Part shown: positions 1-64,000 of the stretch, piece by piece | Layout of the letters: every line of letters starts with the position of its first letter | How positions within the stretch are numbered: the stretch's first letter is position 1 | Source of the DNA: a phage | Length of the DNA stretch: 64,000 bases | Reading direction: 5' to 3' (one strand) | Assembly (NCBI GenBank): GCA_036253495.1 | Contig: GCA_036253495.1_4125.1 | Made by a program: the position numbers and the translations under genes | Notes under the pieces: generated by a model | Told to the model about the DNA's origin: nothing | Databases searched by the model: none | Seen by the model: only the letters and a program-made list of their open reading frames with translations

Positions 1-88
1 TTCTTATGTATAATTTAATCTGTACTGCTATTGTTCCTTTCTTTTATGAAATTCACAATAACATTAAACGTAAAAAACGAGGTTAATT

Positions 89-442
89 ATGTTTTCTCCT
101 GCTGGGCAAGTTATATTCATGTTATGTACACTGGTATTCTTTATGTTCTCTGTACTACTTGTGATGAAATTCTTTCACATGAAACCATTCAGTACTTGGT
201 ATGATAATATTGTGTACTATATTGGTAATGCTATAACACTCTTTTCAGTTGCATACTATTTCGGTTATTTTGCAATGCTATTTGGGTTATTACTTGAGGC
301 TCGTGCATTGCTTGTAGCTGGTATGATGGCAGATTTAATGTGTATAACACTAGCCTGTATTGGATTTACTGTATGTATGTCGTTAACCATTTTTGACAAA
401 TTATGTAAACTACACAAACGTTTAGGTGAGAGGATGAAATAA
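89..442 (+). CDS. small integral membrane protein
   Basis: 117 aa, several hydrophobic TM-like segments; GAGG SD upstream; first of three coupled ORFs. Confidence 0.6.
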   Translation: MFSPAGQVIFMLCTLVFFMFSVLLVMKFFHMKPFSTWYDNIVYYIGNAITLFSVAYYFGYFAMLFGLLLEARALLVAGMMADLMCITLACIGFTVCMSLTIFDKLCKLHKRLGERMK

Positions 443-825
443 TGACTTACCGTGATTACTTTTGTATTTTTGAAATTGCAGTATTCGCTTTAGGTTCAGT
501 CTGGTTACTTCTATACTACTTCTGTATTAATCCAGTATTCAATTGGGTTCGTCGTGCTGAACAAAGTAGTGCTGGACAAATAGCAGTTGTTATGGGTATG
601 ACATATTATATGTTCGCCGTAGCTTCTGTTGTTATTGAAGTAATATTTGGTGGCATGAATGGTGATGATGGGGCAACGTTCTATGGATTCGTTACATTCT
701 TTAGTGTGCTGATTCCGTGTGGTGCTCTTATTATTACTGCGTTCTATTGGCTATATCGTGGTGTTAAGAAGCTGGAATCAATTCACGTAGATATGCGTTC
801 AAAACGAATGGGGATTGACAAATAA
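442..825 (+). CDS. small integral membrane protein (possibly DUF350/YjfL-like)
   Basis: 127 aa, TM-rich; ATGA start/stop overlap with upstream ORF; sits before DUF1190-like gene as yjfL does before yjfM. Confidence 0.55.
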   Translation: MTYRDYFCIFEIAVFALGSVWLLLYYFCINPVFNWVRRAEQSSAGQIAVVMGMTYYMFAVASVVIEVIFGGMNGDDGATFYGFVTFFSVLIPCGALIITAFYWLYRGVKKLESIHVDMRSKRMGIDK

Positions 826-1376
826 TGAAACGAAGTTCTAATGTCATTCGTGAACGATTTCGTAAAGTAAAAACTATTAAGTACGGAGCGATTGCCTTGG
901 CACTTAGTAGTACTTTTATTATGACTGGATGTGAACGCTCTGAAGATATTTCTGTATATCAGAATGTGGACCAATGTAAAAGAAGTGGTAGCAATCCGGT
1001 ACAATGTGAAGATGATTATAAAAAAGCACTAACTGAATCGGAAAAGGTAGCACCAAAATATAGTTCACAAAGTGATTGCTCTAGTGATTTTGGTAATCAG
1101 TGTCAACAGCATAGCTCTGGATTCTTTTGGATGCCAATTATGAGTGGATTCCATAGTAGTGGTAATGGGTTTGCTAGTCAACCATTATACAACTCTAAAG
1201 GGAACTTCTATGATGCTGGTGGTAACTCCTACGGTAGCAGTACTGCAAAAGGTACAACACGTACTGTATCAAGTTCCGCATTAGCTCCAAAACCTCCTAC
1301 AACGACCACAATCACCCGCAATGGGTTTGGGTCTTCAGTAGCCAGAAGTGCCGCTCACACGAGTTCTGGTGGATAA
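825..1376 (+). CDS. DUF1190 family lipoprotein (YgiB/YjfM-like)
   Basis: signal peptide with lipobox IMTGC; motifs QCQQ, FWMP, APKPPTTTTITRNGFG recalled from E. coli YgiB; ATGA overlap with upstream ORF. Confidence 0.65.
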   Translation: MKRSSNVIRERFRKVKTIKYGAIALALSSTFIMTGCERSEDISVYQNVDQCKRSGSNPVQCEDDYKKALTESEKVAPKYSSQSDCSSDFGNQCQQHSSGFFWMPIMSGFHSSGNGFASQPLYNSKGNFYDAGGNSYGSSTAKGTTRTVSSSALAPKPPTTTTITRNGFGSSVARSAAHTSSGG

Positions 1377-1380
1377 TAAA

Positions 1381-1407
1381 AAAAGCCCACTTAATGTGGG
1401 CTTTTTG
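1381..1407. terminator. bidirectional rho-independent terminator
   Basis: AAAAAGCCCAC-ttaat-GTGGGCTTTTTG between convergent genes. Confidence 0.75.
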
Positions 1408-4341
1408 TTATTTGTGTTTTATGTGTAAAGTGTCTAATATTGTATTGAACAATGATTTAGCAGAAATCATGATTACTTGATCAAAATCTTTAGTATAAGA
1501 AATATTAGCAGTACTGGAAGAATCTTTCACCTCATCCGGTAATGCATCAAACTCTTCTTTTTCCATAATCTTTTCAAGTTCTTCACGAGAAATGGCTTTT
1601 ACGTTTTCAATAGTCCTTAGTTGTATATTATAATCTTTATAATACGAAACTAAGTTCGTTGCGTATGAACCATCTTTAGATGCTGTGCCAGTAAAATCAT
1701 AACATCCTGTATCAGTACTAACCCAATCGATTTTCCCTGAACTACCACTATATACACCTTTGTTAAATTTAATATTAACAACATCGCCAATAGTTTTCAA
1801 TATACCACCTTTACATTCATTAAATGCGTTTAATTGATAACTTGTAGTCATATAGAATTTCGGTTCTAATGTAACAGTATCACCTACAGTTGCTTTCATA
1901 TCAGAAACACTTAAGAACAATTCATTAAATCCTTTTGAATAAGTCTTGGTAATTGTTGTCCCATCCCTGTTAGTTACTGTGTATTCTAAGTCCAATTCAC
2001 AAATACTATTCAATGATAAGTAAGGGATATCAAATTTATCAGTACTAGCATCATAAGGACATCTTGAGGATGGTAGTATACCAGTAGGGTTTGGTACGTA
2101 TTGAACTTTTGTTAACTCATACCCGCTTGCATTCGCTGGTGTAACTGTAATAGACGGTGTAGATATTCCTTTCATTCCACAGAAGTATATGTTATCTGGA
2201 AAATCATTTATTACGAAGTCAGTGACAGGAATATCATAAGTATCTTTATCAGTCCAATTAAGAACAACATTAGAACTGGTTGGATCAACAATATGTTCAC
2301 TAGAACCACAGAAATATACTGATTTGGTATTAGTAATCATTAGTAATGTTTTGGATGATGAGTTCAATTCAAGAACATCTTTCACTTCAAGACCAGATGG
2401 TAATGTCAATGGTAACTTCGTGAATGATGTTAAATCTTGTTCATCTTTAACACCACTAGTCCCCGCCGGAAACTTACCTGAACCATAGAAAACACCTTTA
2501 TTCGTCATGAAATACATGAACGGGGTTGATGTTCCTTTGTCAAATAGTTTAATGTCATCACATGTTAAACCATCAGGTAAACTTACTTTAGATGGAGTTC
2601 TATAAACACCAGGCTTAATACCACCTTCACCATTACTTACATCACCTAGTACATATAAATCTTTACCTAGTTTTAAGAACATTGATTTATTTTTAGCACA
2701 CAAGAATGTATCATATGATTTATCATCAATTGGTAGCTTGGTATACTCGGTGTATGTATGTATTGAATCATCAATCCACGAACTATCACCACTAATGTAA
2801 ATGTGATTGTTTCTGTCAATATAATATGAATACACATCAGTACTGTTCATATATAAAGCATTTAGTGCATTTGTTTTCACTAAGTGATTGAACTTAAGAA
2901 CTTGTTTTCCATCGTACTTATGGGAGTTGACACCAATATCACCATTCAGGCTACTACCAAATGAATATATGTGACCACGTGGTAATAGAACTTGAACACC
3001 ACTTTTGGTTAAATTATATTTGGAGTGCAAGAGATCGTTATATACAACTCTAACTTTCTTAAAGATATCAGTACATTCAATCCACGATTTAGATGGTGTA
3101 CCATCCATTCCTATTATTGCTGGATCACCATAATAATAAGCTTTATTTTCATATGATATTTTAAAAGATGATTTACCATCTTTTGTATTAGCACTGAAAT
3201 ACACATCTTTACTATCTTTAATTGGATAAGTACTATTCTCTACAAAAGTATTATATGAGATATCGTTGTTAGCACTATTAAGAACAAAAGAAGTAGATGT
3301 ACTATTGGACTTATAGACTGCTACGGAAGATGTATCACTGAAATCAATTTTAGTGAACGTATCTTTGTATGTTTCGTTTAATAATCCTACATAAAAAACA
3401 TCAGTGCCATCAGTAACGAATATAGCATTTCTATTATTACATAAAGAAGTAATATTTTTTACTACTTTATTTGAATTATAGTTCGGTAACTTCTTTAATC
3501 CACGAACAAAATTATCACAAATAATACCAGTACCATAGAAGTTATAATCTTTATCACAGTATATAAATGCTGTATCATATGGTGAAGTACTTAAATTCTT
3601 ATAGAATGGGAATGGAGTGAATGTGAATTGTAGAACATTACGCAATTCCCCTACTGTCTCTGTTGGGAATTGTCTGTTTTTATTATTTCCAAGAAAAACA
3701 ACTCTATCTGTTAGGTATGTGTACATAATTCCATATGGTTTTACGTACAAGTCATTATATCCTAATGATAATTTAGTTGGTGATGTTAGTGGACCGGAAT
3801 TTATTTTATTTTGGTTAAAAGAAAATTCATTTGAATTATAACCAGCCCCATATGTATTACCATCAGTACTTAAATAATATACAGTAGCTTCCCCTGCTCC
3901 AAGAAAAGTCTTTACATCAGTTGCTAACGTTTTTTTGAAAGTTGGATAAAATTTATTATATGTTCCCGTTCCCATCATCAGTTCACCATTGCGGTTATGA
4001 CCACGAGCATATAGAATACCTTTGTCTGTATCTAAGAAGAACATTCCATTATATGTTTTGTAAATCTTACCTTTTGTAATATCGAAATTGGAAAAATCAT
4101 CACTAATATCAATGAATATTGTCTCAAGGTTATCTTCAAGGGAGTTTAGAGATTTACCACAATACCATACTGAGTTATCTTTTTTAACAGCAACACAACC
4201 ACACGGACTGGCATCAAAATATGTTACATCGGAAAGAACCAGTGATAAGTTCTTTGTACTGCAATAGTTATCCATTGCATATAAATCGGAATCTTTAAGT
4301 ATATATACGGAATTCCCAACCGCTTTAATCGAATTTATCAT
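1408..4341 (-). CDS. large RCC1-like repeat protein (candidate tail fibre/receptor-binding protein)
   Basis: 977 aa from ATG with GAGGA SD (track TTG start at 4431 lacks SD); GxNxxGELxxG-type blades; lacks MLPFVRM N-terminus. Confidence 0.6.
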   Translation of the reverse strand: MINSIKAVGNSVYILKDSDLYAMDNYCSTKNLSLVLSDVTYFDASPCGCVAVKKDNSVWYCGKSLNSLEDNLETIFIDISDDFSNFDITKGKIYKTYNGMFFLDTDKGILYARGHNRNGELMMGTGTYNKFYPTFKKTLATDVKTFLGAGEATVYYLSTDGNTYGAGYNSNEFSFNQNKINSGPLTSPTKLSLGYNDLYVKPYGIMYTYLTDRVVFLGNNKNRQFPTETVGELRNVLQFTFTPFPFYKNLSTSPYDTAFIYCDKDYNFYGTGIICDNFVRGLKKLPNYNSNKVVKNITSLCNNRNAIFVTDGTDVFYVGLLNETYKDTFTKIDFSDTSSVAVYKSNSTSTSFVLNSANNDISYNTFVENSTYPIKDSKDVYFSANTKDGKSSFKISYENKAYYYGDPAIIGMDGTPSKSWIECTDIFKKVRVVYNDLLHSKYNLTKSGVQVLLPRGHIYSFGSSLNGDIGVNSHKYDGKQVLKFNHLVKTNALNALYMNSTDVYSYYIDRNNHIYISGDSSWIDDSIHTYTEYTKLPIDDKSYDTFLCAKNKSMFLKLGKDLYVLGDVSNGEGGIKPGVYRTPSKVSLPDGLTCDDIKLFDKGTSTPFMYFMTNKGVFYGSGKFPAGTSGVKDEQDLTSFTKLPLTLPSGLEVKDVLELNSSSKTLLMITNTKSVYFCGSSEHIVDPTSSNVVLNWTDKDTYDIPVTDFVINDFPDNIYFCGMKGISTPSITVTPANASGYELTKVQYVPNPTGILPSSRCPYDASTDKFDIPYLSLNSICELDLEYTVTNRDGTTITKTYSKGFNELFLSVSDMKATVGDTVTLEPKFYMTTSYQLNAFNECKGGILKTIGDVVNIKFNKGVYSGSSGKIDWVSTDTGCYDFTGTASKDGSYATNLVSYYKDYNIQLRTIENVKAISREELEKIMEKEEFDALPDEVKDSSSTANISYTKDFDQVIMISAKSLFNTILDTLHIKHK

Positions 4342-4561
4342 GTTTATATCCTCATAAATTGATACCAATTCTAATGTATTTACCCACTTAAAGTACAAAA
4401 AATGATCAATTAAATGGGGAATCTTTAACAAATGAATTCATGATGTACTTGATGAATTGCCCATACCAACGGATTCCCCAGTCCCAGCATACCACATGGT
4501 ATTATCGAACTTTTTTATAATTGTAGTATCATAACCACACCAAACATCATCAACATTAGTA

Positions 4562-5914
4562 TTACAACAATTGTATTTCTGTGAGTGTTTGATATGTTGT
4601 ACCGTTGTACACACCTCTCCAATATACCCTACCTTCAGTACTAACCACTAATAGTCCATATGTTGTAAACCCAAGAGTACCACCAACATACATAGCATCT
4701 TTAATTCGAATACCAATGTCTTCATATGTAAATGAAGCGACTGCTCCCGCTTGCCACGAAGGACTAGCGTAGTAATCACTATAAACACCATGTGCTTTAT
4801 ATATTGATGTTGTTCCTGGTTCAAAAATTACAGTTCCACAGTAGTTCATTCGTATTTTAGTACTGGATGAAGTCGGTACATTTATACCTATGCCATCTTT
4901 TATCCCTGTCGTTAGGACGTTAAAACCACCCGCCACACGGTTGACGTCATTCGCACCGATTAAAAACATACCAACGTTGTATCCCATATAATATACACTA
5001 CTACTTCCATTCCAGAAAGAAAAACCACCACCATTACCACAGCGATATAGTTGTGAATTTGAGCAGTACATCATACCTTCGTTTGTCGCATCAAATTCAT
5101 CTGCTGTTCCTATTGTAGCTACAGTAGTCCACGTTTTAATCACTTGGTTTGTACTAGCTGGTGTTTGTATACCATATCGTATATTATATCCCTTACCAAC
5201 GATTGTACCATCTTCTAATTTAGCATAAAGTACAGGTCTATTACCAACAAAATACATATTATTGTGTGACATGTCTATTGTGCATCTTAATGAAACTACT
5301 TTTTGTGTCAATTGATTATCTTTAGTAAAAGAAGTAAAGTAGTAATCCGATGTTGAGTTGTTTATTAAACCTTGTATTGACAATCCCATATACCAGATTT
5401 CACCATTGCTGTTTAATGCTGCCAAAATACAACTATATTTTGAAGTGTATGCTGGTGATGTTGTTGAAGTTGCTGGTCCTTTATCATATCCACCACAGAA
5501 TACCATCTCCACAACTTCACCTACGTTCGAAAAATAAGAAGATACATTGATAAAACCATTTGTTATAAAAGGTGCTGTATTCATACTTGAATGTGTGAAT
5601 ATCCCATTTGCATATACACCACAAAAATGATATGAACCATCATTATCTTGGACTATTATTCCATTTGATAGTAACCAAAAATTGTTTACATTTTTTCTTA
5701 CTAATTCAACTCCTGCACCATTGGTTGGTGTTATACCAAAAGAAACATATTTTGTTTGACCAATACCATATAAATTTCCATTAGTTGCTAGTATTGCACC
5801 AAACCAGTTCCCACCACCATTCCTATCATGACCCATACCAATGGAGTCGAATTTCTTTACAGTAGGAACTTCAACTTTATTCCCATAATCCAACATTCTT
5901 ACAAAAGGTAACAT
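4562..5914 (-). CDS. RCC1-like repeat protein, MLPFVRM-anchor paralog
   Basis: N-term MLPFVRMLDYGN; RCC1-like blades; SD AAGGAGG 6 nt upstream; track extension to 5980 rejected. Confidence 0.7.
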   Translation of the reverse strand: MLPFVRMLDYGNKVEVPTVKKFDSIGMGHDRNGGGNWFGAILATNGNLYGIGQTKYVSFGITPTNGAGVELVRKNVNNFWLLSNGIIVQDNDGSYHFCGVYANGIFTHSSMNTAPFITNGFINVSSYFSNVGEVVEMVFCGGYDKGPATSTTSPAYTSKYSCILAALNSNGEIWYMGLSIQGLINNSTSDYYFTSFTKDNQLTQKVVSLRCTIDMSHNNMYFVGNRPVLYAKLEDGTIVGKGYNIRYGIQTPASTNQVIKTWTTVATIGTADEFDATNEGMMYCSNSQLYRCGNGGGFSFWNGSSSVYYMGYNVGMFLIGANDVNRVAGGFNVLTTGIKDGIGINVPTSSSTKIRMNYCGTVIFEPGTTSIYKAHGVYSDYYASPSWQAGAVASFTYEDIGIRIKDAMYVGGTLGFTTYGLLVVSTEGRVYWRGVYNGTTYQTLTEIQLL

Positions 5915-5944
5915 ATATCCTCCTTTATTCATTATATTATATTT

Positions 5945-5980
5945 AATCAAAAAAGAAAAGCCAGTACAGAGTACTGGCAT
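5945..5980 (-). terminator. rho-independent terminator between RCC1 paralogs
   Basis: minus-strand GCCAGTAC-tct-GTACTGGC + TTTTCTTTTTTG. Confidence 0.6.
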
Positions 5981-5989
5981 TTAAAATAA

Positions 5990-7165
5990 TCAAAATGTAG
6001 GAAGTTTGAATTCTCTCATAACAGATGAACTGCTTGCAGATACATTATCTGGTGATTTCCCTGCGTAGTATAATTTATTATCAATGAACATATACAATGT
6101 TGCATCATTTCCTGCTACAAGTGATTCACTTTTCTTAAATTTAACACCACTAGGTAAAATTGCTTCAACAAATGAACCTGATTCTCTTGTAGTATTATTT
6201 GCCAATTGACCATTGTTATTATAACCAGTACTATAAATTTTACCTGAACTATAATATACGAGTCCACGAGTACTAGTGTTTTCTATTCGAATGAATTCAC
6301 TATCATCTGGAACTGTCGTTGATAGTACTGGGTTTAACTTATAAGCAGATGATACATTATTATTACCCAATTGACCATAACCTTGAAAGCCTAGTGTATA
6401 CATAGGACATGATTCTGGTGTACCTTTTGTTATAATACCAATATAATTCACACTACAAAAAATGTCTATTACTTCTGTAATAGGTGTACCCTTATATTGA
6501 ACCCAAGGGAATACATACGATTGTTGCTTACCATTTCCCAAAGTACCGGAAGTTGTTGTCCCAGTACGCCACATTGTATCATCAAGTTTAATAATCCAGT
6601 TAGCTGTCGTTATCGATGAACAGAATTTTTTAACATTATCCACTAAAAATGTAAATTGATTATAATATGATGCAGTGTTTATACCAAACTTAGCACCAGT
6701 ATTATCACCTAACAAATATAAACTATTATCTGTACCTAAAATCAAAGCATAATCATAACCCACGTATATATCTTTAATTCTTGAAATTCCAAATTGTGTA
6801 AAATAGCTTGTACATTCTGTGAATGTTGTTATATTATTGGTTGTATTATTACCTAGCCATTTATCTAAACCACTATAAAAGAATCTATCATCATTTGTGC
6901 GTATTAGACAAAAAGCGTTCATTGTACTGCACCAAAAATCTTTAACATTGCTATATATTTTTGTCCATTCAGTTACTGCATTAGTATGACCTAAACCAAA
7001 AATTCCACCATTCTGAAGACCAATAGCCCATATTGAACCATTTTTATCAAGCATCATTGTACATGTATGTGAATAACCACCCGATGGTGTAACTAATTTA
7101 ACAAAATTGGGAATATATGGTAAAACTTTATTTCCATAATCCAACATTCTAACAAAAGGTAACAT
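5990..7165 (-). CDS. RCC1-like repeat protein, MLPFVRM-anchor paralog
   Basis: N-term MLPFVRMLDYGN; motifs GFQGYGQLGNN, GYNNNGQLANN; SD AAGGAGG; track extension rejected. Confidence 0.7.
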   Translation of the reverse strand: MLPFVRMLDYGNKVLPYIPNFVKLVTPSGGYSHTCTMMLDKNGSIWAIGLQNGGIFGLGHTNAVTEWTKIYSNVKDFWCSTMNAFCLIRTNDDRFFYSGLDKWLGNNTTNNITTFTECTSYFTQFGISRIKDIYVGYDYALILGTDNSLYLLGDNTGAKFGINTASYYNQFTFLVDNVKKFCSSITTANWIIKLDDTMWRTGTTTSGTLGNGKQQSYVFPWVQYKGTPITEVIDIFCSVNYIGIITKGTPESCPMYTLGFQGYGQLGNNNVSSAYKLNPVLSTTVPDDSEFIRIENTSTRGLVYYSSGKIYSTGYNNNGQLANNTTRESGSFVEAILPSGVKFKKSESLVAGNDATLYMFIDNKLYYAGKSPDNVSASSSSVMREFKLPTF

Positions 7166-7195
7166 AATTCCTCCTTTATTCATTATACTATATTT

Positions 7196-7230
7196 AATCA
7201 AAAAAGAAATGCCAGCATCGAGTACTGGCA
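7196..7230 (-). terminator. rho-independent terminator between RCC1 paralogs
   Basis: minus-strand imperfect hairpin GCCAG..CTGGC + T-run. Confidence 0.55.
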
Positions 7231-7236
7231 TTATTG

Positions 7237-8424
7237 TTATAGTTGTCTTGGTGTATCAAGTACATATCTATTTGTACTAGGACCACCATCATCATACGTT
7301 CCGGTTGAATAGATATTTTTCATATCAGTTAGAAATGTACGATACGAACCTCTATATATTTTTATTTTATCATACATAGAATATGTTATTTGTGCTGGCA
7401 GTGGACATGCAGTAAATTTACCAATAGTAACATTAGAACCAACACCCAACGAACCAGCATAACTACTCGCATTTAAACCAGTTGCATATACACCAGTACT
7501 CGTAACTAGTATACTAGATTGTGTTGGGTATCCAGTATGGATTGAATACAAAGTTCCAGTTGGTAGAGTAGTACTATTATTTCCTAATACTGCTAGTGCT
7601 GTACTAGTCGTAGTGTTATTACCCCATGCACCATTACTAGCTAAACCACCCACAAGGAACTGTCGTGCTCCTGTACTTGGATTTTCAACTAAAGCACTGA
7701 CCGCACCACTTGAACAACCAGTATATTGTAATGTTTTTGTATATGTTGTACTTGGCTGATATAAAGTATATTCATTATAGGGAGTCCATGTAGTACTGGA
7801 ACTTATACCGGATGTACCACCACCAATATATAAATTATTTTGTGTATCAAAAAACATTACACAGTTATTTGTTGACTGTATTTGTGCAATATCAACATTA
7901 GGTGTGACAGCTTTTACAAATGATCCATCTGTTATTTGTTGAGTTTGTCCAGTACCATCAGCGAATTGTCTACCCCCACTCCAACCAGTACTCCATATTG
8001 TATTATTATCCATTAAGAAAGTAAACCACGTAGTACCTGCATACATCTGTTTAATTGAAGTACTTGAACTTTGTGTGTACAAATTTTCAATATATTGGTT
8101 ATAACTTAAAAATGATGTAGTACTAGTTTCTAAACCAATATGACTACCATATCCACAATAAAAATAATTTAAGTCATTATCTTGTACTAACAAAGTTCCT
8201 TGTGTCACCCAGCAATCTTTGACATTTTCTCTAATTAATGTCCATGATCTTAGTGCATTATTATTTCCTCTCCCAAATTTTCCAAAACTATTACTTCCTC
8301 GTGCGTATAGTTGACCATCAGTATAAAGTACAACAACATCAGTATCAGTTGGTATTATTTTCTTAATTTGAAGTGGAATAGGTACAATATTTCCATAATC
8401 AAACATTCTAACAAAAGGTAACAT
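7237..8424 (-). CDS. RCC1-like repeat protein, MLPFVRM-anchor paralog
   Basis: N-term MLPFVRMFDYGN; SD AAGGAGG; conserved upstream cassette. Confidence 0.7.
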   Translation of the reverse strand: MLPFVRMFDYGNIVPIPLQIKKIIPTDTDVVVLYTDGQLYARGSNSFGKFGRGNNNALRSWTLIRENVKDCWVTQGTLLVQDNDLNYFYCGYGSHIGLETSTTSFLSYNQYIENLYTQSSSTSIKQMYAGTTWFTFLMDNNTIWSTGWSGGRQFADGTGQTQQITDGSFVKAVTPNVDIAQIQSTNNCVMFFDTQNNLYIGGGTSGISSSTTWTPYNEYTLYQPSTTYTKTLQYTGCSSGAVSALVENPSTGARQFLVGGLASNGAWGNNTTTSTALAVLGNNSTTLPTGTLYSIHTGYPTQSSILVTSTGVYATGLNASSYAGSLGVGSNVTIGKFTACPLPAQITYSMYDKIKIYRGSYRTFLTDMKNIYSTGTYDDGGPSTNRYVLDTPRQL

Positions 8425-8455
8425 AATTCCTCCTTTATTCATTATATTATATTTA

Positions 8456-8490
8456 ATCCAAATAAGAAAGCCAGTATCAAGTACTGGCCT
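8456..8490 (-). terminator. rho-independent terminator between RCC1 paralogs
   Basis: minus-strand GCCAGTA-cttga-TACTGGC + TTTCTTATTTGG. Confidence 0.6.
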
Positions 8491-8494
8491 ATAT

Positions 8495-9664
8495 TTAAAC
8501 TGGTGAATCTAATACAAATTCTAAACTACTAATGCCACCATATGTGACATTTGTCCCTGTGCTATATACAAAATTACCATCAGTTATATAAGTTCGGTTA
8601 TACCCACCTGCCATCTGCGACTTACTATAATCAAACCCATCAGGAACGATTGCTTTGGTATATACTAATGCATTATTAGATGTACCAATACCTAACATAC
8701 CAGCTCCTGAAGATTTATTGTAGCCGCAACAATATATACCATCTGTTGTAGCAATAACTTGGTTATAATATGAAGTAATGTTAGCAATGCTTACTACATC
8801 ACCGGGTGGCATTAGTGAAGCAGTTTGAACCTCAAATGCTCTATAATCACTGAGAGAACCATTTATCCCATCTGCTTGTGCACCAAATATTCTCGAACCG
8901 CCATTTGCGATGATGGTTTTACCAGTGGGATCAGTACCAATTGCCATTGCCATTGAAGTACTATTCTCCATATAGTACTTGATATTAATTGTATTTCTTA
9001 AGCTGGTAGGAGCACCATAATATATAGTATATAACTTACCTCCTGAACTTGTAACTGCATTTACTCTTCCTGTATAAAATAGCCATCCTTGGTTTGTAAC
9101 ATAACCGTGCATTAAATTACTTGCAAACAATTTAACAGGTAATTGATCTGCTGCGGTCGGAACAGTACTTTTGACGAATTTTCTAGCAACATTGTTAGTT
9201 GTTGTCCCATCACCCAACTGACCATCACCCCCTGCTCCAGTACTCCATATTGTTTGGTCTGTTAGTAATACACTTGTAGTCTGATAACTAACTGCTATAT
9301 CTAATATTGGTAATGTTAACGTATCGAATGTTGGCATAGCAGAAGTCCATATTGATACTGCTGCCCCTGGCATACCAACAGTTGTTGAACTTCCACTGTA
9401 CCATATTTCATCATTGCTTTTCTTAATAACTATCGACGTGGCTCCCATCCAAAAATCTTGAACATCAGAAGTGCTAAAAGTCCATGTAGTAACAATATTT
9501 TTGTGACCTAAACCCAAAAGACCATTTGTATTCTCACCACGCACATATAAATCACCACTGTTTGTTAAAACAGCAACATTATAGTTGTTAGCTAGTATTT
9601 TTTTAATATTTGGTTTAGCAGGTGCAATATTCCCATACTCTAACATTCTTACAAAAGGTAACAT
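8495..9664 (-). CDS. RCC1-like repeat protein, MLPFVRM-anchor paralog
   Basis: N-term MLPFVRMLEYGN; motif GAGGDGQLGDGTT; SD AAGGAGG; 44-aa track extension rejected. Confidence 0.7.
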   Translation of the reverse strand: MLPFVRMLEYGNIAPAKPNIKKILANNYNVAVLTNSGDLYVRGENTNGLLGLGHKNIVTTWTFSTSDVQDFWMGATSIVIKKSNDEIWYSGSSTTVGMPGAAVSIWTSAMPTFDTLTLPILDIAVSYQTTSVLLTDQTIWSTGAGGDGQLGDGTTTNNVARKFVKSTVPTAADQLPVKLFASNLMHGYVTNQGWLFYTGRVNAVTSSGGKLYTIYYGAPTSLRNTINIKYYMENSTSMAMAIGTDPTGKTIIANGGSRIFGAQADGINGSLSDYRAFEVQTASLMPPGDVVSIANITSYYNQVIATTDGIYCCGYNKSSGAGMLGIGTSNNALVYTKAIVPDGFDYSKSQMAGGYNRTYITDGNFVYSTGTNVTYGGISSLEFVLDSPV

Positions 9665-9695
9665 AATTCCTCCTTTATTCATTATATTATATTTA

Positions 9696-9730
9696 ATCCA
9701 AATAAGAAAGCCAGTATCAAGTACTGGCTT
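9696..9730 (-). terminator. rho-independent terminator between RCC1 paralogs
   Basis: same cassette as 8456-8490. Confidence 0.6.
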
Positions 9731-9734
9731 TAAT

Positions 9735-10883
9735 TCATTGTATAAATGACATATCAACTTCGGTATATCTTGTAGTGTACTGCCCAGAACTTCCACCCAT
9801 TACTAGATTGGAAAAACCAGTATAAAATAACTTACCTTCATCTGTGAGAATCAAACTACCGATGTTATTCAGTACTAAACTGTAAGAACTATTAAAATTA
9901 GCATAGGACTGGGTATAATAGAACTGATTTGTAAGATTACCAACACCCAATTGTCCACCAGTGTTAACCCCAGTTGCAAATATCGTAGTACCAAATCTGC
10001 GAATATGTGAGGCCATATTGCCGACGCAACAATGTACATTCTGAACATCCGAATTCAATAAAGTTGGTGTTGTGTATTGCTTAAGTGTTGTGCCTGTACC
10101 GAATTCATTACCATATGATACCCCATACTGTGTACCACAAGCGTACAATTTATTATCATCTTTAATAAAAAATGTACTCTGATAACTTACATCGACATCT
10201 ATAACATTAGTCTGTATTCTAACAACTCCAGTACTAGCAGTTTGATTGCCTGTCCCTAACTGATAGTAAGTGTTAATACCACAACCCCATAATGTATTAT
10301 CTTCTTTTAGGTATATGTTACCAACAGCTTTTTTTACCGATGATATGGCTTCAATCTTAACAAAGGCGTTAAATGAATTTGTATTTGTGCCATTACCAAA
10401 AGATGATCTGGTTGATGTGCTGTTTGTTCCGCAGCAATATAAAGTACCATCAGTTGTTATCAAATTCACTTTAAGATCACTGTAACTACTCATGTATTTT
10501 ATATCAGAAACATTAATACCACTGGATGTTATCCATGAAGTACAATCTGTCCACGTGTTATAATATGCACCTGAACCAGAAAACGCACTCGGACTTCCAG
10601 TTATAAACACTTTTCCAGTACCGTCTTCTTCATATAATTGACAACCACTACTGTTATTTTCCAAAAGGACTCTTTTAACATTAGTCGCACTAAGAATAAA
10701 TTTACTCGACGCTACACCAGTTCCAGTACCCTGACTGACTGCCGCTGATGCATACAAATTTTTCGTGTATGTATCATGAAAATACATAGCACTACCGCCG
10801 GAATATATTTTAAAACGTGTACTAGGATCAGGCGGGTTAGGTGCAATATTCCCATAATCTAACATTCTTACAAAAGGTAACAT
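9735..10883 (-). CDS. RCC1-like repeat protein, MLPFVRM-anchor paralog
   Basis: N-term MLPFVRMLDYGN; motifs GINTYYQLGTGN, GVNTGGQLGVGN; close paralog of 13279-14427. Confidence 0.7.
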   Translation of the reverse strand: MLPFVRMLDYGNIAPNPPDPSTRFKIYSGGSAMYFHDTYTKNLYASAAVSQGTGTGVASSKFILSATNVKRVLLENNSSGCQLYEEDGTGKVFITGSPSAFSGSGAYYNTWTDCTSWITSSGINVSDIKYMSSYSDLKVNLITTDGTLYCCGTNSTSTRSSFGNGTNTNSFNAFVKIEAISSVKKAVGNIYLKEDNTLWGCGINTYYQLGTGNQTASTGVVRIQTNVIDVDVSYQSTFFIKDDNKLYACGTQYGVSYGNEFGTGTTLKQYTTPTLLNSDVQNVHCCVGNMASHIRRFGTTIFATGVNTGGQLGVGNLTNQFYYTQSYANFNSSYSLVLNNIGSLILTDEGKLFYTGFSNLVMGGSSGQYTTRYTEVDMSFIQ

Positions 10884-10915
10884 AATTCCTCCTTTATTCA
10901 TTATACTATATTTAA

Positions 10916-10950
10916 TACAAAAAAGAAAAGCCAGTATCAAGTACTGGCAT
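10916..10950 (-). terminator. rho-independent terminator between RCC1 paralogs
   Basis: minus-strand GCCAGTA-cttga-TACTGGC + T-run. Confidence 0.6.
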
Positions 10951-10954
10951 TATG

Positions 10955-12064
10955 TTATTTTGGTAAATCAATTTTAGTAAAGACTGCAACATCCTCGCTT
11001 GCACCGGGAATGGCGTAATACGTTCCAGTACTATATACATCTCCATTTTTGGTTAATATTGAAGTCAAACCATCACTAAAAAGAACATCCCTAATCTCAC
11101 TAACTTCAACGGGTAATTGTAAATTTGTAGCACTATATATAGCACCAGTTTGAGAATTGTTTAATCCCAAACCACGGTTCGCCCCAACACCCTTCTGATA
11201 TGTACTGGTAATTACCATTTGTGTAGCAGTATTTAATGCAGGTGAATTCGTCATAAACAACGGAGAACTATTAGGAAAAGTACTTGCAGGAACTGCACGG
11301 AATGTAGTCGTGCCTGAACTAAGAAAGTTTGGAGTTTGACCACATACGAAATATGATGTACCATTATAGTAATTAAATGCATTACCACCAATGGCTGCAT
11401 CGATTACACCAGAACTACGTAATCCCCAAGTGTTAATTTGTGTTTGGTCCCCTGTACCATGCTGCCCACTGCTATTCCATCCAGAACTATATAGCTTATT
11501 ATCTAATGTAATATACATACTATCATTTGCATTAGTCATTACTTTACGCACGTTAGTAGCACATTGAGTTAATGTGTAAATCGATGATGAGCCAATACCT
11601 AAAGAACCACGATATCCATTATCTCCTGCACCATAGAGTACTGAACTAGTGCTAAGTACAAATATTAAACCATTTGTACATACAATATTAGCAATTTCAC
11701 TCACTGGTATAGCATTGGTAAACCAATTAGTCCTTTCAACTAATATAGTACTGTAAGAAGTAGTTGTAGAAGATGAGAACCAGTACGTTTCACCCGATGT
11801 CCATATCGTATTATCATTTTTAATAATAACAAGTGTACGACCACCCACGAAAAAATTAGAAACATCTGAACTTACTAATATCCATGAAGATACCGTGTTG
11901 TTATTACCATTTCCAGATTCACCACCTTGATTTCTACCTATGTAATATAAATCATGTGAATCAGTCAATAAGAATTGACCCTGTGTAGAAGCACCAACTT
12001 TAATTATATTTTTAGGACCGGGTGTAATATTTCCATAATCAAACATTCTAACAAAAGGTAACAT
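10955..12064 (-). CDS. RCC1-like repeat protein, MLPFVRM-anchor paralog
   Basis: N-term MLPFVRMFDYGN; motif GWNSSGQHGTGD; SD AAGGAGG. Confidence 0.7.
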   Translation of the reverse strand: MLPFVRMFDYGNITPGPKNIIKVGASTQGQFLLTDSHDLYYIGRNQGGESGNGNNNTVSSWILVSSDVSNFFVGGRTLVIIKNDNTIWTSGETYWFSSSTTTSYSTILVERTNWFTNAIPVSEIANIVCTNGLIFVLSTSSVLYGAGDNGYRGSLGIGSSSIYTLTQCATNVRKVMTNANDSMYITLDNKLYSSGWNSSGQHGTGDQTQINTWGLRSSGVIDAAIGGNAFNYYNGTSYFVCGQTPNFLSSGTTTFRAVPASTFPNSSPLFMTNSPALNTATQMVITSTYQKGVGANRGLGLNNSQTGAIYSATNLQLPVEVSEIRDVLFSDGLTSILTKNGDVYSTGTYYAIPGASEDVAVFTKIDLPK

Positions 12065-12074
12065 ATTTCCCTCC

Positions 12075-13205
12075 TTAATTTAATAATGCCCCTGGCAAAT
12101 CCACTTTGACGAATTGTGCATATGCTGAGGAATTTTGATCAAAGTTTGGTCCCAATCCATAAAATGAGCTAATGCCGTCTTCATTTGTGTATATGATATA
12201 AACGTTCTTTACATCATTTCCGCATATAAATCGAATGTCTTTCGTTTGTGTTCCCGCTGGAACATTACGAAGGTTAACAACGCCATTACTTGCATTGTTA
12301 TCAGCCGACGCAATTGGTAATTGATTTTGATCATATTGACCACGCATATTTTTTGCATCTAAACCAAACACAGTATTTGATACCGCACCAACTTTCAAAA
12401 ATGAACCAAAACTATTATTGAATGACTTTGGAAATTTACCACTATAAACACTTCTCCCATCTGATAATACCGCTGAACTGAATGCCCCGCTATTCGATAT
12501 GGCAAATTCATTGTAAGGAAGTGTACCCATTTTGGTATATACAGAATATGAATTAGTGGAAGTATTATCAATAATCTTATTACCATTATATCCAATACCA
12601 TACTGGTATCCGTCTGCATCTTGAACTATACACAAAGGACCACTTGGGGTTTGTGTCAACGAAACAACACGTTCAACTTGTATATCACCAAATGTATTTC
12701 TTCGCCATGTTCTATCTATTATAGTACTAGTATTACCCAAAGATAATGCCACACTATATAATAGATTGTTTTCAGTAAAAATGGCAACATAATATGGGTG
12801 GTTAATAACTTGCTTCATCCCAGCATCAATAACTTCCTGTGGAATATGATCAGTAACATCCAACCAATCAAGGTTAGATGATGCAATATCTGGAGTACTG
12901 AATTTGTCAAATCTAGTTGAGCCACAAACTAGCACTCTATCATCATTTGTCAAAGCCACTGTGCTAGTCTGCATATTAGAACTGAATGATTTAACATTAC
13001 TAATGTTAGACTTGTACCAACCCTTATCAGCAGCACCCACCGTGAATCCGGTTCCCATTGATCCACTTGTACTTGTACCATAAGCCCACATCTCACCACT
13101 ATATGTTAGTGCCATACAGTGGCTTCCATTTGCTTGGAAATCCTTTATACCAGTGGGAGCAACCACTGTATTCCCATAATTAAACATTCTAACAAAAGGT
13201 AACAT
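12075..13205 (-). CDS. RCC1-like repeat protein, MLPFVRM-anchor paralog
   Basis: N-term MLPFVRMFNYGN; tightly coupled to downstream paralog (10-nt gap, SD AAGGAGGG). Confidence 0.65.
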   Translation of the reverse strand: MLPFVRMFNYGNTVVAPTGIKDFQANGSHCMALTYSGEMWAYGTSTSGSMGTGFTVGAADKGWYKSNISNVKSFSSNMQTSTVALTNDDRVLVCGSTRFDKFSTPDIASSNLDWLDVTDHIPQEVIDAGMKQVINHPYYVAIFTENNLLYSVALSLGNTSTIIDRTWRRNTFGDIQVERVVSLTQTPSGPLCIVQDADGYQYGIGYNGNKIIDNTSTNSYSVYTKMGTLPYNEFAISNSGAFSSAVLSDGRSVYSGKFPKSFNNSFGSFLKVGAVSNTVFGLDAKNMRGQYDQNQLPIASADNNASNGVVNLRNVPAGTQTKDIRFICGNDVKNVYIIYTNEDGISSFYGLGPNFDQNSSAYAQFVKVDLPGALLN

Positions 13206-13237
13206 ATTTCCCTCCTTTATTCATTATACTATATTTA

Positions 13238-13272
13238 ATCAAAAATAAAAGCCAGTACTTGAGTACTGGCAT
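13238..13272 (-). terminator. rho-independent terminator between RCC1 paralogs
   Basis: minus-strand GCCAGTACTC-aa-GTACTGGC + TTTTATTTTTG. Confidence 0.6.
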
Positions 13273-13278
13273 ATTAAT

Positions 13279-14427
13279 TCATTGTATAAATGACATATCT
13301 ACTTCTGTATAATTAAGAACGTTCTGTCCAGAAATACCACCCATTACTACTATTGCAATGCCACAATAATATAATTTTCCAGTATCCGTAAGTATAAGTG
13401 ATCCAGATGGACTGCGTACCAAATTACAAGAGGTATTAAACGAAGTATATGAAGGAGTATAGGAGTACTGATTAATATTATTACCAACACCTAATTGACC
13501 AGACGAGTTGCTTCCAGATGCATAAAGTACTTCATCACCTTTAACTATATGTGATGCCATGTTACCAACACAAGTATATAAACTATAAACACCTGCACTC
13601 AATAATGTGGGAGTTTTATATTGTATATCAGTAGAAGAGGAAGTACCACCTGTACCAAATTCGTTCCCATATTGTGCACCGAACTGTTTACCACAAGCGT
13701 ACAAATTATTATCCGATTTGATAAAAAATGTACTCTGATAACTTACATTAAAATCTATAACATCCGAAGAAATCATCGTCACCCCAGTAATAGAAGTTTG
13801 ATTACCCGTGCCCAACTGGTAGTAATAGTTAAAACCACAACCCCATAAAGTATTATCTTCTCGCAAATAAATGTTACCAACTGCCTTTTTAACCGAAGTT
13901 ATAGTATCTACTCTTTTGAATGTGTTAAAAGAATTAATGTTTGTACCATCACCAAATGATGATATGTTCGATATATTGTTAGCTCCACAACAATACAATG
14001 TACCATCGTTTGTTATCAAATTCACCTTCATATCATAAAAACTACTCATGTATTTTATATCAGAAACATTAATACCACTTGATGTTATCCACGTAGTACA
14101 GTCCGTCCACAAAGTTTTTCTATCAGTTACACCAGTGAATGCCTTCGTGTTACCAGTGATAAAAACTTTTCCAGTACCTTTCTCTTCATACAATTGACAA
14201 TCACTACTGTTATCTTCCAATAGAACTCGTTTAACATTCTCCGCACAAAGAATAAATTTACTCGATGCTACACCTGTACCAGTACCCCAATTCGTCGCAG
14301 AAGATGCATACAACTTATCAGTATAAGTATCATGAAGATACATGGAATCACTGGAATATATTTTAAAACGTCCATCATCACCAGGGGCAATATTCCCATA
14401 ATCAAACAATCTAACAAAAGGTAACAT
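13279..14427 (-). CDS. RCC1-like repeat protein, MLPFVRM-anchor paralog
   Basis: N-term MLPFVRLFDYGN; motifs GFNYYYQLGTGN, GSNSSGQLGVGN; first gene of minus-strand cluster. Confidence 0.7.
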   Translation of the reverse strand: MLPFVRLFDYGNIAPGDDGRFKIYSSDSMYLHDTYTDKLYASSATNWGTGTGVASSKFILCAENVKRVLLEDNSSDCQLYEEKGTGKVFITGNTKAFTGVTDRKTLWTDCTTWITSSGINVSDIKYMSSFYDMKVNLITNDGTLYCCGANNISNISSFGDGTNINSFNTFKRVDTITSVKKAVGNIYLREDNTLWGCGFNYYYQLGTGNQTSITGVTMISSDVIDFNVSYQSTFFIKSDNNLYACGKQFGAQYGNEFGTGGTSSSTDIQYKTPTLLSAGVYSLYTCVGNMASHIVKGDEVLYASGSNSSGQLGVGNNINQYSYTPSYTSFNTSCNLVRSPSGSLILTDTGKLYYCGIAIVVMGGISGQNVLNYTEVDMSFIQ

Positions 14428-14475
14428 AATTCCTCCTTTATTCATTATAATATATTTAATCAAAAAAGAAAACCC

Positions 14476-14504
14476 TTGACACCCTTTCAGTACTGATGTA
14501 CTAT
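14476..14504 (+). promoter_or_regulatory. sigma70-like promoter for family A array (divergent from RCC1 cluster)
   Basis: TTGACA - 17 nt - TACTAT, then SD AAGGAG and ATG at 14530. Confidence 0.55.
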
Positions 14505-14529
14505 ATGAGAAATCTAAGGAGAATCGTAC

Positions 14530-14757
14530 ATGCCATATGCTCTAAAGTACTACATCAATGAACTAAATGAACTAGAGTACGCAAAGGTTCTCTCTGACCA
14601 ATCGTGGCTAATTGAACTAAAAAATCAGAAGAGCACTGGGTGTAACCTTATGCTTGGTAGTGCACTGAATACCCTTACTGTGAGCATTGTACACAATACA
14701 CTATTAGGGGATACCCGTAAACAATTTTTAAACATCTTAGTACTAGTGGCTATATGA
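14530..14757 (+). CDS. small hypothetical protein, family A-like
   Basis: SD AAGGAG; first ORF after divergent promoter; N-term YALKYY. Confidence 0.55.
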   Translation: MPYALKYYINELNELEYAKVLSDQSWLIELKNQKSTGCNLMLGSALNTLTVSIVHNTLLGDTRKQFLNILVLVAI

Positions 14758-14954
14758 ACATTAACCCGTACTACATCAATGCATTGCACCCTGGGCTACA
14801 AGATGCAATGAAGAACCAAAAAACAGTACTGAAAAATGCTAAACGCATACCAGGACTCCTGAACTCAAACAGGAATAACCTCATCTGGAATGCAATAGAA
14901 GGTAACGAAAGTATGCAGTACTATTTCATCTTAACACTACTATTGGAGTACTAA
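14754..14954 (+). CDS. small hypothetical protein, family A
   Basis: ATGA overlap with upstream; N-term PYYINAL, C-term LTLLLEY. Confidence 0.6.
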   Translation: MNINPYYINALHPGLQDAMKNQKTVLKNAKRIPGLLNSNRNNLIWNAIEGNESMQYYFILTLLLEY

Positions 14955-14955
14955 T

Positions 14956-15165
14956 ATGAATACTGAACATAAAGAATTCTACACCAAATACCTCAGCAAC
15001 GAAGAACAAATGTTTCTAAGGAGTGTACCACCTGTAAGTATAGACACACCCAACACAAGGAATTGCTTTAATAATTGTATACGTAGTACTCTAGAAGCTA
15101 TTGAATGCAATAACAAAAATATGCAGTACTCAAGTTTAATCGGACTAATATACTTCTATGAATAA
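14956..15165 (+). CDS. small hypothetical protein, family A
   Basis: N-term HKEFYTKYL, C-term LIGLIYFYE; coupled. Confidence 0.65.
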   Translation: MNTEHKEFYTKYLSNEEQMFLRSVPPVSIDTPNTRNCFNNCIRSTLEAIECNNKNMQYSSLIGLIYFYE

Positions 15166-15352
15166 TCATAAAGATTTCTACTGTAGTAAACTACACAAGC
15201 AAGACCAGCTATCATTCTCTTTAGCACCACCTATGAGAAAGGATAATCTATATTACAATTACGATTTCAGGATGGCGACACGTTATGCAATAGAACATCA
15301 GTTCCCTGAAACTAAGTACCGCTCTATCCTGAACCTCATCTTTAAGTTCTAA
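15158..15352 (+). CDS. small hypothetical protein, family A
   Basis: N-term HKDFYCSKL, C-term LNLIFKF. Confidence 0.65.
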   Translation: MNNHKDFYCSKLHKQDQLSFSLAPPMRKDNLYYNYDFRMATRYAIEHQFPETKYRSILNLIFKF

Positions 15353-15363
15353 AAAGGTACTAT

Positions 15364-15576
15364 ATGAAAACTACAAACATTCATCAGTACTACATAGATA
15401 TTCTACCTAAAGATGTACAGTTCATACTTAAACAAGAATTCAGTACTTTTAAAAAACTTAAAAGAACCGCACCTTCAGCAATCATCCTGCACCACAAACA
15501 TGTCGTGCGTAATATTCTACAAGGTGCAACAGGGACCGAGTACTTTAATATAGTAAGGCTAATTACATTACAATGA
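15364..15576 (+). CDS. small hypothetical protein, family A
   Basis: N-term HQYYIDIL, C-term IVRLITLQ. Confidence 0.6.
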   Translation: MKTTNIHQYYIDILPKDVQFILKQEFSTFKKLKRTAPSAIILHHKHVVRNILQGATGTEYFNIVRLITLQ

Positions 15577-15758
15577 ATCATATAAGCTACTATTACCAAA
15601 AACTATCCGACAGAGACAAGTACAGCCACAACTCCCATGTGTGGTACTACAAACGCGGCAGTATAAGAGACAAACAACATTACTTCTGTACTGCTATAAA
15701 AGAAGTACTAACAACTAAGTACACGTACAGAGCAGTACTTAAACTTATTGAAATGTAG
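15573..15758 (+). CDS. small hypothetical protein, family A
   Basis: N-term SYYYQKL, C-term VLKLIEM; ATGA overlap. Confidence 0.6.
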   Translation: MNHISYYYQKLSDRDKYSHNSHVWYYKRGSIRDKQHYFCTAIKEVLTTKYTYRAVLKLIEM

Positions 15759-15766
15759 AGAATACA

Positions 15767-15946
15767 ATGCTAGAATACTACCTAAGCGTAATTTACCCAG
15801 AAGATAGATACGGCTTCAATTACTTCTCAATGAGCTATCATTGTAGTTCGCAAAGAAAACAAAGAAAATTACTCCTGAATTGTACTAAATTGGCACAGGA
15901 CGAAATGTTCACATATAATGAAGTACTGAAACTAATTTCTATCTAA
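15767..15946 (+). CDS. small hypothetical protein, family A (59 aa, not in ORF track)
   Basis: MLEYYLSVIY...YNEVLKLISI; below the 60-aa track cutoff. Confidence 0.6.
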   Translation: MLEYYLSVIYPEDRYGFNYFSMSYHCSSQRKQRKLLLNCTKLAQDEMFTYNEVLKLISI

Positions 15947-15954
15947 GGTACACT

Positions 15955-16134
15955 ATGCAAGAATTCTATATCTATAAACTCCAGAACAAAGATAGATACA
16001 TCTATAATCAATTCCAAAGGTACTACACAGTCGGGAACAAAAGAGATAAAAAACGATACCTGCTATCATGTACAGTAGAAGCACAAAACGAAAAGTACAC
16101 GTACAGAGAAGTACTGAAACTAATCTCTATATAA
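15955..16134 (+). CDS. small hypothetical protein, family A (59 aa, not in ORF track)
   Basis: MQEFYIYKLQNKDRY...YREVLKLISI; close paralog of 15767-15946. Confidence 0.6.
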   Translation: MQEFYIYKLQNKDRYIYNQFQRYYTVGNKRDKKRYLLSCTVEAQNEKYTYREVLKLISI

Positions 16135-16144
16135 GGAATAAACT

Positions 16145-16324
16145 ATGCTAGAGTACTACACCGATAATCTCAGTACTAAGGATCGTTTCATGTACGACAC
16201 CTTCGTGAAGTACTACAACCTGGGAACAAAAAGTACTAAAACTATTAATCTCAATAGCTGCATTCATCACGTCCTGACAAAAAATAACCCATACAGAGAA
16301 ATAATCTCGCTTGTAACAGTATAA
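16145..16324 (+). CDS. small hypothetical protein, family A (59 aa, not in ORF track)
   Basis: MLEYYTDNLSTKDRF...YREIISLVTV; overlapping antisense track ORF 16148-16429 rejected. Confidence 0.6.
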   Translation: MLEYYTDNLSTKDRFMYDTFVKYYNLGTKSTKTINLNSCIHHVLTKNNPYREIISLVTV

Positions 16325-16352
16325 GCAGTATAAGCAATTTAAGGAGACTAAA

Positions 16353-17024
16353 ATGAAACTCAATCCACAAAGCAAACGATACCTACAGCACTTCAAGTAC
16401 CTGCAATCAATCCAGGCTGAATCTACCACTAATGCATATACTTATCACCCTAATGTACTAAAGAACCTAAAGAAAAGTAAAAAAACCAGTACAAATGGAG
16501 TTAACGTATCAAAGAACCTTGAATTGTACATGAAGAAAAATAATATAGCTGTTCATTATATGAATATCTATAATACTGATTTAAAAGTATTGAGTACTAA
16601 TACGAGCATGAAGGTACTAAAGAACGCATCCTTCATCATCCATATGCAGTTGGATAATACCCCGTGCACTTTAATGCTATACTTCGGGAATACATACTTC
16701 TTCGGGAATTGTAACACCTCCCACGATGTCAATACAGCACAATTCCAAATGGGTGGCATATACAGTATGGGTTCAGAAGAAATACACGATAACATGCATT
16801 TCTTCCAACAGCAACGTACAGAAGAAACTAAATCAATTGTAGAATTCCTCAAAGAACTAGAACACAAAGAATTATCAGAAGAAGAACTATTCATGTACAG
16901 TACTGTAATCGATAATCCTGTACTGTACAAAAACGCGTACAATCTTACAAAACATGTACAGGAACTTATCAGTACTAATAAGAAAATTCATCACCTCATT
17001 ACATATATTACAAACTATGCATAA
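16353..17024 (+). CDS. hypothetical protein (223 aa) with family C-like EEELFMYSTVID motif
   Basis: SD AAGGAGA; embedded in family A array; C-terminal motif resembles family C core. Confidence 0.6.
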   Translation: MKLNPQSKRYLQHFKYLQSIQAESTTNAYTYHPNVLKNLKKSKKTSTNGVNVSKNLELYMKKNNIAVHYMNIYNTDLKVLSTNTSMKVLKNASFIIHMQLDNTPCTLMLYFGNTYFFGNCNTSHDVNTAQFQMGGIYSMGSEEIHDNMHFFQQQRTEETKSIVEFLKELEHKELSEEELFMYSTVIDNPVLYKNAYNLTKHVQELISTNKKIHHLITYITNYA

Positions 17025-17199
17025 AGAATACTACGTAAGTAAACTTACAATAGATCTCCAAAAACTTATTCCCCAAAAACCTGTAGATTTCAAAGATAAA
17101 AGCCAAACTATATTCTACCGATATCAAACAGAATCTGCAATAAATGAAGATGATATCTATAACTTGTACAATGTACTAACACTTATATACAGGTACTAA
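17017..17199 (+). CDS. small hypothetical protein, family A
   Basis: start MHKEYYVSKL overlaps upstream stop (ATGCATAA); C-term LTLIYRY; track extension rejected. Confidence 0.65.
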   Translation: MHKEYYVSKLTIDLQKLIPQKPVDFKDKSQTIFYRYQTESAINEDDIYNLYNVLTLIYRY

Positions 17200-17200
17200 T

Positions 17201-17389
17201 ATGCACAAAGAATACTACACAAAATATTTCCCAATGTACCTCATAACTAATCTATTAGATAAACCTCGCGGTATCAATGCACAAAACGATAAAAAGTACT
17301 TTACTATGTGCACTAAAGCATGTATACAAGATTATGATAGCTATCATCGAGCACTGTACCACACCCTGTACCTCGCATTCGTGTACTAA
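17201..17389 (+). CDS. small hypothetical protein, family A
   Basis: MHKEYYTKYFPM...LYLAFVY. Confidence 0.7.
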   Translation: MHKEYYTKYFPMYLITNLLDKPRGINAQNDKKYFTMCTKACIQDYDSYHRALYHTLYLAFVY

Positions 17390-17398
17390 GGAAATAAT

Positions 17399-17584
17399 AT
17401 GCATAAAGAATACTACATAAATAAACTCCCAATGCATCTACAATACCTTGTACCAACAAAACCATTGGGTATAGAAAAAGACTACGAAAAAGACTACTTC
17501 GTTAAGTGCACTAAATCCTCGATAGATATTGACGACTATAATCGAGTACTGTATCACATCCTTTTACTAATATATAAGTACTAA
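17399..17584 (+). CDS. small hypothetical protein, family A
   Basis: MHKEYYINKLPMHLQYLVPTKPLGI...LLLIYKY. Confidence 0.7.
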   Translation: MHKEYYINKLPMHLQYLVPTKPLGIEKDYEKDYFVKCTKSSIDIDDYNRVLYHILLLIYKY

Positions 17585-17585
17585 T

Positions 17586-17774
17586 ATGAACGACTATAAA
17601 GAATACTACCAAGATAAACTCCCAATGCATCTCCAACACCTTGTGCCAACAAAACCATTGGGCATAAAAGATCATGCAAAAATAATGTTCCAACAATGTA
17701 CTAAGTACACCCTAATATACGATGACAATCCATATATGCTGTACTACATAACAATGCTAATATTCAGGTACTAA
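17586..17774 (+). CDS. small hypothetical protein, family A
   Basis: MNDYKEYYQDKLPMHLQHLVPTKPLGI...MLIFRY. Confidence 0.7.
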   Translation: MNDYKEYYQDKLPMHLQHLVPTKPLGIKDHAKIMFQQCTKYTLIYDDNPYMLYYITMLIFRY

Positions 17775-17776
17775 TC

Positions 17777-17977
17777 ATGTATAAAGAATACTATATGAGT
17801 AAACTATCAAGCACCGAAAGAATCTGGTGCGAAGCCGCCGCCCCCGTTAATCCAAAAAGTGCATACGCAAAAATGGGCTTTAGGAAAGCTACAACGAACT
17901 CAATTGAAGCTCTAGAACAAGATGACACTAAAGCACTATACTCTAACCTAATGTTGCTAGTATATATCTATGGATAA
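17777..17977 (+). CDS. small hypothetical protein, family A
   Basis: MYKEYYMSKL...LLVYIYG. Confidence 0.65.
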   Translation: MYKEYYMSKLSSTERIWCEAAAPVNPKSAYAKMGFRKATTNSIEALEQDDTKALYSNLMLLVYIYG

Positions 17978-18161
17978 TTATAAAGAATACTATAAACAAT
18001 TTGTTAAAGAGAACTACAAAGATGCCGTCCCCGTAATCCCTTTAAATTCCCATGACCCAAGTTCTATATTCTTGTTTAAGGACGCAATACGTACAGTACT
18101 CAATACTAAAGATGAACAGGTGCAGTACGTATTCTTACTATTACTTATATACAGACACTAA
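17970..18161 (+). CDS. small hypothetical protein, family A
   Basis: MDNYKEYYKQF...LLLIYRH. Confidence 0.65.
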   Translation: MDNYKEYYKQFVKENYKDAVPVIPLNSHDPSSIFLFKDAIRTVLNTKDEQVQYVFLLLLIYRH

Positions 18162-18162
18162 T

Positions 18163-18360
18163 ATGAATGACCATAAAGAATTCTATATAAGTAAACTCAA
18201 AGAGAATGAACAAGTATGGATTAACGCTCTAATCCCTCTACCAATGACTCGATATGAATTTAATAAATGTACTAATATAGCAATAGACCCTTCTCCTGTT
18301 CTAGAGAATGTACAGTACAATCAGTACTACTATATCTTAATGCTTATATATAGGAAGTAA
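18163..18360 (+). CDS. small hypothetical protein, family A
   Basis: MNDHKEFYISKL...LMLIYRK; track N-terminal extension from 18052 rejected. Confidence 0.65.
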   Translation: MNDHKEFYISKLKENEQVWINALIPLPMTRYEFNKCTNIAIDPSPVLENVQYNQYYYILMLIYRK

Positions 18361-18990
18361 TTAAACACATATAGCTAGGGGAAGCTCCGTAGTGCAAGCA
18401 TTATACAGGCTTTAACATATGTTGCATATGTTAAAATTCAGCCTGGACAAATGCGATCACTAGGATTCTCCCCAGGCTAAACCCCGTAATCATAAGTAAT
18501 CATATATAAACATTTAAGTAATCATTTATAATCATTGTAGTGAACAGTATTGAGTACTAGAGTGCAGGAATGATTCAGAATGATTCAGTACTGATATCCC
18601 ACTAAGTAGGCAAATGAAGTCGCCCAAAATTTACATAATTTTACAGTACTGAACAATTGCAAAACAAATCATTTCCAATCAAAAGTAATCACGGAATGAC
18701 CAGTACTGAAAACTCCCAATCACCTATTCAAAAAAGTTCAATTTACCCTTTGTCAAAAATCCCGAATACCCATTGGGGAAAATTCCGAATACCCCTTGAG
18801 GCTCCAGCAAAAAGTTGGTTAGTACTCCATCGTAAATCTGGATCGTAAAAATTTTGGAGTACCTATGAAATAAAAGTTGGATCTTCGAAAGTTGAAATTT
18901 ACATTGGGACATATAGGATTAGTGGGATATAATGAGTTTTGAAGAGATACAGAGTATACGATTTCAGTACTGAATAATGGAAGAAATCTA

Positions 18991-19018
18991 TTGACATTAT
19001 GATTCAGTACTGTATAAT
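18991..19018 (+). promoter_or_regulatory. sigma70-like promoter with no downstream ORF
   Basis: TTGACA - 16 nt - TATAAT with AGTACTG spacer; T-run about 115 nt downstream. Confidence 0.5.
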
Positions 19019-19140
19019 GTTCTACATAGAGTGATGAATTGCCGCAAACAATTCAGAGCCTTAGCCCTCCTGTCGTGAGACAGTACAGAAGAGATTGAAT
19101 CCTCCTATGCAGTGGTTCATCTTTGACAACCTCTTTTTTC
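19019..19140 (+). ncRNA. candidate small non-coding transcript
   Basis: starts after promoter 18991-19018; no ORF or SD; internal hairpin CTGTC-gtga-GACAG; ends at CCTCTTTTTTCG. Confidence 0.25.
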
Positions 19141-19150
19141 GTAATATAAA

Positions 19151-19219
19151 CAGTACTGTTATTAACAGAATGGTAGCAGTACTGTTATTAACAGAATGGT
19201 AGCAGTACTGATATTAATC
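19151..19219. repeat. tandem direct repeat (26 bp x 2.6)
   Basis: CAGTACTGTTATTAACAGAATGGTAG x2 then CAGTACTGATATTAATC. Confidence 0.85.
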
Positions 19220-19372
19220 TAATATAATGTTACCATGCAATGTGGTGAATTTCCCTTAACAGTATTCAGTACTACATGATAGTCTTCATCCTCCTAGGGT
19301 AACATAGTGAGGGCTATGATGGCAGTACTGAATACTCCCTTCTTAAAGATAGATCTATGGTATAGTACTGAC

Positions 19373-19413
19373 GGATTTTGGGCGTAGTAACCCTGGGTGG
19401 ATTTTGGACGTAG
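19373..19413. repeat. direct repeat GGATTTTGG(G/A)CGTAG x2
   Basis: two copies 11 bp apart; related motif recurs at ~19745 and ~19950. Confidence 0.7.
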
Positions 19414-19444
19414 AGATGCCTAGCCCTCCAGAAGTCTGGAAGTA

Positions 19445-19592
19445 AAGATGGCTATCCCTCTAGACGGCTGGATGGCTGGATGGCTAGATTTCTAGATGGC
19501 TGTACTGCTAGACGTTTGGACGGCTAAACGGCTAGATGGTTAAACGTCTGGATGTATAGACGGTTAAATCAAAATTTTTATTTTGTTTTTTC
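19445..19592. repeat. iteron-like array plus AT-rich tract (candidate replication origin)
   Basis: about 10 degenerate copies of (T/G)(A/G)GA(T/C)GG(C/T)T in ~125 bp, followed by AAAATTTTTATTTTGTTTTTTCC. Confidence 0.4.
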
Positions 19593-19725
19593 CAATAGTT
19601 CCCCTACCGCGTGGGGATGGTTTCCCCGCAGTATCTGGAGTTAGATTTTTCTGAATCTGGAAACATTATCCCAGTTTTAGCGGGGTATGTCAACCGCCTG
19701 GATGAATATTTTTAAAAAATAATCT

Positions 19726-19808
19726 AGTACTGAATTTTGGGCGTAACTATGCACCCGGTGGGCTAGAGTCTTTCTCGACTTGATGAAATAATTATAGCAG
19801 TACTGAAT
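19726..19808. repeat. ~80-bp repeated intergenic element (copy 1)
   Basis: AGTACTGAATTTTGGGCGTA..GCACCCGGTGGGCTAGAG..TAATTATAGCAGTACTGAA; copies at 19944-20030 and 24041-24127. Confidence 0.6.
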
Positions 19809-19943
19809 TATAAAAGCAATAGCCTAAGTGTAAAAAGTTTTAATTAATTTGCTTGCCATCCTGGGGCGTACTATGGTACTATGATTCAGTACTGAGAAAG
19901 TACTTTGACCCGCTAGGGTGCGGGAGTGTATCCTTTTTAAATT

Positions 19944-20030
19944 TACTGAATTTTGGGCGTAGTTCCGCACCCCCTGGGGTATCCGCTTTCTCGCGTCTAT
20001 GTAGTAATTATACGCTTTTTTAGTACTGAG
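19944..20030. repeat. ~80-bp repeated intergenic element (copy 2)
   Basis: ACTGAATTTTGGGCGTAG..CACCCCCTGGGG..TAATTATACG..AGTACTGA. Confidence 0.55.
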
Positions 20031-20269
20031 TCAATAGCTAAAAACAAAATAATTGAAAATAATTTAACGCGTTTAAACGGCCCGTAAAGCCCTGGATTGT
20101 TGGGAGTGGTGCAAATGTATAGCTTAGGTGTATTAATGCGTTAGAATGCGTCTGAGGCCGTTTTAAGGGTATAGTACTGAATAATTGTACTCACTGGATT
20201 GATTCAGTACTGAATGATAGTACTCCTATATAGAAAGAAAACTATTTTAAAAGTATTTGCAGAAAGTAC

Positions 20270-20297
20270 TTGCATACTATGTTTAAGGGCGTATAAT
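20270..20297 (+). promoter_or_regulatory. early promoter
   Basis: AAAGTACTTGCAT ... TATAAT GTTTTACATC. Confidence 0.6.
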
Positions 20298-20353
20298 GTT
20301 TTACATCGAGACGGGGGAAACGCTCCTAACTCACTTTAATAGGAATTAAAACG

Positions 20354-20716
20354 ATGGCGACTCAAATCACTAAAATCATTGCTAACCTGGTTAACTTTCG
20401 CGAAGAGATGAAAGATCTTCCGGCTGAGACTGTAAAGATTCATATTTCAGCTTATCGGGAATTGATTGCAATGTTGCCGCTTAAGCGTGAACAATACGCC
20501 GCTACTGTGATGCTTGATGCGATGATCCACAAGATGATTGCCAGTGATTTAACGATGGCTTATCAGTACATGGGCGAACTATTTGCGGTGTATAGTAAAC
20601 CAGTGCCTGGGATGGAAAGTACAGAAGTATTGCACGGCTTAAACTTAAAACAAGATGCATGGGATAATATGCCTCGTTTCCTGGTATGGGCTGACAGTGG
20701 CAAGATTTACGAATAA
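20354..20716 (+). CDS. hypothetical early protein
   Basis: 120 aa; promoter TTGCAT/TATAAT upstream; SD AGGA. Confidence 0.65.
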   Translation: MATQITKIIANLVNFREEMKDLPAETVKIHISAYRELIAMLPLKREQYAATVMLDAMIHKMIASDLTMAYQYMGELFAVYSKPVPGMESTEVLHGLNLKQDAWDNMPRFLVWADSGKIYE

Positions 20717-20730
20717 GTTTTAAAAAGTAC

Positions 20731-20758
20731 TTGCAAAGTAAGTTTAAAAGCGTATAAT
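20731..20758 (+). promoter_or_regulatory. early promoter + 5' stem-loop
   Basis: TTGCAA-16-TATAAT; hairpin GTGGGGAA-tag-TTCCCCAC at ~20770-20789. Confidence 0.65.
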
Positions 20759-20810
20759 GTTTTACATCAGGTGGGGAATAGTTCCCCACTATATAAGAGG
20801 ATTTTTAATT

Positions 20811-21050
20811 ATGGCTACTACTAAAACTTTCAACGGTCACAAAAACAAAACTCATTGGAATGTAAGCCTTTGGATTAATAACGATGAGTCATTGTATCGT
20901 CTGGCGAAAGAATTTATCGACGCTAATACTAATCGTAATGATGCGGCCCGTCATATGATGCTATTTTTAGAACAAATTGGACAAGATAAAACTCCAGACG
21001 GTTTCAAGTATAGCACTACGGCGATCCGTGCTGCAATGGTTGGAATGTAA
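20811..21050 (+). CDS. hypothetical early protein
   Basis: 79 aa from MATTKTF; promoter + 5' hairpin + SD AGAGGA; track extension rejected. Confidence 0.65.
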   Translation: MATTKTFNGHKNKTHWNVSLWINNDESLYRLAKEFIDANTNRNDAARHMMLFLEQIGQDKTPDGFKYSTTAIRAAMVGM

Positions 21051-21071
21051 GAGAATAGATTTAAAGTACTA

Positions 21072-21096
21072 TTGCACGGTGATAGTACTTTATAAT
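21072..21096 (+). promoter_or_regulatory. possible promoter (weak spacing)
   Basis: TTGCAC ... TATAAT with short spacer. Confidence 0.3.
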
Positions 21097-21132
21097 AGAT
21101 TTCTTTTATACAACAACGATAGGGGTAACAGC

Positions 21133-21399
21133 ATGAATATTATATACTTTGCAACGCGTGAACAAGCTCGGCAAGCGGCAAAGGTTGACGGTGCAACGTT
21201 TAAAGATATGGGCGTACAATCTGAACGTGGTAAACGTTGGGCCGTAGTAAAGCAAAGTACAGCCCGATCAATTCAGTACTGGCTATCGGCTTTAAAGAGT
21301 CCTGATAGTGTATCGCGTCGAGTGGTAGAAATAAAGCACGACCGCAAGGGCAACCGTGTTACTGTGTACAGTACTAAAAAGATTGCAGTACTTGAATAA
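21133..21399 (+). CDS. hypothetical early protein (paralog of 33805-34200)
   Basis: 88 aa; shares FYATREQAR..GA.FKDMG..RWAV and HDRKGNRVTVYS with 33805-34200. Confidence 0.65.
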   Translation: MNIIYFATREQARQAAKVDGATFKDMGVQSERGKRWAVVKQSTARSIQYWLSALKSPDSVSRRVVEIKHDRKGNRVTVYSTKKIAVLE

Positions 21400-21405
21400 A
21401 AGTAC

Positions 21406-21433
21406 TTGCAAAGTAATTAGATTAACGTATAAT
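21406..21433 (+). promoter_or_regulatory. early promoter + 5' stem-loop
   Basis: TTGCAA-16-TATAAT; hairpin GTGGGGAA/TTCCCCAC. Confidence 0.65.
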
Positions 21434-21486
21434 ACTTTCTATCAGGTGGGGAATAGTTCCCCACTACAAATAAGAGGATTTTTAAA

Positions 21487-21717
21487 ATGGCTATTATGTA
21501 TATGACCGAAGTTAAAACCGTAAAAGATACTACCACTAATAAAACTACTTACTTACAGCGGGTATGCGGTGTATGGCAACGTATTAGTAAAGCAAAGTAC
21601 TTTAAATTAACATCATATGCTAATCGTTCGGATTCATTCAGTACTGAAATAAAAGGTAATAAATTACACCAATACGGCACTTATTATTATTATAGCCTGG
21701 ACGCGATTGCAGTCTAA
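21487..21717 (+). CDS. hypothetical early protein
   Basis: 76 aa; 5' region nearly identical to that of 20811-21050. Confidence 0.65.
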   Translation: MAIMYMTEVKTVKDTTTNKTTYLQRVCGVWQRISKAKYFKLTSYANRSDSFSTEIKGNKLHQYGTYYYYSLDAIAV

Positions 21718-21747
21718 GCAGTTTACAAATCTTTACAATTGCCGGTA

Positions 21748-21776
21748 TTGACTTATTTTGTCAGTACTGGCATAAT
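21748..21776 (+). promoter_or_regulatory. sigma70-like promoter in non-coding region
   Basis: TTGACT-17-CATAAT. Confidence 0.5.
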
Positions 21777-21968
21777 GTATCTATTGAAACGAACAATTTG
21801 GCCCACGGGGTGCGGGAGTGTATCTATAGAAAAAGTAGTTTAGTACAGTTACAATTGTGCACCCTATGGGTTAGCTGTTGTCATGGGGTATATTATACCA
21901 GTACTTGATAATGCTGTCAATACTTTTTTTTTACTATTCAGTACTGAAAACTATTTTTTAAAAAGTAC

Positions 21969-21996
21969 TTGCATACTATGTTTAAAGGCGTATAAT
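21969..21996 (+). promoter_or_regulatory. early promoter (upstream of structured leader)
   Basis: AAAAAGTACTTGCAT ... TATAAT GTTTTACATCAG. Confidence 0.6.
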
Positions 21997-22002
21997 GTTT
22001 TA

Positions 22003-22085
22003 CATCAGGACGGGGAACGAAATAAGTAACTCCCCGTTAAGTAGCCCAGGAGTAAGGCACACGAAAAACTCCCCTGATAAAATAG
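22003..22085 (+). other. conserved structured 5' leader RNA between tandem promoters (copy 1)
   Basis: ACGGGGAAcgaaataagtaaCTCCCCGT hairpin then CCAGGAG...CTCCCCTG; copy at 32613-32694 shows covariation. Confidence 0.5.
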
Positions 22086-22114
22086 TTTGACAAATGTTTT
22101 TAAAAGCGTATAAT
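22086..22114 (+). promoter_or_regulatory. second (proximal) promoter
   Basis: TTGACA-17-TATAAT, 30 nt before ATG 22147. Confidence 0.55.
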
Positions 22115-22146
22115 ACTTACATCAACTACTGAATGAGAGTTACAAA

Positions 22147-22821
22147 ATGAAAACTATCACTACTACTACTTTCGTTATGGATTTTTCTGAATTGAATGAG
22201 GGTGGCAAAGCGAAAACTATCACTACTACTACTTATGTTATGGCTTTTTCTGAATTGACCGCAGAACAACAAACGTCAGCTATCGAACTGGTTCGGGATC
22301 GTGAGCGTTCATGCGGGGATGATTTCTTTTCTGAGTCAGTGATCGAATACTATAAAGAAACATTATTGCCGGAATATGGCATTAATGACGCAGATTTACG
22401 ATTCAGTGGTTTTTGGTCGCAGGGTGACGGTGCATCAATCAGTACTGATCACGTTGACGGTGTGAAGTTTTTACGCAAGATTAAAGCATTAACTAAGTAT
22501 CGTTCTATCCGTCACCTGCTGAATGAAGATGATTTGGCAATGAGTGTAAAGCGTTCTCACTCCCACTACTCGCATGAAAACACTGTAAGCGGGTACATTG
22601 AATCGGCTTACACTGATTTAACCGCAAAACAAGAAACGTTAGTTAATGAGCTTGAGGAACTACTCACTGAAACTATTCGTGAATTATCTCGCAAGTTGTA
22701 CCGTGATTTAGAGAATGCATATGAGGATCAATTCACTACTGAGAACATTGTAGCACTGATTGAGGGTAACGAATATCAATTCAATGTTATTGATGGCGTA
22801 GTAGAATCAATCGAATATTAA
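22147..22821 (+). CDS. hypothetical protein with N-terminal in-frame tandem duplication
   Basis: 224 aa; KTITTTT(F/Y)VM(D/A)FSEL repeated twice; tandem promoters and structured leader upstream. Confidence 0.65.
   Translation: MKTITTTTFVMDFSELNEGGKAKTITTTTYVMAFSELTAEQQTSAIELVRDRERSCGDDFFSESVIEYYKETLLPEYGINDADLRFSGFWSQGDGASISTDHVDGVKFLRKIKALTKYRSIRHLLNEDDLAMSVKRSHSHYSHENTVSGYIESAYTDLTAKQETLVNELEELLTETIRELSRKLYRDLENAYEDQFTTENIVALIEGNEYQFNVIDGVVESIEY
22150..22262 (+). repeat. in-frame tandem duplication (~66-bp period) at 5' end of CDS 22147-22821
   Basis: AAAACTATCACTACTACTACTT..GTTATGG.TTTTTCTGAATTGA present twice. Confidence 0.8.
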
Positions 22822-22877
22822 TTCAGTACTGAATCAATGGCGGGAGTGGTTCCCGCCTATAACCAGGAGTAAGCATC

Positions 22878-23111
22878 ATGATCGAACAAATTCAAACGAC
22901 TACTAGCCGGAGCGGAACGAAAGTACATTCCATCGCTGATACTGATAAAGGTGTACCCTATTGTGCTGTACACGTAAACACTGACGGTGACTATTGGTTA
23001 ACTGTATACGGGCGTTACTCGTTTGCTTTTAGTGCACATAGTAAGATCCTGGAAGTAGTGAAGCCAACGGGTAAAAATATTACCGCTGAAATGTTTTATA
23101 AAAAGCACTAA
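22878..23111 (+). CDS. hypothetical early protein (paralog of 24247-24483)
   Basis: 77 aa; GVPYCAVHVNTDG.YW.TVYG..SF and PTGKNITAEMFYKK shared with 24247-24483. Confidence 0.65.
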   Translation: MIEQIQTTTSRSGTKVHSIADTDKGVPYCAVHVNTDGDYWLTVYGRYSFAFSAHSKILEVVKPTGKNITAEMFYKKH

Positions 23112-23118
23112 AAAGTAC

Positions 23119-23146
23119 TTGCAAAGTAATTAGATTAACGTATAAT
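23119..23146 (+). promoter_or_regulatory. early promoter + 5' stem-loop
   Basis: TTGCAA-16-TATAAT; hairpin GCGGGAA/TTCCCGC. Confidence 0.65.
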
Positions 23147-23196
23147 ACTTTATATCGAGAGCGGGAATAGTTCCCGCCTATACTGAGGATTATCTA

Positions 23197-23478
23197 ATGA
23201 GCAAAGTAATTAACTATACAGTACTAAGCAAGTCATTGTCTATCAGTGAGTGCACCGATGGTTATTGGCTTTATGATGAAACGCGTGGCATGAATTTAGC
23301 TATGCAGGAGAAAACTACTGATGCGGCATATCTTAAAGCACTGGAATACTACCAGAAGCGTTTAAAGGAAGTAGAAAACGATTATAATAACCTGAAAGCG
23401 AAAGTAGATAATTTCGTTGGTCAATTCGTTGACGATGACGAGGGGCACTACTGCGACCGTTGCGGATCTTACAGTTAA
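23197..23478 (+). CDS. hypothetical early protein
   Basis: 93 aa; promoter + hairpin GCGGGAA/TTCCCGC upstream. Confidence 0.6.
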   Translation: MSKVINYTVLSKSLSISECTDGYWLYDETRGMNLAMQEKTTDAAYLKALEYYQKRLKEVENDYNNLKAKVDNFVGQFVDDDEGHYCDRCGSYS

Positions 23479-23495
23479 GTACTAAGGATTATATA

Positions 23496-23699
23496 ATGAG
23501 TGATTTAATTGAACGTATCAAAGAGCTTGAAGAAAAAGAATTGCAGCTAATCGGCTTACAGAATAAAATCTATCATGATTTGGGGAGTTTTATCAATGCC
23601 TGGGATAGTGGCGATCCTGATGCGTTACCTGCTAACCGCCAGGCGATGATCAATGATGTGCGTCGTGTCTTTGAGTATGTTTTTAAGCAATTAAATTAA
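23496..23699 (+). CDS. hypothetical early protein
   Basis: 67 aa from MSDLIERIKELEE; SD AAGGA; track start 23460 rejected. Confidence 0.55.
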   Translation: MSDLIERIKELEEKELQLIGLQNKIYHDLGSFINAWDSGDPDALPANRQAMINDVRRVFEYVFKQLN

Positions 23700-23706
23700 A
23701 AAGTAC

Positions 23707-23734
23707 TTGCAATTAGTTTTCAGTACTGTATAAT
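23707..23734 (+). promoter_or_regulatory. early promoter + 5' stem-loop
   Basis: TTGCAA ... cAGTACTG TATAAT; hairpin GGGGAGAA/TTCTCCC. Confidence 0.65.
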
Positions 23735-23784
23735 AGTTTACATCAAGGGGAGAAATGGTTCTCCCTGGTAATGAGGAAAATACA

Positions 23785-24006
23785 ATGGCTAACATTACTA
23801 CCCTTTCCCAACTTGAAGCACTGGTTAAATCTATGCGGGAACATGCCGACAATATCGGCGTAAAAGATCCAGCCGTTTGCTTCTGCGACGATGTAAATGA
23901 TGATACACTGGTAATAGCAGAAGTCCAGGACGTTTCTAACTATTCATCGCGTTACACTGGCGGTGTAGCAAATAAAGGTGACTTCTGTTTATACCTTACT
24001 AAGTAA
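23785..24006 (+). CDS. hypothetical early protein
   Basis: 73 aa from MANITTLSQ; promoter + hairpin upstream; terminator downstream. Confidence 0.65.
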   Translation: MANITTLSQLEALVKSMREHADNIGVKDPAVCFCDDVNDDTLVIAEVQDVSNYSSRYTGGVANKGDFCLYLTK

Positions 24007-24010
24007 TACA

Positions 24011-24040
24011 GAGGGGATCGATTGATCCCCTTTATTTTGC
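24011..24040 (+). terminator. rho-independent terminator
   Basis: GGGGATC-gatt-GATCCCC + TTTATTTT. Confidence 0.7.
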
Positions 24041-24127
24041 AGTACTGAATCATTTAATAGACGGATCTATGCACCCGGTGGGTTAGAGACTGTATCGTCT
24101 TGATGTAGTAATTATGCCAGTACTGGA
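24041..24127. repeat. ~80-bp repeated intergenic element (copy 3)
   Basis: AGTACTGAA..CTATGCACCCGGTGGGTTAGAG..GTAATTATGCCAGTACTGG. Confidence 0.6.
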
Positions 24128-24172
24128 TGCAGTTGTCAAGAACTATTTTTCAAATACTTTTTATTAAAATAC

Positions 24173-24200
24173 TTGCTAATAGTTTTTAAACGCGTATAAT
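24173..24200 (+). promoter_or_regulatory. early promoter + 5' stem-loop
   Basis: TTGCTA-16-TATAAT; hairpin GGGGAgcgGTTCCCC. Confidence 0.6.
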
Positions 24201-24246
24201 GTTTTGCATAGGGGAGCGGTTCCCCTGGTAACTAAGGAATAAGAAA

Positions 24247-24483
24247 ATGCTTGAACAAATCAAAACAACGTCTGCGAATGTAACGGGAACGGTATCACAC
24301 TTTATTGGTGATGAATCGCGGGGCGTACCCTATTGTGCTGTACATGTAAACACTGATGGCAACTACTGGTTTACGGTTTACGGATCTTATTCATTTGGTC
24401 GACCTGGACATCAAAAAATCCTGGATAAAGTACAGCCAACGGGTAAAAATATCACTGCTGAAATGTTTTATAAAAAATCATAA
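24247..24483 (+). CDS. hypothetical early protein (paralog of 22878-23111)
   Basis: 78 aa; promoter + hairpin upstream. Confidence 0.65.
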   Translation: MLEQIKTTSANVTGTVSHFIGDESRGVPYCAVHVNTDGNYWFTVYGSYSFGRPGHQKILDKVQPTGKNITAEMFYKKS

Positions 24484-24488
24484 AGTAC

Positions 24489-24516
24489 TTGCAATTAGTT
24501 TTTAGTACTGTATAAT
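24489..24516 (+). promoter_or_regulatory. early promoter + 5' stem-loop
   Basis: TTGCAA-16-TATAAT; hairpin GGGGGAAC/GTTCCCC. Confidence 0.65.
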
Positions 24517-24566
24517 ATTTTACATAGCAAGGGGGAACGGTTCCCCTGGTAACTAAGGATAATCAA

Positions 24567-24866
24567 ATGAAAATTGCAATCATCGCCCTGGCTTTATCTG
24601 TTTCCTCTTTCGCTGTTAATGCGTCATTAGATGTACCTGGTGATAAATTCATTCAGTGCACAGTAGCAATGACAGATGAAAGTACTGGCGAGATTGTTTT
24701 AAAGGATCTGGAATTACAGCCAGAAGCATTTAAAAACGGGCCGTTCCATGAAGAAGACGAAAAAGGTAGCACAACAATTTATTATGATGCAATGAAAAAA
24801 CGTGGTTCTGTCACTGTTATGGATACTGAGAAAGTAACGCATACAGGCGTTATTAACTGCCTATAA
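24567..24866 (+). CDS. small secreted protein (signal peptide)
   Basis: MKIAIIALALSVSSFAVNA then mature part; terminator downstream. Confidence 0.65.
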   Translation: MKIAIIALALSVSSFAVNASLDVPGDKFIQCTVAMTDESTGEIVLKDLELQPEAFKNGPFHEEDEKGSTTIYYDAMKKRGSVTVMDTEKVTHTGVINCL

Positions 24867-24885
24867 TACATCAGTACTGAATCAC

Positions 24886-24915
24886 TAGCCCACTATAAGC
24901 AGTGGGCTTTTTTGT
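24886..24915 (+). terminator. rho-independent terminator
   Basis: AGCCCACT-ataagc-AGTGGGCT + TTTTTG. Confidence 0.75.
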
Positions 24916-24961
24916 AGTATCGTAGTACTGGAATACTTTGAAAATAGTTTTAAAAAAGTAG

Positions 24962-24990
24962 TTGACATTACCGCAAAAAGGCGTAGAATG
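24962..24990 (+). promoter_or_regulatory. promoter with long leader (H-NS-like gene)
   Basis: TTGACA-17-TAGAAT; ~120-nt leader before ATG 25113. Confidence 0.55.
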
Positions 24991-25112
24991 TATTACATCA
25001 AGACGGGGAACACTAAGTAGACCGCCAGTAAGTCGAACGAAAAACTGGACACGTCGAGAAAACTTTGATACACTAACTAACGTAAACTAAACTTTAATTG
25101 AGGAATTACATA

Positions 25113-25595
25113 ATGGCTAACGTAAAATCATTCATCAAAGCACTGGTAGCAAATGAAACTAACGTAGCGGCAGAAATCCTGGCCGAACTGGATAGCGATA
25201 CCATGAAAGCAGTACGCAACAATTTTAACATTGCGTACAGCGAAGCGAAAGAACTGCAAGCTAATAAAGCGGCAGCACTTGAAGCTGAGAAGGCAGCACG
25301 CGAAGCTGAATTGCAGAAAACGATTGAAGATATTAACGCCGCCGTCGCTGGGCTTGATCTGGAAGTAGTTACCGAAATGGCACGTAAAGCCCTGGCAGCG
25401 AAATACGGGGAAGACAAGCCAGAAGTAAAAGCTAAAAAATGGATTCAAGAACGTGTGACGGTTGTACTGGATAATGGCGAGGAATACACTGTACCAGTAC
25501 GCGGTAACTGCATTGCGGTAGTACTGGATGCTATCAAAGAAAGCGGATTGACTCGCGAGGAATGGATCGAATCTCATCGCAAAGTTGAAGCATAA
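25113..25595 (+). CDS. H-NS-like protein candidate (coiled-coil N-terminus, H-NS-like C-terminal domain)
   Basis: Ala/Glu/Lys-rich N-terminal half; C-terminus LDNGEEYTVPVRGNCIAVVLDAIKESGLTREEWI resembles H-NS [33 protein letters not shown]; long 5' leader; terminator. Confidence 0.45.
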   Translation: MANVKSFIKALVANETNVAAEILAELDSDTMKAVRNNFNIAYSEAKELQANKAAALEAEKAAREAELQKTIEDINAAVAGLDLEVVTEMARKALAAKYGEDKPEVKAKKWIQERVTVVLDNGEEYTVPVRGNCIAVVLDAIKESGLTREEWIESHRKVEA

Positions 25596-25615
25596 CAATT
25601 AAAGTACTGAATCAC

Positions 25616-25646
25616 TAGCCCACCTTAAACAGTGGGCTTTTTTTGT
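25616..25646 (+). terminator. rho-independent terminator
   Basis: AGCCCAC-cttaaac-AGTGGGCT + TTTTTTT. Confidence 0.75.
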
Positions 25647-25663
25647 GTCTATAGTATCCCAGT

Positions 25664-25733
25664 CCACCAGCACCGCCTAGAATCGATTCTAACGCATTAA
25701 ACTGATTATCTGATGCATCGCCCTAGCTGGTGG
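25664..25733. repeat. inverted repeat bounded by Chi octamers
   Basis: CCACCAGC (25664-25671) and GCTGGTGG (25726-25733); inner inverted CGATTCTAACGCATT / CGTTAGAATGCGATT. Confidence 0.6.
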
Positions 25734-25798
25734 CGTTAAGGTCGTTAGAATGCGATTGAGAGCGTTTAAAGTATTTTGCAAAAAGTAATAAAAAGTAC

Positions 25799-25826
25799 TT
25801 GCACGATAAAGAGATTAGCGTATAAT
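25799..25826 (+). promoter_or_regulatory. early promoter
   Basis: AAAAAGTACTTGCAC-16-TATAAT. Confidence 0.6.
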
Positions 25827-25871
25827 TAATTACATCAAGGCGAGACACCTTAACTAACTGAGGATATAAAG

Positions 25872-26024
25872 ATGAATACTTATGAACTGGATTGTTTCAC
25901 TTTACAAGTAATGTCAGTATGCAGTAAAAAAGATTGGTCATCAAAGGAATTTAAAGCAGTTATCGCGTGTGCAAAACACGGCAAGACTATCAATGAAACG
26001 GCATCAATCATTGATAAACTTTAA
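25872..26024 (+). CDS. small hypothetical protein (50 aa, not in ORF track)
   Basis: promoter TTGCAC/TATAAT upstream, SD GAGGA; MNTYELDCFTLQVMSVCSKK... Confidence 0.5.
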   Translation: MNTYELDCFTLQVMSVCSKKDWSSKEFKAVIACAKHGKTINETASIIDKL

Positions 26025-26032
26025 AAAATAGT

Positions 26033-26061
26033 TTGACAATAGTTTTAAGTACTGCGATAAT
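26033..26061 (+). promoter_or_regulatory. early promoter
   Basis: TTGACA-17-GATAAT. Confidence 0.55.
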
Positions 26062-26094
26062 ACATACATCAACTACTGAATAGGAATCAAAACA

Positions 26095-26322
26095 ATGGCT
26101 ATCGTAATCACTCGCGTAACTGGTACTACTGGCAATTCTTCTACTGTTGCTGTAATTACTAATAAGAAAGGTGCGGAATTGCATTTTGCAATGGATACCT
26201 GGGCAGTGAATGAGTTCGGTCAGTGGGCTAGTGTAGAATACATTGAATCCTATCAAGTGCCATCGATTAGCTTAACTGATTTAGGTGTAGAACGTATCCT
26301 TTGCCTGGATGAATTAAATTAA
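26095..26322 (+). CDS. hypothetical early protein
   Basis: 75 aa; promoter TTGACA/GATAAT upstream. Confidence 0.6.
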   Translation: MAIVITRVTGTTGNSSTVAVITNKKGAELHFAMDTWAVNEFGQWASVEYIESYQVPSISLTDLGVERILCLDELN

Positions 26323-26330
26323 AAAAGTAC

Positions 26331-26358
26331 TTGCAAAGTAAATCAAATAAAGTATAAT
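26331..26358 (+). promoter_or_regulatory. early promoter + 5' stem-loop
   Basis: TTGCAA-16-TATAAT; hairpin GGGGAGAA/TTCTCCCC. Confidence 0.65.
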
Positions 26359-26408
26359 ACATTACATCAAGGGGAGAAATGGTTCTCCCCACTAAGAGGA
26401 AACGAAAA

Positions 26409-26552
26409 ATGAAAACTTGTCAATGTGGTAAAAAATCTATTACTGGTTTAAAGCGGGGCGTTGCTCTTTGTCAGTATCACTATAATGCTCAAGTATGGGG
26501 TAAAGAGTGGGCCGACCGGGTTGAAGCATCAAAGAAAGCAAAAAGTAAGTAA
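26409..26552 (+). CDS. small Cys-rich protein (47 aa, not in ORF track)
   Basis: MKTCQCGKK...CQYHY; promoter + hairpin + SD AGAGGA upstream. Confidence 0.5.
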   Translation: MKTCQCGKKSITGLKRGVALCQYHYNAQVWGKEWADRVEASKKAKSK

Positions 26553-26571
26553 AAATATTATCACAGTACTA

Positions 26572-26600
26572 TTGACATAGATTGATAGTACTGGCATAAT
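26572..26600 (+). promoter_or_regulatory. early promoter (duplicated cassette, copy 1)
   Basis: TTGACA-17-CATAAT; same 90-bp cassette at 26857-26947 and 30738-30827. Confidence 0.6.
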
Positions 26601-26643
26601 AGATTTTATCAAGACAACACATATTAATTTAAGGAATACTAAA

Positions 26644-26856
26644 ATGGCTATCATTATTAAAAACAAAGTTAACAAGACTATCGTTAAACTGGCAGAAGTG
26701 AAAGAAGGTTATAAAGTATCTTGGGAGGGTTTTTATAGGATGTTCACAGATATAGACGATGCAATCAAGTACTACACTGATACGGTTGCTGACTTTGTTC
26801 GTTCTGATGTAGTAATGGCAGTTGCACAACATAAAGCATCGAAAGAAAGTAAGTAA
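26644..26856 (+). CDS. hypothetical early protein (cassette paralog, cf. 30828-31007)
   Basis: 70 aa; near-identical promoter/leader to 26857-26947 and 30738-30827. Confidence 0.65.
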   Translation: MAIIIKNKVNKTIVKLAEVKEGYKVSWEGFYRMFTDIDDAIKYYTDTVADFVRSDVVMAVAQHKASKESK

Positions 26857-26875
26857 AATTATTATCACAGTACTA

Positions 26876-26904
26876 TTGACATAGTTTGATAGTACTGGCA
26901 TAAT
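26876..26904 (+). promoter_or_regulatory. early promoter (duplicated cassette, copy 2)
   Basis: TTGACA-17-CATAAT. Confidence 0.6.
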
Positions 26905-26947
26905 AGATTTTATCAAGACAACACATATTAATTTAAGGAATACTAAA

Positions 26948-27271
26948 ATGGCTAAAACTATCATTAACACCGTATCCCTGGCTGCAATCCGTGCAATCAA
27001 TGTTGACGGTAAACGTTGGACTGATTCATATGGCAATACTTATCATTCTTGTCATGTAAGCGTTGAACTGGATAACGGTGTGAATGATCTGGCGGTTGAA
27101 TCATTTACTTATGGCTATGAAGATGCATATCAACAAACGGCGTTATCTCTCTTAAAGGAATCAGTAGATGGGCTTGATACTGTTGAAACCTCCCTTAATC
27201 GTTTGTGCAATGATTTGTCTATCCCGTTGCATTGTACTGTACAGAATGTTAAACGCAAAAAAGATCTTTAA
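26948..27271 (+). CDS. hypothetical early protein (paralog of 33386-33709)
   Basis: 107 aa; RWTDS.GNTYHSC, FTYGY, VKRKKD shared with 33386-33709. Confidence 0.7.
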   Translation: MAKTIINTVSLAAIRAINVDGKRWTDSYGNTYHSCHVSVELDNGVNDLAVESFTYGYEDAYQQTALSLLKESVDGLDTVETSLNRLCNDLSIPLHCTVQNVKRKKDL

Positions 27272-27351
27272 TTAGCTTTACTTTATGCAGATACTTTGAT
27301 ATAGTGTCTGCATAGGGGAAAGAAATTAAATTAACTTAAGAGGATAGTATA

Positions 27352-27621
27352 ATGAAAAATATCAGTACTTTAATCGATGCAGGTACGCATGTTCGTCGGT
27401 CTATGGTTGCAACCAGTACTACAAAACAAGTAGCGAGCGGTTATCTTGTATTTGTGCACGATGGTAAACTCCTGGAACGTTCAATCAATTTTGATGTTAA
27501 AAACAATTGCCGTTTTATTATCTTTAAGCGTGAACAATATAAAATTGATTTACCAGCGAAGCCCATAAGCGGGGCGTACAACGTGCAATCATTGTTTGAG
27601 CGTCAACCATACACCTATTAA
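27352..27621 (+). CDS. hypothetical early protein
   Basis: 89 aa; SD AAGAGGA. Confidence 0.6.
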   Translation: MKNISTLIDAGTHVRRSMVATSTTKQVASGYLVFVHDGKLLERSINFDVKNNCRFIIFKREQYKIDLPAKPISGAYNVQSLFERQPYTY

Positions 27622-27672
27622 TCAAAACATCGTTAGCGGTTGATTTAGGCCGCTTATATTGAGGATTATACC

Positions 27673-27942
27673 ATGAACGTTAATCAAGTACTGAATGAAG
27701 TTGAAAGCATCATTAAACCAATGAAACGAATTGATGCAATTCCTACACCGGAAGAATGCCGCCTTTATGAGCGTTACAGTGTAGAACAAGCCCAGGCGAT
27801 GGCCCGTATCCGTCCGGTTGCTAGTACTGAGAACGCGGATCAGGACGTTACAGGGGATTATATCATTAATCCAGTACTAGGGAAGATGCCGCCAATCACC
27901 GAAGAACAAAAAGACTATTTGAGCCAGTACTTAAAAGGTTAA
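27673..27942 (+). CDS. hypothetical early protein
   Basis: 89 aa; SD GAGGA. Confidence 0.6.
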   Translation: MNVNQVLNEVESIIKPMKRIDAIPTPEECRLYERYSVEQAQAMARIRPVASTENADQDVTGDYIINPVLGKMPPITEEQKDYLSQYLKG

Positions 27943-27947
27943 TTAAT

Positions 27948-28157
27948 ATGCTTACTGTACAGGATAAGATCGACATCTTAAAGGTTAATATGTATGTGAT
28001 TGATGCAGATCCTGAAAAAGTATTTGCATACGATGATTCTAATCGTAGTCCTTTCTATTGTAGTCATGTAGTTGGATACGTGCCGTTGGCGTATGTTATC
28101 GAAAGAGTGGTTGATGCAGCATACAATCATTTTTTAGAAAATAATACTTGCAATTAG
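27948..28157 (+). CDS. hypothetical early protein
   Basis: 69 aa; closely follows upstream ORF. Confidence 0.55.
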   Translation: MLTVQDKIDILKVNMYVIDADPEKVFAYDDSNRSPFYCSHVVGYVPLAYVIERVVDAAYNHFLENNTCN

Positions 28158-28175
28158 TTTTCAGTACTGTATAAT
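28148..28175 (+). promoter_or_regulatory. early promoter + 5' stem-loop
   Basis: TTGCAA-16-TATAAT; hairpin GCGGGAA/TTCCCGC. Confidence 0.65.
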
Positions 28176-28229
28176 GATTTGCATCGAGAGCGGGAATGGT
28201 TCCCGCCTAACTCAAAGAGAGAAAATATA

Positions 28230-28472
28230 ATGGAAACTATTTTAATCAAAGACACTGCAACTACTGTTACTTATGATAATGATTGTATTATCCCTGGCAC
28301 TGATTACGGTGAACGTGTACCCGTTCAAGTCGAGATTGATACTACATACATTGACCAGGCTGAAAAGTGTATCACTATTGTTATTGGTGAATATCGTTTT
28401 CTACCAGAAGAGATCCAAAAATGGCAGTATATGATTGACCGTGCGAAATTAGTCGCACAAAGTTTAAAATAA
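28230..28472 (+). CDS. hypothetical early protein
   Basis: 80 aa from METILIKD; promoter + hairpin upstream; track extension rejected. Confidence 0.6.
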   Translation: METILIKDTATTVTYDNDCIIPGTDYGERVPVQVEIDTTYIDQAEKCITIVIGEYRFLPEEIQKWQYMIDRAKLVAQSLK

Positions 28473-28475
28473 TAC

Positions 28476-28503
28476 TTGCAATTAGTTTTCAGTACTGTAT
28501 AAT
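28476..28503 (+). promoter_or_regulatory. early promoter + 5' stem-loop
   Basis: TTGCAA-16-TATAAT; hairpin GGGGAG/CTCCCC. Confidence 0.65.
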
Positions 28504-28554
28504 GTTTTACATGAAGGGGAGAAATAGTACTCCCCACTAATTAAGGAATATGAA

Positions 28555-28701
28555 ATGAAAGCATCAAAAAAGAGTAATACTAAGAAAGCATGTTCACCTT
28601 TCGCTGGGGTATTCCCTTTACGTTTCGTTGATGAAGTGGTTTCCTACCCGCCGGGCCTTACTCCTGAGATGGTAGAAAGTTTGCGTAAATCTAAAAAATA
28701 G
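28555..28701 (+). CDS. small basic protein (48 aa, not in ORF track)
   Basis: MKASKKSNTKKACSPF...; promoter + hairpin + SD AAGGA upstream. Confidence 0.5.
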   Translation: MKASKKSNTKKACSPFAGVFPLRFVDEVVSYPPGLTPEMVESLRKSKK

Positions 28702-28704
28702 TAC

Positions 28705-28732
28705 TTGCAATTAGTTTTCAGTACTGTATAAT
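28705..28732 (+). promoter_or_regulatory. early promoter + 5' stem-loop
   Basis: TTGCAA-16-TATAAT; hairpin GGGGAAA/GGTTCTCCCC. Confidence 0.65.
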
Positions 28733-28782
28733 GTTTTACATAGAGGGGGGAAATGGTTCTCCCCGATACTAGGAGAATCAAA

Positions 28783-28935
28783 ATGAAACAATATAATGCT
28801 CGGTTTGATGTTACTATCGGCAACGGCAAAGGTCAATTTTCTTTCAGTACTCGTCGCAGTTATACAGAAAACTTCCTGCGTAATTGTGCATTGACCGCCG
28901 CACAAATTAAACATTACTTCCAGGCTAAAAAATGA
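28783..28935 (+). CDS. small hypothetical protein (50 aa)
   Basis: MKQYNARFDV...; promoter + hairpin + SD AGGAGA; track extension rejected. Confidence 0.55.
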   Translation: MKQYNARFDVTIGNGKGQFSFSTRRSYTENFLRNCALTAAQIKHYFQAKK

Positions 28936-29021
28936 AATCATTGGCTTATTACAGTTCGGCGGTGATCGGTGCATTGATCGCGGCATTGTTAGTAACCTAT
29001 CTATTCTTTGTGGTGATTTAA
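28932..29021 (+). CDS. small hydrophobic membrane peptide (29 aa)
   Basis: MKSLAYYSSAVIGALIAALLVTYLFFVVI; ATGA overlap with upstream stop. Confidence 0.4.
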   Translation: MKSLAYYSSAVIGALIAALLVTYLFFVVI

Positions 29022-29159
29022 ATGAATCCTAACGGTTTAATTTATAGTACTCCTAAAACGAAAGCAGATAAAGCGAAAGCACGTAAAGCGAAAGTAAAGG
29101 AGTACATCAAGCAAGGCATGACGCGAAAAGCAGCAGTACTAAAAGCTAAAAATAAATGA
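29022..29159 (+). CDS. small Lys-rich protein (45 aa)
   Basis: MNPNGLIYSTPKTKADKAKARKAKVKEY...; directly follows membrane peptide. Confidence 0.4.
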   Translation: MNPNGLIYSTPKTKADKAKARKAKVKEYIKQGMTRKAAVLKAKNK

Positions 29160-29164
29160 AAAAA

Positions 29165-29197
29165 GTGGTTGACTTCGGTCAGCCATTTTGCTATTAT
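29165..29197 (+). promoter_or_regulatory. composite terminator-hairpin/promoter element (copy 1, divergent)
   Basis: AAAAAGTGGTTGACTTCGGTCAGCCATTTTGCTATTAT: hairpin spans -35 TTGACT and spacer; -10 TATTAT. Confidence 0.5.
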
Positions 29198-29278
29198 ATA
29201 TTCATTGAGAGATAGCTCACTAGCCCACCGGGTGCGGAAGTGTAAATAAAATATATCAATCTAATAAGGAGTACTACA

Positions 29279-29461
29279 ATGTTTAAACCAATCGAACTAG
29301 CGGCATCACATATCATCGGTAAACCTGCCGTTATCATACGCCAGGAAGACGTAAACCTATGGATCATCTATGTAGACATGAAAGAGATTGAGCGTCACGA
29401 TGATTTCAAATCAGCGTCAATTGCGTATGATATGGCGTTATGTGAGTATCAAAGAGATTAA
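29279..29461 (+). CDS. hypothetical early protein
   Basis: 60 aa; SD AAGGAG; composite terminator/promoter element upstream. Confidence 0.6.
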   Translation: MFKPIELAASHIIGKPAVIIRQEDVNLWIIYVDMKEIERHDDFKSASIAYDMALCEYQRD

Positions 29462-29481
29462 AAGTATTTTGCAAAAAGTAC

Positions 29482-29509
29482 TTGCATTGTACTTAGAATC
29501 AAGTATAAT
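29482..29509 (+). promoter_or_regulatory. early promoter + 5' stem-loop
   Basis: TTGCAT-16-TATAAT; hairpin GGGGAAAC/GTTTCCCC. Confidence 0.65.
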
Positions 29510-29561
29510 GTTTTACATAGCAAGGGGAAACGGTTTCCCCTGGTAACTAAGGAAATGAATT

Positions 29562-30029
29562 ATGAATAGCATCGAATTCGTCGCAGCAGTACAAGAAAAC
29601 TTCCTGAAAGTATTCCCTAACGGTTTCTTTATCGCCCGACCTTTACCGCTGGGTGGCGACGTGGGGATCACTATGTCACTGACTCGCGAGCTTGCCGACT
29701 GCCCCCACAATATCCGCGATAACGACCGCATGATGATGACCTTTGCGATCCACGGTATGAAGTTCGGGGATAGCGACGAATACACAGACAAGCTGATCAT
29801 GGAACCGTACCGCAGCGTTATCAGTACTATTCCACGTAAACAGTACTACGCGATGGGACATGACAAAATCCCTACCCGTAAGACTACAAACACGCCTGAG
29901 AAGCTGTTAGCGACTCTTAACAAGTATATTCGGGCCGCAGGTAAACAGGTGTTAGATCTTAAAGCATTAAACGAGATTTACCAACAGGAAAACATCAAAG
30001 AGCAGTACTTAGAAATTAACGTAAAATAG
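29562..30029 (+). CDS. hypothetical early protein
   Basis: 155 aa; promoter TTGCAT/TATAAT + hairpin GGGGAAAC/GTTTCCCC upstream. Confidence 0.7.
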   Translation: MNSIEFVAAVQENFLKVFPNGFFIARPLPLGGDVGITMSLTRELADCPHNIRDNDRMMMTFAIHGMKFGDSDEYTDKLIMEPYRSVISTIPRKQYYAMGHDKIPTRKTTNTPEKLLATLNKYIRAAGKQVLDLKALNEIYQQENIKEQYLEINVK

Positions 30030-30032
30030 TAC

Positions 30033-30061
30033 TAGACAACACAACGGGGCTATTATATAAT
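30033..30061 (+). promoter_or_regulatory. promoter
   Basis: TAGACA-17-TATAAT within imperfect palindrome. Confidence 0.45.
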
Positions 30062-30093
30062 AGTCCCATCTTAAGCAAACAAGGAACTACAAA

Positions 30094-30432
30094 ATGATCT
30101 CAATCGCTCAATCTAACTTTGAAAACGAAATCATCGCCCAGGCACTGCGTTTAAATGATGGTCGGGCCGAAATTAATTACGGTTTCAATTCAGGCGGTTG
30201 TGAAAACTATCAGTACTTTGTAACGGCTGATGGCGGTGTCCTGGGAATCAATACAGTTATTGTAAACATTCAGAAAATTAATTTCAATGATCCAGAAGAT
30301 AGCCAGTTTTACATCACGGGCGTAGACGTGAACTATGAGGATGACTCACTAACTGATGATTGCACTGGTGAGAAGTTAGAAAGTGCATACGGTGAAGATG
30401 ATTATCAGTCCGGTCCAGAAGATTTCGAATAA
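30094..30432 (+). CDS. acidic hypothetical protein (candidate DNA-mimic)
   Basis: 112 aa; highly acidic C-terminal half (NDPEDSQFY...YEDDSLTDD...YGEDDYQSGPEDFE). Confidence 0.6.
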   Translation: MISIAQSNFENEIIAQALRLNDGRAEINYGFNSGGCENYQYFVTADGGVLGINTVIVNIQKINFNDPEDSQFYITGVDVNYEDDSLTDDCTGEKLESAYGEDDYQSGPEDFE

Positions 30433-30445
30433 TATAAAAAATAGT

Positions 30446-30473
30446 TTGACAATAGATTATAGTACTGTATAAT
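30446..30473 (+). promoter_or_regulatory. early promoter + 5' stem-loop
   Basis: TTGACA-16-TATAAT; hairpin GGGGAGAA/TTCTCCCC. Confidence 0.65.
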
Positions 30474-30524
30474 AAGTTACATCAAGGGGAGAATAGTTCT
30501 CCCCACAAACAGAGAGAAAACAAA

Positions 30525-30737
30525 ATGGCTAATATCCGCACTGTACTGAAAAATGCAAAACAAGTTTTATTTTCTGATCATGAAAATTTCAACAAGGATA
30601 TCACAGGCGTTCGGAATATCAAAGATGTAAAAAATGTTATGGGTATCTATTGCAATATGAAACGTGTTGGCACGTTCGGCGATAAAGTACTATACCAGGC
30701 AGGGGATTACAATTTTACACTGACTATCATTAACTAA
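30525..30737 (+). CDS. hypothetical early protein
   Basis: 70 aa; promoter + hairpin upstream. Confidence 0.65.
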   Translation: MANIRTVLKNAKQVLFSDHENFNKDITGVRNIKDVKNVMGIYCNMKRVGTFGDKVLYQAGDYNFTLTIIN

Positions 30738-30756
30738 AAATATTATCACAGTACTA

Positions 30757-30785
30757 TTGACAACGTTTGATAGTACTGACATAAT
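30757..30785 (+). promoter_or_regulatory. early promoter (duplicated cassette, copy 3)
   Basis: TTGACA-17-CATAAT. Confidence 0.6.
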
Positions 30786-30827
30786 AACTTTTATCAAGAC
30801 AACGCATATTAACTTAAGGAATTAAAA

Positions 30828-31007
30828 ATGGCTATTATCGCAAAAACTGAAATCGTTGGTCTGGATTCTATCATCATGACGTTTGAAGATCAAAAAGGGA
30901 TGTATGTAGTTTCCTATGGTGATTATGTTCGGGAGTATGAAACGGTAGACGAAGCCTTTGAAAGTTACATTCGCCAGGTGAATAAAGCATACGACGACTA
31001 CCGCTAA
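30828..31007 (+). CDS. small hypothetical protein (59 aa, not in ORF track), cassette paralog of 26644-26856
   Basis: MAIIAKTEIVGLDS...; same promoter/leader cassette as 26553-26643. Confidence 0.55.
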   Translation: MAIIAKTEIVGLDSIIMTFEDQKGMYVVSYGDYVREYETVDEAFESYIRQVNKAYDDYR

Positions 31008-31034
31008 AATATATTACCAGTACTATTAAAGATA

Positions 31035-31062
31035 TTGACATAGTTTGATAGTACTGTATAAT
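31035..31062 (+). promoter_or_regulatory. early promoter
   Basis: TTGACA-16-TATAAT. Confidence 0.6.
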
Positions 31063-31106
31063 AAGTTTTATCAACAGTAGTTAACTTAACCTAAGAGAGA
31101 AAGAAA

Positions 31107-31250
31107 ATGATCGCACTGGATTCATTCATCGAAGCAGTACTGGCAAAAACTGGCGAAGATCTGACCGCAGAACAATACGCAATGATCGAACAATGCCAGC
31201 AAGACGGTAAATCGGTGAAAGATACTGTTAAGATTATCCGCAAGATGTAA
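31107..31250 (+). CDS. small hypothetical protein (47 aa, not in ORF track)
   Basis: MIALDSFIEAVLAKTGEDLTAEQYAMIEQCQQDGK...; promoter upstream, terminator downstream. Confidence 0.5.
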   Translation: MIALDSFIEAVLAKTGEDLTAEQYAMIEQCQQDGKSVKDTVKIIRKM

Positions 31251-31255
31251 GATTA

Positions 31256-31288
31256 TAGCCCACTGGTTAACGCTGGTGGGCTTTTTAG
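31256..31288 (+). terminator. rho-independent terminator (contains Chi octamer)
   Basis: AGCCCAC-tggttaacgctg-GTGGGCT + TTTT; includes GCTGGTGG. Confidence 0.65.
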
Positions 31289-31362
31289 TATATACCTATC
31301 CGATAGTACTACAAAATAGATTAGCTCGTTAGAATGCGTTTGAGAGCGTTTAAATAAGTACT

Positions 31363-31390
31363 AAAAAGTATTGACAGTACTGATAGATAG
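31363..31390 (+). promoter_or_regulatory. early promoter + 5' stem-loop
   Basis: TTGACA-16-TATAAT; hairpin GGGGAA-acatc-TTCCCC. Confidence 0.65.
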
Positions 31391-31445
31391 TGTATAATGT
31401 TTTACATGAAGGGGAAACATCTTCCCCTACTAAGAGGAAAACAAA

Positions 31446-31634
31446 ATGGAACAATTATCAAGTATTTTAGTACAAGATGAATACGGCAATCCAGGAAGTG
31501 CTATCATTGTTCGGGGTAATAAGGCAACGTTTGTTATTGCTGGTGGACCTGTACAGCGTAGCATTAAAAACAATGCCGTTACTATTAATAATGTACGCTA
31601 TCGTTTAGATAAAGAATTAATTCATAAACTTTAA
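31446..31634 (+). CDS. hypothetical early protein
   Basis: 62 aa; promoter + hairpin upstream. Confidence 0.65.
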   Translation: MEQLSSILVQDEYGNPGSAIIVRGNKATFVIAGGPVQRSIKNNAVTINNVRYRLDKELIHKL

Positions 31635-31642
31635 AAAAGTAC

Positions 31643-31670
31643 TGGACAATAGATTATAGTACTGTATAAT
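31643..31670 (+). promoter_or_regulatory. early promoter + 5' stem-loop
   Basis: TGGACA-16-TATAAT; hairpin GGGGAGAA/TTCTCCCC. Confidence 0.6.
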
Positions 31671-31720
31671 AAGTTACATGAAGGGGAGAAATGATTCTCC
31701 CCAGTACTGAGGAAAGAAAA

Positions 31721-31933
31721 ATGCAAGGTCAACTAATCGTTCGTAAATGGTCTGATACTAACGCTAAACCGTGGGATGTACAATACATCGCCCCCAATGG
31801 TGAATCCAGATATCAACCAGGTGTAACGCATAGTACTGAGCAATATGCCGCCGCACACCGTGAACGCCTGTTACAATCCATGCAGCAAGGCTTCGGTGAA
31901 AAATTCATCCAAGATCATTGGCTGAAAGATTAA
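31721..31933 (+). CDS. hypothetical early protein
   Basis: 70 aa from MQGQLIVRKW; promoter + hairpin; track extension rejected. Confidence 0.65.
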   Translation: MQGQLIVRKWSDTNAKPWDVQYIAPNGESRYQPGVTHSTEQYAAAHRERLLQSMQQGFGEKFIQDHWLKD

Positions 31934-31941
31934 AAAAGTAT

Positions 31942-31969
31942 TTGACAAAGTATCACAGTACTGTATAAT
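31942..31969 (+). promoter_or_regulatory. early promoter + 5' stem-loop
   Basis: TTGACA-16-TATAAT; hairpin GGGGAGAA/TTTCTCCCC. Confidence 0.65.
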
Positions 31970-32020
31970 TAATTACATCAAGGGGAGAAGTTTTCTCCCC
32001 ACCATATAAGGGTAACAGTT

Positions 32021-32110
32021 ATGCACATGAATCCGTTCATAGTAGTAATTGCAATCATTATGGCAGTACAGGCCGTATTAGTTTACTTAAGCAAAGCAGG
32101 AGTTATCTAA
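32021..32110 (+). CDS. small hydrophobic membrane peptide (29 aa)
   Basis: MHMNPFIVVIAIIMAVQAVLVYLSKAGVI; promoter + hairpin upstream. Confidence 0.4.
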   Translation: MHMNPFIVVIAIIMAVQAVLVYLSKAGVI

Positions 32111-32111
32111 A

Positions 32112-32285
32112 ATGATCCATGTAGAATTATCAGTACTGAAAGATTTGTTTTATCGGATGGGTACTACTGGCGAATATCCGAAGGGTGATACCGCAAAACT
32201 TTTTGTATCACTCGACTTATGGCAACGCGAACAATTAGTAACGTCCTGGCGTAAAGGTAAAGCCGACAAGGGGGCCGTAGCATGA
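32112..32285 (+). CDS. small hypothetical protein (57 aa, not in ORF track)
   Basis: MIHVELSVLKDLFYRMGTTGEYPKGD...; preferred over antisense track ORF 32150-32332. Confidence 0.45.
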   Translation: MIHVELSVLKDLFYRMGTTGEYPKGDTAKLFVSLDLWQREQLVTSWRKGKADKGAVA

Positions 32286-32431
32286 AAGAATACATTTTCG
32301 AAGTTACGTTTTTGGGTAAAGGTATGCATCAACTGATACGGTCCAGCGGATACAGTGTTAACCAGGCGTGGAATAACTTAAAACAAATGTACCCGAACGC
32401 TATCACATATCGCAACCCTCGCGAGGCATAA
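32282..32431 (+). CDS. small hypothetical protein (49 aa, not in ORF track)
   Basis: MKEYIFEVTFLGKGMHQLIRSSGYS...; ATGA overlap with upstream ORF. Confidence 0.45.
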   Translation: MKEYIFEVTFLGKGMHQLIRSSGYSVNQAWNNLKQMYPNAITYRNPREA

Positions 32432-32446
32432 AATAAATTGAAAAAA

Positions 32447-32479
32447 GGGATTGACTCCGGTCAGTCCCTTTGCTATTAT
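32447..32479 (+). promoter_or_regulatory. composite terminator-hairpin/promoter element (copy 2)
   Basis: AAAAAAGGGATTGACTCCGGTCAGTCCCTTTGCTATTAT. Confidence 0.55.
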
Positions 32480-32578
32480 ATACGCATAGAAACAAATTAG
32501 CCCACCGGGTGCATAAATGTATCTATTGTTTGCTGGTGGAGGTATTATCTAGTACTGAAAACTATTTTTAAAAAGTAC

Positions 32579-32606
32579 TTGCATTGTACTTAGAATCAAG
32601 TATAAT
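32579..32606 (+). promoter_or_regulatory. early promoter (upstream of structured leader)
   Basis: TTGCAT-16-TATAAT GTTTTACATCAG. Confidence 0.6.
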
Positions 32607-32612
32607 GTTTTA

Positions 32613-32694
32613 CATCAGGACGGGGAATGAAACAAGTAACCCCGTTAAGTAGTCCAGGAGTAAGACATAAGAAAACCTCCCCTGATAAAATAGT
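32613..32694 (+). other. conserved structured 5' leader RNA between tandem promoters (copy 2)
   Basis: ACGGGGAAtgaaacaagtaaCCCCGT then CCAGGAG...CCTCCCCTG. Confidence 0.5.
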
Positions 32695-32722
32695 TTGACA
32701 ATAGAAAGTAAACGAGTATAAT
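32695..32722 (+). promoter_or_regulatory. second (proximal) promoter
   Basis: TTGACA-16-TATAAT before ATG 32755. Confidence 0.55.
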
Positions 32723-32754
32723 ACTTACATCAACCACTGATAAGGAAACATAAA

Positions 32755-33030
32755 ATGCGGATTCTACTGACAGCTAACGAAATCGAGCAAGTACTGACTA
32801 CTAACCTGGAACAATGGAAACGTGATGCAGATATCCAGGCGGTACAATGGCTTAACGATAAGTTAACGCCAGATGACTTAAGCAAGATTGTTGACCCTCA
32901 ATTCTATGAAGATATTCACGACACGGCTTTAAGCGTCGAGGATGTACTTGATAAGCACTACATTGATATTGATTTGCAGGTTTACGGTCGTAAAAACTTT
33001 ATCACTATTCACGACATTTACAATACTTAA
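32755..33030 (+). CDS. hypothetical early protein
   Basis: 91 aa; tandem promoters and structured leader upstream. Confidence 0.65.
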   Translation: MRILLTANEIEQVLTTNLEQWKRDADIQAVQWLNDKLTPDDLSKIVDPQFYEDIHDTALSVEDVLDKHYIDIDLQVYGRKNFITIHDIYNT

Positions 33031-33033
33031 GTA

Positions 33034-33061
33034 TTGACAAAGTATCTTAGTACTGTATAAT
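33034..33061 (+). promoter_or_regulatory. early promoter + 5' stem-loop
   Basis: TTGACA-16-TATAAT; hairpin GAGGGGAA/TTCCCCTC. Confidence 0.65.
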
Positions 33062-33115
33062 AGTTTACATCAAGAGGGGAATGGTTCCCCTCCTAACAAA
33101 GAGAGAGAAATAAAA

Positions 33116-33298
33116 ATGGCTAAGTGCACTATCTGTAAGAAAGAAATCGTATTAGTTCCAAGTGCCCGTGAACGTGCCGCTCGGTTCGGTGGCAAAGCGT
33201 CAGACTATACAAAAATGTTTACTGCCCATGCAGATTGCCAGGTAGCAAAACGTTCACAAGAAAGCGTAGAATTAATGCGTAAACTTTCCAAAAAATAA
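33116..33298 (+). CDS. small zinc-ribbon-like protein
   Basis: 60 aa; CTIC...HADC motif; promoter + hairpin upstream. Confidence 0.6.
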   Translation: MAKCTICKKEIVLVPSARERAARFGGKASDYTKMFTAHADCQVAKRSQESVELMRKLSKK

Positions 33299-33301
33299 GT
33301 A

Positions 33302-33329
33302 TTGACAAAGTATCTTAGTACTGTATAAT
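33302..33329 (+). promoter_or_regulatory. early promoter + 5' stem-loop (duplicate of 33034)
   Basis: TTGACA-16-TATAAT; hairpin GAGGGGAA/TTCCCCTC. Confidence 0.65.
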
Positions 33330-33385
33330 AGTTTACATCAAGTGAGGGGAATGGTTCCCCTCCTAACTAAAAGAGAGAAATAAAA

Positions 33386-33709
33386 ATGGCTATGATCCTC
33401 ACCCAGAAAGTAGAACTGAAAATTGTAACATCCTTTGACATTAAAGTTAATCGGTGGACTGATTCACACGGCAATACTTACCACTCTTGCTACGTGTCTG
33501 CGTTAATTGGCGACCGCTGGGAGGATTTAGGACATGAAACCTTTACTTACGGTTACGGCACACAAGGCGAATACACGGGCTTGGAGATCATTAAAGAAAC
33601 GGTTATAGGTTTCAACCCGAAAGAAAAAGTTATTCATCAAATAGAAAAAGAGATCAACAAAGAAATAACAGTTCGCTACAACGATGTAAAACGTAAGAAA
33701 GACATGTAA
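33386..33709 (+). CDS. hypothetical early protein (paralog of 26948-27271)
   Basis: 107 aa; upstream promoter/hairpin nearly identical to that of 33116. Confidence 0.7.
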   Translation: MAMILTQKVELKIVTSFDIKVNRWTDSHGNTYHSCYVSALIGDRWEDLGHETFTYGYGTQGEYTGLEIIKETVIGFNPKEKVIHQIEKEINKEITVRYNDVKRKKDM

Positions 33710-33731
33710 TAGAATCCATTTAAAGTACTAT

Positions 33732-33760
33732 TTGACATTGCCCAGATAGTACTTTATAAT
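33732..33760 (+). promoter_or_regulatory. early promoter
   Basis: TTGACA-17-TATAAT. Confidence 0.6.
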
Positions 33761-33804
33761 AGACTCTAGCTTGTAGTACTAACTTAACTAATAGGATGTA
33801 TACC

Positions 33805-34200
33805 ATGATTACTAAATTCTACGCTACCCGTGAAGCTGCCCGTATTGTTGCACGCGAGGAAGGAGCAGCATTTAAAGACATGGGCACGACCGCACCGAAA
33901 GGCCAACGCTGGGCCGTACAGTTCAAAGAAATCTCTGATATTGTGAATTCACCTGAACCAGTACTAACAGCAGCAGAACAGAAGAAAGCTGATGAACTGT
34001 CAGCAGTACTTAACGCTCAAGATGAATTTATCGCGGGTTCTGATATCAAAGTACAGGTAAATGCTAATGCATGGACTCACGCGGATCACCTGGCTAACCT
34101 GAAGCGTCCAAGTGAACTGGTTCGCAACCAGAAAGAGATCCGACACGACCGTAAGGGTAATCGTGTAACAGTATACAGTAAACGCCGCCAGGTTATCTAA
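33805..34200 (+). CDS. hypothetical early protein (paralog of 21133-21399)
   Basis: 131 aa from MITKFYATREAAR; SD AGGA; terminator downstream. Confidence 0.65.
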   Translation: MITKFYATREAARIVAREEGAAFKDMGTTAPKGQRWAVQFKEISDIVNSPEPVLTAAEQKKADELSAVLNAQDEFIAGSDIKVQVNANAWTHADHLANLKRPSELVRNQKEIRHDRKGNRVTVYSKRRQVI

Positions 34201-34221
34201 TAACTTGCAGTACTAACAACA

Positions 34222-34250
34222 CGGCGGGATCAGTTCCCGCCTTTTTTATA
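34222..34250 (+). terminator. rho-independent terminator
   Basis: GGCGGGA-tcagt-TCCCGCC + TTTTTT. Confidence 0.75.
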
Positions 34251-34262
34251 GGATAAACTAAA

Positions 34263-34517
34263 ATGATTAAGGTACAACTATCTAAAGATAATATCTTGCG
34301 GGTACACTATAAAGCCCCTCAGAGAATCATCACAAAGGCCGTACAGCTTGCTAATGAGTTTATTAATGGTAATCTATTGCCCAGGAAGTTAAGCAACGGC
34401 AAACTGCGTGTAATCGATGTAGACACTAACAACAGGATAGTAATCGAGAATACCGGAAAGATAAACCTCTATGAACACCAACAATATAATAAGAAAATAA
34501 AACTAATATCACGTTGA
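34263..34517 (+). CDS. hypothetical early protein
   Basis: 84 aa; SD AGGA. Confidence 0.6.
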   Translation: MIKVQLSKDNILRVHYKAPQRIITKAVQLANEFINGNLLPRKLSNGKLRVIDVDTNNRIVIENTGKINLYEHQQYNKKIKLISR

Positions 34518-34542
34518 CAGTACTCAATTGTTTTAGTACTAT
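34514..34542 (+). promoter_or_regulatory. early promoter
   Basis: TTGACA-17-TACTAT. Confidence 0.55.
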
Positions 34543-34570
34543 GTATCTATACCAACACGGGAGAAACAAA

Positions 34571-34789
34571 ATGAAATTATCTAAAATCGAAAAGAAAACT
34601 ATTGATGAAGCAGTTAAGCACGGTTATACCTTTCGTAATGATTCACATTTTACCAATTTTCAACAAGGGTATCGTACTATTAAAAAACTAATTGACAAAG
34701 GTTTATTAGTTAAAGTAGATAACGGTAACGGCGTGGAGTATCAGCCAACACAAGACGCATTATCTTTAAAGAAATATGCAATTATCTAA
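34571..34789 (+). CDS. hypothetical early protein
   Basis: 72 aa from MKLSKIEKK; promoter TTGACA/TACTAT; SD GGGAGA; track extension rejected. Confidence 0.6.
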   Translation: MKLSKIEKKTIDEAVKHGYTFRNDSHFTNFQQGYRTIKKLIDKGLLVKVDNGNGVEYQPTQDALSLKKYAII

Positions 34790-34818
34790 TTGACAGTACT
34801 CAAATGTTTTAGTACTAT
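34790..34818 (+). promoter_or_regulatory. early promoter (duplicate of 34514)
   Basis: TTGACA-17-TACTAT. Confidence 0.55.
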
Positions 34819-34854
34819 ATGTACATACCAACACGGAATAACTGGAGAAACAAA

Positions 34855-35082
34855 ATGATTAATATCTTAGAACGCATCAAAGAAACTACTACGCTGGTGG
34901 ATCTACTCAATGTACTGACTTTTAAAGTAACTCGGTTTAGTACTCCTGAATTTATCAACCTCATTGATAGTAAAGGTGAATACCGCATCACTATTGAAAA
35001 TGGTCGTGCTAATGTATTCAGTACTAAATCAGGTAAAACCGCAATTCATTCTGTAATTGCAAATAAAACTGTTGCAATCTAA
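34855..35082 (+). CDS. hypothetical early protein
   Basis: 75 aa from MINILERIK; duplicated promoter as upstream gene. Confidence 0.6.
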   Translation: MINILERIKETTTLVDLLNVLTFKVTRFSTPEFINLIDSKGEYRITIENGRANVFSTKSGKTAIHSVIANKTVAI

Positions 35083-35100
35083 TTAGTACTAACATATAAT
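35072..35100 (+). promoter_or_regulatory. promoter + 5' stem-loop (kinase-like gene)
   Basis: TTGCAA-17-TATAAT; hairpin GCAGGGA/TCCCTGC. Confidence 0.55.
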
Positions 35101-35151
35101 AGTCACATCAAGGCAGGGAATACCTCCCTGCTATCTTAAAGAGTAAATGCA

Positions 35152-35736
35152 ATGCGTAATTATACTAAATTCATCCGGGCACTGGCAGAAATGGAAACTA
35201 ACAAAGAGATCCTTACAGCTTGTCGGTTGGCTGGTCTGGAGATCATCGGGGCCGGATCATCCCGTATCGTATTCGCTTTAAATGATCGGTTAGTGATTAA
35301 GGTCGCTAATTGTGACGCTGGCGTAGAACAAAATGAAACAGAATGTAAGGTATGGAATTTTTTAGATTATGACCGCCCTCACCTTAAACAGTACTTTGCT
35401 AAGGTGCATATGCATTTAAGCGATCCTGATAATATGTTTATTGTTATGGATCGTTTGAGTACTGCAAGCAAAGGCAGTGTAAAGCACGTTAACGCTTGCA
35501 ATGAATTAAAGTACAATGTCAAACGTAACACTATTGAACGCCAACACCATTTCGCTGATGCACTACAACACGTTGATGATACCTTATCAACACTAACGAT
35601 AAGAGATATCAGAAAGCAGAACATAGGCCAAGATCGCAATGGCCTGATTAAAGTACTTGATTACGGTTTAACCCGCAATATCTGGAATCAGTACTATAAA
35701 CAACGCGACGTAAAAGCCGTAACTATAACACGATAA
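35152..35736 (+). CDS. protein kinase-like protein (candidate small Ser/Thr or atypical kinase)
   Basis: 194 aa; Gly-loop IIGAGSSRIVF, Lys motif LVIKV, catalytic-loop-like IRDIRKQNIG, DFG-like VLDYG. Confidence 0.5.
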   Translation: MRNYTKFIRALAEMETNKEILTACRLAGLEIIGAGSSRIVFALNDRLVIKVANCDAGVEQNETECKVWNFLDYDRPHLKQYFAKVHMHLSDPDNMFIVMDRLSTASKGSVKHVNACNELKYNVKRNTIERQHHFADALQHVDDTLSTLTIRDIRKQNIGQDRNGLIKVLDYGLTRNIWNQYYKQRDVKAVTITR

Positions 35737-35750
35737 AAAAGATTAAAAAA

Positions 35751-35783
35751 GGGATTGACTCCAGTCAGTCCCTTTGCTATTAT
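35751..35783 (+). promoter_or_regulatory. composite terminator-hairpin/promoter element (copy 3)
   Basis: AAAAAAGGGATTGACTCCAGTCAGTCCCTTTGCTATTAT. Confidence 0.55.
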
Positions 35784-35878
35784 ATAGTCATTGAGAGATA
35801 ACTCACTGACCCATAGGGTGCATAAGTGTATCTATAATATAAGTATTGTCAGTACTGAAAACTATTTTAAAAAAGTAC

Positions 35879-35906
35879 TTGCATTGTACTTAGAATCAAG
35901 TATAAT
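35879..35906 (+). promoter_or_regulatory. early promoter + 5' stem-loop
   Basis: TTGCAT-16-TATAAT; hairpin GGGGGAAAC/GTTCTCCC. Confidence 0.65.
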
Positions 35907-35958
35907 GTTTTATATCGAGAGGGGGAAACGGTTCTCCCTGGCAATAAGGAATAAAATC

Positions 35959-36180
35959 ATGACTACAATGACTTGCATTTACGCTTCCAATCTTCTGAAT
36001 GATGCGGCCTTTAATGTTGATTCAGAATATCAATGTTATCGGGATGAAAATAAAAAAGTTTTTGTAGTTGATAATAATGGTTTCCATATTGAATTGCAAT
36101 CCGGCTTCACTGGCGTTGATGGTAAATCAGTATGGGGCGTACAGGATGATAAAGGTACATATCATTTTAAACGTAATTAA
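35959..36180 (+). CDS. hypothetical early protein
   Basis: 73 aa from MTTMTCIY; promoter + hairpin; track extension from 35791 rejected. Confidence 0.6.
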   Translation: MTTMTCIYASNLLNDAAFNVDSEYQCYRDENKKVFVVDNNGFHIELQSGFTGVDGKSVWGVQDDKGTYHFKRN

Positions 36181-36183
36181 GTA

Positions 36184-36211
36184 TTGACAAAGTATCTTAG
36201 TACTGTATAAT
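36184..36211 (+). promoter_or_regulatory. early promoter + 5' stem-loop
   Basis: TTGACA-16-TATAAT; hairpin GGGGAGAA/TTCTCCCC. Confidence 0.65.
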
Positions 36212-36263
36212 AGTTTACATCAAGGGGAGAATAGTTCTCCCCGATACTAAAAGGAATAAAATC

Positions 36264-36671
36264 ATGACTACTACTAATCAAGCTCGGTCCATCGCCAACG
36301 ATAAAAATCATGCTGCAATGGTCGCTGGTTACATTGAAGCTATGCAATTCAGTACTGTACACAATGAGAACGGCGAATACCTGGAAGATTATGAATTATC
36401 AGAGCAAGCCCATCAAGCGGCAGTGATTGCATGTTCACGTTTCCTTGCTGTACATGGTGAAGATATGGAAACAGTACAAAAACACCATAATCCTGATTAT
36501 ACTTATAATCATGCAGGTCATGATCTCTTTCTTACTCGCGAAGGTCACGGTACTGGCTTTTGGGATCGTGATATCGGTCACTATGACGATGTATTCACTA
36601 AGTACTGCGAAGAAATCAACGTTTGCGATCCCTATGTAGGCGATGATAATCTAATCTATATGGGCGAATAA
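36264..36671 (+). CDS. hypothetical protein with His/Asp-rich motif
   Basis: 135 aa; HAGHDLFLTREGHGTGFWDRDIGHYDD suggests metal-binding/hydrolase-like site (speculative). Confidence 0.65.
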   Translation: MTTTNQARSIANDKNHAAMVAGYIEAMQFSTVHNENGEYLEDYELSEQAHQAAVIACSRFLAVHGEDMETVQKHHNPDYTYNHAGHDLFLTREGHGTGFWDRDIGHYDDVFTKYCEEINVCDPYVGDDNLIYMGE

Positions 36672-36677
36672 AAGTAC

Positions 36678-36705
36678 TTGACAAAGTATATCAGTACTGT
36701 ATAAT
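36678..36705 (+). promoter_or_regulatory. early promoter + 5' stem-loop
   Basis: TTGACA-16-TATAAT; hairpin GGGGAGAA/TTCTCCCC. Confidence 0.65.
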
Positions 36706-36758
36706 AGTTTACATCAAGGGGAGAATAGTTCTCCCCACCAATAAAAGGAAACAACATT

Positions 36759-37031
36759 ATGTCAAGCTACTCCGCTACTATGATCATTAAAGATATGAAC
36801 GGTAATCCTACTTCTGCTGGTGGATCATTTGGAAACATTAACTTAGATGGTCGGTTATCAATGGAATCAGCCATCAATGCAGCGAAAGAAGTTTTTAAGA
36901 ATGAATGTACTGTAAGCAAGCTAGATTATATGGGCTTCGCTATCGAGAAAACTAAACGTTTTGTGGACTACAAAAATCCACTAATGATTGATACTAACCT
37001 GAAAGCTAACGAAGTGGAATACTTATTATGA
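36759..37031 (+). CDS. hypothetical early protein
   Basis: 90 aa; promoter + hairpin upstream. Confidence 0.65.
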   Translation: MSSYSATMIIKDMNGNPTSAGGSFGNINLDGRLSMESAINAAKEVFKNECTVSKLDYMGFAIEKTKRFVDYKNPLMIDTNLKANEVEYLL

Positions 37032-37219
37032 CAGTTGAAGAAGTTAAAAAAGTACTGGCAGTACTACGCTATCATAATCATTGCAAGGTGAAGAATGATC
37101 CTGATTATGTTGATTCATCCCTGGAGGAAGACACCTTAAACGCGATAAGCCATATGCAAACATTAGCAAAGCGTATGACCGAAAAGAATAGGCCGGACTA
37201 TATCGGAAATAAAATTTAA
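37028..37219 (+). CDS. hypothetical early protein
   Basis: 63 aa; ATGA overlap with upstream ORF. Confidence 0.55.
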   Translation: MTVEEVKKVLAVLRYHNHCKVKNDPDYVDSSLEEDTLNAISHMQTLAKRMTEKNRPDYIGNKI

Positions 37220-37226
37220 AAAGTAC

Positions 37227-37254
37227 TTGCATTGTAGTTAGATTAAAGTATAAT
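37227..37254 (+). promoter_or_regulatory. early promoter + 5' stem-loop
   Basis: TTGCAT-16-TATAAT; hairpin GGGGGAAA/TTTCCCCT. Confidence 0.65.
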
Positions 37255-37306
37255 GTTTTATATCGAGAGGGGGAAATGGTTTCCCCTCAAGTCCAGGAGA
37301 TACACC

Positions 37307-37570
37307 ATGAACACTATCGAAATCACTATTAATGCTCACGTATACGACAACGTAGTACTGCAAACTACTATGACCGCTAACGATACCAGTACTTTGCGGA
37401 ATACTGTTATAAGTGCTGTATGTGCCGCTATCGGTGATGTATCCCTGGAAAATGCAGAACACATCAACAACGGTTTCACTATGTGCAAACGTGATAACGC
37501 AAAACATATCATCGTAGAAGGTTACGGCGGTGTAGAATATAACCTTTATATGAAAAAAGTACTTGCATAG
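37307..37570 (+). CDS. hypothetical early protein
   Basis: 87 aa from MNTIEITINAH; 3' end overlaps next promoter. Confidence 0.6.
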   Translation: MNTIEITINAHVYDNVVLQTTMTANDTSTLRNTVISAVCAAIGDVSLENAEHINNGFTMCKRDNAKHIIVEGYGGVEYNLYMKKVLA

Positions 37571-37590
37571 TAACTAAAACAAAGTATAAT
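37563..37590 (+). promoter_or_regulatory. early promoter + 5' stem-loop
   Basis: TTGCAT-16-TATAAT; hairpin GGGGGAG-atatc-CTCCCCC. Confidence 0.65.
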
Positions 37591-37638
37591 GTTTTGCATA
37601 GGGGGAGATATCCTCCCCCACTAATAAGGAGTACTACG

Positions 37639-37863
37639 ATGGCTAATCATGATGAACTGATTCGGGAAGTAGCTAACCTGGCGGCAGAAAAGAAATCATT
37701 TGATTCTATCTATAACACCGCTCACCGTGATTCAGTACTGGCATGTAATCAGGATCAAAAAGATGAACTGATCGCAACCTATCATGAAGCATGGAAGTAT
37801 TACCGTCAATGGGAGAAAGAAGAAAAAGCATCAACCATAAGAGGATTAAATAATCTAGTATAA
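37639..37863 (+). CDS. hypothetical early protein
   Basis: 74 aa from MANHDELIREV; SD AAGGAG. Confidence 0.6.
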   Translation: MANHDELIREVANLAAEKKSFDSIYNTAHRDSVLACNQDQKDELIATYHEAWKYYRQWEKEEKASTIRGLNNLV

Positions 37864-37869
37864 CAATAA

Positions 37870-37900
37870 AAGGGGATGATAATATCCCCTTAATAATTTC
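37870..37900 (+). terminator. possible terminator (weak U-tract)
   Basis: GGGGAT-gataat-ATCCCC + TTAATAATTT. Confidence 0.4.
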
Positions 37901-37915
37901 TATAATAGGTTAACA

Positions 37916-38182
37916 ATGAAAAAGAAAACAACATATCGCTATAATAAAAATTATCAATCCGTTGTATTAGATCACTCTATGCTCCCGCTCGTTGTCCCTG
38001 CCGTTGGTGTAGTCTATCAATCCATATACTGGTCAAGGAAACAACAAAAGTACTTAAAAGGCCCACTAGCACGTTATGAGGGTAACGGTGTATGGTCCGA
38101 TCCGTTACATCCAATCACTACGCGTTATATTGAATATTTTCCTTATTGTGACTACATTGAAATACATCCTAAATTTAATTGA
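37916..38182 (+). CDS. hypothetical early protein (paralog of 38263-38520)
   Basis: 88 aa; shares NG.W.DP..PI and YIE motifs with next gene. Confidence 0.6.
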   Translation: MKKKTTYRYNKNYQSVVLDHSMLPLVVPAVGVVYQSIYWSRKQQKYLKGPLARYEGNGVWSDPLHPITTRYIEYFPYCDYIEIHPKFN

Positions 38183-38187
38183 TAGTA

Positions 38188-38215
38188 TTGACAGTACTAA
38201 CTGATAGTGTATAAT
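38188..38215 (+). promoter_or_regulatory. early promoter + 5' stem-loop
   Basis: TTGACA-16-TATAAT; hairpin GGGGGAATACTCCCCC. Confidence 0.65.
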
Positions 38216-38262
38216 GTTTTGCATAGGGGGAATACTCCCCCAATATTAAAAGGGGAATCATC

Positions 38263-38520
38263 ATGGAACAATTCACACAATATCGGGTAAATCCTCAAGC
38301 TATGGCCTACGTAGAAGACCATAAAACGTTACCAGTACTGCAACCAGTTAAAGGCCGTATCTATCGTGGCCTTGCATGGAATACGGCCCAGGATGGATAT
38401 AAAACCGTTGCCGTGGGGATGTATTGCGGGAATGGTGAATGGTTTGATCCTAACAATCCGATTGCACTTGACAGTACTGAAAAAATGAAATGGGCCGACT
38501 ATATCGAGGATATCTCATAA
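38263..38520 (+). CDS. hypothetical early protein (paralog of 37916-38182)
   Basis: 85 aa; promoter + hairpin GGGGGAATACTCCCCC upstream. Confidence 0.65.
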   Translation: MEQFTQYRVNPQAMAYVEDHKTLPVLQPVKGRIYRGLAWNTAQDGYKTVAVGMYCGNGEWFDPNNPIALDSTEKMKWADYIEDIS

Positions 38521-38525
38521 AACTA

Positions 38526-38554
38526 TTTGACAGTACTATCATATAGTGTATAAT
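38526..38554 (+). promoter_or_regulatory. early promoter + 5' stem-loop
   Basis: TTGACA-17-TATAAT; hairpin GCGGGGGAA/TTCTCCCGC. Confidence 0.65.
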
Positions 38555-38609
38555 GTTTTACATAGAGCGGGGGAATAGTTCTCCCGCCAATAGTTTGGAG
38601 TAAAACATT

Positions 38610-38810
38610 ATGTCAATCGCTATCGCCCTGGTTGAAGTACTGAAAGAAGCTAAAGCTAACCTGATCGACGTAAAGATCCAGGAACTACAATCCGGCTTAA
38701 TCGGCTGTACTTGTACCGCTGGTGGGGCGACAGATTATCGTGAATTCGAATCACTCGAATCTATGGTTCGGTATCTTACAATGATCGTGGAAGATTGGAA
38801 GATCATCTAA
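38610..38810 (+). CDS. hypothetical early protein
   Basis: 66 aa; promoter + hairpin upstream. Confidence 0.6.
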   Translation: MSIAIALVEVLKEAKANLIDVKIQELQSGLIGCTCTAGGATDYREFESLESMVRYLTMIVEDWKII

Positions 38811-38828
38811 CAAAAAAGAATAAAAAAA

Positions 38829-38861
38829 GGGATTGACTCCGGTCAGTCCCTTTGCTATTAT
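38829..38861 (+). promoter_or_regulatory. composite terminator-hairpin/promoter element (copy 4)
   Basis: AAAAAAAGGGATTGACTCCGGTCAGTCCCTTTGCTATTAT. Confidence 0.55.
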
Positions 38862-38974
38862 ATACGCATAGACAAAAACTAGCCCACAGGGTGCATAGGT
38901 GTATCTAAAATATATAGTTAATAACGGTGAGTAACTATCTGCTGGTGGAGTGAAAACTATTAATAAAAAACTAT

Positions 38975-39002
38975 TGACAAAGTATAGCAGTACTGCAATA
39001 AT
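38975..39002 (+). promoter_or_regulatory. promoter
   Basis: TTGACA-16-AATAAT. Confidence 0.5.
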
Positions 39003-39055
39003 GTATCTCGTAGGGCGGCAATGGTGCGACGGTCCACAAAGTTAGGAGATTCAAA

Positions 39056-39388
39056 ATGAGTACTTCAATCGCTATCGTAAACGCTTTCATCCGTACCAAT
39101 GTTTCATCTGTATTCATTGACGGGCTGGATCGGGAAGTAGAATACTCAATCATTATCGCACAAACTGCAAACGGTGCTCGGTATATCCTCAATGATAGTG
39201 AAGCAAATCACTACTACTACACTAAAGCTACTGGCTTTAAACGCATCGATGCGGACGTAGTATACGCTAAGATGAATAAGCTGGTAGACAAGATTAACGC
39301 TAAAGGTACTATCGATTTACAGTACTGGACCGAAACCGATCCAGAATATGGATCACATCGCTACCTGAATCCAGGTATTAAAATGTAA
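39056..39388 (+). CDS. hypothetical early protein
   Basis: 110 aa; SD AGGAGA; promoter TTGACA upstream. Confidence 0.65.
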   Translation: MSTSIAIVNAFIRTNVSSVFIDGLDREVEYSIIIAQTANGARYILNDSEANHYYYTKATGFKRIDADVVYAKMNKLVDKINAKGTIDLQYWTETDPEYGSHRYLNPGIKM

Positions 39389-39395
39389 AAAGTAC

Positions 39396-39423
39396 TTGCA
39401 TAGTACTTAGTAAAGTGTATAAT
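39396..39423 (+). promoter_or_regulatory. early promoter + 5' stem-loop
   Basis: TTGCAT-16-TATAAT; hairpin GAGGGGGAAA/GGTTCTCCCTC. Confidence 0.65.
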
Positions 39424-39477
39424 GTTTTACATAGAGAGGGGGAAATGGTTCTCCCTCCTAAATTAAGGAGTTTTATC

Positions 39478-39879
39478 ATGACCTTCTCAATCACTTCTTA
39501 CGCTGACGTTTTAGTACTGGCTCGGACTTTTGGTAAAGATGCACTGGAGTACGCTGTAAGTAATGGTACTATCCAACCGGAGCAGTGCCGCATCATTGGA
39601 AACTGCAAACGTTGGGCGGTATCCAATACTATTGCACTGGAAAACTTCAACGATGGCAACAATGAATATTCTGTTGATGTAGTATTCGAAGCCGTTGATC
39701 TCGGCGGTATCTATAACACTAACCTGAATGATGTGCGTATCGTTCGCACGGGGTTCGGTGCTTATGATGTATCTATTCGTGAAGCTATGAACACCGGATA
39801 CATTAGCAAGGACTTACTTGCTCACATCATGCAGCTGTGGACGGAACGTAACGAAGCACGCACTATCTTAGGACTGTAA
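39478..39879 (+). CDS. hypothetical early protein
   Basis: 133 aa from MTFSITSYADV; promoter + hairpin; track extension rejected. Confidence 0.65.
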   Translation: MTFSITSYADVLVLARTFGKDALEYAVSNGTIQPEQCRIIGNCKRWAVSNTIALENFNDGNNEYSVDVVFEAVDLGGIYNTNLNDVRIVRTGFGAYDVSIREAMNTGYISKDLLAHIMQLWTERNEARTILGL

Positions 39880-39947
39880 GCATTACACATCACCAAACAT
39901 CATAGGCCGCTCTCTAGCGGCCTTAACTATATCAGGAGTACACACAC

Positions 39948-40157
39948 ATGATCTATACAGTATACAGCGTTCTAGGTACTATTGCAGGCGTACACGATAA
40001 CGTCAATGATGCTATGCGTACAGTACTGCAACAGGTTCCACTAAAGCCTAAGACTATTAAGCAGATGACAGCACGACTAACCAGGGCAAAGGCTGGCGGT
40101 GAAGTCTGGCAGGACTACGCGGATACGCAGATTATCATTGCAGTAAGTAATGATTAA
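39948..40157 (+). CDS. hypothetical protein
   Basis: 69 aa; SD AGGAG; strong terminator downstream. Confidence 0.6.
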   Translation: MIYTVYSVLGTIAGVHDNVNDAMRTVLQQVPLKPKTIKQMTARLTRAKAGGEVWQDYADTQIIIAVSND

Positions 40158-40199
40158 TGAATTAAATGATTCAGTACTAAAACTATTAGTCAGAAAATA

Positions 40200-40236
40200 A
40201 TCGGTGCATTTTTAAAATGCATCGTTTTTTATTTTA
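40200..40236 (+). terminator. rho-independent terminator at end of early region
   Basis: CGGTGCATTTT-ta-AAATGCATCG + TTTTTTATTTT. Confidence 0.7.
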
Positions 40237-40339
40237 ACCAGTACACTATAACGTATGAAATAGTTTCGACCTGTTATTATAACTTAGGGCAACTAGGGGC
40301 GGGTAATTGCTTAGCTCGTGTGAAGGGGTTCATAGGGTA

Positions 40340-40368
40340 TTGACTTTTTATATGAATCGTGTATTATA
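40340..40368 (+). promoter_or_regulatory. promoter for family B array
   Basis: TTGACT-17-TATTAT, then SD AAGGGAG and ATG 40398. Confidence 0.55.
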
Positions 40369-40397
40369 TGATTGATATTAATTTTAAGGGAGTCCCT

Positions 40398-40595
40398 ATG
40401 CGTATTTTAACACAAGAAGAGCATCACGAAAGACTTATCAATAACATGGCTATGATAATGTATAAGTCTCATAAACGTGGTAATGCCTATAAACGTGAAT
40501 TAGTTATGGAACTATTCTTAGGAACTAACTTACAAAATGAATATGTTAAACTATATGTAAAAGAGTTATGTTTAGAGATAAATGGTAAACTATGA
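40398..40595 (+). CDS. small protein, family B (LGTNYQ-motif)
   Basis: first array member; promoter TTGACT/TATTAT and SD AAGGGAG upstream; FLGTNLQNEYV. Confidence 0.65.
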   Translation: MRILTQEEHHERLINNMAMIMYKSHKRGNAYKRELVMELFLGTNLQNEYVKLYVKELCLEINGKL

Positions 40596-40792
40596 AAATG
40601 CGTACATTAACTCAAGATGAATATCATCATATACTACGTAAAAACACGGCAAGAATTTACCAAAGCAATGTGCACTTAGAAAGAGTTGAGTTGTACCTGT
40701 TGATTACGATGGGAACAAACTATCAGGAAGTGTGGATAACTCACTATTTGGAATCTTTGAAAGCTGACATACGAGCTAGGAGAAAACTATGA
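40592..40792 (+). CDS. small protein, family B
   Basis: MKMRTLTQDEY...MGTNYQEVWI; ATGA overlap. Confidence 0.65.
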   Translation: MKMRTLTQDEYHHILRKNTARIYQSNVHLERVELYLLITMGTNYQEVWITHYLESLKADIRARRKL

Positions 40793-40989
40793 AAATGCGT
40801 ACATTAACCGAAAAAGAATATCAAGCTCTACTACGTAAAAACATGGTAAGGATTTACCAAAGCGATGTGCACTTAGAAAGAGTTGAGTTGTACCTTTTGA
40901 TTACAATGGGAACCAACTATCAGGAAGCATTGATATCGAAATATTTGGAATCTTTGAAAGCTGACATACGAGCGAGGTGCAAACATTGA
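40789..40989 (+). CDS. small protein, family B
   Basis: MKMRTLTEKEY...MGTNYQEALI; near-duplicate of previous. Confidence 0.65.
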   Translation: MKMRTLTEKEYQALLRKNMVRIYQSDVHLERVELYLLITMGTNYQEALISKYLESLKADIRARCKH

Positions 40990-41195
40990 AAATCATAACA
41001 CAGACACAAGCATTTGGTCGTATATTGAAATACCTTGATGACATGATAGATATACATAGTGACCTCCCTAAAACTGTAATCGACGCCAAAAGAGCAGAAT
41101 ATCGCATGATGGCTGTACTGAACACAAACTTTCAGGAAGAGTATGTCAATGATTGGATTGGATTTTTAATTGAAGATATAAAGAGTAAACTATGA
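40977..41195 (+). CDS. small protein, family B (divergent)
   Basis: non-ATG start (GTG at 40977 or TTG near 40986); LNTNFQEEYV. Confidence 0.5.
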   Translation: MQTLKIITQTQAFGRILKYLDDMIDIHSDLPKTVIDAKRAEYRMMAVLNTNFQEEYVNDWIGFLIEDIKSKL

Positions 41196-41404
41196 TTATA
41201 TTAACACCAGAGCAATATAGGAAACGTTACAATTCTAAGCAGATTGAAATCTTGCTGATATATGCAGACAGGGATGATGTATACTTATCAAAAGTTATGG
41301 AAAAAGAATTACTTATGGGTGTCTTCTTAGGAACTGACCACCAGAAATCTTATGTCCAAGAGTATCTAATAGCTCTTGAGAAATACATCAGGAGTAAACT
41401 ATGA
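41192..41404 (+). CDS. small protein, family B
   Basis: FLGTDHQKSYV; ATGA overlap. Confidence 0.6.
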   Translation: MIILTPEQYRKRYNSKQIEILLIYADRDDVYLSKVMEKELLMGVFLGTDHQKSYVQEYLIALEKYIRSKL

Positions 41405-41625
41405 ACTGCATTAATAACTTTGAATACGAGGCTCGCTCAAGGTGTGCATCTCAAAAAGAGAACCACATTTACTTCACTATGATGTACTTATCTTGGAATG
41501 AAATTGAAGAAATGGTTGCTGAAGTATGGCTGTTTGAATTCATGGGGACGCAGTATCAGAATAGGTTTGTGGGTGAGTATCTTAATGTTCTTATGAAACA
41601 TATAGAAAGAAAGGGAATGAACTAA
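41401..41625 (+). CDS. small protein, family B
   Basis: FMGTQYQNRFV; ATGA overlap. Confidence 0.6.
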   Translation: MNCINNFEYEARSRCASQKENHIYFTMMYLSWNEIEEMVAEVWLFEFMGTQYQNRFVGEYLNVLMKHIERKGMN

Positions 41626-41876
41626 TGAAAGTATTATCAAGCACTGAGTATCAATCTGCCCTATTCTCTTTACTAAACACCCTTCGCAAGAACAATGAAC
41701 TTTATCCTTCCCCTGAGAATGATGTAGTTAATGGTGACGTGTTTCTACTTAAATTCGTTGGAACTAATAAACAAGATATCTTCACTGATCGTTATATCAA
41801 TGCACTAAGAAACCTTGTAGCGTATAAAACCCGCCAGGCCAAAAGAGAATGGAAGAGACAATGCGATCCAGAATAA
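41625..41876 (+). CDS. small protein, family B
   Basis: FVGTNKQDIFT; start overlaps upstream stop. Confidence 0.6.
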   Translation: MKVLSSTEYQSALFSLLNTLRKNNELYPSPENDVVNGDVFLLKFVGTNKQDIFTDRYINALRNLVAYKTRQAKREWKRQCDPE

Positions 41877-42109
41877 ATCACATCATGTACGTTAAACTAT
41901 TTCAGAAACTAATCCACAAACACTATGATACAGTATCTGATAAACTCACTAATGATATCAGCAGACTTATTCACTGTGAAGCAGAGATGCTTGTACTGAT
42001 GACGGGAGACGATACACAAACAATCTCTAAGGCAATAGAGAACTATCTGGAAGCATATCAACAACATATAAGAACGGAAGTCTGGAGACGAGAGAATGAA
42101 AATCCTTAG
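41861..42109 (+). CDS. small protein, family B-like (start uncertain)
   Basis: overlaps upstream 3' end; track start 41849. Confidence 0.5.
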   Translation: MRSRINHIMYVKLFQKLIHKHYDTVSDKLTNDISRLIHCEAEMLVLMTGDDTQTISKAIENYLEAYQQHIRTEVWRRENENP

Positions 42110-42311
42110 TGGGTATGAATATTACAGGCTGTTGCGAACTATACAAGCAAAAGTTTCTAGTATTTCTTTAAACAAATCTATTGCACAAGTGGACAAATGT
42201 GTTATAATAACTGAAATGAAGCTATCTATCTTCATTGGGACAAACTATCAAAGCATCTACACTGACGCATGGTTAGCAAGTCTACGTAACAAGGTGATAT
42301 CCAGAGAATGA
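42096..42311 (+). CDS. small protein, family B
   Basis: FIGTNYQSIYT. Confidence 0.6.
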   Translation: MKILSGYEYYRLLRTIQAKVSSISLNKSIAQVDKCVIITEMKLSIFIGTNYQSIYTDAWLASLRNKVISRE

Positions 42312-42526
42312 AAAAATTACAAGGTTTTGAATATATTAAGCTTCTGCAAACCTGTGAAATCCAAAGAAGAAAGATTCAAAAGGCTAAAAGAATTACCGCA
42401 GAACGAAAGTTTACACTGATAACTGAAGTCTATGTAGAGGCACTCTTAGGCACAAACTATCAACAAACGTATATAGACCTATGGATTGATGCACTCCAGA
42501 AAGAGGTTAAAAGTAAATGCAAATGA
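42308..42526 (+). CDS. small protein, family B
   Basis: LLGTNYQQTYI; ATGA overlap. Confidence 0.6.
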   Translation: MKKLQGFEYIKLLQTCEIQRRKIQKAKRITAERKFTLITEVYVEALLGTNYQQTYIDLWIDALQKEVKSKCK

Positions 42527-42741
42527 TTAATTTAAGTAAAGATGAATATTATGTACGTCTTGCAAAAACTTATTCATTACGCAAGGCCATTTATGAAAGT
42601 CACATTATTGAACAATCAAATAAGTGGATTGTAGTAAATGAAATCAAGATGCTTTCAGTCTTAGGAACAAACTATCAAGCGAGTGCTGTACTGAAGGTCA
42701 TTAATGCACTTCAAAATGAGGTCCAAAGTAAATGCAAATGA
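42517..42741 (+). CDS. small protein, family B
   Basis: MQMINLSKDEY...LGTNYQASAV. Confidence 0.6.
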   Translation: MQMINLSKDEYYVRLAKTYSLRKAIYESHIIEQSNKWIVVNEIKMLSVLGTNYQASAVLKVINALQNEVQSKCK

Positions 42742-42995
42742 TCAATTTAAGTCAAGATGAATATAACGAGCGACTTGCAAAAATCTCACCTAAACGTAAT
42801 GCAATCTATCACAGCCAAGAAATTCAACACAGTAAGAAGATGATTATGTTTCGTGAGTTAAAGATGGGTGTCTTCTTAGGAACAAACTATCAAGAGACAG
42901 AAGTAAATCGCGTCATAACCGAGTTACTCATGGAAATCAGAGGTAAGCTGTACTTTCATCAAATGACCCAACCACTGAGGTGTAATGAGAAATGA
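42732..42995 (+). CDS. small protein, family B
   Basis: MQMINLSQDEY...LGTNYQETEV. Confidence 0.6.
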   Translation: MQMINLSQDEYNERLAKISPKRNAIYHSQEIQHSKKMIMFRELKMGVFLGTNYQETEVNRVITELLMEIRGKLYFHQMTQPLRCNEK

Positions 42996-43228
42996 ATAAA
43001 ATTAATAACATCAACTTAGCAGAAAGATTTGATAGAATTGGGGAAGCTCTGAGAAGATACGATAAAGCATATGGTCATTTAAGCTTTACCATAGAAACGA
43101 GATATGCCCTTGAAGAAGAGTTTAAAATGCATAGTCTCTTAGGCACACAGTATCAAAAACAATATGTTCAAAAATGGATTGAATGTTTAATCCAAACAAT
43201 TCATGTGAGGAACATAAAATGCAAATGA
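42992..43228 (+). CDS. small protein, family B
   Basis: LLGTQYQKQYV; ATGA overlap. Confidence 0.6.
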   Translation: MNKINNINLAERFDRIGEALRRYDKAYGHLSFTIETRYALEEEFKMHSLLGTQYQKQYVQKWIECLIQTIHVRNIKCK

Positions 43229-43473
43229 TATACTTAACAGACGATGAAATAAAAGAAAGAATAATTAAATCCAGAAAACATACAAATCAACTGCCAAAAG
43301 ACCCAAATCAAACCCCTGCTGAAAGGAGTGCAGAAGTATTATATCAACAACTCCTGTACTTTCTTGGAACTGATAGACAGGATTATTATGTTCGATCGAT
43401 TCTTAGATATCTTAAAATGACTATTCAGGAAAAGATACATGACCAAATATATAAAAATCTTAACAGTCAATGA
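43219..43473 (+). CDS. small protein, family B
   Basis: MQMIYLTDDE...LGTDRQDYYV; track extension from 43183 rejected. Confidence 0.6.
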   Translation: MQMIYLTDDEIKERIIKSRKHTNQLPKDPNQTPAERSAEVLYQQLLYFLGTDRQDYYVRSILRYLKMTIQEKIHDQIYKNLNSQ

Positions 43474-43690
43474 ATATCATAAGATTATCATGAAGACTAA
43501 TATTGAGAATTCTAAAAAATCAAATACCAAGTACATTCTGGAACACACATTTGAAGAACGACAATTAGCTTTAGTTGAAGCAAAACTTCTTGCACTATTA
43601 GGGACTAACTATCAAGACGAGTACGTAAGAAAACTAATATACCTTTTAACTAAACACATCAGGAAAAGAAATGCAGCACTTGACAGATGA
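43439..43690 (+). CDS. small protein, family B
   Basis: LLGTNYQDEYV; start overlaps upstream gene. Confidence 0.55.
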   Translation: MTKYIKILTVNEYHKIIMKTNIENSKKSNTKYILEHTFEERQLALVEAKLLALLGTNYQDEYVRKLIYLLTKHIRKRNAALDR

Positions 43691-43880
43691 CGAATACGGT
43701 GTTATCATCCTTGATGTTATCAATAAAGAATACCATAGGAAACAACGATACGCTTGTTATGAAGATAAACAGCTTTCTATAGCTGAACAACAATTAGTTC
43801 ATTTATTAGGAACAAACTATCAAGAACAATGCACTGAACGTTACCTGTATCTACTGTCGAGGAAAACACAAAGATTATGA
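43671..43880 (+). CDS. small protein, family B
   Basis: LLGTNYQEQCT. Confidence 0.6.
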   Translation: MQHLTDDEYGVIILDVINKEYHRKQRYACYEDKQLSIAEQQLVHLLGTNYQEQCTERYLYLLSRKTQRL

Positions 43881-44092
43881 AAATTTTAAGCGAAGGTGAT
43901 GAAGTAATATTACTTATAGAGAATTCAAGTAAATTCTTAAACATATCACTGTCTGATATAGATGAAGATGACAAAGAAGTACTGAGAGCAGATTTAAGAG
44001 TACTGTTACATCTCGGAACAAACCTACAAGAACAATTTGTTGAGGACTACATCAATGAACTTAAAGAATCAGTACTGAGAAGATGCAAATGA
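43877..44092 (+). CDS. small protein, family B
   Basis: HLGTNLQEQFV; ATGA overlap. Confidence 0.6.
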   Translation: MKILSEGDEVILLIENSSKFLNISLSDIDEDDKEVLRADLRVLLHLGTNLQEQFVEDYINELKESVLRRCK

Positions 44093-44325
44093 AAATCATT
44101 TCACCTACTGAATACAACCAACTATTAAGTAGTTTAATTCCAAAGTTGCATCGTAGCTGGTCAGCAGAATTATCACAGGATGAAAAAAATATTCTAATAA
44201 GTGAAATCTATGTTCTAGCTACTATAGGAACTAACTATCAAGAACACATCATCGTGGATTATATTAATACACTTAAAAGGGTAATACAATTAAAATGCAC
44301 AGACAGCACATACACAAACCCCTAG
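44083..44325 (+). CDS. small protein, family B
   Basis: TIGTNYQEHII. Confidence 0.6.
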   Translation: MQMKIISPTEYNQLLSSLIPKLHRSWSAELSQDEKNILISEIYVLATIGTNYQEHIIVDYINTLKRVIQLKCTDSTYTNP

Positions 44326-44525
44326 GAACAGCAGAATACATTGAACTAATGGCAGCAAACTTCTCATCCTTTCAGAAACTGAGGCAAGAATCAAATAATG
44401 ATTTAGAATATCATATCAAAAGTTCAGATTTAAGATTGTTACTCACTCTAGGAACAGACAGTCAGTACAAATTCGTACAGGAGCATATTAGAGCACTTTT
44501 AAATGGCATCAGGGATAAACTATGA
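44295..44525 (+). CDS. small protein, family B
   Basis: TLGTDSQYKFV; start overlaps upstream gene. Confidence 0.55.
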   Translation: MHRQHIHKPLGTAEYIELMAANFSSFQKLRQESNNDLEYHIKSSDLRLLLTLGTDSQYKFVQEHIRALLNGIRDKL

Positions 44526-44737
44526 AGGAAATATCAAATCAAGAGTACTTGGCACTATTCAGAAAAAATAAGAAAGAATTTATTGTACTTGATACAAGAA
44601 CTGATATAGGGGAACTTGAAAAAAATCTTTTGCGTTCAGATATGATAGTACTGATACTCTTAGGAACACAGCATCAAGAAAGAACTGTTAATTCACACAT
44701 AGAAATACTTAAGAAGCTTATACAGGAAAAGTTATGA
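44522..44737 (+). CDS. small protein, family B
   Basis: LLGTQHQERTV; ATGA overlap. Confidence 0.6.
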   Translation: MKEISNQEYLALFRKNKKEFIVLDTRTDIGELEKNLLRSDMIVLILLGTQHQERTVNSHIEILKKLIQEKL

Positions 44738-44955
44738 GAATCATAACACAAAAAGATATGTTTAAGTTAGCAAGGGATCATGCATCTGAAATTGATGCTA
44801 TAGTATCAAAAAGTTACAATGACCCTTATACACAAGATGTACACTACAATGAATTATGGGTGTATATACTTTTAGATACAAATTATCAAGAGCAAGCAGT
44901 ACAGAGGTATTTGAGTGCTTTAAGTACTGCTACTGCTAATGGAATAGGTGTTTAA
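44734..44955 (+). CDS. small protein, family B
   Basis: LLDTNYQEQAV; ATGA overlap. Confidence 0.6.
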   Translation: MRIITQKDMFKLARDHASEIDAIVSKSYNDPYTQDVHYNELWVYILLDTNYQEQAVQRYLSALSTATANGIGV

Positions 44956-44957
44956 AA

Positions 44958-45299
44958 ATGAAAACTAATATTCAACTTAAGGTTTATAAATCATTTGCAA
45001 GTACATATATCAAATGCAGTCTATGTAAAGATGTAATGGACTACAAAGGTAAGCCATTCACGATTACTTACGATTCTACAAGAGGTTTTTATATATCTTT
45101 TGCTGATTACAAATATAACATGTACGAACACATTGACATTGAAGATTTAAGTACTTTATCTGAAGAAGAATACTTTCAAGAATCATTAGTATGGGATTTA
45201 GAGTTTCCTATGCCATTGGTACATAAGATGATAGTACTAATAAAAGAAACTAAACAGGAGCCTAATAGTGCTTATGAAGAACACATTATTGAGTACTGA
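44958..45299 (+). CDS. small protein, family C (EEYFQxS-motif) inside family B array
   Basis: SEEEYFQESLVWD. Confidence 0.65.
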   Translation: MKTNIQLKVYKSFASTYIKCSLCKDVMDYKGKPFTITYDSTRGFYISFADYKYNMYEHIDIEDLSTLSEEEYFQESLVWDLEFPMPLVHKMIVLIKETKQEPNSAYEEHIIEY

Positions 45300-45302
45300 A
45301 CC

Positions 45303-45533
45303 ATGAAAAGATTATCATTCGAAGAGTACTGCAAGCTTATTAATACTTTACAACCACAAATAAAACAAATAAATTCTCTTCCTATATCCCAAGAAGAACG
45401 TGCAGTACTGAAAGATGAGTTAATTTTAAAATGCACAGTAGGTACTAACTATCAAGCTGATAGTGTTCGTTATCTAATTTGGGGTTTAATGTGCATAATA
45501 GAGAACAAAGCAGTTGACAGTACTCTAATGTAG
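45303..45533 (+). CDS. small protein, family B
   Basis: TVGTNYQADSV. Confidence 0.6.
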   Translation: MKRLSFEEYCKLINTLQPQIKQINSLPISQEERAVLKDELILKCTVGTNYQADSVRYLIWGLMCIIENKAVDSTLM

Positions 45534-45542
45534 TGCTATAGT
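45514..45542 (+). promoter_or_regulatory. internal promoter
   Basis: TTGACA-17-TATAGT. Confidence 0.45.
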
Positions 45543-45582
45543 GTCAGTACTTTTTCGAGCGTTAAAATATAGGGTACAGATT

Positions 45583-45828
45583 ATGTTAAAATTTTTAAAT
45601 TTCCTTATCGTCTTGTGTATTGTTCTTGGGATTGCACCGTTTGTATTAGCGTATCTGGATTCAGATGAAATGCACAAGATGAATTGCACAAAGACAGGAC
45701 AGAGTAGAAAAGAGACGGTTATGATGCCCGTAACGGTTATTGTGAATAACATGCCGATTACAAACATGGTCCCTACCCTAACGACAACGTACCAGTACTC
45801 TTGTGATGACGGAGAGAGGTGGAGATAA
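45583..45828 (+). CDS. small membrane protein
   Basis: MLKFLNFLIVLCIVLGIAPFVLAYL TM segment; promoter TTGACA/TATAGT upstream; track start 45541. Confidence 0.5.
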   Translation: MLKFLNFLIVLCIVLGIAPFVLAYLDSDEMHKMNCTKTGQSRKETVMMPVTVIVNNMPITNMVPTLTTTYQYSCDDGERWR

Positions 45829-45835
45829 TGCGATA

Positions 45836-46162
45836 ATGCGTAAGATCAATTGTATAAAAAGAGCGAATACATGTTTCATTGCGTTGACCAATGTACCGGG
45901 TGGGTCTGGTGTTAAGATATTTGAGTACAATAAAGTTGATAATTGTTTCTATTGGGTAGAAGGTATCAAATCATATGAAAATACGATAGCAGTACCGAAT
46001 CTAGTTGATATCTCTGAAGAAGAAGAGTTTCAGTACATGTTAGTACACGATGATTCTTTTGGGTTGACATACAAAGAGATGAAGGAAGTACAAAGGCAGA
46101 TGATATCATGTATGAATATTTCTAAGCATTTCCTTCAAAATATTCATCCAATTTACGTATAA
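45836..46162 (+). CDS. small protein, family C
   Basis: SEEEEFQYMLVHDD; start uncertain (track 45803). Confidence 0.55.
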   Translation: MRKINCIKRANTCFIALTNVPGGSGVKIFEYNKVDNCFYWVEGIKSYENTIAVPNLVDISEEEEFQYMLVHDDSFGLTYKEMKEVQRQMISCMNISKHFLQNIHPIYV

Positions 46163-46171
46163 GAGATTAAT

Positions 46172-46507
46172 ATGAAATTCAACATTCATAGAATTAATTC
46201 CGGTTGTATATTTGCTTATACGCATGAGAATTACAAGAAGTACATGAATCATGAAGTACATTATGTTTTTGAGGACGGTAAAGAATATTTTGCTTATTTG
46301 AGTCCCAGGAGTTTAGGTAAGTACGAGTTGCTTCAGGATCTTTCTCTTATGCAGGAAGATGAATTATTTCAGTACAGTCTAATTCATGACCCTTATATGT
46401 TTGATATAGATATTATGTGCAGTTTACAGAAGAGGATGAAAGAAGTTTGGGATTCGATTAAAAGAGGTGATTGTATAGAATATGATAGTATACAAGAAGA
46501 TGCCTAA
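46172..46507 (+). CDS. small protein, family C
   Basis: QEDELFQYSLIHDP. Confidence 0.65.
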   Translation: MKFNIHRINSGCIFAYTHENYKKYMNHEVHYVFEDGKEYFAYLSPRSLGKYELLQDLSLMQEDELFQYSLIHDPYMFDIDIMCSLQKRMKEVWDSIKRGDCIEYDSIQEDA

Positions 46508-46700
46508 CGGATATGAATTGAAGTACAGACATTTTATTCGAAATGTAGATTCAGATCCTTTTAATGTTAAAATGGCAGAGTTCGATTTATTATTTTATCT
46601 AGGAACGAGAGCACAGCCACAATTCGTTGATGCATACATAAGGGCTTTACGAACAGAGATAGTATGCACACCAAAGGAGTCTAAATGTACAAAAATGTAA
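46482..46700 (+). CDS. small protein, family B-like inside family C array
   Basis: FYLGTRAQPQFVDAYIRAL. Confidence 0.55.
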   Translation: MIVYKKMPNGYELKYRHFIRNVDSDPFNVKMAEFDLLFYLGTRAQPQFVDAYIRALRTEIVCTPKESKCTKM

Positions 46701-46942
46701 ACCATCATTTGTACGCATCAAAGTACAGGGATTTTTGTTTACAAGGGGGCGATGAAGATTTTGCTTTGCGATTATCGGAATTTAATATGTTATTTTATCT
46801 TGGTACATCAGTACAAGAAGAAATGGTACAGAAATTTATCAAGCACCTTGAACGAAAAATTCATACGCAAATTTTGGTTGTTAAGTTACAGAATGAGATA
46901 AATGAATACAATGCAGAATCTAACAATAGTACAGGATCTTAG
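46685..46942 (+). CDS. small protein, family B-like inside family C array
   Basis: FYLGTSVQEEMVQKFIKHL. Confidence 0.55.
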   Translation: MYKNVNHHLYASKYRDFCLQGGDEDFALRLSEFNMLFYLGTSVQEEMVQKFIKHLERKIHTQILVVKLQNEINEYNAESNNSTGS

Positions 46943-47303
46943 ACCAGTAATAATGATGTTAAATGCAAGACGAGATTTATGGCACGAAATGCATAACAAG
47001 AAGGATTCATTTGCACAAATCAATTTAGTCTTTCAGGAGTTAATCCAGAGTGCATTGGATGTTATTGAACCAAAATACAAAGATGGTATATTCTGTGTAA
47101 AGAATGCAGTTCGTCCTCATGCAATTCCAAGGAAAATTAAGTTAGCTAGATTAACATTTGACGAGAGGGATTTCTTCAGTTATAATCCCAGTACAGCTTT
47201 ATATTTTATTCCTGATTCAGACAAATATCATCCTATCCATTACGGATGGATTATGTCTTATATAGTAAATGAAACGGAATACCCTATTAAATGGGAAAGA
47301 TGA
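46902..47303 (+). CDS. hypothetical protein
   Basis: 133 aa; start overlaps upstream gene; no family motif. Confidence 0.5.
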   Translation: MNTMQNLTIVQDLRPVIMMLNARRDLWHEMHNKKDSFAQINLVFQELIQSALDVIEPKYKDGIFCVKNAVRPHAIPRKIKLARLTFDERDFFSYNPSTALYFIPDSDKYHPIHYGWIMSYIVNETEYPIKWER

Positions 47304-47479
47304 TGATAGATGTTAAGACATTAAATGCATTACAGGATTCATTATTAGATAGTATTAAGCTGTATTACAATATGCATTTGAGGGGTGGTATCAATGATTA
47401 CAATTATTATTTGAGTGTAATTATATTTGAGCATCTTTCAGTACAGGATAGAATTTTACACAAGTACAAACATTATTGA
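47291..47479 (+). CDS. small hypothetical protein
   Basis: 62 aa; coupled. Confidence 0.45.
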   Translation: MGKMMIDVKTLNALQDSLLDSIKLYYNMHLRGGINDYNYYLSVIIFEHLSVQDRILHKYKHY

Positions 47480-47850
47480 GGAAACAAAATATGTTCAATA
47501 AAATCATGTTCATTTTAACATTTGTGTTTTTATCATTCACAAACACCGCTCATGCAGTACATGCAGAACAGGCATCATCGGATGTACCGTTATATGAAAC
47601 ATACAAATTTGATTGCAGATTGCAGAATAATGAAATAATCAATATCTTTTTACACAATACAGAAGTACCTTATTTGCAGATTGAAGCAACGAAGTACATG
47701 TATTATGGTACGAATTCGGTACAGGAATTTTTATTCAAACACACCAATCAGGATGTAATTATATCATTGCAGTACGTTGATAGTTCATTGTCTTTAATGC
47801 ATTTCAAGAATGCAGAGGGATTAGTTACAGTGCTCAAATGCTATAGGTAA
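47476..47850 (+). CDS. small secreted protein (signal peptide)
   Basis: MFNKIMFILTFVFLSFTNTAHA signal-like N-terminus; ATGA overlap. Confidence 0.55.
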   Translation: MRKQNMFNKIMFILTFVFLSFTNTAHAVHAEQASSDVPLYETYKFDCRLQNNEIINIFLHNTEVPYLQIEATKYMYYGTNSVQEFLFKHTNQDVIISLQYVDSSLSLMHFKNAEGLVTVLKCYR

Positions 47851-47856
47851 TAATAT

Positions 47857-48372
47857 ATGAATGAAATTGAATTATTAACGCACAAGATTAGTACAATAAT
47901 GCTTATGCTCAAAAATAATCATCCTATACATAAGTACATTGATATAGATGAATTACGCATAGAAGATAGGCATGGTAAATTATCGTTTATGTTTCACAAT
48001 GCAAATAATGCAGGGAATGTTAACGTTTGTATTGCAGCATTTACCCAAGCCAATCCAGTACAAACATCTCCTGTTGTATACGAAAATAAAGAAGGGTATT
48101 TGTGGGTAAACACAAACGATTATTTCTTTTATGATTTGAAACAAGATGATGAAGTAGAAGAACGAATTGATTTAATTGATATTAGTACAGATTGTAGTGC
48201 TGAATTATTTCAGAAATCGTTATTATATAGTCCTCGTCAAATGCATTATCTAAAGTTATTCAGTTCATTGTACGCGAATCCTTTAATTAAGGGTTTTAAA
48301 TTTTATATAAAAGTTCCTGACATTCAAGCAGTTTATGATATTTTGATGCAAGGATATAGTTATGAAGTATAG
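47857..48372 (+). CDS. small protein, family C
   Basis: SAELFQKSLLYSP. Confidence 0.65.
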   Translation: MNEIELLTHKISTIMLMLKNNHPIHKYIDIDELRIEDRHGKLSFMFHNANNAGNVNVCIAAFTQANPVQTSPVVYENKEGYLWVNTNDYFFYDLKQDDEVEERIDLIDISTDCSAELFQKSLLYSPRQMHYLKLFSSLYANPLIKGFKFYIKVPDIQAVYDILMQGYSYEV

Positions 48373-48670
48373 AATGCTCTATACAAAAGATATGATTTAT
48401 GTTGAATTAGAAGGCGATGAAGACGGTTGGAATTTGATTTATTCATGTAGTTCAGGTTGGTACATGGCACATTTAAATGATAACGAAGTCACAGATTATT
48501 TTGTAGATTTCAATACATTATCCGACGAAGAATTGTTTCAACAGCAATTAGTGATTGACACAGGTGGATATGATGTGTTATTATTAAAAAAGATACAGAA
48601 AGCTGTTATGAATTTTAATGCCCAGGTATCCGAATGGGAAAGGAAATATTATGACCTCGAAGTACAATAA
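48362..48670 (+). CDS. small protein, family C
   Basis: SDEELFQQQLVIDT. Confidence 0.6.
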   Translation: MKYRMLYTKDMIYVELEGDEDGWNLIYSCSSGWYMAHLNDNEVTDYFVDFNTLSDEELFQQQLVIDTGGYDVLLLKKIQKAVMNFNAQVSEWERKYYDLEVQ

Positions 48671-49019
48671 TACATTTGATATCAATAAGTTAACAGAATG
48701 GTTTTATAATATTGAAATTGAAGCTATTCCGTATCATAAGTACGAACAAAGTGATTTGCGTAGTATAGATATTCGTGAGTTGTATGCATATTATCAGAGT
48801 GCATTAGAGATGCATAAGATATTTTTGAGTACAGAATACATGACACGTTGTAAGGATGCGTTTGATGAATTCAAGAAGAATGATAATTTAGTACAGAAAT
48901 ATGTAATAGCAAAGTACATGTACCTTCAGGGAATTACAAGTACAGTGGAATTCAATACAGTTCTTGCTTTAGTTGAGATTATTTTATTATGCAAAAATGT
49001 AAAGTGGAATTTAGTTTAG
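48651..49019 (+). CDS. hypothetical protein
   Basis: from MTSKYNNTF with SD AAGGAAA; track start 48618. Confidence 0.5.
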   Translation: MTSKYNNTFDINKLTEWFYNIEIEAIPYHKYEQSDLRSIDIRELYAYYQSALEMHKIFLSTEYMTRCKDAFDEFKKNDNLVQKYVIAKYMYLQGITSTVEFNTVLALVEIILLCKNVKWNLV

Positions 49020-49486
49020 AGAGTGCTGTACAGTACGTTAAGTACATTGAAGGTGTATACAATATAATGAAAGCATATGAAGGAAAAGGATATGCTTCAA
49101 TAAATCACAAATATGATTATATTAACAATCAGTTAGAAGAATCAAATTCAGGTAAAGTGCTTTTTAGTTTTTTATATTTTGCTCCTGACAATGTATATCC
49201 TGATGAAAATGATCTTCGTCTGGAAAGAGATGACCTTTGGTATATGTATCCAGGACGTGATAAGCCAATGGATGATGCTTTGTTGGAAATCAAATACAGT
49301 ACAGAACCTTTGACACCGGAGTTGTGGTTCCAGTACAGTACAATACATGAAGAAATTGATATCTTTTTCTACGCAATATATAAGATGCTTTATGAGAATG
49401 GTGTGCTTAAGAATCATGTATATTTTTATTTCCAGCAAATGAAAAATGTATATGAGTCCTTTTACCCAACCGAGCCTGTATCGTAA
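48989..49486 (+). CDS. small protein, family C
   Basis: TPELWFQYSTIHEE; start overlaps upstream. Confidence 0.6.
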   Translation: MQKCKVEFSLESAVQYVKYIEGVYNIMKAYEGKGYASINHKYDYINNQLEESNSGKVLFSFLYFAPDNVYPDENDLRLERDDLWYMYPGRDKPMDDALLEIKYSTEPLTPELWFQYSTIHEEIDIFFYAIYKMLYENGVLKNHVYFYFQQMKNVYESFYPTEPVS

Positions 49487-49512
49487 GATATGGGCTTTTT
49501 TACGTTTTGGTA

Positions 49513-49541
49513 TTGACACAGTACAGAATCGGTGCTAACAT
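49513..49541 (+). promoter_or_regulatory. possible internal promoter
   Basis: TTGACA-17-TAACAT (weak -10). Confidence 0.35.
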
Positions 49542-49568
49542 ACCTGAACCATTTTTAAGGAGAACCCA

Positions 49569-50111
49569 ATGCAAACATCGCAAAAATCGCAAAAATCGCA
49601 AGTACAGAAAGCAATGACATTCAATGAAATTGGTGCATTTAAAGATAAGATTATTGATTGTATTGAATACGCGATTTGTAGTAATATCAAAAGTATAGAG
49701 GTATTTAACAAGTCAAATCGCTCTTACCATATGATGTACATTGCAAACAATAATGGTATCATTCCATTTGTTTCGGATAGTACAATATGGTTCGCTTGCG
49801 ATGTGAAAAAATACACAATAGGTTCATATGTCTTCGGTAAACATGGTGATCTAATTATTCCTGAGCATTGTATGCAAGAAGAAGAATATTTTCAAAAGCA
49901 ATGTGTACATGAACCATTAGAGATGGTTGCTTTATATATGATACCTTATATCTCTAAATGTGTTCATGAGAATAAAGCTCCGTGGAATCATGAATTTGTA
50001 TCGTTGAAGTTATTGTATAATGTTTTAGTACAATATTATGATTACAGACACGAGGGTACAATCAGCGATGTATGGGATTTCGAAAATTTAAGGGTAAAAA
50101 CATATGAATAA
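49569..50111 (+). CDS. small protein, family C
   Basis: QEEEYFQKQCVHEP; N-terminal QKSQKSQ repeat; SD AAGGAG; weak promoter upstream. Confidence 0.65.
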   Translation: MQTSQKSQKSQVQKAMTFNEIGAFKDKIIDCIEYAICSNIKSIEVFNKSNRSYHMMYIANNNGIIPFVSDSTIWFACDVKKYTIGSYVFGKHGDLIIPEHCMQEEEYFQKQCVHEPLEMVALYMIPYISKCVHENKAPWNHEFVSLKLLYNVLVQYYDYRHEGTISDVWDFENLRVKTYE

Positions 50112-50742
50112 TTTTCCAAGAAATGCTTCACCGTATGAGGTGATGAAGTTCATGGAGCCTCATGTTCCTTATATGTTTGAAATGCTAAAGAAGTTCAATG
50201 CTATTTTCCCTGAGAATTCAAAATTGGAGATTCCATTTGATTCCGCATCCAGATACAGTGCATCCTGTGGTAAATTAGTTTTAGTTATCGGTAGTGACAG
50301 AATTGGTTTCAGGGAAGTATTTGACACGTCATTAGCATTTGGTATATTCGATAACAACAATAACATCACATACATTGACAAGTACATTTGCGACATAGCA
50401 GGTTCATCTAAGCCGGATTCCTTTGTGGATTCAGTTGCAGATTATGGTGTTTCAAAAGATGGTAATGTAATAAGTACAAAGACGTTCATATCATTATCGT
50501 TAGACGATGACATATGTTACATTGCAGGTCAAGAGTACGAGGGTGTAGAGGAAGTGCTTTTTCAAATGTCCTTAGTACAGAAGGATATGGTGGACCCTAC
50601 CGAAATCCTGAAGTTGTGCAAATATGCAAATGAGTACAAGAAATTGATTGAACCTGGGTTTAGTTTCAGTGCACAGAGTCCGCATTTTCAGATAAAAGTA
50701 TATGAAGATTTCATTTTGAAGTTAAAAGAGATTGTGTTATAA
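50104..50742 (+). CDS. small protein, family C
   Basis: VEEVLFQMSLVQKD. Confidence 0.65.
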   Translation: MNNFPRNASPYEVMKFMEPHVPYMFEMLKKFNAIFPENSKLEIPFDSASRYSASCGKLVLVIGSDRIGFREVFDTSLAFGIFDNNNNITYIDKYICDIAGSSKPDSFVDSVADYGVSKDGNVISTKTFISLSLDDDICYIAGQEYEGVEEVLFQMSLVQKDMVDPTEILKLCKYANEYKKLIEPGFSFSAQSPHFQIKVYEDFILKLKEIVL

Positions 50743-50794
50743 TACGCAATAACATGCAATAACACACAATACAACAAAGACGGGAGTGATTTAG

Positions 50795-51331
50795 ATGATC
50801 CAGCACAAACATTTTGAGTACGAGTTCGCTGACAATTTAGTAAAAATCGTACAGGCGTTTGAGGCTGGGGATTTTGACCACATCTATCCTAAGCACAAGG
50901 AAGGATGGCTTGAGCCTAAGAGCGATATTGAAAAGTATCCATCTATTGTGTATTACAGGAGAGATACGGTAATGCACGCTGTAGGTGAGAAGATGCAGTT
51001 AGAGTATTGTCTTTTGTTCAATGCTATTACATCGGCTACATCAGCATCTGAAGAGTTCGCTCCAGTGAATTGGATTCGTTATTTGGATATGAGCAAGAGA
51101 GAGGAAGAAACCTTTTTTGCTTTAACAAAGCACGTTGATATTGCAACCTTGAATCCTAACATCCTGAGTCCTGAAGAATATTTTCAGGAGTCCTTAGTAC
51201 AAGATCCTTATGTTTTACAGGTGCAGCAAGTATATAATGTATTACGTGCTAATGTGAAAACGAATTTCTTTTTAGCTTTAACGTGGTACGATAGGTTAGT
51301 AAAAGATCTCAAAGAGATTAAGGGGGAGTAA
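50795..51331 (+). CDS. small protein, family C
   Basis: SPEEYFQESLVQDP; SD GGGAG. Confidence 0.65.
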   Translation: MIQHKHFEYEFADNLVKIVQAFEAGDFDHIYPKHKEGWLEPKSDIEKYPSIVYYRRDTVMHAVGEKMQLEYCLLFNAITSATSASEEFAPVNWIRYLDMSKREEETFFALTKHVDIATLNPNILSPEEYFQESLVQDPYVLQVQQVYNVLRANVKTNFFLALTWYDRLVKDLKEIKGE

Positions 51332-51897
51332 TGCTGGACCTTCAGGACATAGAAAGTACATGCAAAGCGATAGAAGATGATTTAGAATACATCAAGGGGT
51401 TGTATTTAATTGTAGATAGGATTTACAAAAATCCGAATGCGTTTCAGGAAACGTACCAGCATGATAAATTTCGTCACGAACCAATCATTACGCTTATGTC
51501 GGATTTATCGATTTACGAAAGAAAATCCAACAAATCACATAGTGTATTATTTGTGAGTACAGATAGATTTTACAGTACAACATCAATTTGTTCAGATGTA
51601 TCATGTGCATGGTTCAGTTCAAATGAATATATAACAGTTAAAAATAATGGCGAAAATGAGAAATTAAAAGTAAGTGAGCTTATTGATTTGATGCCATATA
51701 GTCCTGATGTTGTGTTTCAGTACAGTACATTGCACGATTATAATTCAATACGATATCGTTATTTTGTTAAGCATTATTATGATACCTTCGGGGAGTTGAC
51801 GGAGAAGTTAACGTTGAGATTTGACCGTGATATCGATCTCGTTGCAATGCTTCAGTACATACAGTACGTGTTTGATAAGGACGCGGAAAAGGGGTAA
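51331..51897 (+). CDS. small protein, family C
   Basis: SPDVVFQYSTLHDY. Confidence 0.65.
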   Translation: MLDLQDIESTCKAIEDDLEYIKGLYLIVDRIYKNPNAFQETYQHDKFRHEPIITLMSDLSIYERKSNKSHSVLFVSTDRFYSTTSICSDVSCAWFSSNEYITVKNNGENEKLKVSELIDLMPYSPDVVFQYSTLHDYNSIRYRYFVKHYYDTFGELTEKLTLRFDRDIDLVAMLQYIQYVFDKDAEKG

Positions 51898-52097
51898 TTT
51901 TAAAATGATAAATATAGGCTTGTTTTTGGGGGTCAAAAAAATTTTCGCTGAAAAACATGTTAAGGTATATGTTTAATATAAAATTTTATATTGTGTTTTT
52001 CAGAGTACAGTTCATGTTTCCTTAAACAAAAAATACCCCGCCGCCGAACGTGCTCCTTATATTGTAGTTTACCTTATTAATTATAGTAGAGGTTATT

Positions 52098-52454
52098 ATG
52101 AGCAATGATTTTGCTATTCACAGTTTTTTCTACAAAAAGGTTGAGTTCTATTGTAATCTCGTTAAGGGTGATACCAATCATTCGTTGGACCAATATATTA
52201 AGTACACCTCAAATGGATTTTCTTTTATTGATTACGGTCGAGTGGGTGGTGGTGTTAATGAACCTCTACTGGACTATACAGAAATGGATGAGGCTACACT
52301 ATTTCAGGAATCATTAGTGTTCGATAAGAAATATATTTGTACACTAGATGAAGTTATTGGTATTCAGAATATCATGAAAGAACACTCTGCGAAGTGCATG
52401 ATAGAATTAACTCAAGATAAGCACAAGACTGTTCAGTACCATTTCAATCTTTAG
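52098..52454 (+). CDS. small protein, family C
   Basis: DEATLFQESLVFDK; SD AGAGG. Confidence 0.65.
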   Translation: MSNDFAIHSFFYKKVEFYCNLVKGDTNHSLDQYIKYTSNGFSFIDYGRVGGGVNEPLLDYTEMDEATLFQESLVFDKKYICTLDEVIGIQNIMKEHSAKCMIELTQDKHKTVQYHFNL

Positions 52455-52465
52455 GGGTCTTAACT

Positions 52466-52810
52466 ATGACATACAATGAATACCGTGAAATAGATCTTCT
52501 CCAGAATACATTATATGAAATTGAAGATTTAATGCACGGATGGACAAGTCTTTCTTTCTTTAATGAAATGTTCGAAGAAATAAAAGTAGTACTACAGAAA
52601 AAACATAATGGTACTAAAATTAAAATAAAGACTTTCACTGGAGAAGTCTGGTGCGGAGAAATTGTGAAATACATTATAACTCGCAATAACGCATCATTCT
52701 GTTTGAATACTGGTCATTACAGAAATCATTTCAACAATAGCAGTACTCAAATTATTTCCGAGGAAGAATACAATGAGCACTGTAATAAACTTCTTAAGAG
52801 TAGATTCTAA
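52466..52810 (+). CDS. hypothetical protein
   Basis: 114 aa; no clear family motif. Confidence 0.5.
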   Translation: MTYNEYREIDLLQNTLYEIEDLMHGWTSLSFFNEMFEEIKVVLQKKHNGTKIKIKTFTGEVWCGEIVKYIITRNNASFCLNTGHYRNHFNNSSTQIISEEEYNEHCNKLLKSRF

Positions 52811-53136
52811 TGAATACTAAAATATATGTTTCTTCAAGTACAATGGGAAGTGGTTTTACTTATACGTGCTTTTTTACTACATTGAATAAAACACCTATAT
52901 TGATTATTCGTGATTTCAATGAATGTAATATAGAGTACGTATCCAAAACAGATAAGCTTCCTAATTACATCGAATGCGAATACATGGAGAACTATGAAAG
53001 TTTTATATTTCAGGAATCATTAGTATGGGATAAAGAAATCGATTTCTTTATGTACCTTGCATTACAAAAGTACTACAGAGATAACAAGGACCAAATAGTT
53101 CGTTCTTGCATTTATTCTATTAATCTGGAGTACTGA
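52810..53136 (+). CDS. small protein, family C
   Basis: YESFIFQESLVWDK. Confidence 0.65.
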   Translation: MNTKIYVSSSTMGSGFTYTCFFTTLNKTPILIIRDFNECNIEYVSKTDKLPNYIECEYMENYESFIFQESLVWDKEIDFFMYLALQKYYRDNKDQIVRSCIYSINLEY

Positions 53137-53306
53137 TGCTTAAAAAAGAACAAATGGAATCATTAATGAATGCAGTTATTCGTCGTTTTGTTAAAGACAT
53201 TAGTCATAAAAACTGTATTACAAATGACAGGTACGGTATAGAATTGTATATAGCTAATATTCACATGGCGTACAGAGAATATATTAAGACACGTCACAGG
53301 GGTTGA
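53136..53306 (+). CDS. small hypothetical protein (56 aa, not in ORF track)
   Basis: MLKKEQMESLMNAVIRRF...KTRHRG; ends with same CACAGGGGTTGA junction as 53308-53790. Confidence 0.4.
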   Translation: MLKKEQMESLMNAVIRRFVKDISHKNCITNDRYGIELYIANIHMAYREYIKTRHRG

Positions 53307-53307
53307 A

Positions 53308-53790
53308 ATGAGTTTAGAAAGTGCATTGAAAGAAGCAAAGAAGATTCATGAGTACATGAATATGGCAAAAGAAGGTTCAGTTTACGGTATTTTCAAAGAC
53401 ACAAGTACTCAATATTATGTCTCTGATAACCTCATTGATAATGACTTCCCAGATACAGAAACGTGCGTACTAGATACCGACCCTAATGATTATGAATGTT
53501 TCATTGATATGCATAATGAGTACATGGTCTATGTTAATGATGGAGATATTACCATCTACAGTACTGTCCACGATACCGATGACATTATAATTCCGTGTGC
53601 AGTACTGGAAGGTCCGTGGGATAGTGAAGAGTATTACTTCCAACAAAGTACTGTATACAATGAAGAAGAACTTGATTGTATTGTAATTATGTGGTACTTT
53701 AAAAGTATTGGTTCTGAGAACTTCTATTTCGATTACAGATACGTAAAGAAAACTGTAGATAACGGTATTAATAAACTTCACAGGGGTTGA
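53308..53790 (+). CDS. small protein, family C
   Basis: MSLESALKEAKKIHEY...SEEYYFQQSTVYNE. Confidence 0.7.
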   Translation: MSLESALKEAKKIHEYMNMAKEGSVYGIFKDTSTQYYVSDNLIDNDFPDTETCVLDTDPNDYECFIDMHNEYMVYVNDGDITIYSTVHDTDDIIIPCAVLEGPWDSEEYYFQQSTVYNEEELDCIVIMWYFKSIGSENFYFDYRYVKKTVDNGINKLHRG

Positions 53791-53791
53791 A

Positions 53792-54235
53792 ATGAGTTTA
53801 GAAAGAGCACTAGAACTAGCCAACAAAATACATCACTTCCACGATAACATAAAAAGTGGGTTCTATGGTGATAAAGTAAGTGCATTTGGTAATGAGTATT
53901 ATCTATCAGGTATAAAGACATACTCTGCTGATATTTTACTTATGGGTCATGATAAAGACAATACTATACAGTACTCTTCATGTAGTCAATATACTAGTTT
54001 TATGGTATATATTCCAGGTACTAAGATTACTTTTGACACAACAAATACACCTGTTGACTTCGGGGTACTTGATGGCCCGTGGGGTACTGAAGAGTATTAC
54101 TTCCAACAGAGTCTCATTTTTAACCAAGAAATGCTTGATTCCTTGGTTGTGTTGTGGTACTTTAAGGAATTGAATTTTGAACCATTCTTTCTTGACTGGG
54201 GAGCATGTGAATATTTAAGTACAGGGGATTTGTAA
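53792..54235 (+). CDS. small protein, family C
   Basis: MSLERALELANKIHHF...TEEYYFQQSLIFNQ. Confidence 0.7.
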   Translation: MSLERALELANKIHHFHDNIKSGFYGDKVSAFGNEYYLSGIKTYSADILLMGHDKDNTIQYSSCSQYTSFMVYIPGTKITFDTTNTPVDFGVLDGPWGTEEYYFQQSLIFNQEMLDSLVVLWYFKELNFEPFFLDWGACEYLSTGDL

Positions 54236-54690
54236 TGTCGTTACAAAGTGCATTGAAAGAAGCAAAGAAGATTCATGAGTACATGATTAAGGTCAAAGGT
54301 GGAGAAATTCCAGGTATCTTCAAAATGTCAGAGACAGAATATTGCACGAAGAATATTGAGGATTTTGATGGTTCTGATACATTAGTACTGCAATGTGATG
54401 ATTATGATCATGATAATTGTGGTTATAACCCTTTGTACTACTTTATCAATTACTACCCAGGGTCAGATATAACCGTATACAACCCTGATTATTATGGTAA
54501 AGATTTGACAATTCCGTTTTCAGTACTGGATGGTCCGTGGGATAGTGAAGAGTATTACTTTCAGCAAAGTACTGTATATACTGAACATGAACTCGATACT
54601 CTGGTCATTATGTGGTACTTTAAAAGTATAGATTCAACATGTTTCTATATGGATTATGAATACATAGAGACACAGAAATATAAGAGGTAA
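54235..54690 (+). CDS. small protein, family C
   Basis: MSLQSALKEAKKIHEY...SEEYYFQQSTVYTE. Confidence 0.7.
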   Translation: MSLQSALKEAKKIHEYMIKVKGGEIPGIFKMSETEYCTKNIEDFDGSDTLVLQCDDYDHDNCGYNPLYYFINYYPGSDITVYNPDYYGKDLTIPFSVLDGPWDSEEYYFQQSTVYTEHELDTLVIMWYFKSIDSTCFYMDYEYIETQKYKR

Positions 54691-54695
54691 TTGTA

Positions 54696-55142
54696 ATGTT
54701 TTTTTATTATTATGAAGTAAATGATAAGTTGGTTCAGGATATTGTACAAATAATCAAGTACTTCAATGATAATCCTAACGTATTGGGTAGTGAGCTTGAA
54801 TACGAGAAAGGTGGGTGTGTATATTTTACTTTCTGTGGTGGGTGCTCGGAAGAGCAATCATTTTTCAATTCTTATTCAAATTACATCTCCTATAATGCAC
54901 TTGCAGACGAGTTGATTGTGGTACGTGACAGTAGTGATGACCGTACAGTGTATACCAGAGAGACAATACAAAGTGTAGGTAATGAAGAAGGATACTTTCA
55001 ATTGAGTACAGTACTTAATCATGAAGAACTACATGTATTACGTTTGTTTTATCTTATTAGTACTATGAACTTGAAGCACGATCAGGTATACATTGATTTA
55101 GATTACTTTGAGTACTTACGTAAGATTAGTTCTAAAAAATAA
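54696..55142 (+). CDS. small protein, family C
   Basis: NEEGYFQLSTVLNH. Confidence 0.65.
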   Translation: MFFYYYEVNDKLVQDIVQIIKYFNDNPNVLGSELEYEKGGCVYFTFCGGCSEEQSFFNSYSNYISYNALADELIVVRDSSDDRTVYTRETIQSVGNEEGYFQLSTVLNHEELHVLRLFYLISTMNLKHDQVYIDLDYFEYLRKISSKK

Positions 55143-55152
55143 GTTCATGCTA

Positions 55153-55180
55153 TTGACAAGAGCCTGTACTGTGTTACAAT
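55153..55180 (+). promoter_or_regulatory. internal promoter
   Basis: TTGACA-16-TACAAT. Confidence 0.5.
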
Positions 55181-55214
55181 GCACAGTAATATTAATTCAA
55201 AAGGTGCACATTAA

Positions 55215-55748
55215 ATGATTATTGATGCTTACAATGCTGAGGAAATGCAGGAATTATCTCGTAAAATCAACATTATAGTTCCTTTGCTTAAGGATTGCAG
55301 TACTGGTTTGATTCCATCACGAGACATTATTAAAGAAGGATACTACCTACAGGCAGTCTATAAGGGTGGTACATTTCATCGTTGTCGTGTATTACGTGAT
55401 GGCCTTCCTGCACTTACACTCATTGGTATTGGTATTGCCTTATGCGGTACGAACCGTTTGTACTTGAATGAAAAAAATCAAATCATGAATTTGTTTTATA
55501 CAGGAAAAAGTACTGAATTATATTTTGGTATTCAGAACTGGTGGGATACAGTAAAGAGTAGTACTATTGAAATCCCAAAATACAATTACAACGCATTTGA
55601 AGAGCAGATGTTTCAATTGTCATGTACAGATGACATGTACATGATTCTACGTCTATATATGGAGATGCAAATGAACTTCAGAAGTAATTTATACATTGAT
55701 ACTTCAACATTTGAATTCGAAGATGTATTCGTTGATGGTATACTATGA
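55215..55748 (+). CDS. small protein, family C (divergent)
   Basis: FEEQMFQLSCTDD; promoter TTGACA/TACAAT upstream. Confidence 0.6.
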   Translation: MIIDAYNAEEMQELSRKINIIVPLLKDCSTGLIPSRDIIKEGYYLQAVYKGGTFHRCRVLRDGLPALTLIGIGIALCGTNRLYLNEKNQIMNLFYTGKSTELYFGIQNWWDTVKSSTIEIPKYNYNAFEEQMFQLSCTDDMYMILRLYMEMQMNFRSNLYIDTSTFEFEDVFVDGIL

Positions 55749-55972
55749 AGTATATTCCAAAACACCAGTACTACAGGATGTGTTCTGACATTTACACAAA
55801 ATGGAATACATTTCATCCCCTTTTGAAGAAGAGGCGTCCATATCATGATTACAAGTTGAATCATTTTCTTGGAACTAATTATCAAGAGGTTGTGATGAAA
55901 GATTACATTTTTAACCTTCAGAAATTAATTCAGAATAAAGTTCAAGGAAAGGGGGAGTCACCGTGGGTATAA
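55745..55972 (+). CDS. small protein, family B-like inside family C array
   Basis: HFLGTNYQEVVMKDYIFNL. Confidence 0.55.
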   Translation: MKYIPKHQYYRMCSDIYTKWNTFHPLLKKRRPYHDYKLNHFLGTNYQEVVMKDYIFNLQKLIQNKVQGKGESPWV

Positions 55973-56169
55973 GACACAGAGACATGCAAGATATTCTTAA
56001 CCAATACAGTGCTCAAATGTTCACTGCAATCAGGTCTTCCAATCAAAATGACGTGTCGGAATTACAGTTACTGATGTACATAGGGACACAATACCAGGAG
56101 GCTTCAGTTGAGACGTATATTAAGTACCTATTGGGTATTATAAGGATGAAAAATGGACAATACTTTTGA
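55963..56169 (+). CDS. small protein, family B-like inside family C array
   Basis: MYIGTQYQEASVETYIKYL. Confidence 0.55.
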   Translation: MGIRHRDMQDILNQYSAQMFTAIRSSNQNDVSELQLLMYIGTQYQEASVETYIKYLLGIIRMKNGQYF

Positions 56170-56389
56170 ACAAGCACCAGCATCGGATTTTAGTTATGGG
56201 TTTATTATAGATATATTTTCTGGTACTGAAGAATCGGATATACCTCTCTATATCTTTGCTAATATGCGTTATATTTTTCGTATTGCAGAGGACAGTGACA
56301 AATCTGATATGTCTTTTATGATTAAAAAAATTATATACCTATCGTGCTATGAATATATGAATAAAATGAGCGAACACTATGACCTATGA
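56153..56389 (+). CDS. small hypothetical protein
   Basis: 78 aa; coupled. Confidence 0.45.
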   Translation: MDNTFEQAPASDFSYGFIIDIFSGTEESDIPLYIFANMRYIFRIAEDSDKSDMSFMIKKIIYLSCYEYMNKMSEHYDL

Positions 56390-56927
56390 TGAGATAATTT
56401 CTTTTGCAAATAAGTTAAGTACACTAACCAAATTGACGGAAGTAGTACTGCAAGATGAGCGTATACTTTCTAGGAGTGAGCTAATTGTTTCACAACACGA
56501 TTACATGACGTATATGTCTTTCAGATCGTCAGGCCGAACAATTATTAAGTTCGGTTCTGTTCCTGAAACAAATGGAAAATTATCTATGTGCACCCATAAC
56601 AATGGGGAATTGTATGGATTAGTGTACAGAAAAGATTCGACAGTACTGAATACTTTTAATGCAGGTGCGAGTGCAGTTGATGTTACATCATTAAGCGATG
56701 TTGACAAACACATAGATTTACCACACCTTGAAATTAATGAAGAAAGTGTTTTTCAGTTAAGTACAGTGTACAATGATATTGAAGTGTTTGGTATTTCTTT
56801 GTGGAATATCCTTCGTTTAAGGGATGATGCTCCTGTATTTGTATATGCAAATTATGAAGACATTGATACTTGTATTGATGAAATGGAGAAATACATTGAT
56901 CAATTTAAACAAAACTTCCACATTTGA
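56379..56927 (+). CDS. small protein, family C
   Basis: NEESVFQLSTVYND. Confidence 0.65.
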   Translation: MTYDEIISFANKLSTLTKLTEVVLQDERILSRSELIVSQHDYMTYMSFRSSGRTIIKFGSVPETNGKLSMCTHNNGELYGLVYRKDSTVLNTFNAGASAVDVTSLSDVDKHIDLPHLEINEESVFQLSTVYNDIEVFGISLWNILRLRDDAPVFVYANYEDIDTCIDEMEKYIDQFKQNFHI

Positions 56928-57474
56928 TATTCACGAGAAAGCTAAGCTACTCATCAGTACTGCTGAATATTATTACGATACAGTACTGAGTCAATCACCT
57001 TCTACATTTCGTGATTTAGTTAAATCATTTAATAAAACACAAAAAGAATGTGAGCTTTCATATAATGGTGTGAACTTTATGTATATTAAACCATATATGT
57101 CAAAGCGTGATTTGATTAAATGCAATGATGATTTCAAGATTGATCGTGATTTAAATCGTTTCTTCTACGATGTAAGAAGCAATCTGTATCAACTTACATT
57201 AAATTCCAGTACTTCTTTCATTATTGGATTGGGTAAGAATTTAGGCACAGGTACTTCATTTTATAATAAAGGTGCAGTACAAGATGTGGATCTCAATCCA
57301 AGTACTGATGTTGCATTCCAACAGGATTTGATTATGAATGTGGATTCAGCATCAGTATACAGTTCTAATGTTCTGTGTAAGGAATTTCAGAATTCCAAAA
57401 TTCTTGAGTTATTGTACATTGCGGATTGCAATATACTGTACAAATTTTGTACTCATCTGAAGGAGATTTTATGA
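56824..57474 (+). CDS. hypothetical protein, family C-like (start uncertain)
   Basis: TDVAFQQDLIMNVD; track start overlaps upstream gene by ~100 nt, true start probably internal. Confidence 0.5.
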   Translation: MMLLYLYMQIMKTLILVLMKWRNTLINLNKTSTFDIHEKAKLLISTAEYYYDTVLSQSPSTFRDLVKSFNKTQKECELSYNGVNFMYIKPYMSKRDLIKCNDDFKIDRDLNRFFYDVRSNLYQLTLNSSTSFIIGLGKNLGTGTSFYNKGAVQDVDLNPSTDVAFQQDLIMNVDSASVYSSNVLCKEFQNSKILELLYIADCNILYKFCTHLKEIL

Positions 57475-57839
57475 AAAAAGAAATTAGAATCCAATTCGGT
57501 ATGAGGAAAAAAGAGGTCATTTGTACACTGAATCATGAGGTCGTGGAAAGGTTTGATGCATTACAAAAATTCTCCCATTTTGTTCTTGTACTATATGAAA
57601 ATGGGTCTTTTAAAATCTTCACATATGATGATTCAAAAAATTATCGTAATGATTTTGTAAATCTTACAGTACTGTCAGAAGAGGAATTCTTTCAGGAAAG
57701 TACAGTTTGGGATTTACCAGGAGCACCAATTGAATACGTCCGTGCTACACAGGTAGAGATGATCAAAGCAATGCAGAACTATCCAGAAGATCATATGACT
57801 AAGTTTCCTGAATCTATTCATGTAGAGGTTGAGTACTGA
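57471..57839 (+). CDS. small protein, family C
   Basis: from MKKEIRIQFG with SD AAGGAG; SEEEFFQESTVWD; track start 57426 rejected. Confidence 0.65.
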   Translation: MKKEIRIQFGMRKKEVICTLNHEVVERFDALQKFSHFVLVLYENGSFKIFTYDDSKNYRNDFVNLTVLSEEEFFQESTVWDLPGAPIEYVRATQVEMIKAMQNYPEDHMTKFPESIHVEVEY

Positions 57840-58177
57840 TGGATTTAGTAAAAGTTACTATAGCCAAACATCAGTACTATGTAATGATTGAGTTAGGTTA
57901 TAACCACAAGAAAGAACATTTTTATTATCTTACATATGAAAAGAATATGTTCAAGATAATCACTAATAATTTAGCACGAGATGTATATCATATTTTTGAT
58001 TACAGTGATTATAGTGAAGAAGAGTTATTTCAGGAATCATTAGTATGGGAGTACAATAGAATTGTAGATATTGAAAAGTTAATTAAGTATCAACAACTAA
58101 TGAAAGATATAATGAATAACTATCCATGTAAACTACAAAGAGAACTGGAATTTATTGTCCAATACAAAGAGGTTTAA
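57839..58177 (+). CDS. small protein, family C
   Basis: SEEELFQESLVWEY. Confidence 0.65.
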   Translation: MDLVKVTIAKHQYYVMIELGYNHKKEHFYYLTYEKNMFKIITNNLARDVYHIFDYSDYSEEELFQESLVWEYNRIVDIEKLIKYQQLMKDIMNNYPCKLQRELEFIVQYKEV

Positions 58178-58179
58178 TT

Positions 58180-58716
58180 ATGTTAGATTATGACAGAATA
58201 GAGAAAGATGATTGGGACGGTACTCACCATTTAAAGGTTGACACTTTTGAACACGCTCGCAGTACTGCTCAAGATCTTATGCAAATCCATGAGTTCATTT
58301 GTAATAACAGAGAGACTTCTATTTGGACAAAATCTGACAGATTTATTGATTCAAGTTATGATTACTTCAGTATTCGTTCAAATCATCTAGATGATGACGG
58401 GTACAGTGTTGATATGTTCAATATCAACAAATTTAATGACCCTGAATATGATCCAAAATACAGCGGTGGATTTTTAAGTTATTCCCCTAACTATGACAGA
58501 ATAAAGTTCTTTTACGTAGATACTGACATTGTTCTTCCATTTATCGAAGAAGAACTTACAGAAGAACTGTTCTTTCAGATGAGTACTGTTGACGACCCGT
58601 ACATAGTTGGTGTACAATTCATGTTCTCTTGGCTTAAACAGAATAACTTCCCTCCTTTTTATGTTGACCTTACTTTTTACGATCTAATTTGGAATTTTGT
58701 TCGTAATCCATCTTGA
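58180..58716 (+). CDS. small protein, family C
   Basis: TEELFFQMSTVDDP. Confidence 0.65.
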   Translation: MLDYDRIEKDDWDGTHHLKVDTFEHARSTAQDLMQIHEFICNNRETSIWTKSDRFIDSSYDYFSIRSNHLDDDGYSVDMFNINKFNDPEYDPKYSGGFLSYSPNYDRIKFFYVDTDIVLPFIEEELTEELFFQMSTVDDPYIVGVQFMFSWLKQNNFPPFYVDLTFYDLIWNFVRNPS

Positions 58717-58741
58717 CACCTCCTTCTGTGCATGATATAAT
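58713..58741 (+). promoter_or_regulatory. internal promoter
   Basis: TTGACA-17-TATAAT. Confidence 0.55.
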
Positions 58742-58772
58742 CTTTTTCATCTAATACGAAAAGGATCATATC

Positions 58773-59279
58773 ATGCAATTCAATCCTGAACTCTCATACA
58801 GTAATGCTATAACTTTTGCAGACAATTTAATTCGCATTCATAACTTTTTAAGAGATGTTGAAACTAATTTTGACGTTACATATGTGGACCCCAAAAGTGG
58901 TGAAATGTTTACCGATACAGTACAGGTATCCAGTATCCTGTCATTTCGTATGCATATGTTATACAGCAAAGTTGAAGCACATAATAATGTCAGAATTCTT
59001 GGTTCGTCATTCTTTGGATTCAATGCGAAAGCGAAAGGTACTCTTCGTTTTTATAAAGAATTTTTGGAGTACGAAGATATAGAATATATAGATCTCATTG
59101 ATATCAATGATGAGTGTGAATACTTTCAGTACTGCACAATCTATTCAGAAGATGTGGTTTTTGCATTAACTGCAATATCTGAATTGCATAAAAAATTACC
59201 ACCAGATGCCCAATTTTACTTTGACCTTAGTGATTATGATATCATGTTGGATCATATTAATCGTGTAGGAGAATTGTAA
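58773..59279 (+). CDS. small protein, family C
   Basis: DECEYFQYCTIYSE; promoter TTGACA/TATAAT upstream. Confidence 0.65.
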   Translation: MQFNPELSYSNAITFADNLIRIHNFLRDVETNFDVTYVDPKSGEMFTDTVQVSSILSFRMHMLYSKVEAHNNVRILGSSFFGFNAKAKGTLRFYKEFLEYEDIEYIDLIDINDECEYFQYCTIYSEDVVFALTAISELHKKLPPDAQFYFDLSDYDIMLDHINRVGEL

Positions 59280-59782
59280 TGCCTGATATTAGTAAACTTA
59301 ATTACGATGAGATTGAACAGTACGCAAAAGATATCTACGAAATCTATGATGAATTCAAGAACAATACTACAGCATTTGGTTCAATGTATTCTCGAAAAAA
59401 GAGTCTTAACAGGGATAGGAAAAGTTGTTTAACATATACACAGAAATCGGGCGAAATGATGGAAATCTTCTGTGAATCATTTGATGATAGTGAATATAGT
59501 GTAGGCATGAATTACCTATCTTACTCAAAAAAAGGTGAAGTTGTAGTAGATTTACGTCTTGAAAATGGTCGTAATAGAAAGAGTAGTATCAATGAAGAAG
59601 ATGTAAAACTAATTTCTGAAGAAGATTACTTTCAGTTAAGTACTACTATGAATATGTTGGTATTGAGTGTCATAACACTCTACGGTTTCCTTCGATATAA
59701 GCATGAAATTGAAACTGACTTCTATTTTGATTTGAATGATTTTGAAGTATGCAAGGGATATCTAAATGGGAAAAGTAGTTGA
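59279..59782 (+). CDS. small protein, family C
   Basis: SEEDYFQLSTTMN. Confidence 0.65.
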   Translation: MPDISKLNYDEIEQYAKDIYEIYDEFKNNTTAFGSMYSRKKSLNRDRKSCLTYTQKSGEMMEIFCESFDDSEYSVGMNYLSYSKKGEVVVDLRLENGRNRKSSINEEDVKLISEEDYFQLSTTMNMLVLSVITLYGFLRYKHEIETDFYFDLNDFEVCKGYLNGKSS

Positions 59783-60104
59783 TATTGAGTACATGCACGA
59801 TGGTGATGAAATTTTCATTGTCCAAAAAGAATGCAAGGCTGGACATTGGGTTATCTTCTCTGTAGAAGAGGATGAATCCATTGTATCTTTTATTTCTACT
59901 AAACACAAAGATACGAATTTAGAACTTCTTTACAATTTAAGTGAAGAAGAACTATTTCAAATGAGCACTGCATTTGAATATGATGTATACGAATTATTAG
60001 ATGTACAGAATATTTTGTTGGAGTCTCTTCAGAAACTAAAACACAAAGATTTATTTCTGGTTAAATCATTTATGATGCACAAATATACACTTGAGGTGGA
60101 TTAA
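59766..60104 (+). CDS. small protein, family C
   Basis: SEEELFQMSTAFEYD. Confidence 0.6.
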   Translation: MGKVVDIEYMHDGDEIFIVQKECKAGHWVIFSVEEDESIVSFISTKHKDTNLELLYNLSEEELFQMSTAFEYDVYELLDVQNILLESLQKLKHKDLFLVKSFMMHKYTLEVD

Positions 60105-60535
60105 TGTATTTTGAAATTATAAAAGTTAAATCAAAGGCGTTACTTAATACAAGATTTCAAACGTATGGTTGCACTCATAGTGTAATGCTGGATGATAATA
60201 ACGAATTGTATTATTCTAAAGTAACACAACCAGTACCGGAGAATAAATTCTATATCTATTCTCACAAAGATAACTCACAATATGACATTGAGAATCTCGC
60301 TGTAATGCCACCTGACGAGCTATTTCAGTACAGCTTAGTATGTCCTTACCGTGGTGATATTGACCTTCTCAAGAAGATTCAGGAGGGTTTAATGGACTTT
60401 GTGCCTAAGTCTAGCCCTGAATATTTTTCAACTAATGTAGAGTTTTTAAAGATCGAAAGAGAAATTCCTGATTATATGCTTAGTGATGATGAGTTCTACG
60501 ATAAGCATTTCCCAGGAAAAAAATGGAGAGATTAA
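60104..60535 (+). CDS. small protein, family C
   Basis: PPDELFQYSLVCPY. Confidence 0.65.
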   Translation: MYFEIIKVKSKALLNTRFQTYGCTHSVMLDDNNELYYSKVTQPVPENKFYIYSHKDNSQYDIENLAVMPPDELFQYSLVCPYRGDIDLLKKIQEGLMDFVPKSSPEYFSTNVEFLKIEREIPDYMLSDDEFYDKHFPGKKWRD

Positions 60536-61005
60536 TGACATTCCAGGAAGATATTGATTTTGCAAAAAAGATTTACAAAATTCATCTTATAATGGAAAGT
60601 ACTGAGTTCCAAAAGCGTTCATATGTCGATAAGATTAAAAGCTGTGATAAAAGTTCATTTGTCATAAAACTACCAACATTCAAATCCAAAAGAGAGGCCA
60701 TCTACGCTACGATTTATGATGATTCAGAATACAATCTAATGGATTTGTACATGACCTTTACCCCAGGGAATACACTTGTATGTTACTTCCAATGGGAGGA
60801 AGAGACAATTGTACTTGATAATATAAGTTCTTATAAGCCCACTGAAGAGACGCACTTTCAGTTATCTTTGATCTATACAGAAGAAACGGTTCGTGCTATA
60901 ATGTTGTATTCATATCTCAATAGTGTAAATGCCAGTGCTTTCTATCTGGATTTAGTACATCTTGAACTTATTGAGGAATTACTTGCAGAGGAACTTTCTC
61001 TATGA
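60523..61005 (+). CDS. small protein, family C
   Basis: TEETHFQLSLIYTE. Confidence 0.6.
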   Translation: MERLMTFQEDIDFAKKIYKIHLIMESTEFQKRSYVDKIKSCDKSSFVIKLPTFKSKREAIYATIYDDSEYNLMDLYMTFTPGNTLVCYFQWEEETIVLDNISSYKPTEETHFQLSLIYTEETVRAIMLYSYLNSVNASAFYLDLVHLELIEELLAEELSL

Positions 61006-61472
61006 TAGAATCCGACGAGTTAGTACTGGATGGTCACGTTATCCGATACGATTCATTTGCGGCGTGTATTGATTTTGCAAAGATTTTGATGAAGATTTAT
61101 CATGCTGGTAATAATGGTAAATTTGACAAAGTGTTTGAAAAATCATTTACTCATAATGCATGGTATTACGCTGGTACTGAAGTTTTAAACATAGGGGAAT
61201 CAGTGTGTGATAATGAATCATTCATGAGCTTTGATTACTATTATATTCAGTACCATTCATACCTTGATAAAATTTGTGTTCATGACAGTGATTTTAAAGT
61301 ATTACCTTCATATATTGAAATATGTAATGAAGAGATGTACTTTCAAAACTCATTATTATATACAAGTAATATACTTTTACTATCTGTGATTGTAACATAC
61401 TTAAGAAGCGAAGGACTTAATTCCTTTTATATTGATTTGGATTTCTTTAATACATTTTTGGAACATTTATAA
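61002..61472 (+). CDS. small protein, family C
   Basis: NEEMYFQNSLLYTS. Confidence 0.65.
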   Translation: MIESDELVLDGHVIRYDSFAACIDFAKILMKIYHAGNNGKFDKVFEKSFTHNAWYYAGTEVLNIGESVCDNESFMSFDYYYIQYHSYLDKICVHDSDFKVLPSYIEICNEEMYFQNSLLYTSNILLLSVIVTYLRSEGLNSFYIDLDFFNTFLEHL

Positions 61473-61481
61473 AGGTGCTAT

Positions 61482-61988
61482 ATGTCGAGGAAACTATCAG
61501 AACTAATAAAGTTCGCAAAGGATTGTCTTGATACAATAACTTATTTGTACGTTAATGAAGTTAATTTGCATAGATATTTCGCTATCCATCACAGTACTGA
61601 ATCGTCTTTCAATATTCGTCACGGTGCTCATAGTATATATTTTCATACTAAAGCTGAAGATCGTCTGGCTCATTCTATGTTTGAGAAAGGTAAAACGGAC
61701 TATATTCTATTTCGTTCAGATGGTTCTGATATAAAATATATTTCACACCAAAGAGGAAAAGCCCAATTTATTAATCATATACTTCCGTACATTACGGATT
61801 TAACGGATGAAAATTATTTCCAAAATTCATTAATTTACAATGACTCTGAACTTAAAGCTATGTTTATTCTATCGTACTTTAAAAAATATAGTGAGTTTCA
61901 GAGAATTAGTTTTGAATTTGCTTCAATGAAGCACTTTATTAAACAGGTAAGGATTTTAAAAAATGCTGACAAACGAAACAATAGATAA
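61482..61988 (+). CDS. small protein, family C
   Basis: TDENYFQNSLIYND. Confidence 0.65.
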   Translation: MSRKLSELIKFAKDCLDTITYLYVNEVNLHRYFAIHHSTESSFNIRHGAHSIYFHTKAEDRLAHSMFEKGKTDYILFRSDGSDIKYISHQRGKAQFINHILPYITDLTDENYFQNSLIYNDSELKAMFILSYFKKYSEFQRISFEFASMKHFIKQVRILKNADKRNNR

Positions 61989-62574
61989 AATTAGTCAGAT
62001 AAGTTTAGAACTAATTCGTATTCATGAATTTGCATGGCGTCTAACAAATCGTGTTATTTCATTTCATACCAGTACTGACCAAAATTCTACATACAAATTT
62101 GACCGTGGTGACAAATGGTTTGATTTAATGGATGAAAATGATAAATGTATCATCTGCGTAAGAACTGAATTGACCGACCGCAACAGTGCAAGAGATTTAG
62201 ATATATATATGCCCAGTTCTTATATTTGTATCTCAAGAAGCGATGGTATTTTTATTAGTTCATCTGGACTTAATTATCTTAATAAAGTCTACATTGATAT
62301 GGATGAAGAAGAATACTATGTCACAACACATGAACCTGAATTTCTGGATATTCCAGATGATGATGTACTCGACGAAACATTGTTTCAGTACTCATTAATT
62401 CACAACGCCTGTGTTATTGATGCTATTAAATTTTGTAAAAATCTATCCCCTAAATTACCATTAACAAAGTATATCAAATTAGAACCTGAAATATTCAAAG
62501 AACAGGACTGGGATGGGTTATTACTTAAATTAAAAAGTATTACTGAAGAAAACATATGTACAATTGAGGATTAA
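61963..62574 (+). CDS. small protein, family C
   Basis: LDETLFQYSLIHNA; start overlaps upstream gene. Confidence 0.6.
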   Translation: MLTNETIDKISQISLELIRIHEFAWRLTNRVISFHTSTDQNSTYKFDRGDKWFDLMDENDKCIICVRTELTDRNSARDLDIYMPSSYICISRSDGIFISSSGLNYLNKVYIDMDEEEYYVTTHEPEFLDIPDDDVLDETLFQYSLIHNACVIDAIKFCKNLSPKLPLTKYIKLEPEIFKEQDWDGLLLKLKSITEENICTIED

Positions 62575-62578
62575 TTGA

Positions 62579-63211
62579 ATGAGTACAAAAAGAAAACCAA
62601 TTTCAAAGTACGTTTTTCATCGCCTAGAATATAAGCACTGCATTGCGTATGCACGAGCCTTAACGGACATATTACCACGTCTGAAAGATGATAAGTTCCT
62701 TGAATGTTATGACATGCGTTTTCATAACAATGTTCTTGAGTACATAGAATCAGATGATAGTGAGTTGAATGAAGTATGGCTTGATTTCAGTCCTAGTGGT
62801 TTAGATAAAAATAGAGTTGGGAACTTGGGTCTATTTTATACGCACTGCTTGAACTTCGATTTGTCAGATAAAACATTAGTACTGGATAGTAATGAGGTAC
62901 TTAGATTGAACCTCAATGTTATGGATTATTCAGAAGAATCATTCTTTCAAAATAGTTTAATATATGAACCGAATGATTTATTATATACTATTGTTTTCCC
63001 ATATCTACATGAGCACCTTAAAGGTACTACAGTTCAAAGAGCAGACATTACCTTTAGTTTAGTAAATTTATTCAAGTACAGTGACGTATTCAAAGAAATA
63101 TGTATTGAAGGCGGTTACTTCGATGACCTTGCTGATTTGAATAACATGGCGTTTGAAAATGATAATTATTTTAACGATACCTATATAGGCGGTTCAAGGA
63201 TAATGAAATGA
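62579..63211 (+). CDS. small protein, family C
   Basis: SEESFFQNSLIYEP. Confidence 0.65.
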   Translation: MSTKRKPISKYVFHRLEYKHCIAYARALTDILPRLKDDKFLECYDMRFHNNVLEYIESDDSELNEVWLDFSPSGLDKNRVGNLGLFYTHCLNFDLSDKTLVLDSNEVLRLNLNVMDYSEESFFQNSLIYEPNDLLYTIVFPYLHEHLKGTTVQRADITFSLVNLFKYSDVFKEICIEGGYFDDLADLNNMAFENDNYFNDTYIGGSRIMK

Positions 63212-63759
63212 GTTTACCATTAACAATAAACCCAGTACTAAAAGATCTATCTAAAGTTATTATGAACTTTTTTCCTATTGTACTACAAGATATAAAACCT
63301 ATATCAAATCTTGGTTCATGTTATATTCGACACAGTAATAATAAAAACGGTACTATAGGTACTTTGTACATTAGTGATAGTTCATTGTTTCTTTTGCACC
63401 CTGAGTTATCAGATGAAGAAATTGCAGATGGTTGTTCGGAGGCACAGAATCGTGTACTCACCCGTTATCCATATGTGTACATAAGCAGCATTAAACATAA
63501 AAATCTTGCTAATAACTTTTGCCAATGCAATCACGGTGATAACTTAATAGATTTAAATGTTGACGATGGGGTGCTTTTCCAGTACAGTACTCTATATGAT
63601 CAGTTAACAATGGATATCATTGAGTTGGATAAGTTAGTGCGTGATTACATCCCTGATGGTTTCTATCTTACAATGGATCTTAATGTACTGAATTCCGTAA
63701 TGGAACAAGGCACTCTACCAAACATTCTGAGAGACTTACGAGCATTTAAAAGACCCTGA
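63208..63759 (+). CDS. small protein, family C
   Basis: DDGVLFQYSTLYDQ; last array member, terminator follows. Confidence 0.65.
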   Translation: MSLPLTINPVLKDLSKVIMNFFPIVLQDIKPISNLGSCYIRHSNNKNGTIGTLYISDSSLFLLHPELSDEEIADGCSEAQNRVLTRYPYVYISSIKHKNLANNFCQCNHGDNLIDLNVDDGVLFQYSTLYDQLTMDIIELDKLVRDYIPDGFYLTMDLNVLNSVMEQGTLPNILRDLRAFKRP

Positions 63760-63775
63760 TGGGTCTTTTTTCGTT
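63749..63775 (+). terminator. rho-independent terminator after family C array
   Basis: AGACCC-tgat-GGGTCT + TTTTTCGTTT. Confidence 0.75.
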
Positions 63776-63781
63776 TATAGG

Positions 63782-63810
63782 TTGACATTAGTAATGTAGA
63801 GTGTTAGAAT
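63782..63810 (+). promoter_or_regulatory. promoter
   Basis: TTGACA-17-TAGAAT after terminator. Confidence 0.5.
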
Positions 63811-63841
63811 ATTGTAACCTATTTAAAAGAGAGCGTATTTT

Positions 63842-64000
63842 ATGGATAGCATTGTAAATATTATTGAATGCATGATTTATATTTTTAAAAACAGTCCTGA
63901 TAATAAGACTGTTAATTTTGAGTTAGGTGAATTAAATATCAACCCAAAAGAATCTCCATCAGTATATTCTAATATTACATTGTTCATTAGTGGTTTAGGT
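63842..64000 (+). CDS. hypothetical protein (3' end beyond window)
   Basis: ATG after promoter TTGACA/TAGAAT and SD AAGAGAG; MDSIVNIIECMIYIF... Confidence 0.5.
   Translation, partial: MDSIVNIIECMIYIFKNSPDNKTVNFELGELNINPKESPSVYSNITLFISGLG

Follow-up and report, generated by a model that had tools for sequence, protein, structure and literature searches.

Fourteen probable small protein-coding genes in the genome of an Asteriusvirus phage

RESULTS

Small ORFs and the promoters that precede them

The window, i.e., the whole 64,000-nt stretch of DNA that was analyzed, derives from an Asteriusvirus (121Q/PBECO4-type jumbo E. coli phage). Nucleotide identity matches comprised 58 records at 88 to 96%, and phage A4 was the closest record, with 97 to 99% identity. 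All 14 small ORFs of the original prediction were found at the positions given for them. Ten (s1 to s10) lie in 25872-32431, with ATG starts and the predicted lengths, and four (a1 to a3 and b1) lie outside this region. They are absent from the ORF track solely because of its 60-aa cutoff. The genes and regulatory elements are as follows.

15767-15946, +, a1, 59 aa, member of a tandem paralogue family; annotated as A4_251
15955-16134, +, a2, 59-aa member of the same family; annotated as A4_252
16145-16324, +, a3, 59-aa member of the same family; annotated as A4_253
25799-25826, +, sigma70-type promoter of s1, TTGCAC-16-TATAAT, read from the sequence; its 16-nt spacing and flanks match the other promoters
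25872-26024, +, s1, 50-aa gene; annotated as A4_276 and 121Q gp278
26331-26358, +, s2 promoter, TTGCAA-16-TATAAT
26371-26390, +, 5' leader hairpin of s2, GGGGAGAA-ATGG-TTCTCCCC, containing a spurious ATG at 26379
26409-26552, +, s2, 47-aa gene with invariant C4, C21, and H24
28476-28503, +, s3 promoter
28555-28701, +, s3, 48-aa gene; annotated as A4_284 and G17_00034
28705-28732, +, promoter of the p51-s4-s5 operon
28783-28935, +, p51, 50 aa, first gene of the operon; phrog_7119; dN/dS, 0.06
28932-29021, +, s4, 29-aa hydrophobic peptide with a predicted single helix; start codon and p51 stop share an ATGA overlap
29022-29159, +, s5, 45-aa Lys-rich gene beginning directly after the s4 stop (TAAATG)
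29162-29189, +, terminator hairpin of p51-s4-s5, first part of the repeated module at 29156-29255
30757-30785, +, s6 promoter, of the class with a hairpin-less leader
30828-31007, +, s6, 59-aa gene; phrog_9374; dN/dS, 0.12
31035-31062, +, s7 promoter, perfect TTGACA-16-TATAAT
31107-31250, +, s7, 47-aa gene; phrog_34103; dN/dS, 0.18
31257-31282, +, intrinsic terminator after s7
31942-31969, +, s8-s9-s10 operon promoter with a perfect consensus
31982-32000, +, 5' leader hairpin of the s8-s9-s10 operon
32021-32110, +, s8, 29-aa hydrophobic peptide in an accessory slot
32112-32285, +, s9, 57-aa gene; phrog_10572
32282-32431, +, s10, 49-aa gene whose start overlaps the s9 stop (ATGA); phrog_37188
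32444-32471, +, terminator hairpin of s8-s9-s10, first part of module copy 2 (32439-32521)
53136-53306, +, b1, 56-aa gene whose start overlaps the upstream stop by one base; annotated as A4_353

The + strand of 25,596-32,754 contains 24 Met-initiated ORFs of at least 45 aa, compared with 3.8 ± 1.9 in shuffles. Gaps left without the small ORFs had been put at 150-450 bp, which was too small; they measure about 280-820 bp. Adding s1 to s10 reduced the intergenic gaps to a regular 51-119 nt, except for terminator/promoter regions of 195-323 nt, and raised the coding density from 49% to 69%. The promoter and Shine-Dalgarno (SD) context was borne out: consensus-like sigma70 promoters precede s2, s3, s6, s7, and the p51-s4-s5 and s8-s9-s10 operons, and SD motifs are located 5-10 nt before most small-ORF starts. 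Stop and start codons overlap as ATGA for s4 and s10 and by 1 nt for b1, and s5 and s9 begin 0-1 nt past the upstream stop.

Conservation and selection

Absence of conservation, the objection anticipated with the original prediction, was not encountered. Each small ORF was intact in every relative holding that locus, and s1, s2, s5, s6, s7, and s10 were kept at the protein level in distant contigs and other phage genera. Orthologues in sister Asteriusvirus genomes showed 75 to 100% aa identity with the same order and promoters, and SD and start positions were conserved among relatives. Two contigs, L009 and L010, retain s1, s5, s7, and s10 at 36 to 72% aa identity despite diverged DNA.

Pooled Nei-Gojobori dN/dS values were calculated for 12 ORFs (s1 to s10, a3, and b1); a1 was left out because the sole orthologue found is identical, and a2 because its homologues are 60 aa long. 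Values in the proposed frame ranged from 0.12 to 0.33, compared with 1.05 to 7.5 in the two control frames, the single exception being one s8 control frame at 0.49. Variable sites piled up at codon position 3 (8/5/25 by codon position for s2 and 15/6/39 for s6), and the indels in s5 and b1 were in frame. These substitution patterns indicate that purifying selection acts at the amino acid level. Given the intact frames, the codon-position pattern, and the low in-frame dN/dS, the flagged ORFs are very probably bona fide Asteriusvirus protein-coding genes, as first proposed, with s1 to s10 arranged as promoter-driven cassettes in the terminal-repeat block.

The s1 protein is identical in 121Q, A4, and UE-S1, and its homologue from the IMG/VR contig L010 shows 44% identity (dN/dS of 0.30 in frame versus 1.25 and 2.18 out of frame). 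Ten intact homologues were found for s2, one of them in the Vequintavirinae phage A5-4 (dN/dS, 0.12), and seven for s3, at 85 to 100% aa identity (0.27 in frame versus 3.23 and 1.18 out of frame). The ten homologues of s5 include a variant with two codons inserted in frame and an L010 protein with 36% identity (dN/dS, 0.33). For s6, 31 of the 33 protein clusters have lengths of 57-62 aa, and homologues occur in Vequintavirus and Phapecoctavirus at 75 to 76% aa identity. Homologues of s7 in L009 and L010 are 70 to 72% identical, and seven of s9 show 75 to 98% identity (dN/dS, 0.29). The s10 homologue of Klebsiella phage Muenster is 61% identical and that of L009 is 40% identical (dN/dS, 0.26). 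Among the outlying genes, a1 is 46% aa identical to its paralogue a2 and has an identical copy in A4, homologues of a2 in slurp01 and G17 are 56 to 58% identical, and a3 orthologues share 64 to 70% aa identity (dN/dS of 0.23 in frame versus 1.43 and 1.51 out of frame). The b1 homologues are 61 aa long and 65% identical, with an in-frame 5-codon (15-nt) insertion (dN/dS, 0.23).

Start codon assignment

It is unlikely that some of these genes, though real, are bounded wrongly, with s2 at 57 aa (start at 26379), p51 at 60 aa (28753), and s8 at 27 aa (32027), although database entries P0039, P0040, and A4_286 use long forms and both s8 ATGs are conserved in both alleles. Read mechanically, the s2 ORF begins at 26379 and encodes 57 aa; the internal start at 26409 yields 47 aa. 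The earlier choice of 26409 proved the better one, since it is preceded by AAGAGGAAA, and the ATG at 26379 lies in the loop of the leader hairpin. The upstream ATGs sit in the leader-hairpin loop without an SD motif, but SD motifs at 8- to 9-nt spacing precede the downstream starts. The s2 protein falls into six clusters; calling the start at the hairpin ATG adds an N-terminal "MVLP.." extension that varies and is not conserved in sequence. Two relatives, L008 and L022, have just 12 nt of open frame before the ATG equivalent to 26409, with the frame closed beyond that point. The 60-aa version of p51 in the ORF track was rejected, as its start at 28753 is false and lies within the hairpin loop.

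Hydrophobic peptides s4 and s8

The two 29-aa peptides had been likened to membrane-active phage peptides. Their strong hydrophobicity is in keeping with this (best 19-residue Kyte-Doolittle windows of 2.85 for s4 and 2.69 for s8), but they matched no known peptide family. KdpF and the KPN_01571 family, which are small single-pass membrane proteins, likewise have ~29 aa and one helix-length hydrophobic segment; searches of s4 and s8 against peptide families gave sub-threshold matches only (KdpF, E = 0.39; NF033695, 15.3 bits against a cutoff of 35). Each peptide would span the inner membrane as one helix.

All 13 fetched relatives carry an intact s4, and its internal 76 nt were found in 36 of 36 Asteriusvirus records, although only 12 of the 33 annotated records list a CDS there. 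Its dN/dS of 0.25 in frame versus 1.16 and 1.39 out of frame rests on just 14 variable sites, of which 6, 1, and 7 fall at codon positions 1, 2, and 3, respectively (binomial P = 0.031). The s8 allele of the window is present in A4 and Turkey5, and a second allele (30 aa, 45 to 48% identical) occurs in 121Q, G17, and UB. For s8, dN/dS was 0.29 in frame versus 0.49 and 7.48 in the control frames, a weaker contrast because one control frame is also below 1.

For s4 and s8 only, the act of translation could matter by itself, through ribosome coupling from p51 to s5 and loading for s9, with the peptide being functionless. The position of s4, wedged between p51 and s5 via the ATGA overlap and the TAAATG junction, and its weak SD would fit such a role, as would the dispensability of s8, which is absent from WPEC3 and ECO103, where promoter and hairpin drive s9 directly. 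This explanation is nevertheless quite unlikely: each of the seven amino acid changes in s4 conservatively exchanges hydrophobic or small residues, its in-frame dN/dS is low, and it is kept in every record, while the s8 alleles, divergent as they are, retain length, the MxMNP N terminus, a hydrophobic core of helix length, and GVI at the C terminus.

That the short ORFs are chance frames in noncoding spacer or regulatory DNA, conserved as nucleotide or RNA and not as protein, is most improbable: although the antisense strand of the same region also has an excess of ORFs (9 versus 3.8 in shuffles), real conserved noncoding elements (leader hairpins and a repeated module) are present, and an Rfam search of the region gave no match, so that a novel RNA is possible a priori, the codon periodicity of substitutions occurs in the proposed frame only (bar the s8 control frame), 36 to 76% aa identity is kept between lineages with barely alignable DNA, indels are in frame, SD and start positions are conserved, and s6 and s10 are predicted to fold confidently.

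Annotation, protein families, and predicted folds

As protein-coding genes, the small ORFs are not new but are already carried as CDSs in GenBank records of sister phages. Phage A4 annotates eight of s1 to s10 (A4_276, A4_278, A4_284, A4_287, A4_291, A4_292, A4_295, and A4_296), plus A4_251-253 and A4_353; other annotations are 121Q gp278-300, G17_00020-39, fEgEco12 g013-g023, and WPEC3_CDS040. Both s4 and s8 are unannotated in A4, PBECO4, and slurp01, and s4 alone is unannotated in 121Q and G17. The sister genes do not differ essentially from those of the window, and some sister records use false upstream starts. Since nearly all small ORFs are annotated there as hypothetical proteins, the finding is solid but unexceptional. 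The literature searched yielded neither Ribo-seq nor small-protein proteomics for Asteriusvirus.

Full-length PHROG matches (E values of 1e-25 to 1e-37) were obtained for s5 (phrog_29913, E = 1.8e-32), s6, s7, s9, s10, and p51; the families (29913, 9374, 34103, 10572, 37188, and 7119) are all listed with unknown function. The PHROG search yielded no family for s1, s2, s3, s4, s8, a1 to a3, and b1, and Pfam, NCBIfam, and PDB sequence searches returned nothing at threshold for the small-ORF proteins.

Compact folds are confidently predicted for s6 (AF2 pLDDT of 94.6; four strands and a helix) and s10 (92.2; beta-beta-alpha-beta), both from shallow alignments. When the two models were searched against PDB with Foldseek, no match reached E ≤ 0.001. 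The topology of the s10 model is shared by T7 Gp2 and by YkzG, the epsilon subunit of Firmicute RNA polymerase, with TM-scores of 0.70 against 4lk0_M (rmsd, 2.2 Å) and 0.70 against 4njc_B; at a Foldseek E value of 0.21 (not significant) and 12% identity, this likeness may be taken as a lead only. T7 Gp2 works through an acidic strip, whereas s10 is basic (net charge of about +3, counted from sequence).

DISCUSSION

Position 54 of fEgEco12 aligned with 18,657 of the window, and the end of its terminal repeat, 20,993 (PMC13070987), with about 40,305; these boundaries were transferred from a phage just 78 to 81% identical there. The Sharanji repeat is 20,668 bp. By this alignment, the s1-s10 block (~21.7 kb; window ~18.6-40.3 kb) corresponds to the ~21-kb direct terminal repeat of the genus. 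Outside the repeat, the a family and b1 are small genes within closely packed operons of the ordinary kind.

The block is an array of short cassettes, each with a near-consensus host sigma70 promoter, a leader usually carrying a G-rich stem-loop, an SD site, and a payload of either a single small gene or three translationally coupled ones. Host RNA polymerase would transcribe the cassettes right after DNA entry, and the products may be early microproteins acting on host targets, e.g., in takeover, exclusion, or anti-defence. We infer early timing of s1 to s10 from promoter type and analogy. T5 pre-early genes sit in terminal repeats, and T4-like early regions are promoter-dense. The location of the block within a long direct terminal repeat resembles that of the T5 pre-early genes, and in T5 pre-early, T4-like, rV5-like, and RaK2-like early regions, as here, strong sigma70 promoters of the host type precede many short ORFs of unknown function. 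No sequence homology of T5 or T4 early proteins to the small proteins of the window was detected, and Asteriusvirus is not known to use two-step DNA transfer. Promoter-dense early regions have been described for rV5 (PMC3606486) and for the related phage CBB, in which RpoD-like promoters are concentrated over short early ORFs (PMC5259590).

Two kinds of noncoding element recur in the region. The 5' leader hairpin is a covarying element; for s2, it has an MFE of -13.9 kcal/mol (z = -2.76) and a covariance-model match of 47.9 bits. A terminator-promoter module of ~95 nt is repeated, with copies at 29156-29255 and 32439-32521.

Small ORFs are conserved genes

According to the original prediction, an ORF track restricted to at least 60 aa had missed ten small ORFs in 25872-32431 (s1 to s10), three 59-aa ORFs termed family A (a1 to a3), and one further ORF (b1). 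All of them were found exactly at the claimed positions. They are listed together with p51, a 50-aa gene upstream of s4.

Small ORFs and their pooled in-frame dN/dS
s1, 25872-26024 (+), small ORF, 0.30
s2, 26409-26552 (+), small ORF, 0.12
s3, 28555-28701 (+), small ORF, 0.27
p51, 28783-28935, 50-aa gene
s4, 28932-29021 (+), 29-aa ORF, 0.25
s5, 29022-29159 (+), small ORF, 0.33
s6, 30828-31007 (+), small ORF, 0.12
s7, 31107-31250 (+), small ORF, 0.18
s8, 32021-32110 (+), 29-aa ORF, 0.29
s9, 32112-32285 (+), small ORF, 0.29
s10, 32282-32431 (+), small ORF, 0.26
a1, 15767-15946, family A
a2, 15955-16134, family A
a3, 16145-16324, family A, 0.23
b1, 53136-53306, small ORF, 0.23

The comparison drew on orthologous stretches of some twenty phage records plus two contigs from IMG/VR, with peptides placed by tblastn and extended to the stop codon. 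In every fetched relative that has the locus, the ORF is intact; its start is unchanged, and its length nearly always so. The indels seen in s5 and b1 are in-frame insertions. The only disrupted copies are in CMSTMSU, an UNVERIFIED record with apparently homopolymer-type frameshifts in p51 and s5, which was left out of the evidence. Pooled Nei-Gojobori dN/dS ranged from 0.12 to 0.33 in frame, whereas the two control frames of these alignments gave 1.05 to 7.5, with a single exception of 0.49 in one of the two s8 control frames. This set omits a1, whose sole orthologue is identical, and a2, whose homologues are of other length. Conservation in related phages had been proposed as a check, and the frames proved to be kept intact and conserved at the protein level. 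Together with the initiation signals or coupling described below, intact frames and purifying selection specific to the coding frame show that the small ORFs are real genes. A literature search for Asteriusvirus found no Ribo-seq, RNA-seq, or small-protein proteomics.

Conservation extends beyond close relatives. In an IMG/VR scan, the sole two loci with the 155-aa neighboring protein (L009 and L010; 65 to 66% identity on that protein) retained s1 at 44%, s5 at 36%, s7 at 70 to 72%, and s10 at 40% identity; they serve as distant outgroups, too few for statistics. Homologues of s6 occur in Vequintavirus and Phapecoctavirus at 75 to 76% amino acid identity and fall into 33 protein clusters, 31 of them at 57 to 62 aa. 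The Vequintavirinae phage A5-4 carries a homologue of s2, and Klebsiella phage Muenster one of s10.

The weakest single case is s4, where 14 sites vary, split evenly between 7 synonymous changes and 7 conservative replacements (binomial P = 0.03). A tblastn search of the phage collection with the 29-aa peptides s4 and s8 returned no match, probably due to low-complexity filtering and E-value limits for short queries, and their distribution was instead established by blastn with the internal 76 nt. By this measure, all 36 Asteriusvirus records contain s4, 35 of them as a full-length match, and the fetched relatives keep the p51-s4 and s4-s5 junctions. For s8, two alleles were found that are 45 to 48% identical and have a common length, an MxMNP start, a hydrophobic core, and a GVI end.

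The products of these genes are already on record as hypothetical proteins. Phage A4 carries annotations for eight of s1 to s10 as well as a1 to a3 and b1, and most of the small genes are annotated in 121Q, G17, slurp01, WPEC3, and fEgEco12. PHROG families of unknown function exist for s5, s6, s7, s9, s10, and p51. Because sister phages already annotate most of them, the apparent absence of these genes is an artifact of the ORF track's 60-aa threshold, which conceals about a fifth of the putative early region. Patchy annotation is limited to the 29-aa class, which most genome annotations deposited for the genus still lack: of 33 annotated records, 12 have a CDS for s4, with none in A4, 121Q, PBECO4, G17, or slurp01, and the s8 allele of the window is unannotated in A4.

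Promoters, start sites, and gene arrangement

The strong promoters invoked for this region hold up as consensus matches. Between 25 and 33.5 kb there are seven perfect (12/12) TTGACA-16-TATAAT sites, and 49 promoter-like sites were counted compared to 28.3 ± 4.9 in shuffled sequences. Shine-Dalgarno (SD) motifs lie 5 to 10 nt before most starts; s4 has only a weak one, and its start codon shares bases with the stop before it (ATGA). The starts of s10 and b1 likewise overlap the preceding stop, while s5 and s9 begin 0 to 1 nt past it. Given these overlapping or abutting junctions, p51-s4-s5 (28783-29159) and s8-s9-s10 (32021-32431) are predicted to be two translationally coupled trios. Each trio is preceded by a separate promoter and leader hairpin and ends in a strong hairpin terminator (at 29162 and 32444, respectively).

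Inclusion of s1 to s10 raised the coding density of 25,596-32,754 from 49% to 69% and left regular gaps of 51 to 119 nt between genes, terminator and promoter regions excepted. The same interval contains 24 plus-strand ORFs of at least 45 aa that begin with Met, compared to 3.8 ± 1.9 in shuffles.

For s2, the internal ATG at 26409 chosen in the original prediction is preferred over the mechanical start at 26379. No SD precedes the latter, which falls within the loop of a hairpin in the leader (GGGGAGAA-ATGG-TTCTCCCC). Two relatives have a frame that reaches no further than 12 nt ahead of the ATG equivalent to 26409, and the "MVLP..." extension produced by the upstream start is not conserved among the database proteins bearing it. 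Hairpin-loop ATGs of this kind (..GAGAAATGGTTCTC..) at 26379, 28753, and 31691 give rise to spurious N-terminal "MVLP/MILP" extensions, which have been taken up by mechanical ORF lists and by the database entries P0039, P0040, and A4_286.

A repeated terminator-promoter module

An intergenic module of about 95 nt recurs in the window at the following positions.

29156-29255, module copy
32439-32521, module copy
35742-35841, module copy
38820-38915, module copy
21748-21830, variant copy

Its elements are, in order, an A-run, a terminator hairpin with a UUCG or UCCG loop and an invariant TTGAC (-35) in the stem, TATTATAT as the -10 element, and a leader bearing an invariant CCCAC-N-GGGTGC box. 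Nucleotide identity of the module in the outgroups L009 and L010 is 84 to 87%, compared to 36 to 72% for their proteins. A 102-nt CDS placed on the module downstream of s5 in PHANOTATE-based records is probably an overcall, as the paralogous copies differ by a 5-nt indel and show no codon periodicity.

A covarying stem-loop in 5' leaders

Approximately 26 of the roughly 40 sigma70-type promoters are followed, about 12 nt past the -10 box, by a G-rich stem-loop; these stem-loops lie in 20,298-39,468. Examples are as follows.

26371-26390, leader stem-loop
28516-28535, leader stem-loop
28745-28764, leader stem-loop
31982-32000, leader stem-loop

The form is GGGGAGAA-N3-4-TTCTCCCC, with variants, and AAUGG or AAUAG is frequent as the loop sequence. 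A covariance model derived from these stem-loops collected 45 copies, all on the sense strand, from the window, L009, L010, and three further records; the taxa represented are Asteriusvirus, two Phapecoctavirus records (L020 and L021), and the Vequintavirinae phage A5-4 (L022). Pairing was observed in 90.7% of cells, and double (compensatory) changes occurred in 7 of 7 pairs. The covariation score was 0.463, compared to 0.296 in shuffles (0 of 500 reached 0.463) and 0.14 to 0.25 with slid partners; these figures carry the caveat that the alignment was fitted to the covariance model. The frequency of G-U pairs points to a structure that would act at the RNA level, and the stem-loop could be an mRNA-stabilizing or regulatory element. 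The equivalent hairpin in phAPEC8 has been annotated as a "PHIRE promoter."

A second, hairpin-less class of promoter and leader, TTGACA-17-CATAAT followed by ..TTTTATCAAGACAAC.., precedes s6 and a 70-aa ORF at 26644-26856. Both proteins begin with MAII.K, and the two may be paralogues.

Predicted structure and function of the small proteins

Searches of Pfam, NCBIfam, and PDB sequences with the small proteins yielded nothing above threshold. AlphaFold models, each built on a shallow alignment, were confident for s6 (pLDDT 94.6; four strands and a helix) and s10 (pLDDT 92.2; beta-beta-alpha-beta). The s6 model had no PDB neighbor, and its BFVD matches were uncharacterized phage proteins only. 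The best PDB neighbors of s10 were T7 Gp2 and the RNA polymerase epsilon subunit (TM-score 0.70, Foldseek E = 0.21). However, s10 is only 12% identical to Gp2 and is basic rather than acidic, and the search also paired its small fold with ribosomal and virion proteins. A Gp2-like RNA polymerase binder is a lead from modeling rather than a finding.

The suggestion that s4 and s8 resemble small membrane-active phage peptides stood in part. Both contain a hydrophobic segment of membrane-spanning length, with best 19-residue Kyte-Doolittle windows of 2.85 for s4, 2.69 for s8, and 2.65 for s8 allele 2, but neither matched a known peptide family in PHROGs, Pfam, or NCBIfam.

A zinc ribbon or zinc knuckle in the Cys-rich s2 was rejected: only C4, C21, and H24 are invariant, C6 being Tyr in P0040, and a zinc-finger match, Pfam ZNF512 (E = 0.22), fell short of the cutoff, with E ≥ 0.13 in a PDB profile search. 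Paralogy of s1 and s7, suspected from a common terminal "GK(S/T)..(D/E)T..II.K" motif, found no support, as BLASTP produced no alignment. A full HMMER search with s7 returned a pair of short relatives and a pair of long, repetitive proteins; Pfam hits on the long pair were scattered and unrelated, and that pair was considered spurious.

None of the family A members matched a PHROG family. The tandem array (15573-16324) also includes a 61-aa ORF at 15573-15758 (dN/dS 0.10), which brings the family to at least four members; slurp01 has five. The C-terminal motif YxYREVLKLISI is common to all members.

Location in the terminal repeat and a model of early expression

Megablast with 25,800-32,500 matched 58 GenBank phage records at 88 to 96% identity, most of them jumbo myophages of Escherichia or Salmonella that belong to Asteriusvirus (121Q, PBECO4, slurp01, G17, A4, and others). 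The similarity is mosaic, and none of the 58 records reached 80% query coverage. The closest relative is phage A4, which is 97 to 99% identical to the window in two regions other than this query. Neither tRNA genes (ARAGORN) nor known RNA families (Rfam) were detected in the window.

About 40 promoter-like sites on the plus strand lie between 18,991 and 39,423. This promoter-dense block matches the position of the genus's direct terminal repeat, which places s1 to s10, by homology, inside that repeat. In fEgEco12, a terminal repeat of 20,993 bp was verified by restriction digests (PMC13070987); that of Sharanji is 20,668 bp. Alignment equates fEgEco12 position 54 with 18,657 and the repeat end, 20,993, with approximately 40,305, so the repeat (1-20,993) corresponds to approximately 18,604-40,305, limits transferred by homology from fEgEco12. 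GC-skew changes sign near 18 kb, in agreement with the left limit. Orthologues of s1 to s5 are at 6.8 to 9.5 kb in the fEgEco12 record and present in two copies per record. Family A lies about 2.3 kb before the repeat and b1 about 13 kb after it.

In related jumbo phages and rV5, sigma70-type promoters have been described over stretches of short hypothetical ORFs, which are regarded as early genes (PMC5259590, PMC3606486). From promoter type and by analogy, we infer an early timing and role for the small genes: they would encode early microproteins, and host RNA polymerase would transcribe them as soon as the DNA has entered the cell. The arrangement resembles that of T5, with early genes in a direct terminal repeat; the repeat location and host sigma70 promoters were found here, and it is the early expression that we infer. 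Microproteins of this type are plausible host-takeover or exclusion factors in phages that are now proposed for therapy. In the terminal-repeat region of fEgEco12, g10 (L028 971-1270) is annotated as "protein spackle," an annotation that hints at possible superinfection-exclusion functions in this block.

The small genes would also be exchangeable cassettes, with recombination at their promoter and terminator boundaries. The s8 slot ahead of s9 (31934-32111, compared to L002 5040-5165 and L006 7300-7430 in two relatives) occurs in three states: promoter and hairpin with s8 allele 1, s8 allele 2 with no promoter, and promoter and hairpin without s8. In the phages that lack s8, the promoter drives s9 directly. 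These states look like cassette-style exchange at promoter boundaries and, along with the occurrence of s2 and s6 in several genera, are consistent with the cassette model. At the nucleotide level, s6, its 70-aa upstream neighbor, and s2 (30511-31072; 26095-26552) are 73 to 84% identical to phAPEC8-like and other coliphages of about 145 to 150 kb and, for s6 alone, to rV5-like phages. The distant search gave 305 records in all, and these cross-lineage matches indicate probable horizontal exchange of early-gene cassettes across unrelated myophage lineages.

A more far-reaching reading, which we regard as improbable, is that the terminal-repeat block forms one coherent regulatory system. Dozens of early microprotein cassettes would share the covarying 5' hairpin, through which a dedicated RNA-binding factor or nuclease, of phage or host origin, would stabilize or shut off early mRNAs. 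Within this array, the mostly unannotated s4 would be a 29-aa membrane peptide that occurs throughout the genus and has a specific host target.

Follow-up and report, generated by a model that had tools for sequence, protein, structure and literature searches.

Promoter-proximal antitermination RNAs are known from lambda (nut) and HK022 (put), and the long terminal repeats of T5-type phages carry pre-early genes. In T4-like phages, promoter-early stem-loop (PeSL) cassettes have been described (Arbiol et al. 2010, PMC2839356; Comeau et al. 2014, PMC4122927). The direct terminal repeat (DTR) of the Pseudomonas jumbo phage PA5oct gives rise to two highly expressed, ORF-less transcripts, ncRNA001 and ncRNA002 (PMC7318152), and a DTR of ~21 kb was experimentally confirmed for phage fEgEco12 (PMC13070987).

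The 64,000-nt stretch analysed here, referred to as the window, derives from a giant E. coli phage, an Asteriusvirus (PBECO4/121Q-like, Rak2-like) jumbo phage. All elements described below are located in its DTR, which was positioned by mapping the DTR annotated in vB_Ec-M-J (record positions 1-21525) to window positions ~18,606 to ~40,300.

18606..40300, no strand: direct terminal repeat, early-gene region housing every element, collapsed to one copy in the assembly

The repeat of ~21.7 kb contains a block of ~59 small early genes, mostly orphan and all on the plus strand. We consider it reasonably probable that this region is organised by early-gene terminator/promoter cassettes, some of which carry an optional transcribed RNA leader box. 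The cassettes occur in four copies.

29159..29197, plus strand: composite copy 1 (divergent), with an A-tract, the hairpin GTGGTTGAC-TTCG-GTCAGCCAT, a T-rich tail and -35 TTGACT / TGn / -10 TATTAT
32441..32479, plus strand: composite copy 2, putative terminator hairpin overlapping a sigma-70 promoter, after ORF 32282-32431
35745..35783, plus strand: composite copy 3, loop UCCA, after ORF 35152-35736
38823..38861, plus strand: composite copy 4, after ORF 38610-38810

The motif GGGATTGACTCCGGTCAGTCCCTTTGCTATTAT matches the plus strand at 32447-32479 and 38829-38861 without mismatch and at 35751-35783 with one; a looser version, TTGACNNNNGTCANNNNNTTTGCTATTAT, adds 29169-29197. These four matches, at the positions given in the original prediction, compare with 0.04 expected from shuffles. 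A stop codon precedes every copy by 3-15 nt (4/4), copy 1 starting 3 nt past that of ORF 29022-29159. The hairpins fold at -15.9 to -19.5 kcal/mol with z from -4.7 to -6.6 (copy 1, -15.9 kcal/mol, z -4.7; copy 2, -19.5 kcal/mol, z -6.5; copy 3, -17.6 kcal/mol; copy 4, -19.5 kcal/mol), and their 5' arm doubles as the -35 hexamer (TTGACT) of a sigma-70 promoter close to consensus, with a 17-bp spacer, TGn and TATTAT. A neutral consensus scan of 20 kb called the copies at 29169, 32451 and 35755 both promoter-like and terminator-like; copy 4 lies just outside its range and is identical in sequence to copy 2. A comparison of 33 distinct copies of Rak2-like phages showed stem pairing of 99%; four of the nine pairs carry compensatory changes, and the 3' arm varies only in G-U-compatible ways, in keeping with sense RNA. 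Public records annotate one half of the element each, namely a terminator in UE-S1 and G17 (in UE-S1 on the hairpin orthologous to copy 3) and -35/-10 signals in fHe-Yen9-03. Stability, covariation across phage genera, position behind stop codons and public annotation thus uphold the earlier proposal of a terminator-like hairpin whose left arm serves as -35, and the composite is very probably an intrinsic terminator of this design. As RNA, the hairpin would end or attenuate incoming transcription just past the upstream gene's stop codon. In the DNA duplex, the 5' arm would serve as the -35 of a strong promoter for host sigma-70 (A-tract upstream, then TTGACT, 17 bp, TGn and TATTAT), and transcription would stop and restart inside 40 bp, following the same principle as PeSL cassettes in T4-like phages. 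Termination may be partial only, since the U-tract of the window composites is interrupted (UUUGCUAUUAU).

Every composite in this phage is followed by a GC-rich box (4/4), in some copies preceded by a stem-loop, SL1.

29204..29250, plus strand: leader 1, with SL1 (UGAG/CUCA), box CCCACCGGGTGC at 29224-29235 and then GTG-TAA, continuing to a ribosome-binding site and ATG at 29279
32486..32530, plus strand: leader 2 (short class, without SL1), with box at 32501-32512, hairpin-B region and -10-like hexamer
35790..35840, plus strand: leader 3, with SL1 (UGAG/CUCA) and box CCCATAGGGTGC at 35810-35821
38868..38913, plus strand: leader 4 (short class), with box CCCACAGGGTGC at 38883-38894
32532..32539, plus strand: Chi GCTGGTGG, 3' of leader 2
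38941..38948, plus strand: Chi, 3' of leader 4
32571..32637, plus strand: P2, second promoter, main-class early, 3' of leader 2

The Chi-containing motif TGCTGGTGGAG does follow copies 2 and 4, at 32531 and 38940, as had been noticed; the two sites belong to an overall excess of Chi in the repeat (10 observed vs 0.48 expected). The tandem P1-box-P2 layout recurs at 35871-35937 and, with a different promoter at about 38975-39005, after copy 4. Transcripts of the main promoter class would start with a 5'-terminal hairpin, GGGGAGAA...UUCUCCCC. The same layout, with SL1 between P1 and box, also occurs in the Yersinia phage fHe-Yen9-03, where P1-box-P2 is annotated and which shares about 23% ANI in the comparison table of the fEgEco12 paper (PMC13070987).

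The pattern CCCNNNGGGTGC occurs nine times in the window against 0.04 expected, and a variant with a 4-nt loop is found at 19909, so that the reported box 3' of each composite is confirmed. A profile search with filters off recovered exactly ten copies, none outside 19.7-38.9 kb. The six that lie away from the composites belong to separate units.

19733..19834, minus strand: -10 TATAAT, SL1 (AGUC/GACU), box at 19762-19751 and CGCCCAAAATT, pointing to the left genome end
19853..19940, plus strand: TTGCCA-18-TACTAT, SL1 (AGUACU/AGUACU) and variant box ACCCGCTAGGGTGC
19949..20034, minus strand: TTGACT-16-TATAAT, SL1 (CGC/GCG) and box CCCAGGGGGTGC at 19978-19967, convergent with 19853-19940
21748..21831, plus strand: TTGACT-17-CATAAT, SL1 (AUUG/CAAU) and box at 21802-21813
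21841..21920, minus strand: TTGACA-17-TATAAT and box at 21870-21859, convergent with 21748-21831
24007..24139, minus strand: TTGACA-17-CATAAT, SL1 (AGAC/GUCU), box at 24082-24071 and then hairpin GGGGATC/GATCCCC

Five of these, at ~19755, 19906, 21801, 21860 and 24080, had been listed as standing alone or inverted. They exist, but each has its own promoter on its own strand, and a further copy at 19967-19978 on the minus strand had been missed. All ten boxes of the window lie in sense orientation 21-28 nt 3' of their own sigma-70-type -10. The same spacing and orientation behind a good -35/-10 was found for 40 of 41 boxes from at least eight phages, the lone exception being a RaK2 copy without a convincing promoter; one extra regex match inside a coding region was dropped from this set as chance, and the counts overstate the independent observations because the copies are related by descent.

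The original prediction took the box for a conserved palindrome with the core CACC-N-GGTG and for an operator in a regulated switch. That core is present in only 4/10 copies, boxes 3 and 4 (CCCATAGGGTG and CCCACAGGGTG) departing from it, and what is invariant is the asymmetric CCCAYNGGGTGC, always on the transcribed side, in sense and 21-28 nt past a -10. Related phages mostly have this hairpin-promoter directly ahead of a ribosome-binding site and ATG, with no box between; hairpin-promoter and box are thus two separable modules, and the arrangement lends no support to a regulated switch. The operator reading is not supported either, as the box is embedded in a leader with a covarying hairpin and G-U-preserving substitutions, which are sensible only in RNA. 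The cassette is of a kind already known in phages, and the box is a conserved motif in a transcribed leader, not a protein-binding palindrome.

The leader is under RNA-level constraint, as indicated by this covariation and these substitutions. SL1 forms at the same place in 24/24 long leaders from 13 different stem sequences and reaches a hairpin score of 5.0 against 3.0 for shuffles, the top of 200 shuffles being 3.9. In the box itself, GGGU can pair either back with CCC (hairpin A) or forward with UGUAUCU (hairpin B), and the two pairings are mutually exclusive. Hairpin A is 98.6% paired, with CCC/GGG replaced by CCU/AGG in two phages. Across the box region, most pairs cannot reveal covariation because the core is invariant. 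Hairpin B is 88.9% paired, compared with 27-57% when the register is slid, and all its variation is pairing-compatible; this is evidence from one side only, and shuffling gave no informative control for hairpin B. Thermodynamically, the box region is ordinary in 4/5 folded leaders (z -1.7 to +1.4).

Judged from the sequence, it is somewhat probable that the box acts at the RNA level, most likely as a cis-acting leader RNA or a short non-coding RNA. The module would be an optional, ~45-nt transcribed leader attached to some of the early promoters, whichever way they face in the genome, and built from an optional SL1, the invariant CCCAYNGGGUGC and a downstream UGUAUCU-like segment. A conserved factor may recognise the box in this RNA, in cis or in a short non-coding RNA, and thereby set the fate of the transcript through its stability or processing, by terminating it early, or by loading ribosomes at the SD-like GGGUG-N5-RUG.

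Several alternatives were weighed. The box units could be genes for short abundant non-coding RNAs (~55-100 nt) that act in trans as decoys or antisense RNAs with a host or phage factor as target; the copies behind composites would then be genes of this sort whose transcription happens to continue into the next gene. Four of the ten window boxes lie on the minus strand of an all-plus gene block with no ORF behind, and two units, 19853-19940 and 24139-24007, combine promoter, box and terminator-like hairpin. In the former, hairpin B (19915-19934) is followed by a T-run and was terminator-like in the consensus scan, allowing for a possible RNA of ~55 nt; the latter folds with z -3.0 and has no ORF, and may yield an antisense or non-coding RNA of ~90 nt. 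The convergent boxes of 21748-21831 and 21841-21920, 57 nt apart, are conserved as a pair in UE-S1 and CBB, and the two non-coding RNAs detected by RNA-seq in the distant relative PA5oct set a precedent (PMC7318152). Most boxes, however, have no terminator behind them; what follows is a ribosome-binding site or a second promoter, and a search of ncRNA001/002 for CCCAYNGGGTGC found it absent. As a general explanation we regard trans-acting RNA genes as somewhat unlikely.

It is unlikely that the box is a DNA signal, be it an operator or roadblock that binds a phage regulator between about +15 and +35, or the upstream half of a promoter dependent on an activator or phage sigma factor, with CCCAYN 17 bp upstream of a -10-like TATAAT. 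Such a hexamer does follow GGGTGC at a fixed distance of 12 nt (T32 A35 T30 A27 A20 T28 of 41), 10 of 12 core positions are near-invariant across genera although the region folds weakly, and CBB-type phages have genes for an additional sigma factor and a transcriptional regulator (PMC5259590). Yet the dyad is not conserved, R in the 5' flank being A or G about equally and CACC/GGTG present in four of ten copies, whereas orientation relative to the promoter is fixed in 40/41. Conservation extends into what would be the spacer between box and hexamer, where all changes are compatible with pairing, the adjacent SL1 covaries as RNA, and no DNA-binding domain was found in the 40 DTR ORFs examined.

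STAB-SD elements and the lambda bar minigene offer parallels for a further reading, in which the box works as a mini-ORF or as a decoy for translation initiation: an SD-like GGGUG is followed after 5 nt by a start codon and then either by UAU-CUA-stop or directly by a stop. It would load ribosomes near the 5' end, in the manner of STAB-SD, to protect against RNase or Rho, or it would act as a bar-like minigene. ATG, GTG or TTG stands exactly 5 nt past GGGTG in 24/41 copies, and in window, UE-S1 and 121Q in 14/15 sense against 2/6 antisense copies (Fisher p = 0.011), many of the resulting ORFs having 1-3 codons (MYL-stop or start-stop). We find this reading quite unlikely: the other 17 copies keep the same downstream nucleotides without a canonical start (ATCCGTCTAT, TTACGCCC), ORF length is unconserved (1 to >20 codons), and the SD-like GGGUG is sequestered in hairpin A as well as in hairpin B.

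A nut-/put-like signal for processive antitermination would let the RNA polymerase that transcribed the box, with or without a phage factor, read through downstream hairpins and so time an immediate-early to delayed-early switch. The box is promoter-proximal, transcribed and conserved, has a small hairpin, follows every composite in this phage and lies in a region with several terminator-like hairpins. Against this, neither a boxA-like partner nor an N/Q homologue was seen, the hairpin of 3-4 bp with a 3-nt loop does not resemble boxB, no target for read-through lies behind minus-strand and convergent copies, and many composite promoters of relatives lack the box; antitermination is very unlikely. 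It is equally hard to credit that the repeats are merely promoters conserved by recombination or gene conversion as selfish or homogenised DNA: duplicated promoters flank cassette indels, homology with UE-S1 breaks at 29244 directly past box 1 and the blocks between composites have regulatory DNA alone in common, but box core and layout persist across genera in which intergenic DNA has only about 75% identity to the query, and compensatory stem changes indicate selection on structure.

Cassettes with an RNA-level leader box can be set beside the known systems as follows. Like T5, this phage packs small early genes under strong host-type promoters into a long direct terminal repeat; there is no sequence relationship, and we know of no two-step DNA transfer or injection-stop signal in Rak2-like phages. 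PA5oct, a relative of the Rak2-like clade, shares ORF-less transcripts inside the terminal repeat, here predicted only, whereas ncRNA001/002 are longer (236 and 451 nt) and lack sequence or motif similarity. The box resembles lambda nut and HK022 put in being a conserved, transcribed element that contains a small hairpin and sits just 3' of early promoters, with terminators nearby. It differs in that no boxA (by eye), boxB-type hairpin with a 5-nt loop, N/Q/Nun homologue or Rfam match was seen, nor any description in the literature searched, and in that copies also occur where nothing downstream could be antiterminated. Ordinary terminator-promoter junctions of E. coli and its phages likewise place a promoter at once behind a gene-end hairpin with U-rich tail, and 5' stem-loop mRNA stabilisers resemble the predicted transcripts with a 5'-terminal stem-loop (SL1, main-class promoter hairpin). 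In contrast to ordinary junctions, stem and -35 hexamer coincide exactly, an arrangement that is kept across genera and unusually compact, and the box has no counterpart there.

By analogy in sequence features and layout, the composites best match PeSL cassettes as putative terminator/promoter units. Unlike PeSLs, they occur in Rak2-like jumbo phages inside a 21-kb terminal repeat, the 5' arm of the stem is itself the -35 hexamer, the loop is of the UNCG type, and a subset carries an extra conserved leader box not found in the descriptions of the PeSL papers. Like PeSLs, they are small composites of terminator and sigma-70 early promoter whose upstream portion is AT-rich; they recur between the orphan early genes of hyperplastic regions and flank gene-cassette indels between close relatives, as at 33116-33298 and 36264-36671, where duplicated promoters border gene cassettes and UE-S1 has a single promoter.

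The 10-kb stretch around the terminator/promoter elements described below matches the Asteriusvirus jumbo coliphages A4 (95%) and PBECO4, 121Q, slurp01 and UE-S1 (approximately 90%) in many separate pieces. The annotated direct terminal repeat (DTR) of the related phage vB_Ec-M-J starts at a position corresponding to ~18,606 of the window and ends at ~40,300, and hence the window contains a collapsed DTR copy between 18.6 and 40.3 kb. A DTR of ~21 kb was confirmed by PhageTerm and restriction mapping in the relative fEgEco12 (PMC13070987). In the window, the DTR carries ~59 small ORFs on the plus strand and its homology with relatives is mosaic. To our knowledge, the control of the dozens of orphan early genes in the ~21-kb repeat of Rak2-like jumbo phages is essentially unstudied. 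Among 40 DTR ORFs scanned against Pfam, 33 had no match at E ≤ 0.01 and seven had a match, with only three of the 40 passing Pfam's own cut-off (DUF7249, DUF1033 and a ParE-like domain); sub-threshold matches concerned a protein kinase domain, Tox-PL-2 and HVO_A0114. No candidate for a regulator or an RNA-binding protein emerged from the Pfam scan of these 40 ORFs. The early ORF at 34263-34514 has the ParE-like toxin domain (E 6e-11); the 194-aa ORF directly upstream of the third composite element (35152-35733) has a weak, sub-threshold protein kinase match, and the ORF at 25113-25592 a weak papain-fold toxin match. The window contains no tRNA or tmRNA genes.

Four composite elements, in which a terminator-like hairpin overlaps a promoter, were recovered on the plus strand as originally predicted and in numbers far above chance.

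Predicted composite terminator/promoter elements in the window
29159..29197, plus strand, copy 1
32441..32479, plus strand, copy 2
35745..35783, plus strand, copy 3
38823..38861, plus strand, copy 4

In all four, 3-15 nt separate the start of the element from the preceding stop codon, that of the upstream ORF. As RNA, the element forms a hairpin with nine base pairs and a loop of UNCG type (UUCG, UCCG or UCCA), and the flanking A and U tracts lengthen the stem to 12 bp; free energies lie between -15.9 and -19.5 kcal/mol, with z-scores of -4.7 to -6.6. As DNA, it comprises an A6-tract, TTGACT, a 17-bp spacer, TGn and TATTAT, reaching 10/12 with TG in the consensus scan. A neutral consensus scan classified the three copies in its range as promoter-like and terminator-like at once; copy 4 lies just beyond the scanned stretch and is identical in sequence to copy 2. 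The scan counts a composite as a terminator only with the A:U-extended stem, and the tail in the window (UUUGCUAUUAU) has only three to four consecutive U (four in copy 1), with U4-5 in relatives. Downstream of copies 2-4, a second promoter follows after a further 60-90 nt and then a gene, and copy 1 runs directly into a gene. An origin of the four copies in a segmental triplication of ~3.2 kb was ruled out, since tblastx between the blocks retrieved intergenic elements only, with a paralogous gene pair at 33386 and 26948 as the sole exception; the ~3.2-kb blocks between composites have regulatory DNA in common but not genes.

The composite is spread over the whole Rak2-like group. A 95-nt query of copy 2 retrieved 65 phage records with hosts in Escherichia, Klebsiella (RaK2, K64-1), Salmonella, Pectobacterium (CBB), Cronobacter (GAP32), Yersinia, Serratia and Erwinia, at four places per genome or eight where the DTR is written twice; several records annotate the matches as terminal repeat. 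A pattern scan of IMG/VR added 19 loci, and the genome-wide spread in relatives is given by BLAST place counts and the retrieved loci. In other genera, the common early promoter is of the form AAAAA-AGGG-TTGAC-NNNN-GTCAG-CCCT-TTTTGCTATTAT, occurring four to six times per ~10 kb and leading usually straight to a ribosome-binding site and ATG. Among 33 distinct composite copies, 99% of the stem cells are paired (19-55% in slid registers), with compensatory changes in the four outer pairs (GGGA/TCCC, GTGG/CCAT, AGGG/CCCT, GTAC/GTAC, AAGG/CCTT, GGAG/CTCC). The 3' arm opposite the fixed TTGAC changes to G-U-compatible bases only, a tolerance that would fit selection on the sense RNA as a terminator of transcription arriving from upstream. 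In public records one half or the other is labelled: UE-S1 and G17 carry a terminator annotation, fHe-Yen9-03 has the -35/-10 signals, and no description of the composites of Rak2-like phages was found in the literature that was searchable. Taken together, fold stability, compensated pairing and the scan give the predicted terminator/promoter composite good structural and comparative support, with termination itself a prediction from sequence.

Each composite is followed by a GC-rich motif, CCCAYNGGGUGC (hereafter the box), that had been proposed to be a palindromic operator. The sequence CCCNNNGGGTGC occurs nine times (0.04 expected), with an additional variant at 19909, and a profile search with filters off found exactly 10 copies, all within 19.7-38.9 kb. 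The suggested palindromic core CACC-N-GGTG is present in only four of these 10 copies, being broken in copies 3 and 4 and in many relatives, and was ruled out as the conserved core; the core that is conserved, CCCAYNGGGTGC, is asymmetric. Nor are the copies first described as alone or inverted really alone: every window copy lies 21-28 nt downstream of a good -35/-10 of its own, on its own strand. The same spacing and orientation hold for 40 of 41 copies analysed from UE-S1, 121Q, vB_Ec-M-J, RaK2, CBB, GAP32 and two metagenomic phages, the exception being a RaK2 copy without a convincing promoter. At this distance from the -10, the box would be located at roughly +15 to +35 of the transcript, as reckoned from predicted start sites. 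Hairpin and box are separable, with many composites lacking a box and six box units of the window residing on ordinary hairpin-less promoters. With an asymmetric core and unconserved dyad symmetry, the operator reading is not supported, and annotation should mark these sites as terminator, promoter and leader motif instead. A DNA signal is the first rival to an action of the box in RNA; a -10-like hexamer stands at a fixed 12 nt past GGGTGC, and the box keeps its place in the transcribed leader.

Comparison of the leaders revealed up to three pairing elements. The first is a stem-loop, SL1, for which all 24 long leaders (25-28 nt from -10 to box) share the position of a 3-6-bp hairpin with a purine-rich loop; short leaders (21-22 nt) are without it. 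Thirteen different stem sequences were counted at this one position, including UGAG/CUCA, AGUC/GACU, CGC/GCG, AUUG/CAAU, AGAC/GUCU, UGGC/GCCG, AGCA/UGCU, ACCG/CGGU and CCA/UGG, and the score of 5.0 compares with 3.0 for shuffled leaders (maximum 3.9 over 200 shuffles). The box itself forms hairpin A (R-CCC-AYN-GGG-U), 98.6% paired with A-U or G-U as the flanking pair; CCU...AGG in two phages amounts to one compensated pair in two sequences. Alternatively, GGGUGCR can pair with the conserved downstream UGUAUCU as hairpin B, 88.9% paired versus 27-57% in slid registers. All variation in hairpin B is pairing-compatible, but the changes are one-sided and the shuffle control is therefore uninformative. 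Hairpins A and B are mutually exclusive. A stable global leader fold was not found, whole-leader single-sequence z-scores being unremarkable, and RNAalifold on the leaders returned the 4-bp hairpin A alone. In copy 2 alone, the box pairs with the Chi-containing GCTGGTGG that lies downstream of it, so this pairing is not general. Between the TCTAT downstream of the box and the array of iteron-like CC(R)TC(Y)A(K) repeats (19.47-19.56 kb), a match exists for one box copy only. A search against Rfam 15 found no match to the window at gathering thresholds; at E ≤ 5, the stretch from 18.6 to 40.5 kb gave no relevant family, and no description of the box was found in the literature, within the limits of what was searchable.

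The four minus-strand copies of the window have no ORF behind them, and one such unit is

24139-24007, minus strand, promoter, SL1, box and strong hairpin

At 19909/19978 and 21802/21870, a plus-strand and a minus-strand unit converge with their boxes 57-59 nt apart, an arrangement present in UE-S1 and CBB too. Beside these units stands the rival that the boxes belong to trans-acting small RNAs. Genes do follow the box elsewhere: in the Yersinia phage fHe-Yen9-03, the same order is annotated as composite promoter with hairpin, SL1, box, second promoter, ribosome-binding site and gene. This phage has ~23% ANI in the comparison table of the fEgEco12 paper (PMC13070987).

A decoy initiation site or mini-ORF is a third reading. 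A start codon (ATG, GTG or TTG) lies 5 nt past the Shine-Dalgarno-like GGGUG in 24 of 41 copies, and in the window, UE-S1 and 121Q more often in sense (14/15) than in antisense (2/6) copies (p = 0.011); the ORFs starting there are tiny and of variable length. A nut/put-like antitermination element would be a fourth, and mere recombination scaffolds a fifth. In the unit at 19909 and its vB_Ec-M-J orthologue, a T-run follows hairpin B, and the window copy was flagged as a terminator. Among the four composites, one junction with a relative was seen, a homology breakpoint with UE-S1 at 29244, directly after box 1. Known signals fit the box poorly, namely the CsrA site, the MotA box, the DnaA box, a CRISPR-repeat mimic and the T7 class II pause signal. 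The latter reads ATCTGTT.

Most likely, the box acts in RNA, either as a cis leader element or as a short non-coding RNA, with a conserved factor recognising it. A more specific proposal, which we consider rather unlikely in its entirety, is that the leader SL1-CCCAYNGGGUGC-UGUAUCU is a previously undescribed RNA element peculiar to the terminal-repeat early region of Rak2-like phages. Its two hairpins would form a toggle read by a conserved phage or host factor, controlling whether immediate-early transcripts are read through, how stable they are or how they are loaded with ribosomes. Alternatively, the leaders would be freed as abundant short RNAs, among them convergent pairs close to the genome end, complementary over their whole length, which would act on the host from the onset of infection. 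The interest would be wider if the leader turned out to be a new riboregulator or a new family of small RNAs. In any case, the box is compact, kept across genera and present 10 times per repeat copy in the window phage, belongs to no Rfam family, and offers a defined target when immediate-early control is studied by mapping transcripts or by mutation.

Exact Chi sites (5'-GCTGGTGG-3') number 10 in the window versus 0.48 expected, an enrichment of ~20-fold; nine are on the plus strand and eight of those nine within the DTR.

Chi sites in the window
1215, Chi
25664, minus strand, Chi
25726, 31272, 31539, 32532, 34893, 36816, 38718 and 38941, plus strand, Chi

The Chi-containing TGCTGGTGGAG noted after two composites was verified for copies 2 and 4 and is part of this wider enrichment; the sites are conserved in UE-S1 and 121Q. 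By the orientation rule, plus-strand Chi sites of the DTR would be active for RecBCD that enters a repeat copy at its right end. One Chi lies within the 3' arm of the terminator at 31257-31282. This terminator and those at 24887-24908 and 25617-25638 have the form CTAGCCCAC-loop-GTGGGCTTTTT, and have the 5' arm CTAGCCCAC in common with the beginning of the box (CTAGCCCACCGGGTGC), which suggests a common origin. The palindrome AGTACT occurs 271 times in the whole window (~22 expected), most densely at 14-40 kb, and CAGTACTG 59 times; AGTACT is built into promoter spacers (CAGTACTGTATAAT), the stretch just upstream of -35 (AAAAAGTACTTGCA) and terminator stems, and might serve as a site of binding or modification. 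No convincing gene lies in the first ~1.7 kb at the left end of the repeat (18606-20300). This stretch contains all five copies of CGCCCAAAAT(T/C), the first 15 nt from the terminus, and an iteron-like array CC(A/G)TC(T/C)A(G/T) with six copies on the minus strand at 19467-19563, both of which could be packaging, replication or end-binding sites. At 19590-19640, AGTTCCCC-N8-GGGGAT stands beside further G4/C4 hairpins and is similar to the flanks of the type I-E CRISPR repeat in E. coli. Arrays of paralogous genes are located at 5820-14498 (minus strand), 17021-17669, 40587-40980 and 42208-44889; in one of them, on the minus strand, the period is ~1250 bp and the ends, with ribosome-binding site and terminator, are conserved, and others consist of very small ORFs with periods of ~190-215 bp, along with a 197-bp tandem duplication.

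The main promoter family of the DTR has at least 24 members (18983-39454) of the form AAAAGTACTTGCA-N17-GTATAATGTTTTACAT, or more broadly AAAAGTACTTGCA/TTGACA-N16-17-GTATAAT-GTTTTACAT. Downstream of the promoter come a 5' hairpin (GGGGAGAA..TTCTCCCC) and then a ribosome-binding site. Two members, at 21947-22147 and 32557-32755, replace the usual short hairpin and ribosome-binding site by an unusual leader of ~140 nt beginning CATCAGGACGGGGAA.GAAA.AAGTAAC, which may be another structured leader. The stretches 33116-33298 and 36264-36671 are gene cassettes between duplicated main-class promoters; UE-S1 has one promoter there and the cassettes are absent.

This organization resembles that of the promoter-early stem-loops (PeSLs) of T4-like phages, small motifs that combine a terminator with a sigma-70 promoter, recur between orphan genes and serve in the shuffling of gene cassettes (PMC2839356, PMC4122927). 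Recombination between PeSL copies yields mini-circles, and PeSLs have promoter and terminator activity in reporters, as established by inverse PCR and lacZ fusions (PMC2839356). The highly expressed non-coding RNAs in the DTR of PA5oct, a distant relative (PMC7318152), differ in that they have no homology to the box and are unrelated in sequence to the window leader. With PeSLs, the composites share an early promoter of sigma-70-like consensus preceded by AT-rich DNA, an overlapping stable stem-loop with predicted terminator activity, and repetition between orphan early genes of a hyperplastic region. They belong to an element type that is already known, here in a new group of phages and in an unusually compact form. 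By analogy, the DTR would behave in the same way as PeSL-bearing regions, its cassettes stopping and restarting transcription and also marking gene-shuffling junctions, which would account for the mosaic structure of the early region. PeSL logic in Rak2-like regulatory DNA would extend the concept beyond the T4-like phages.
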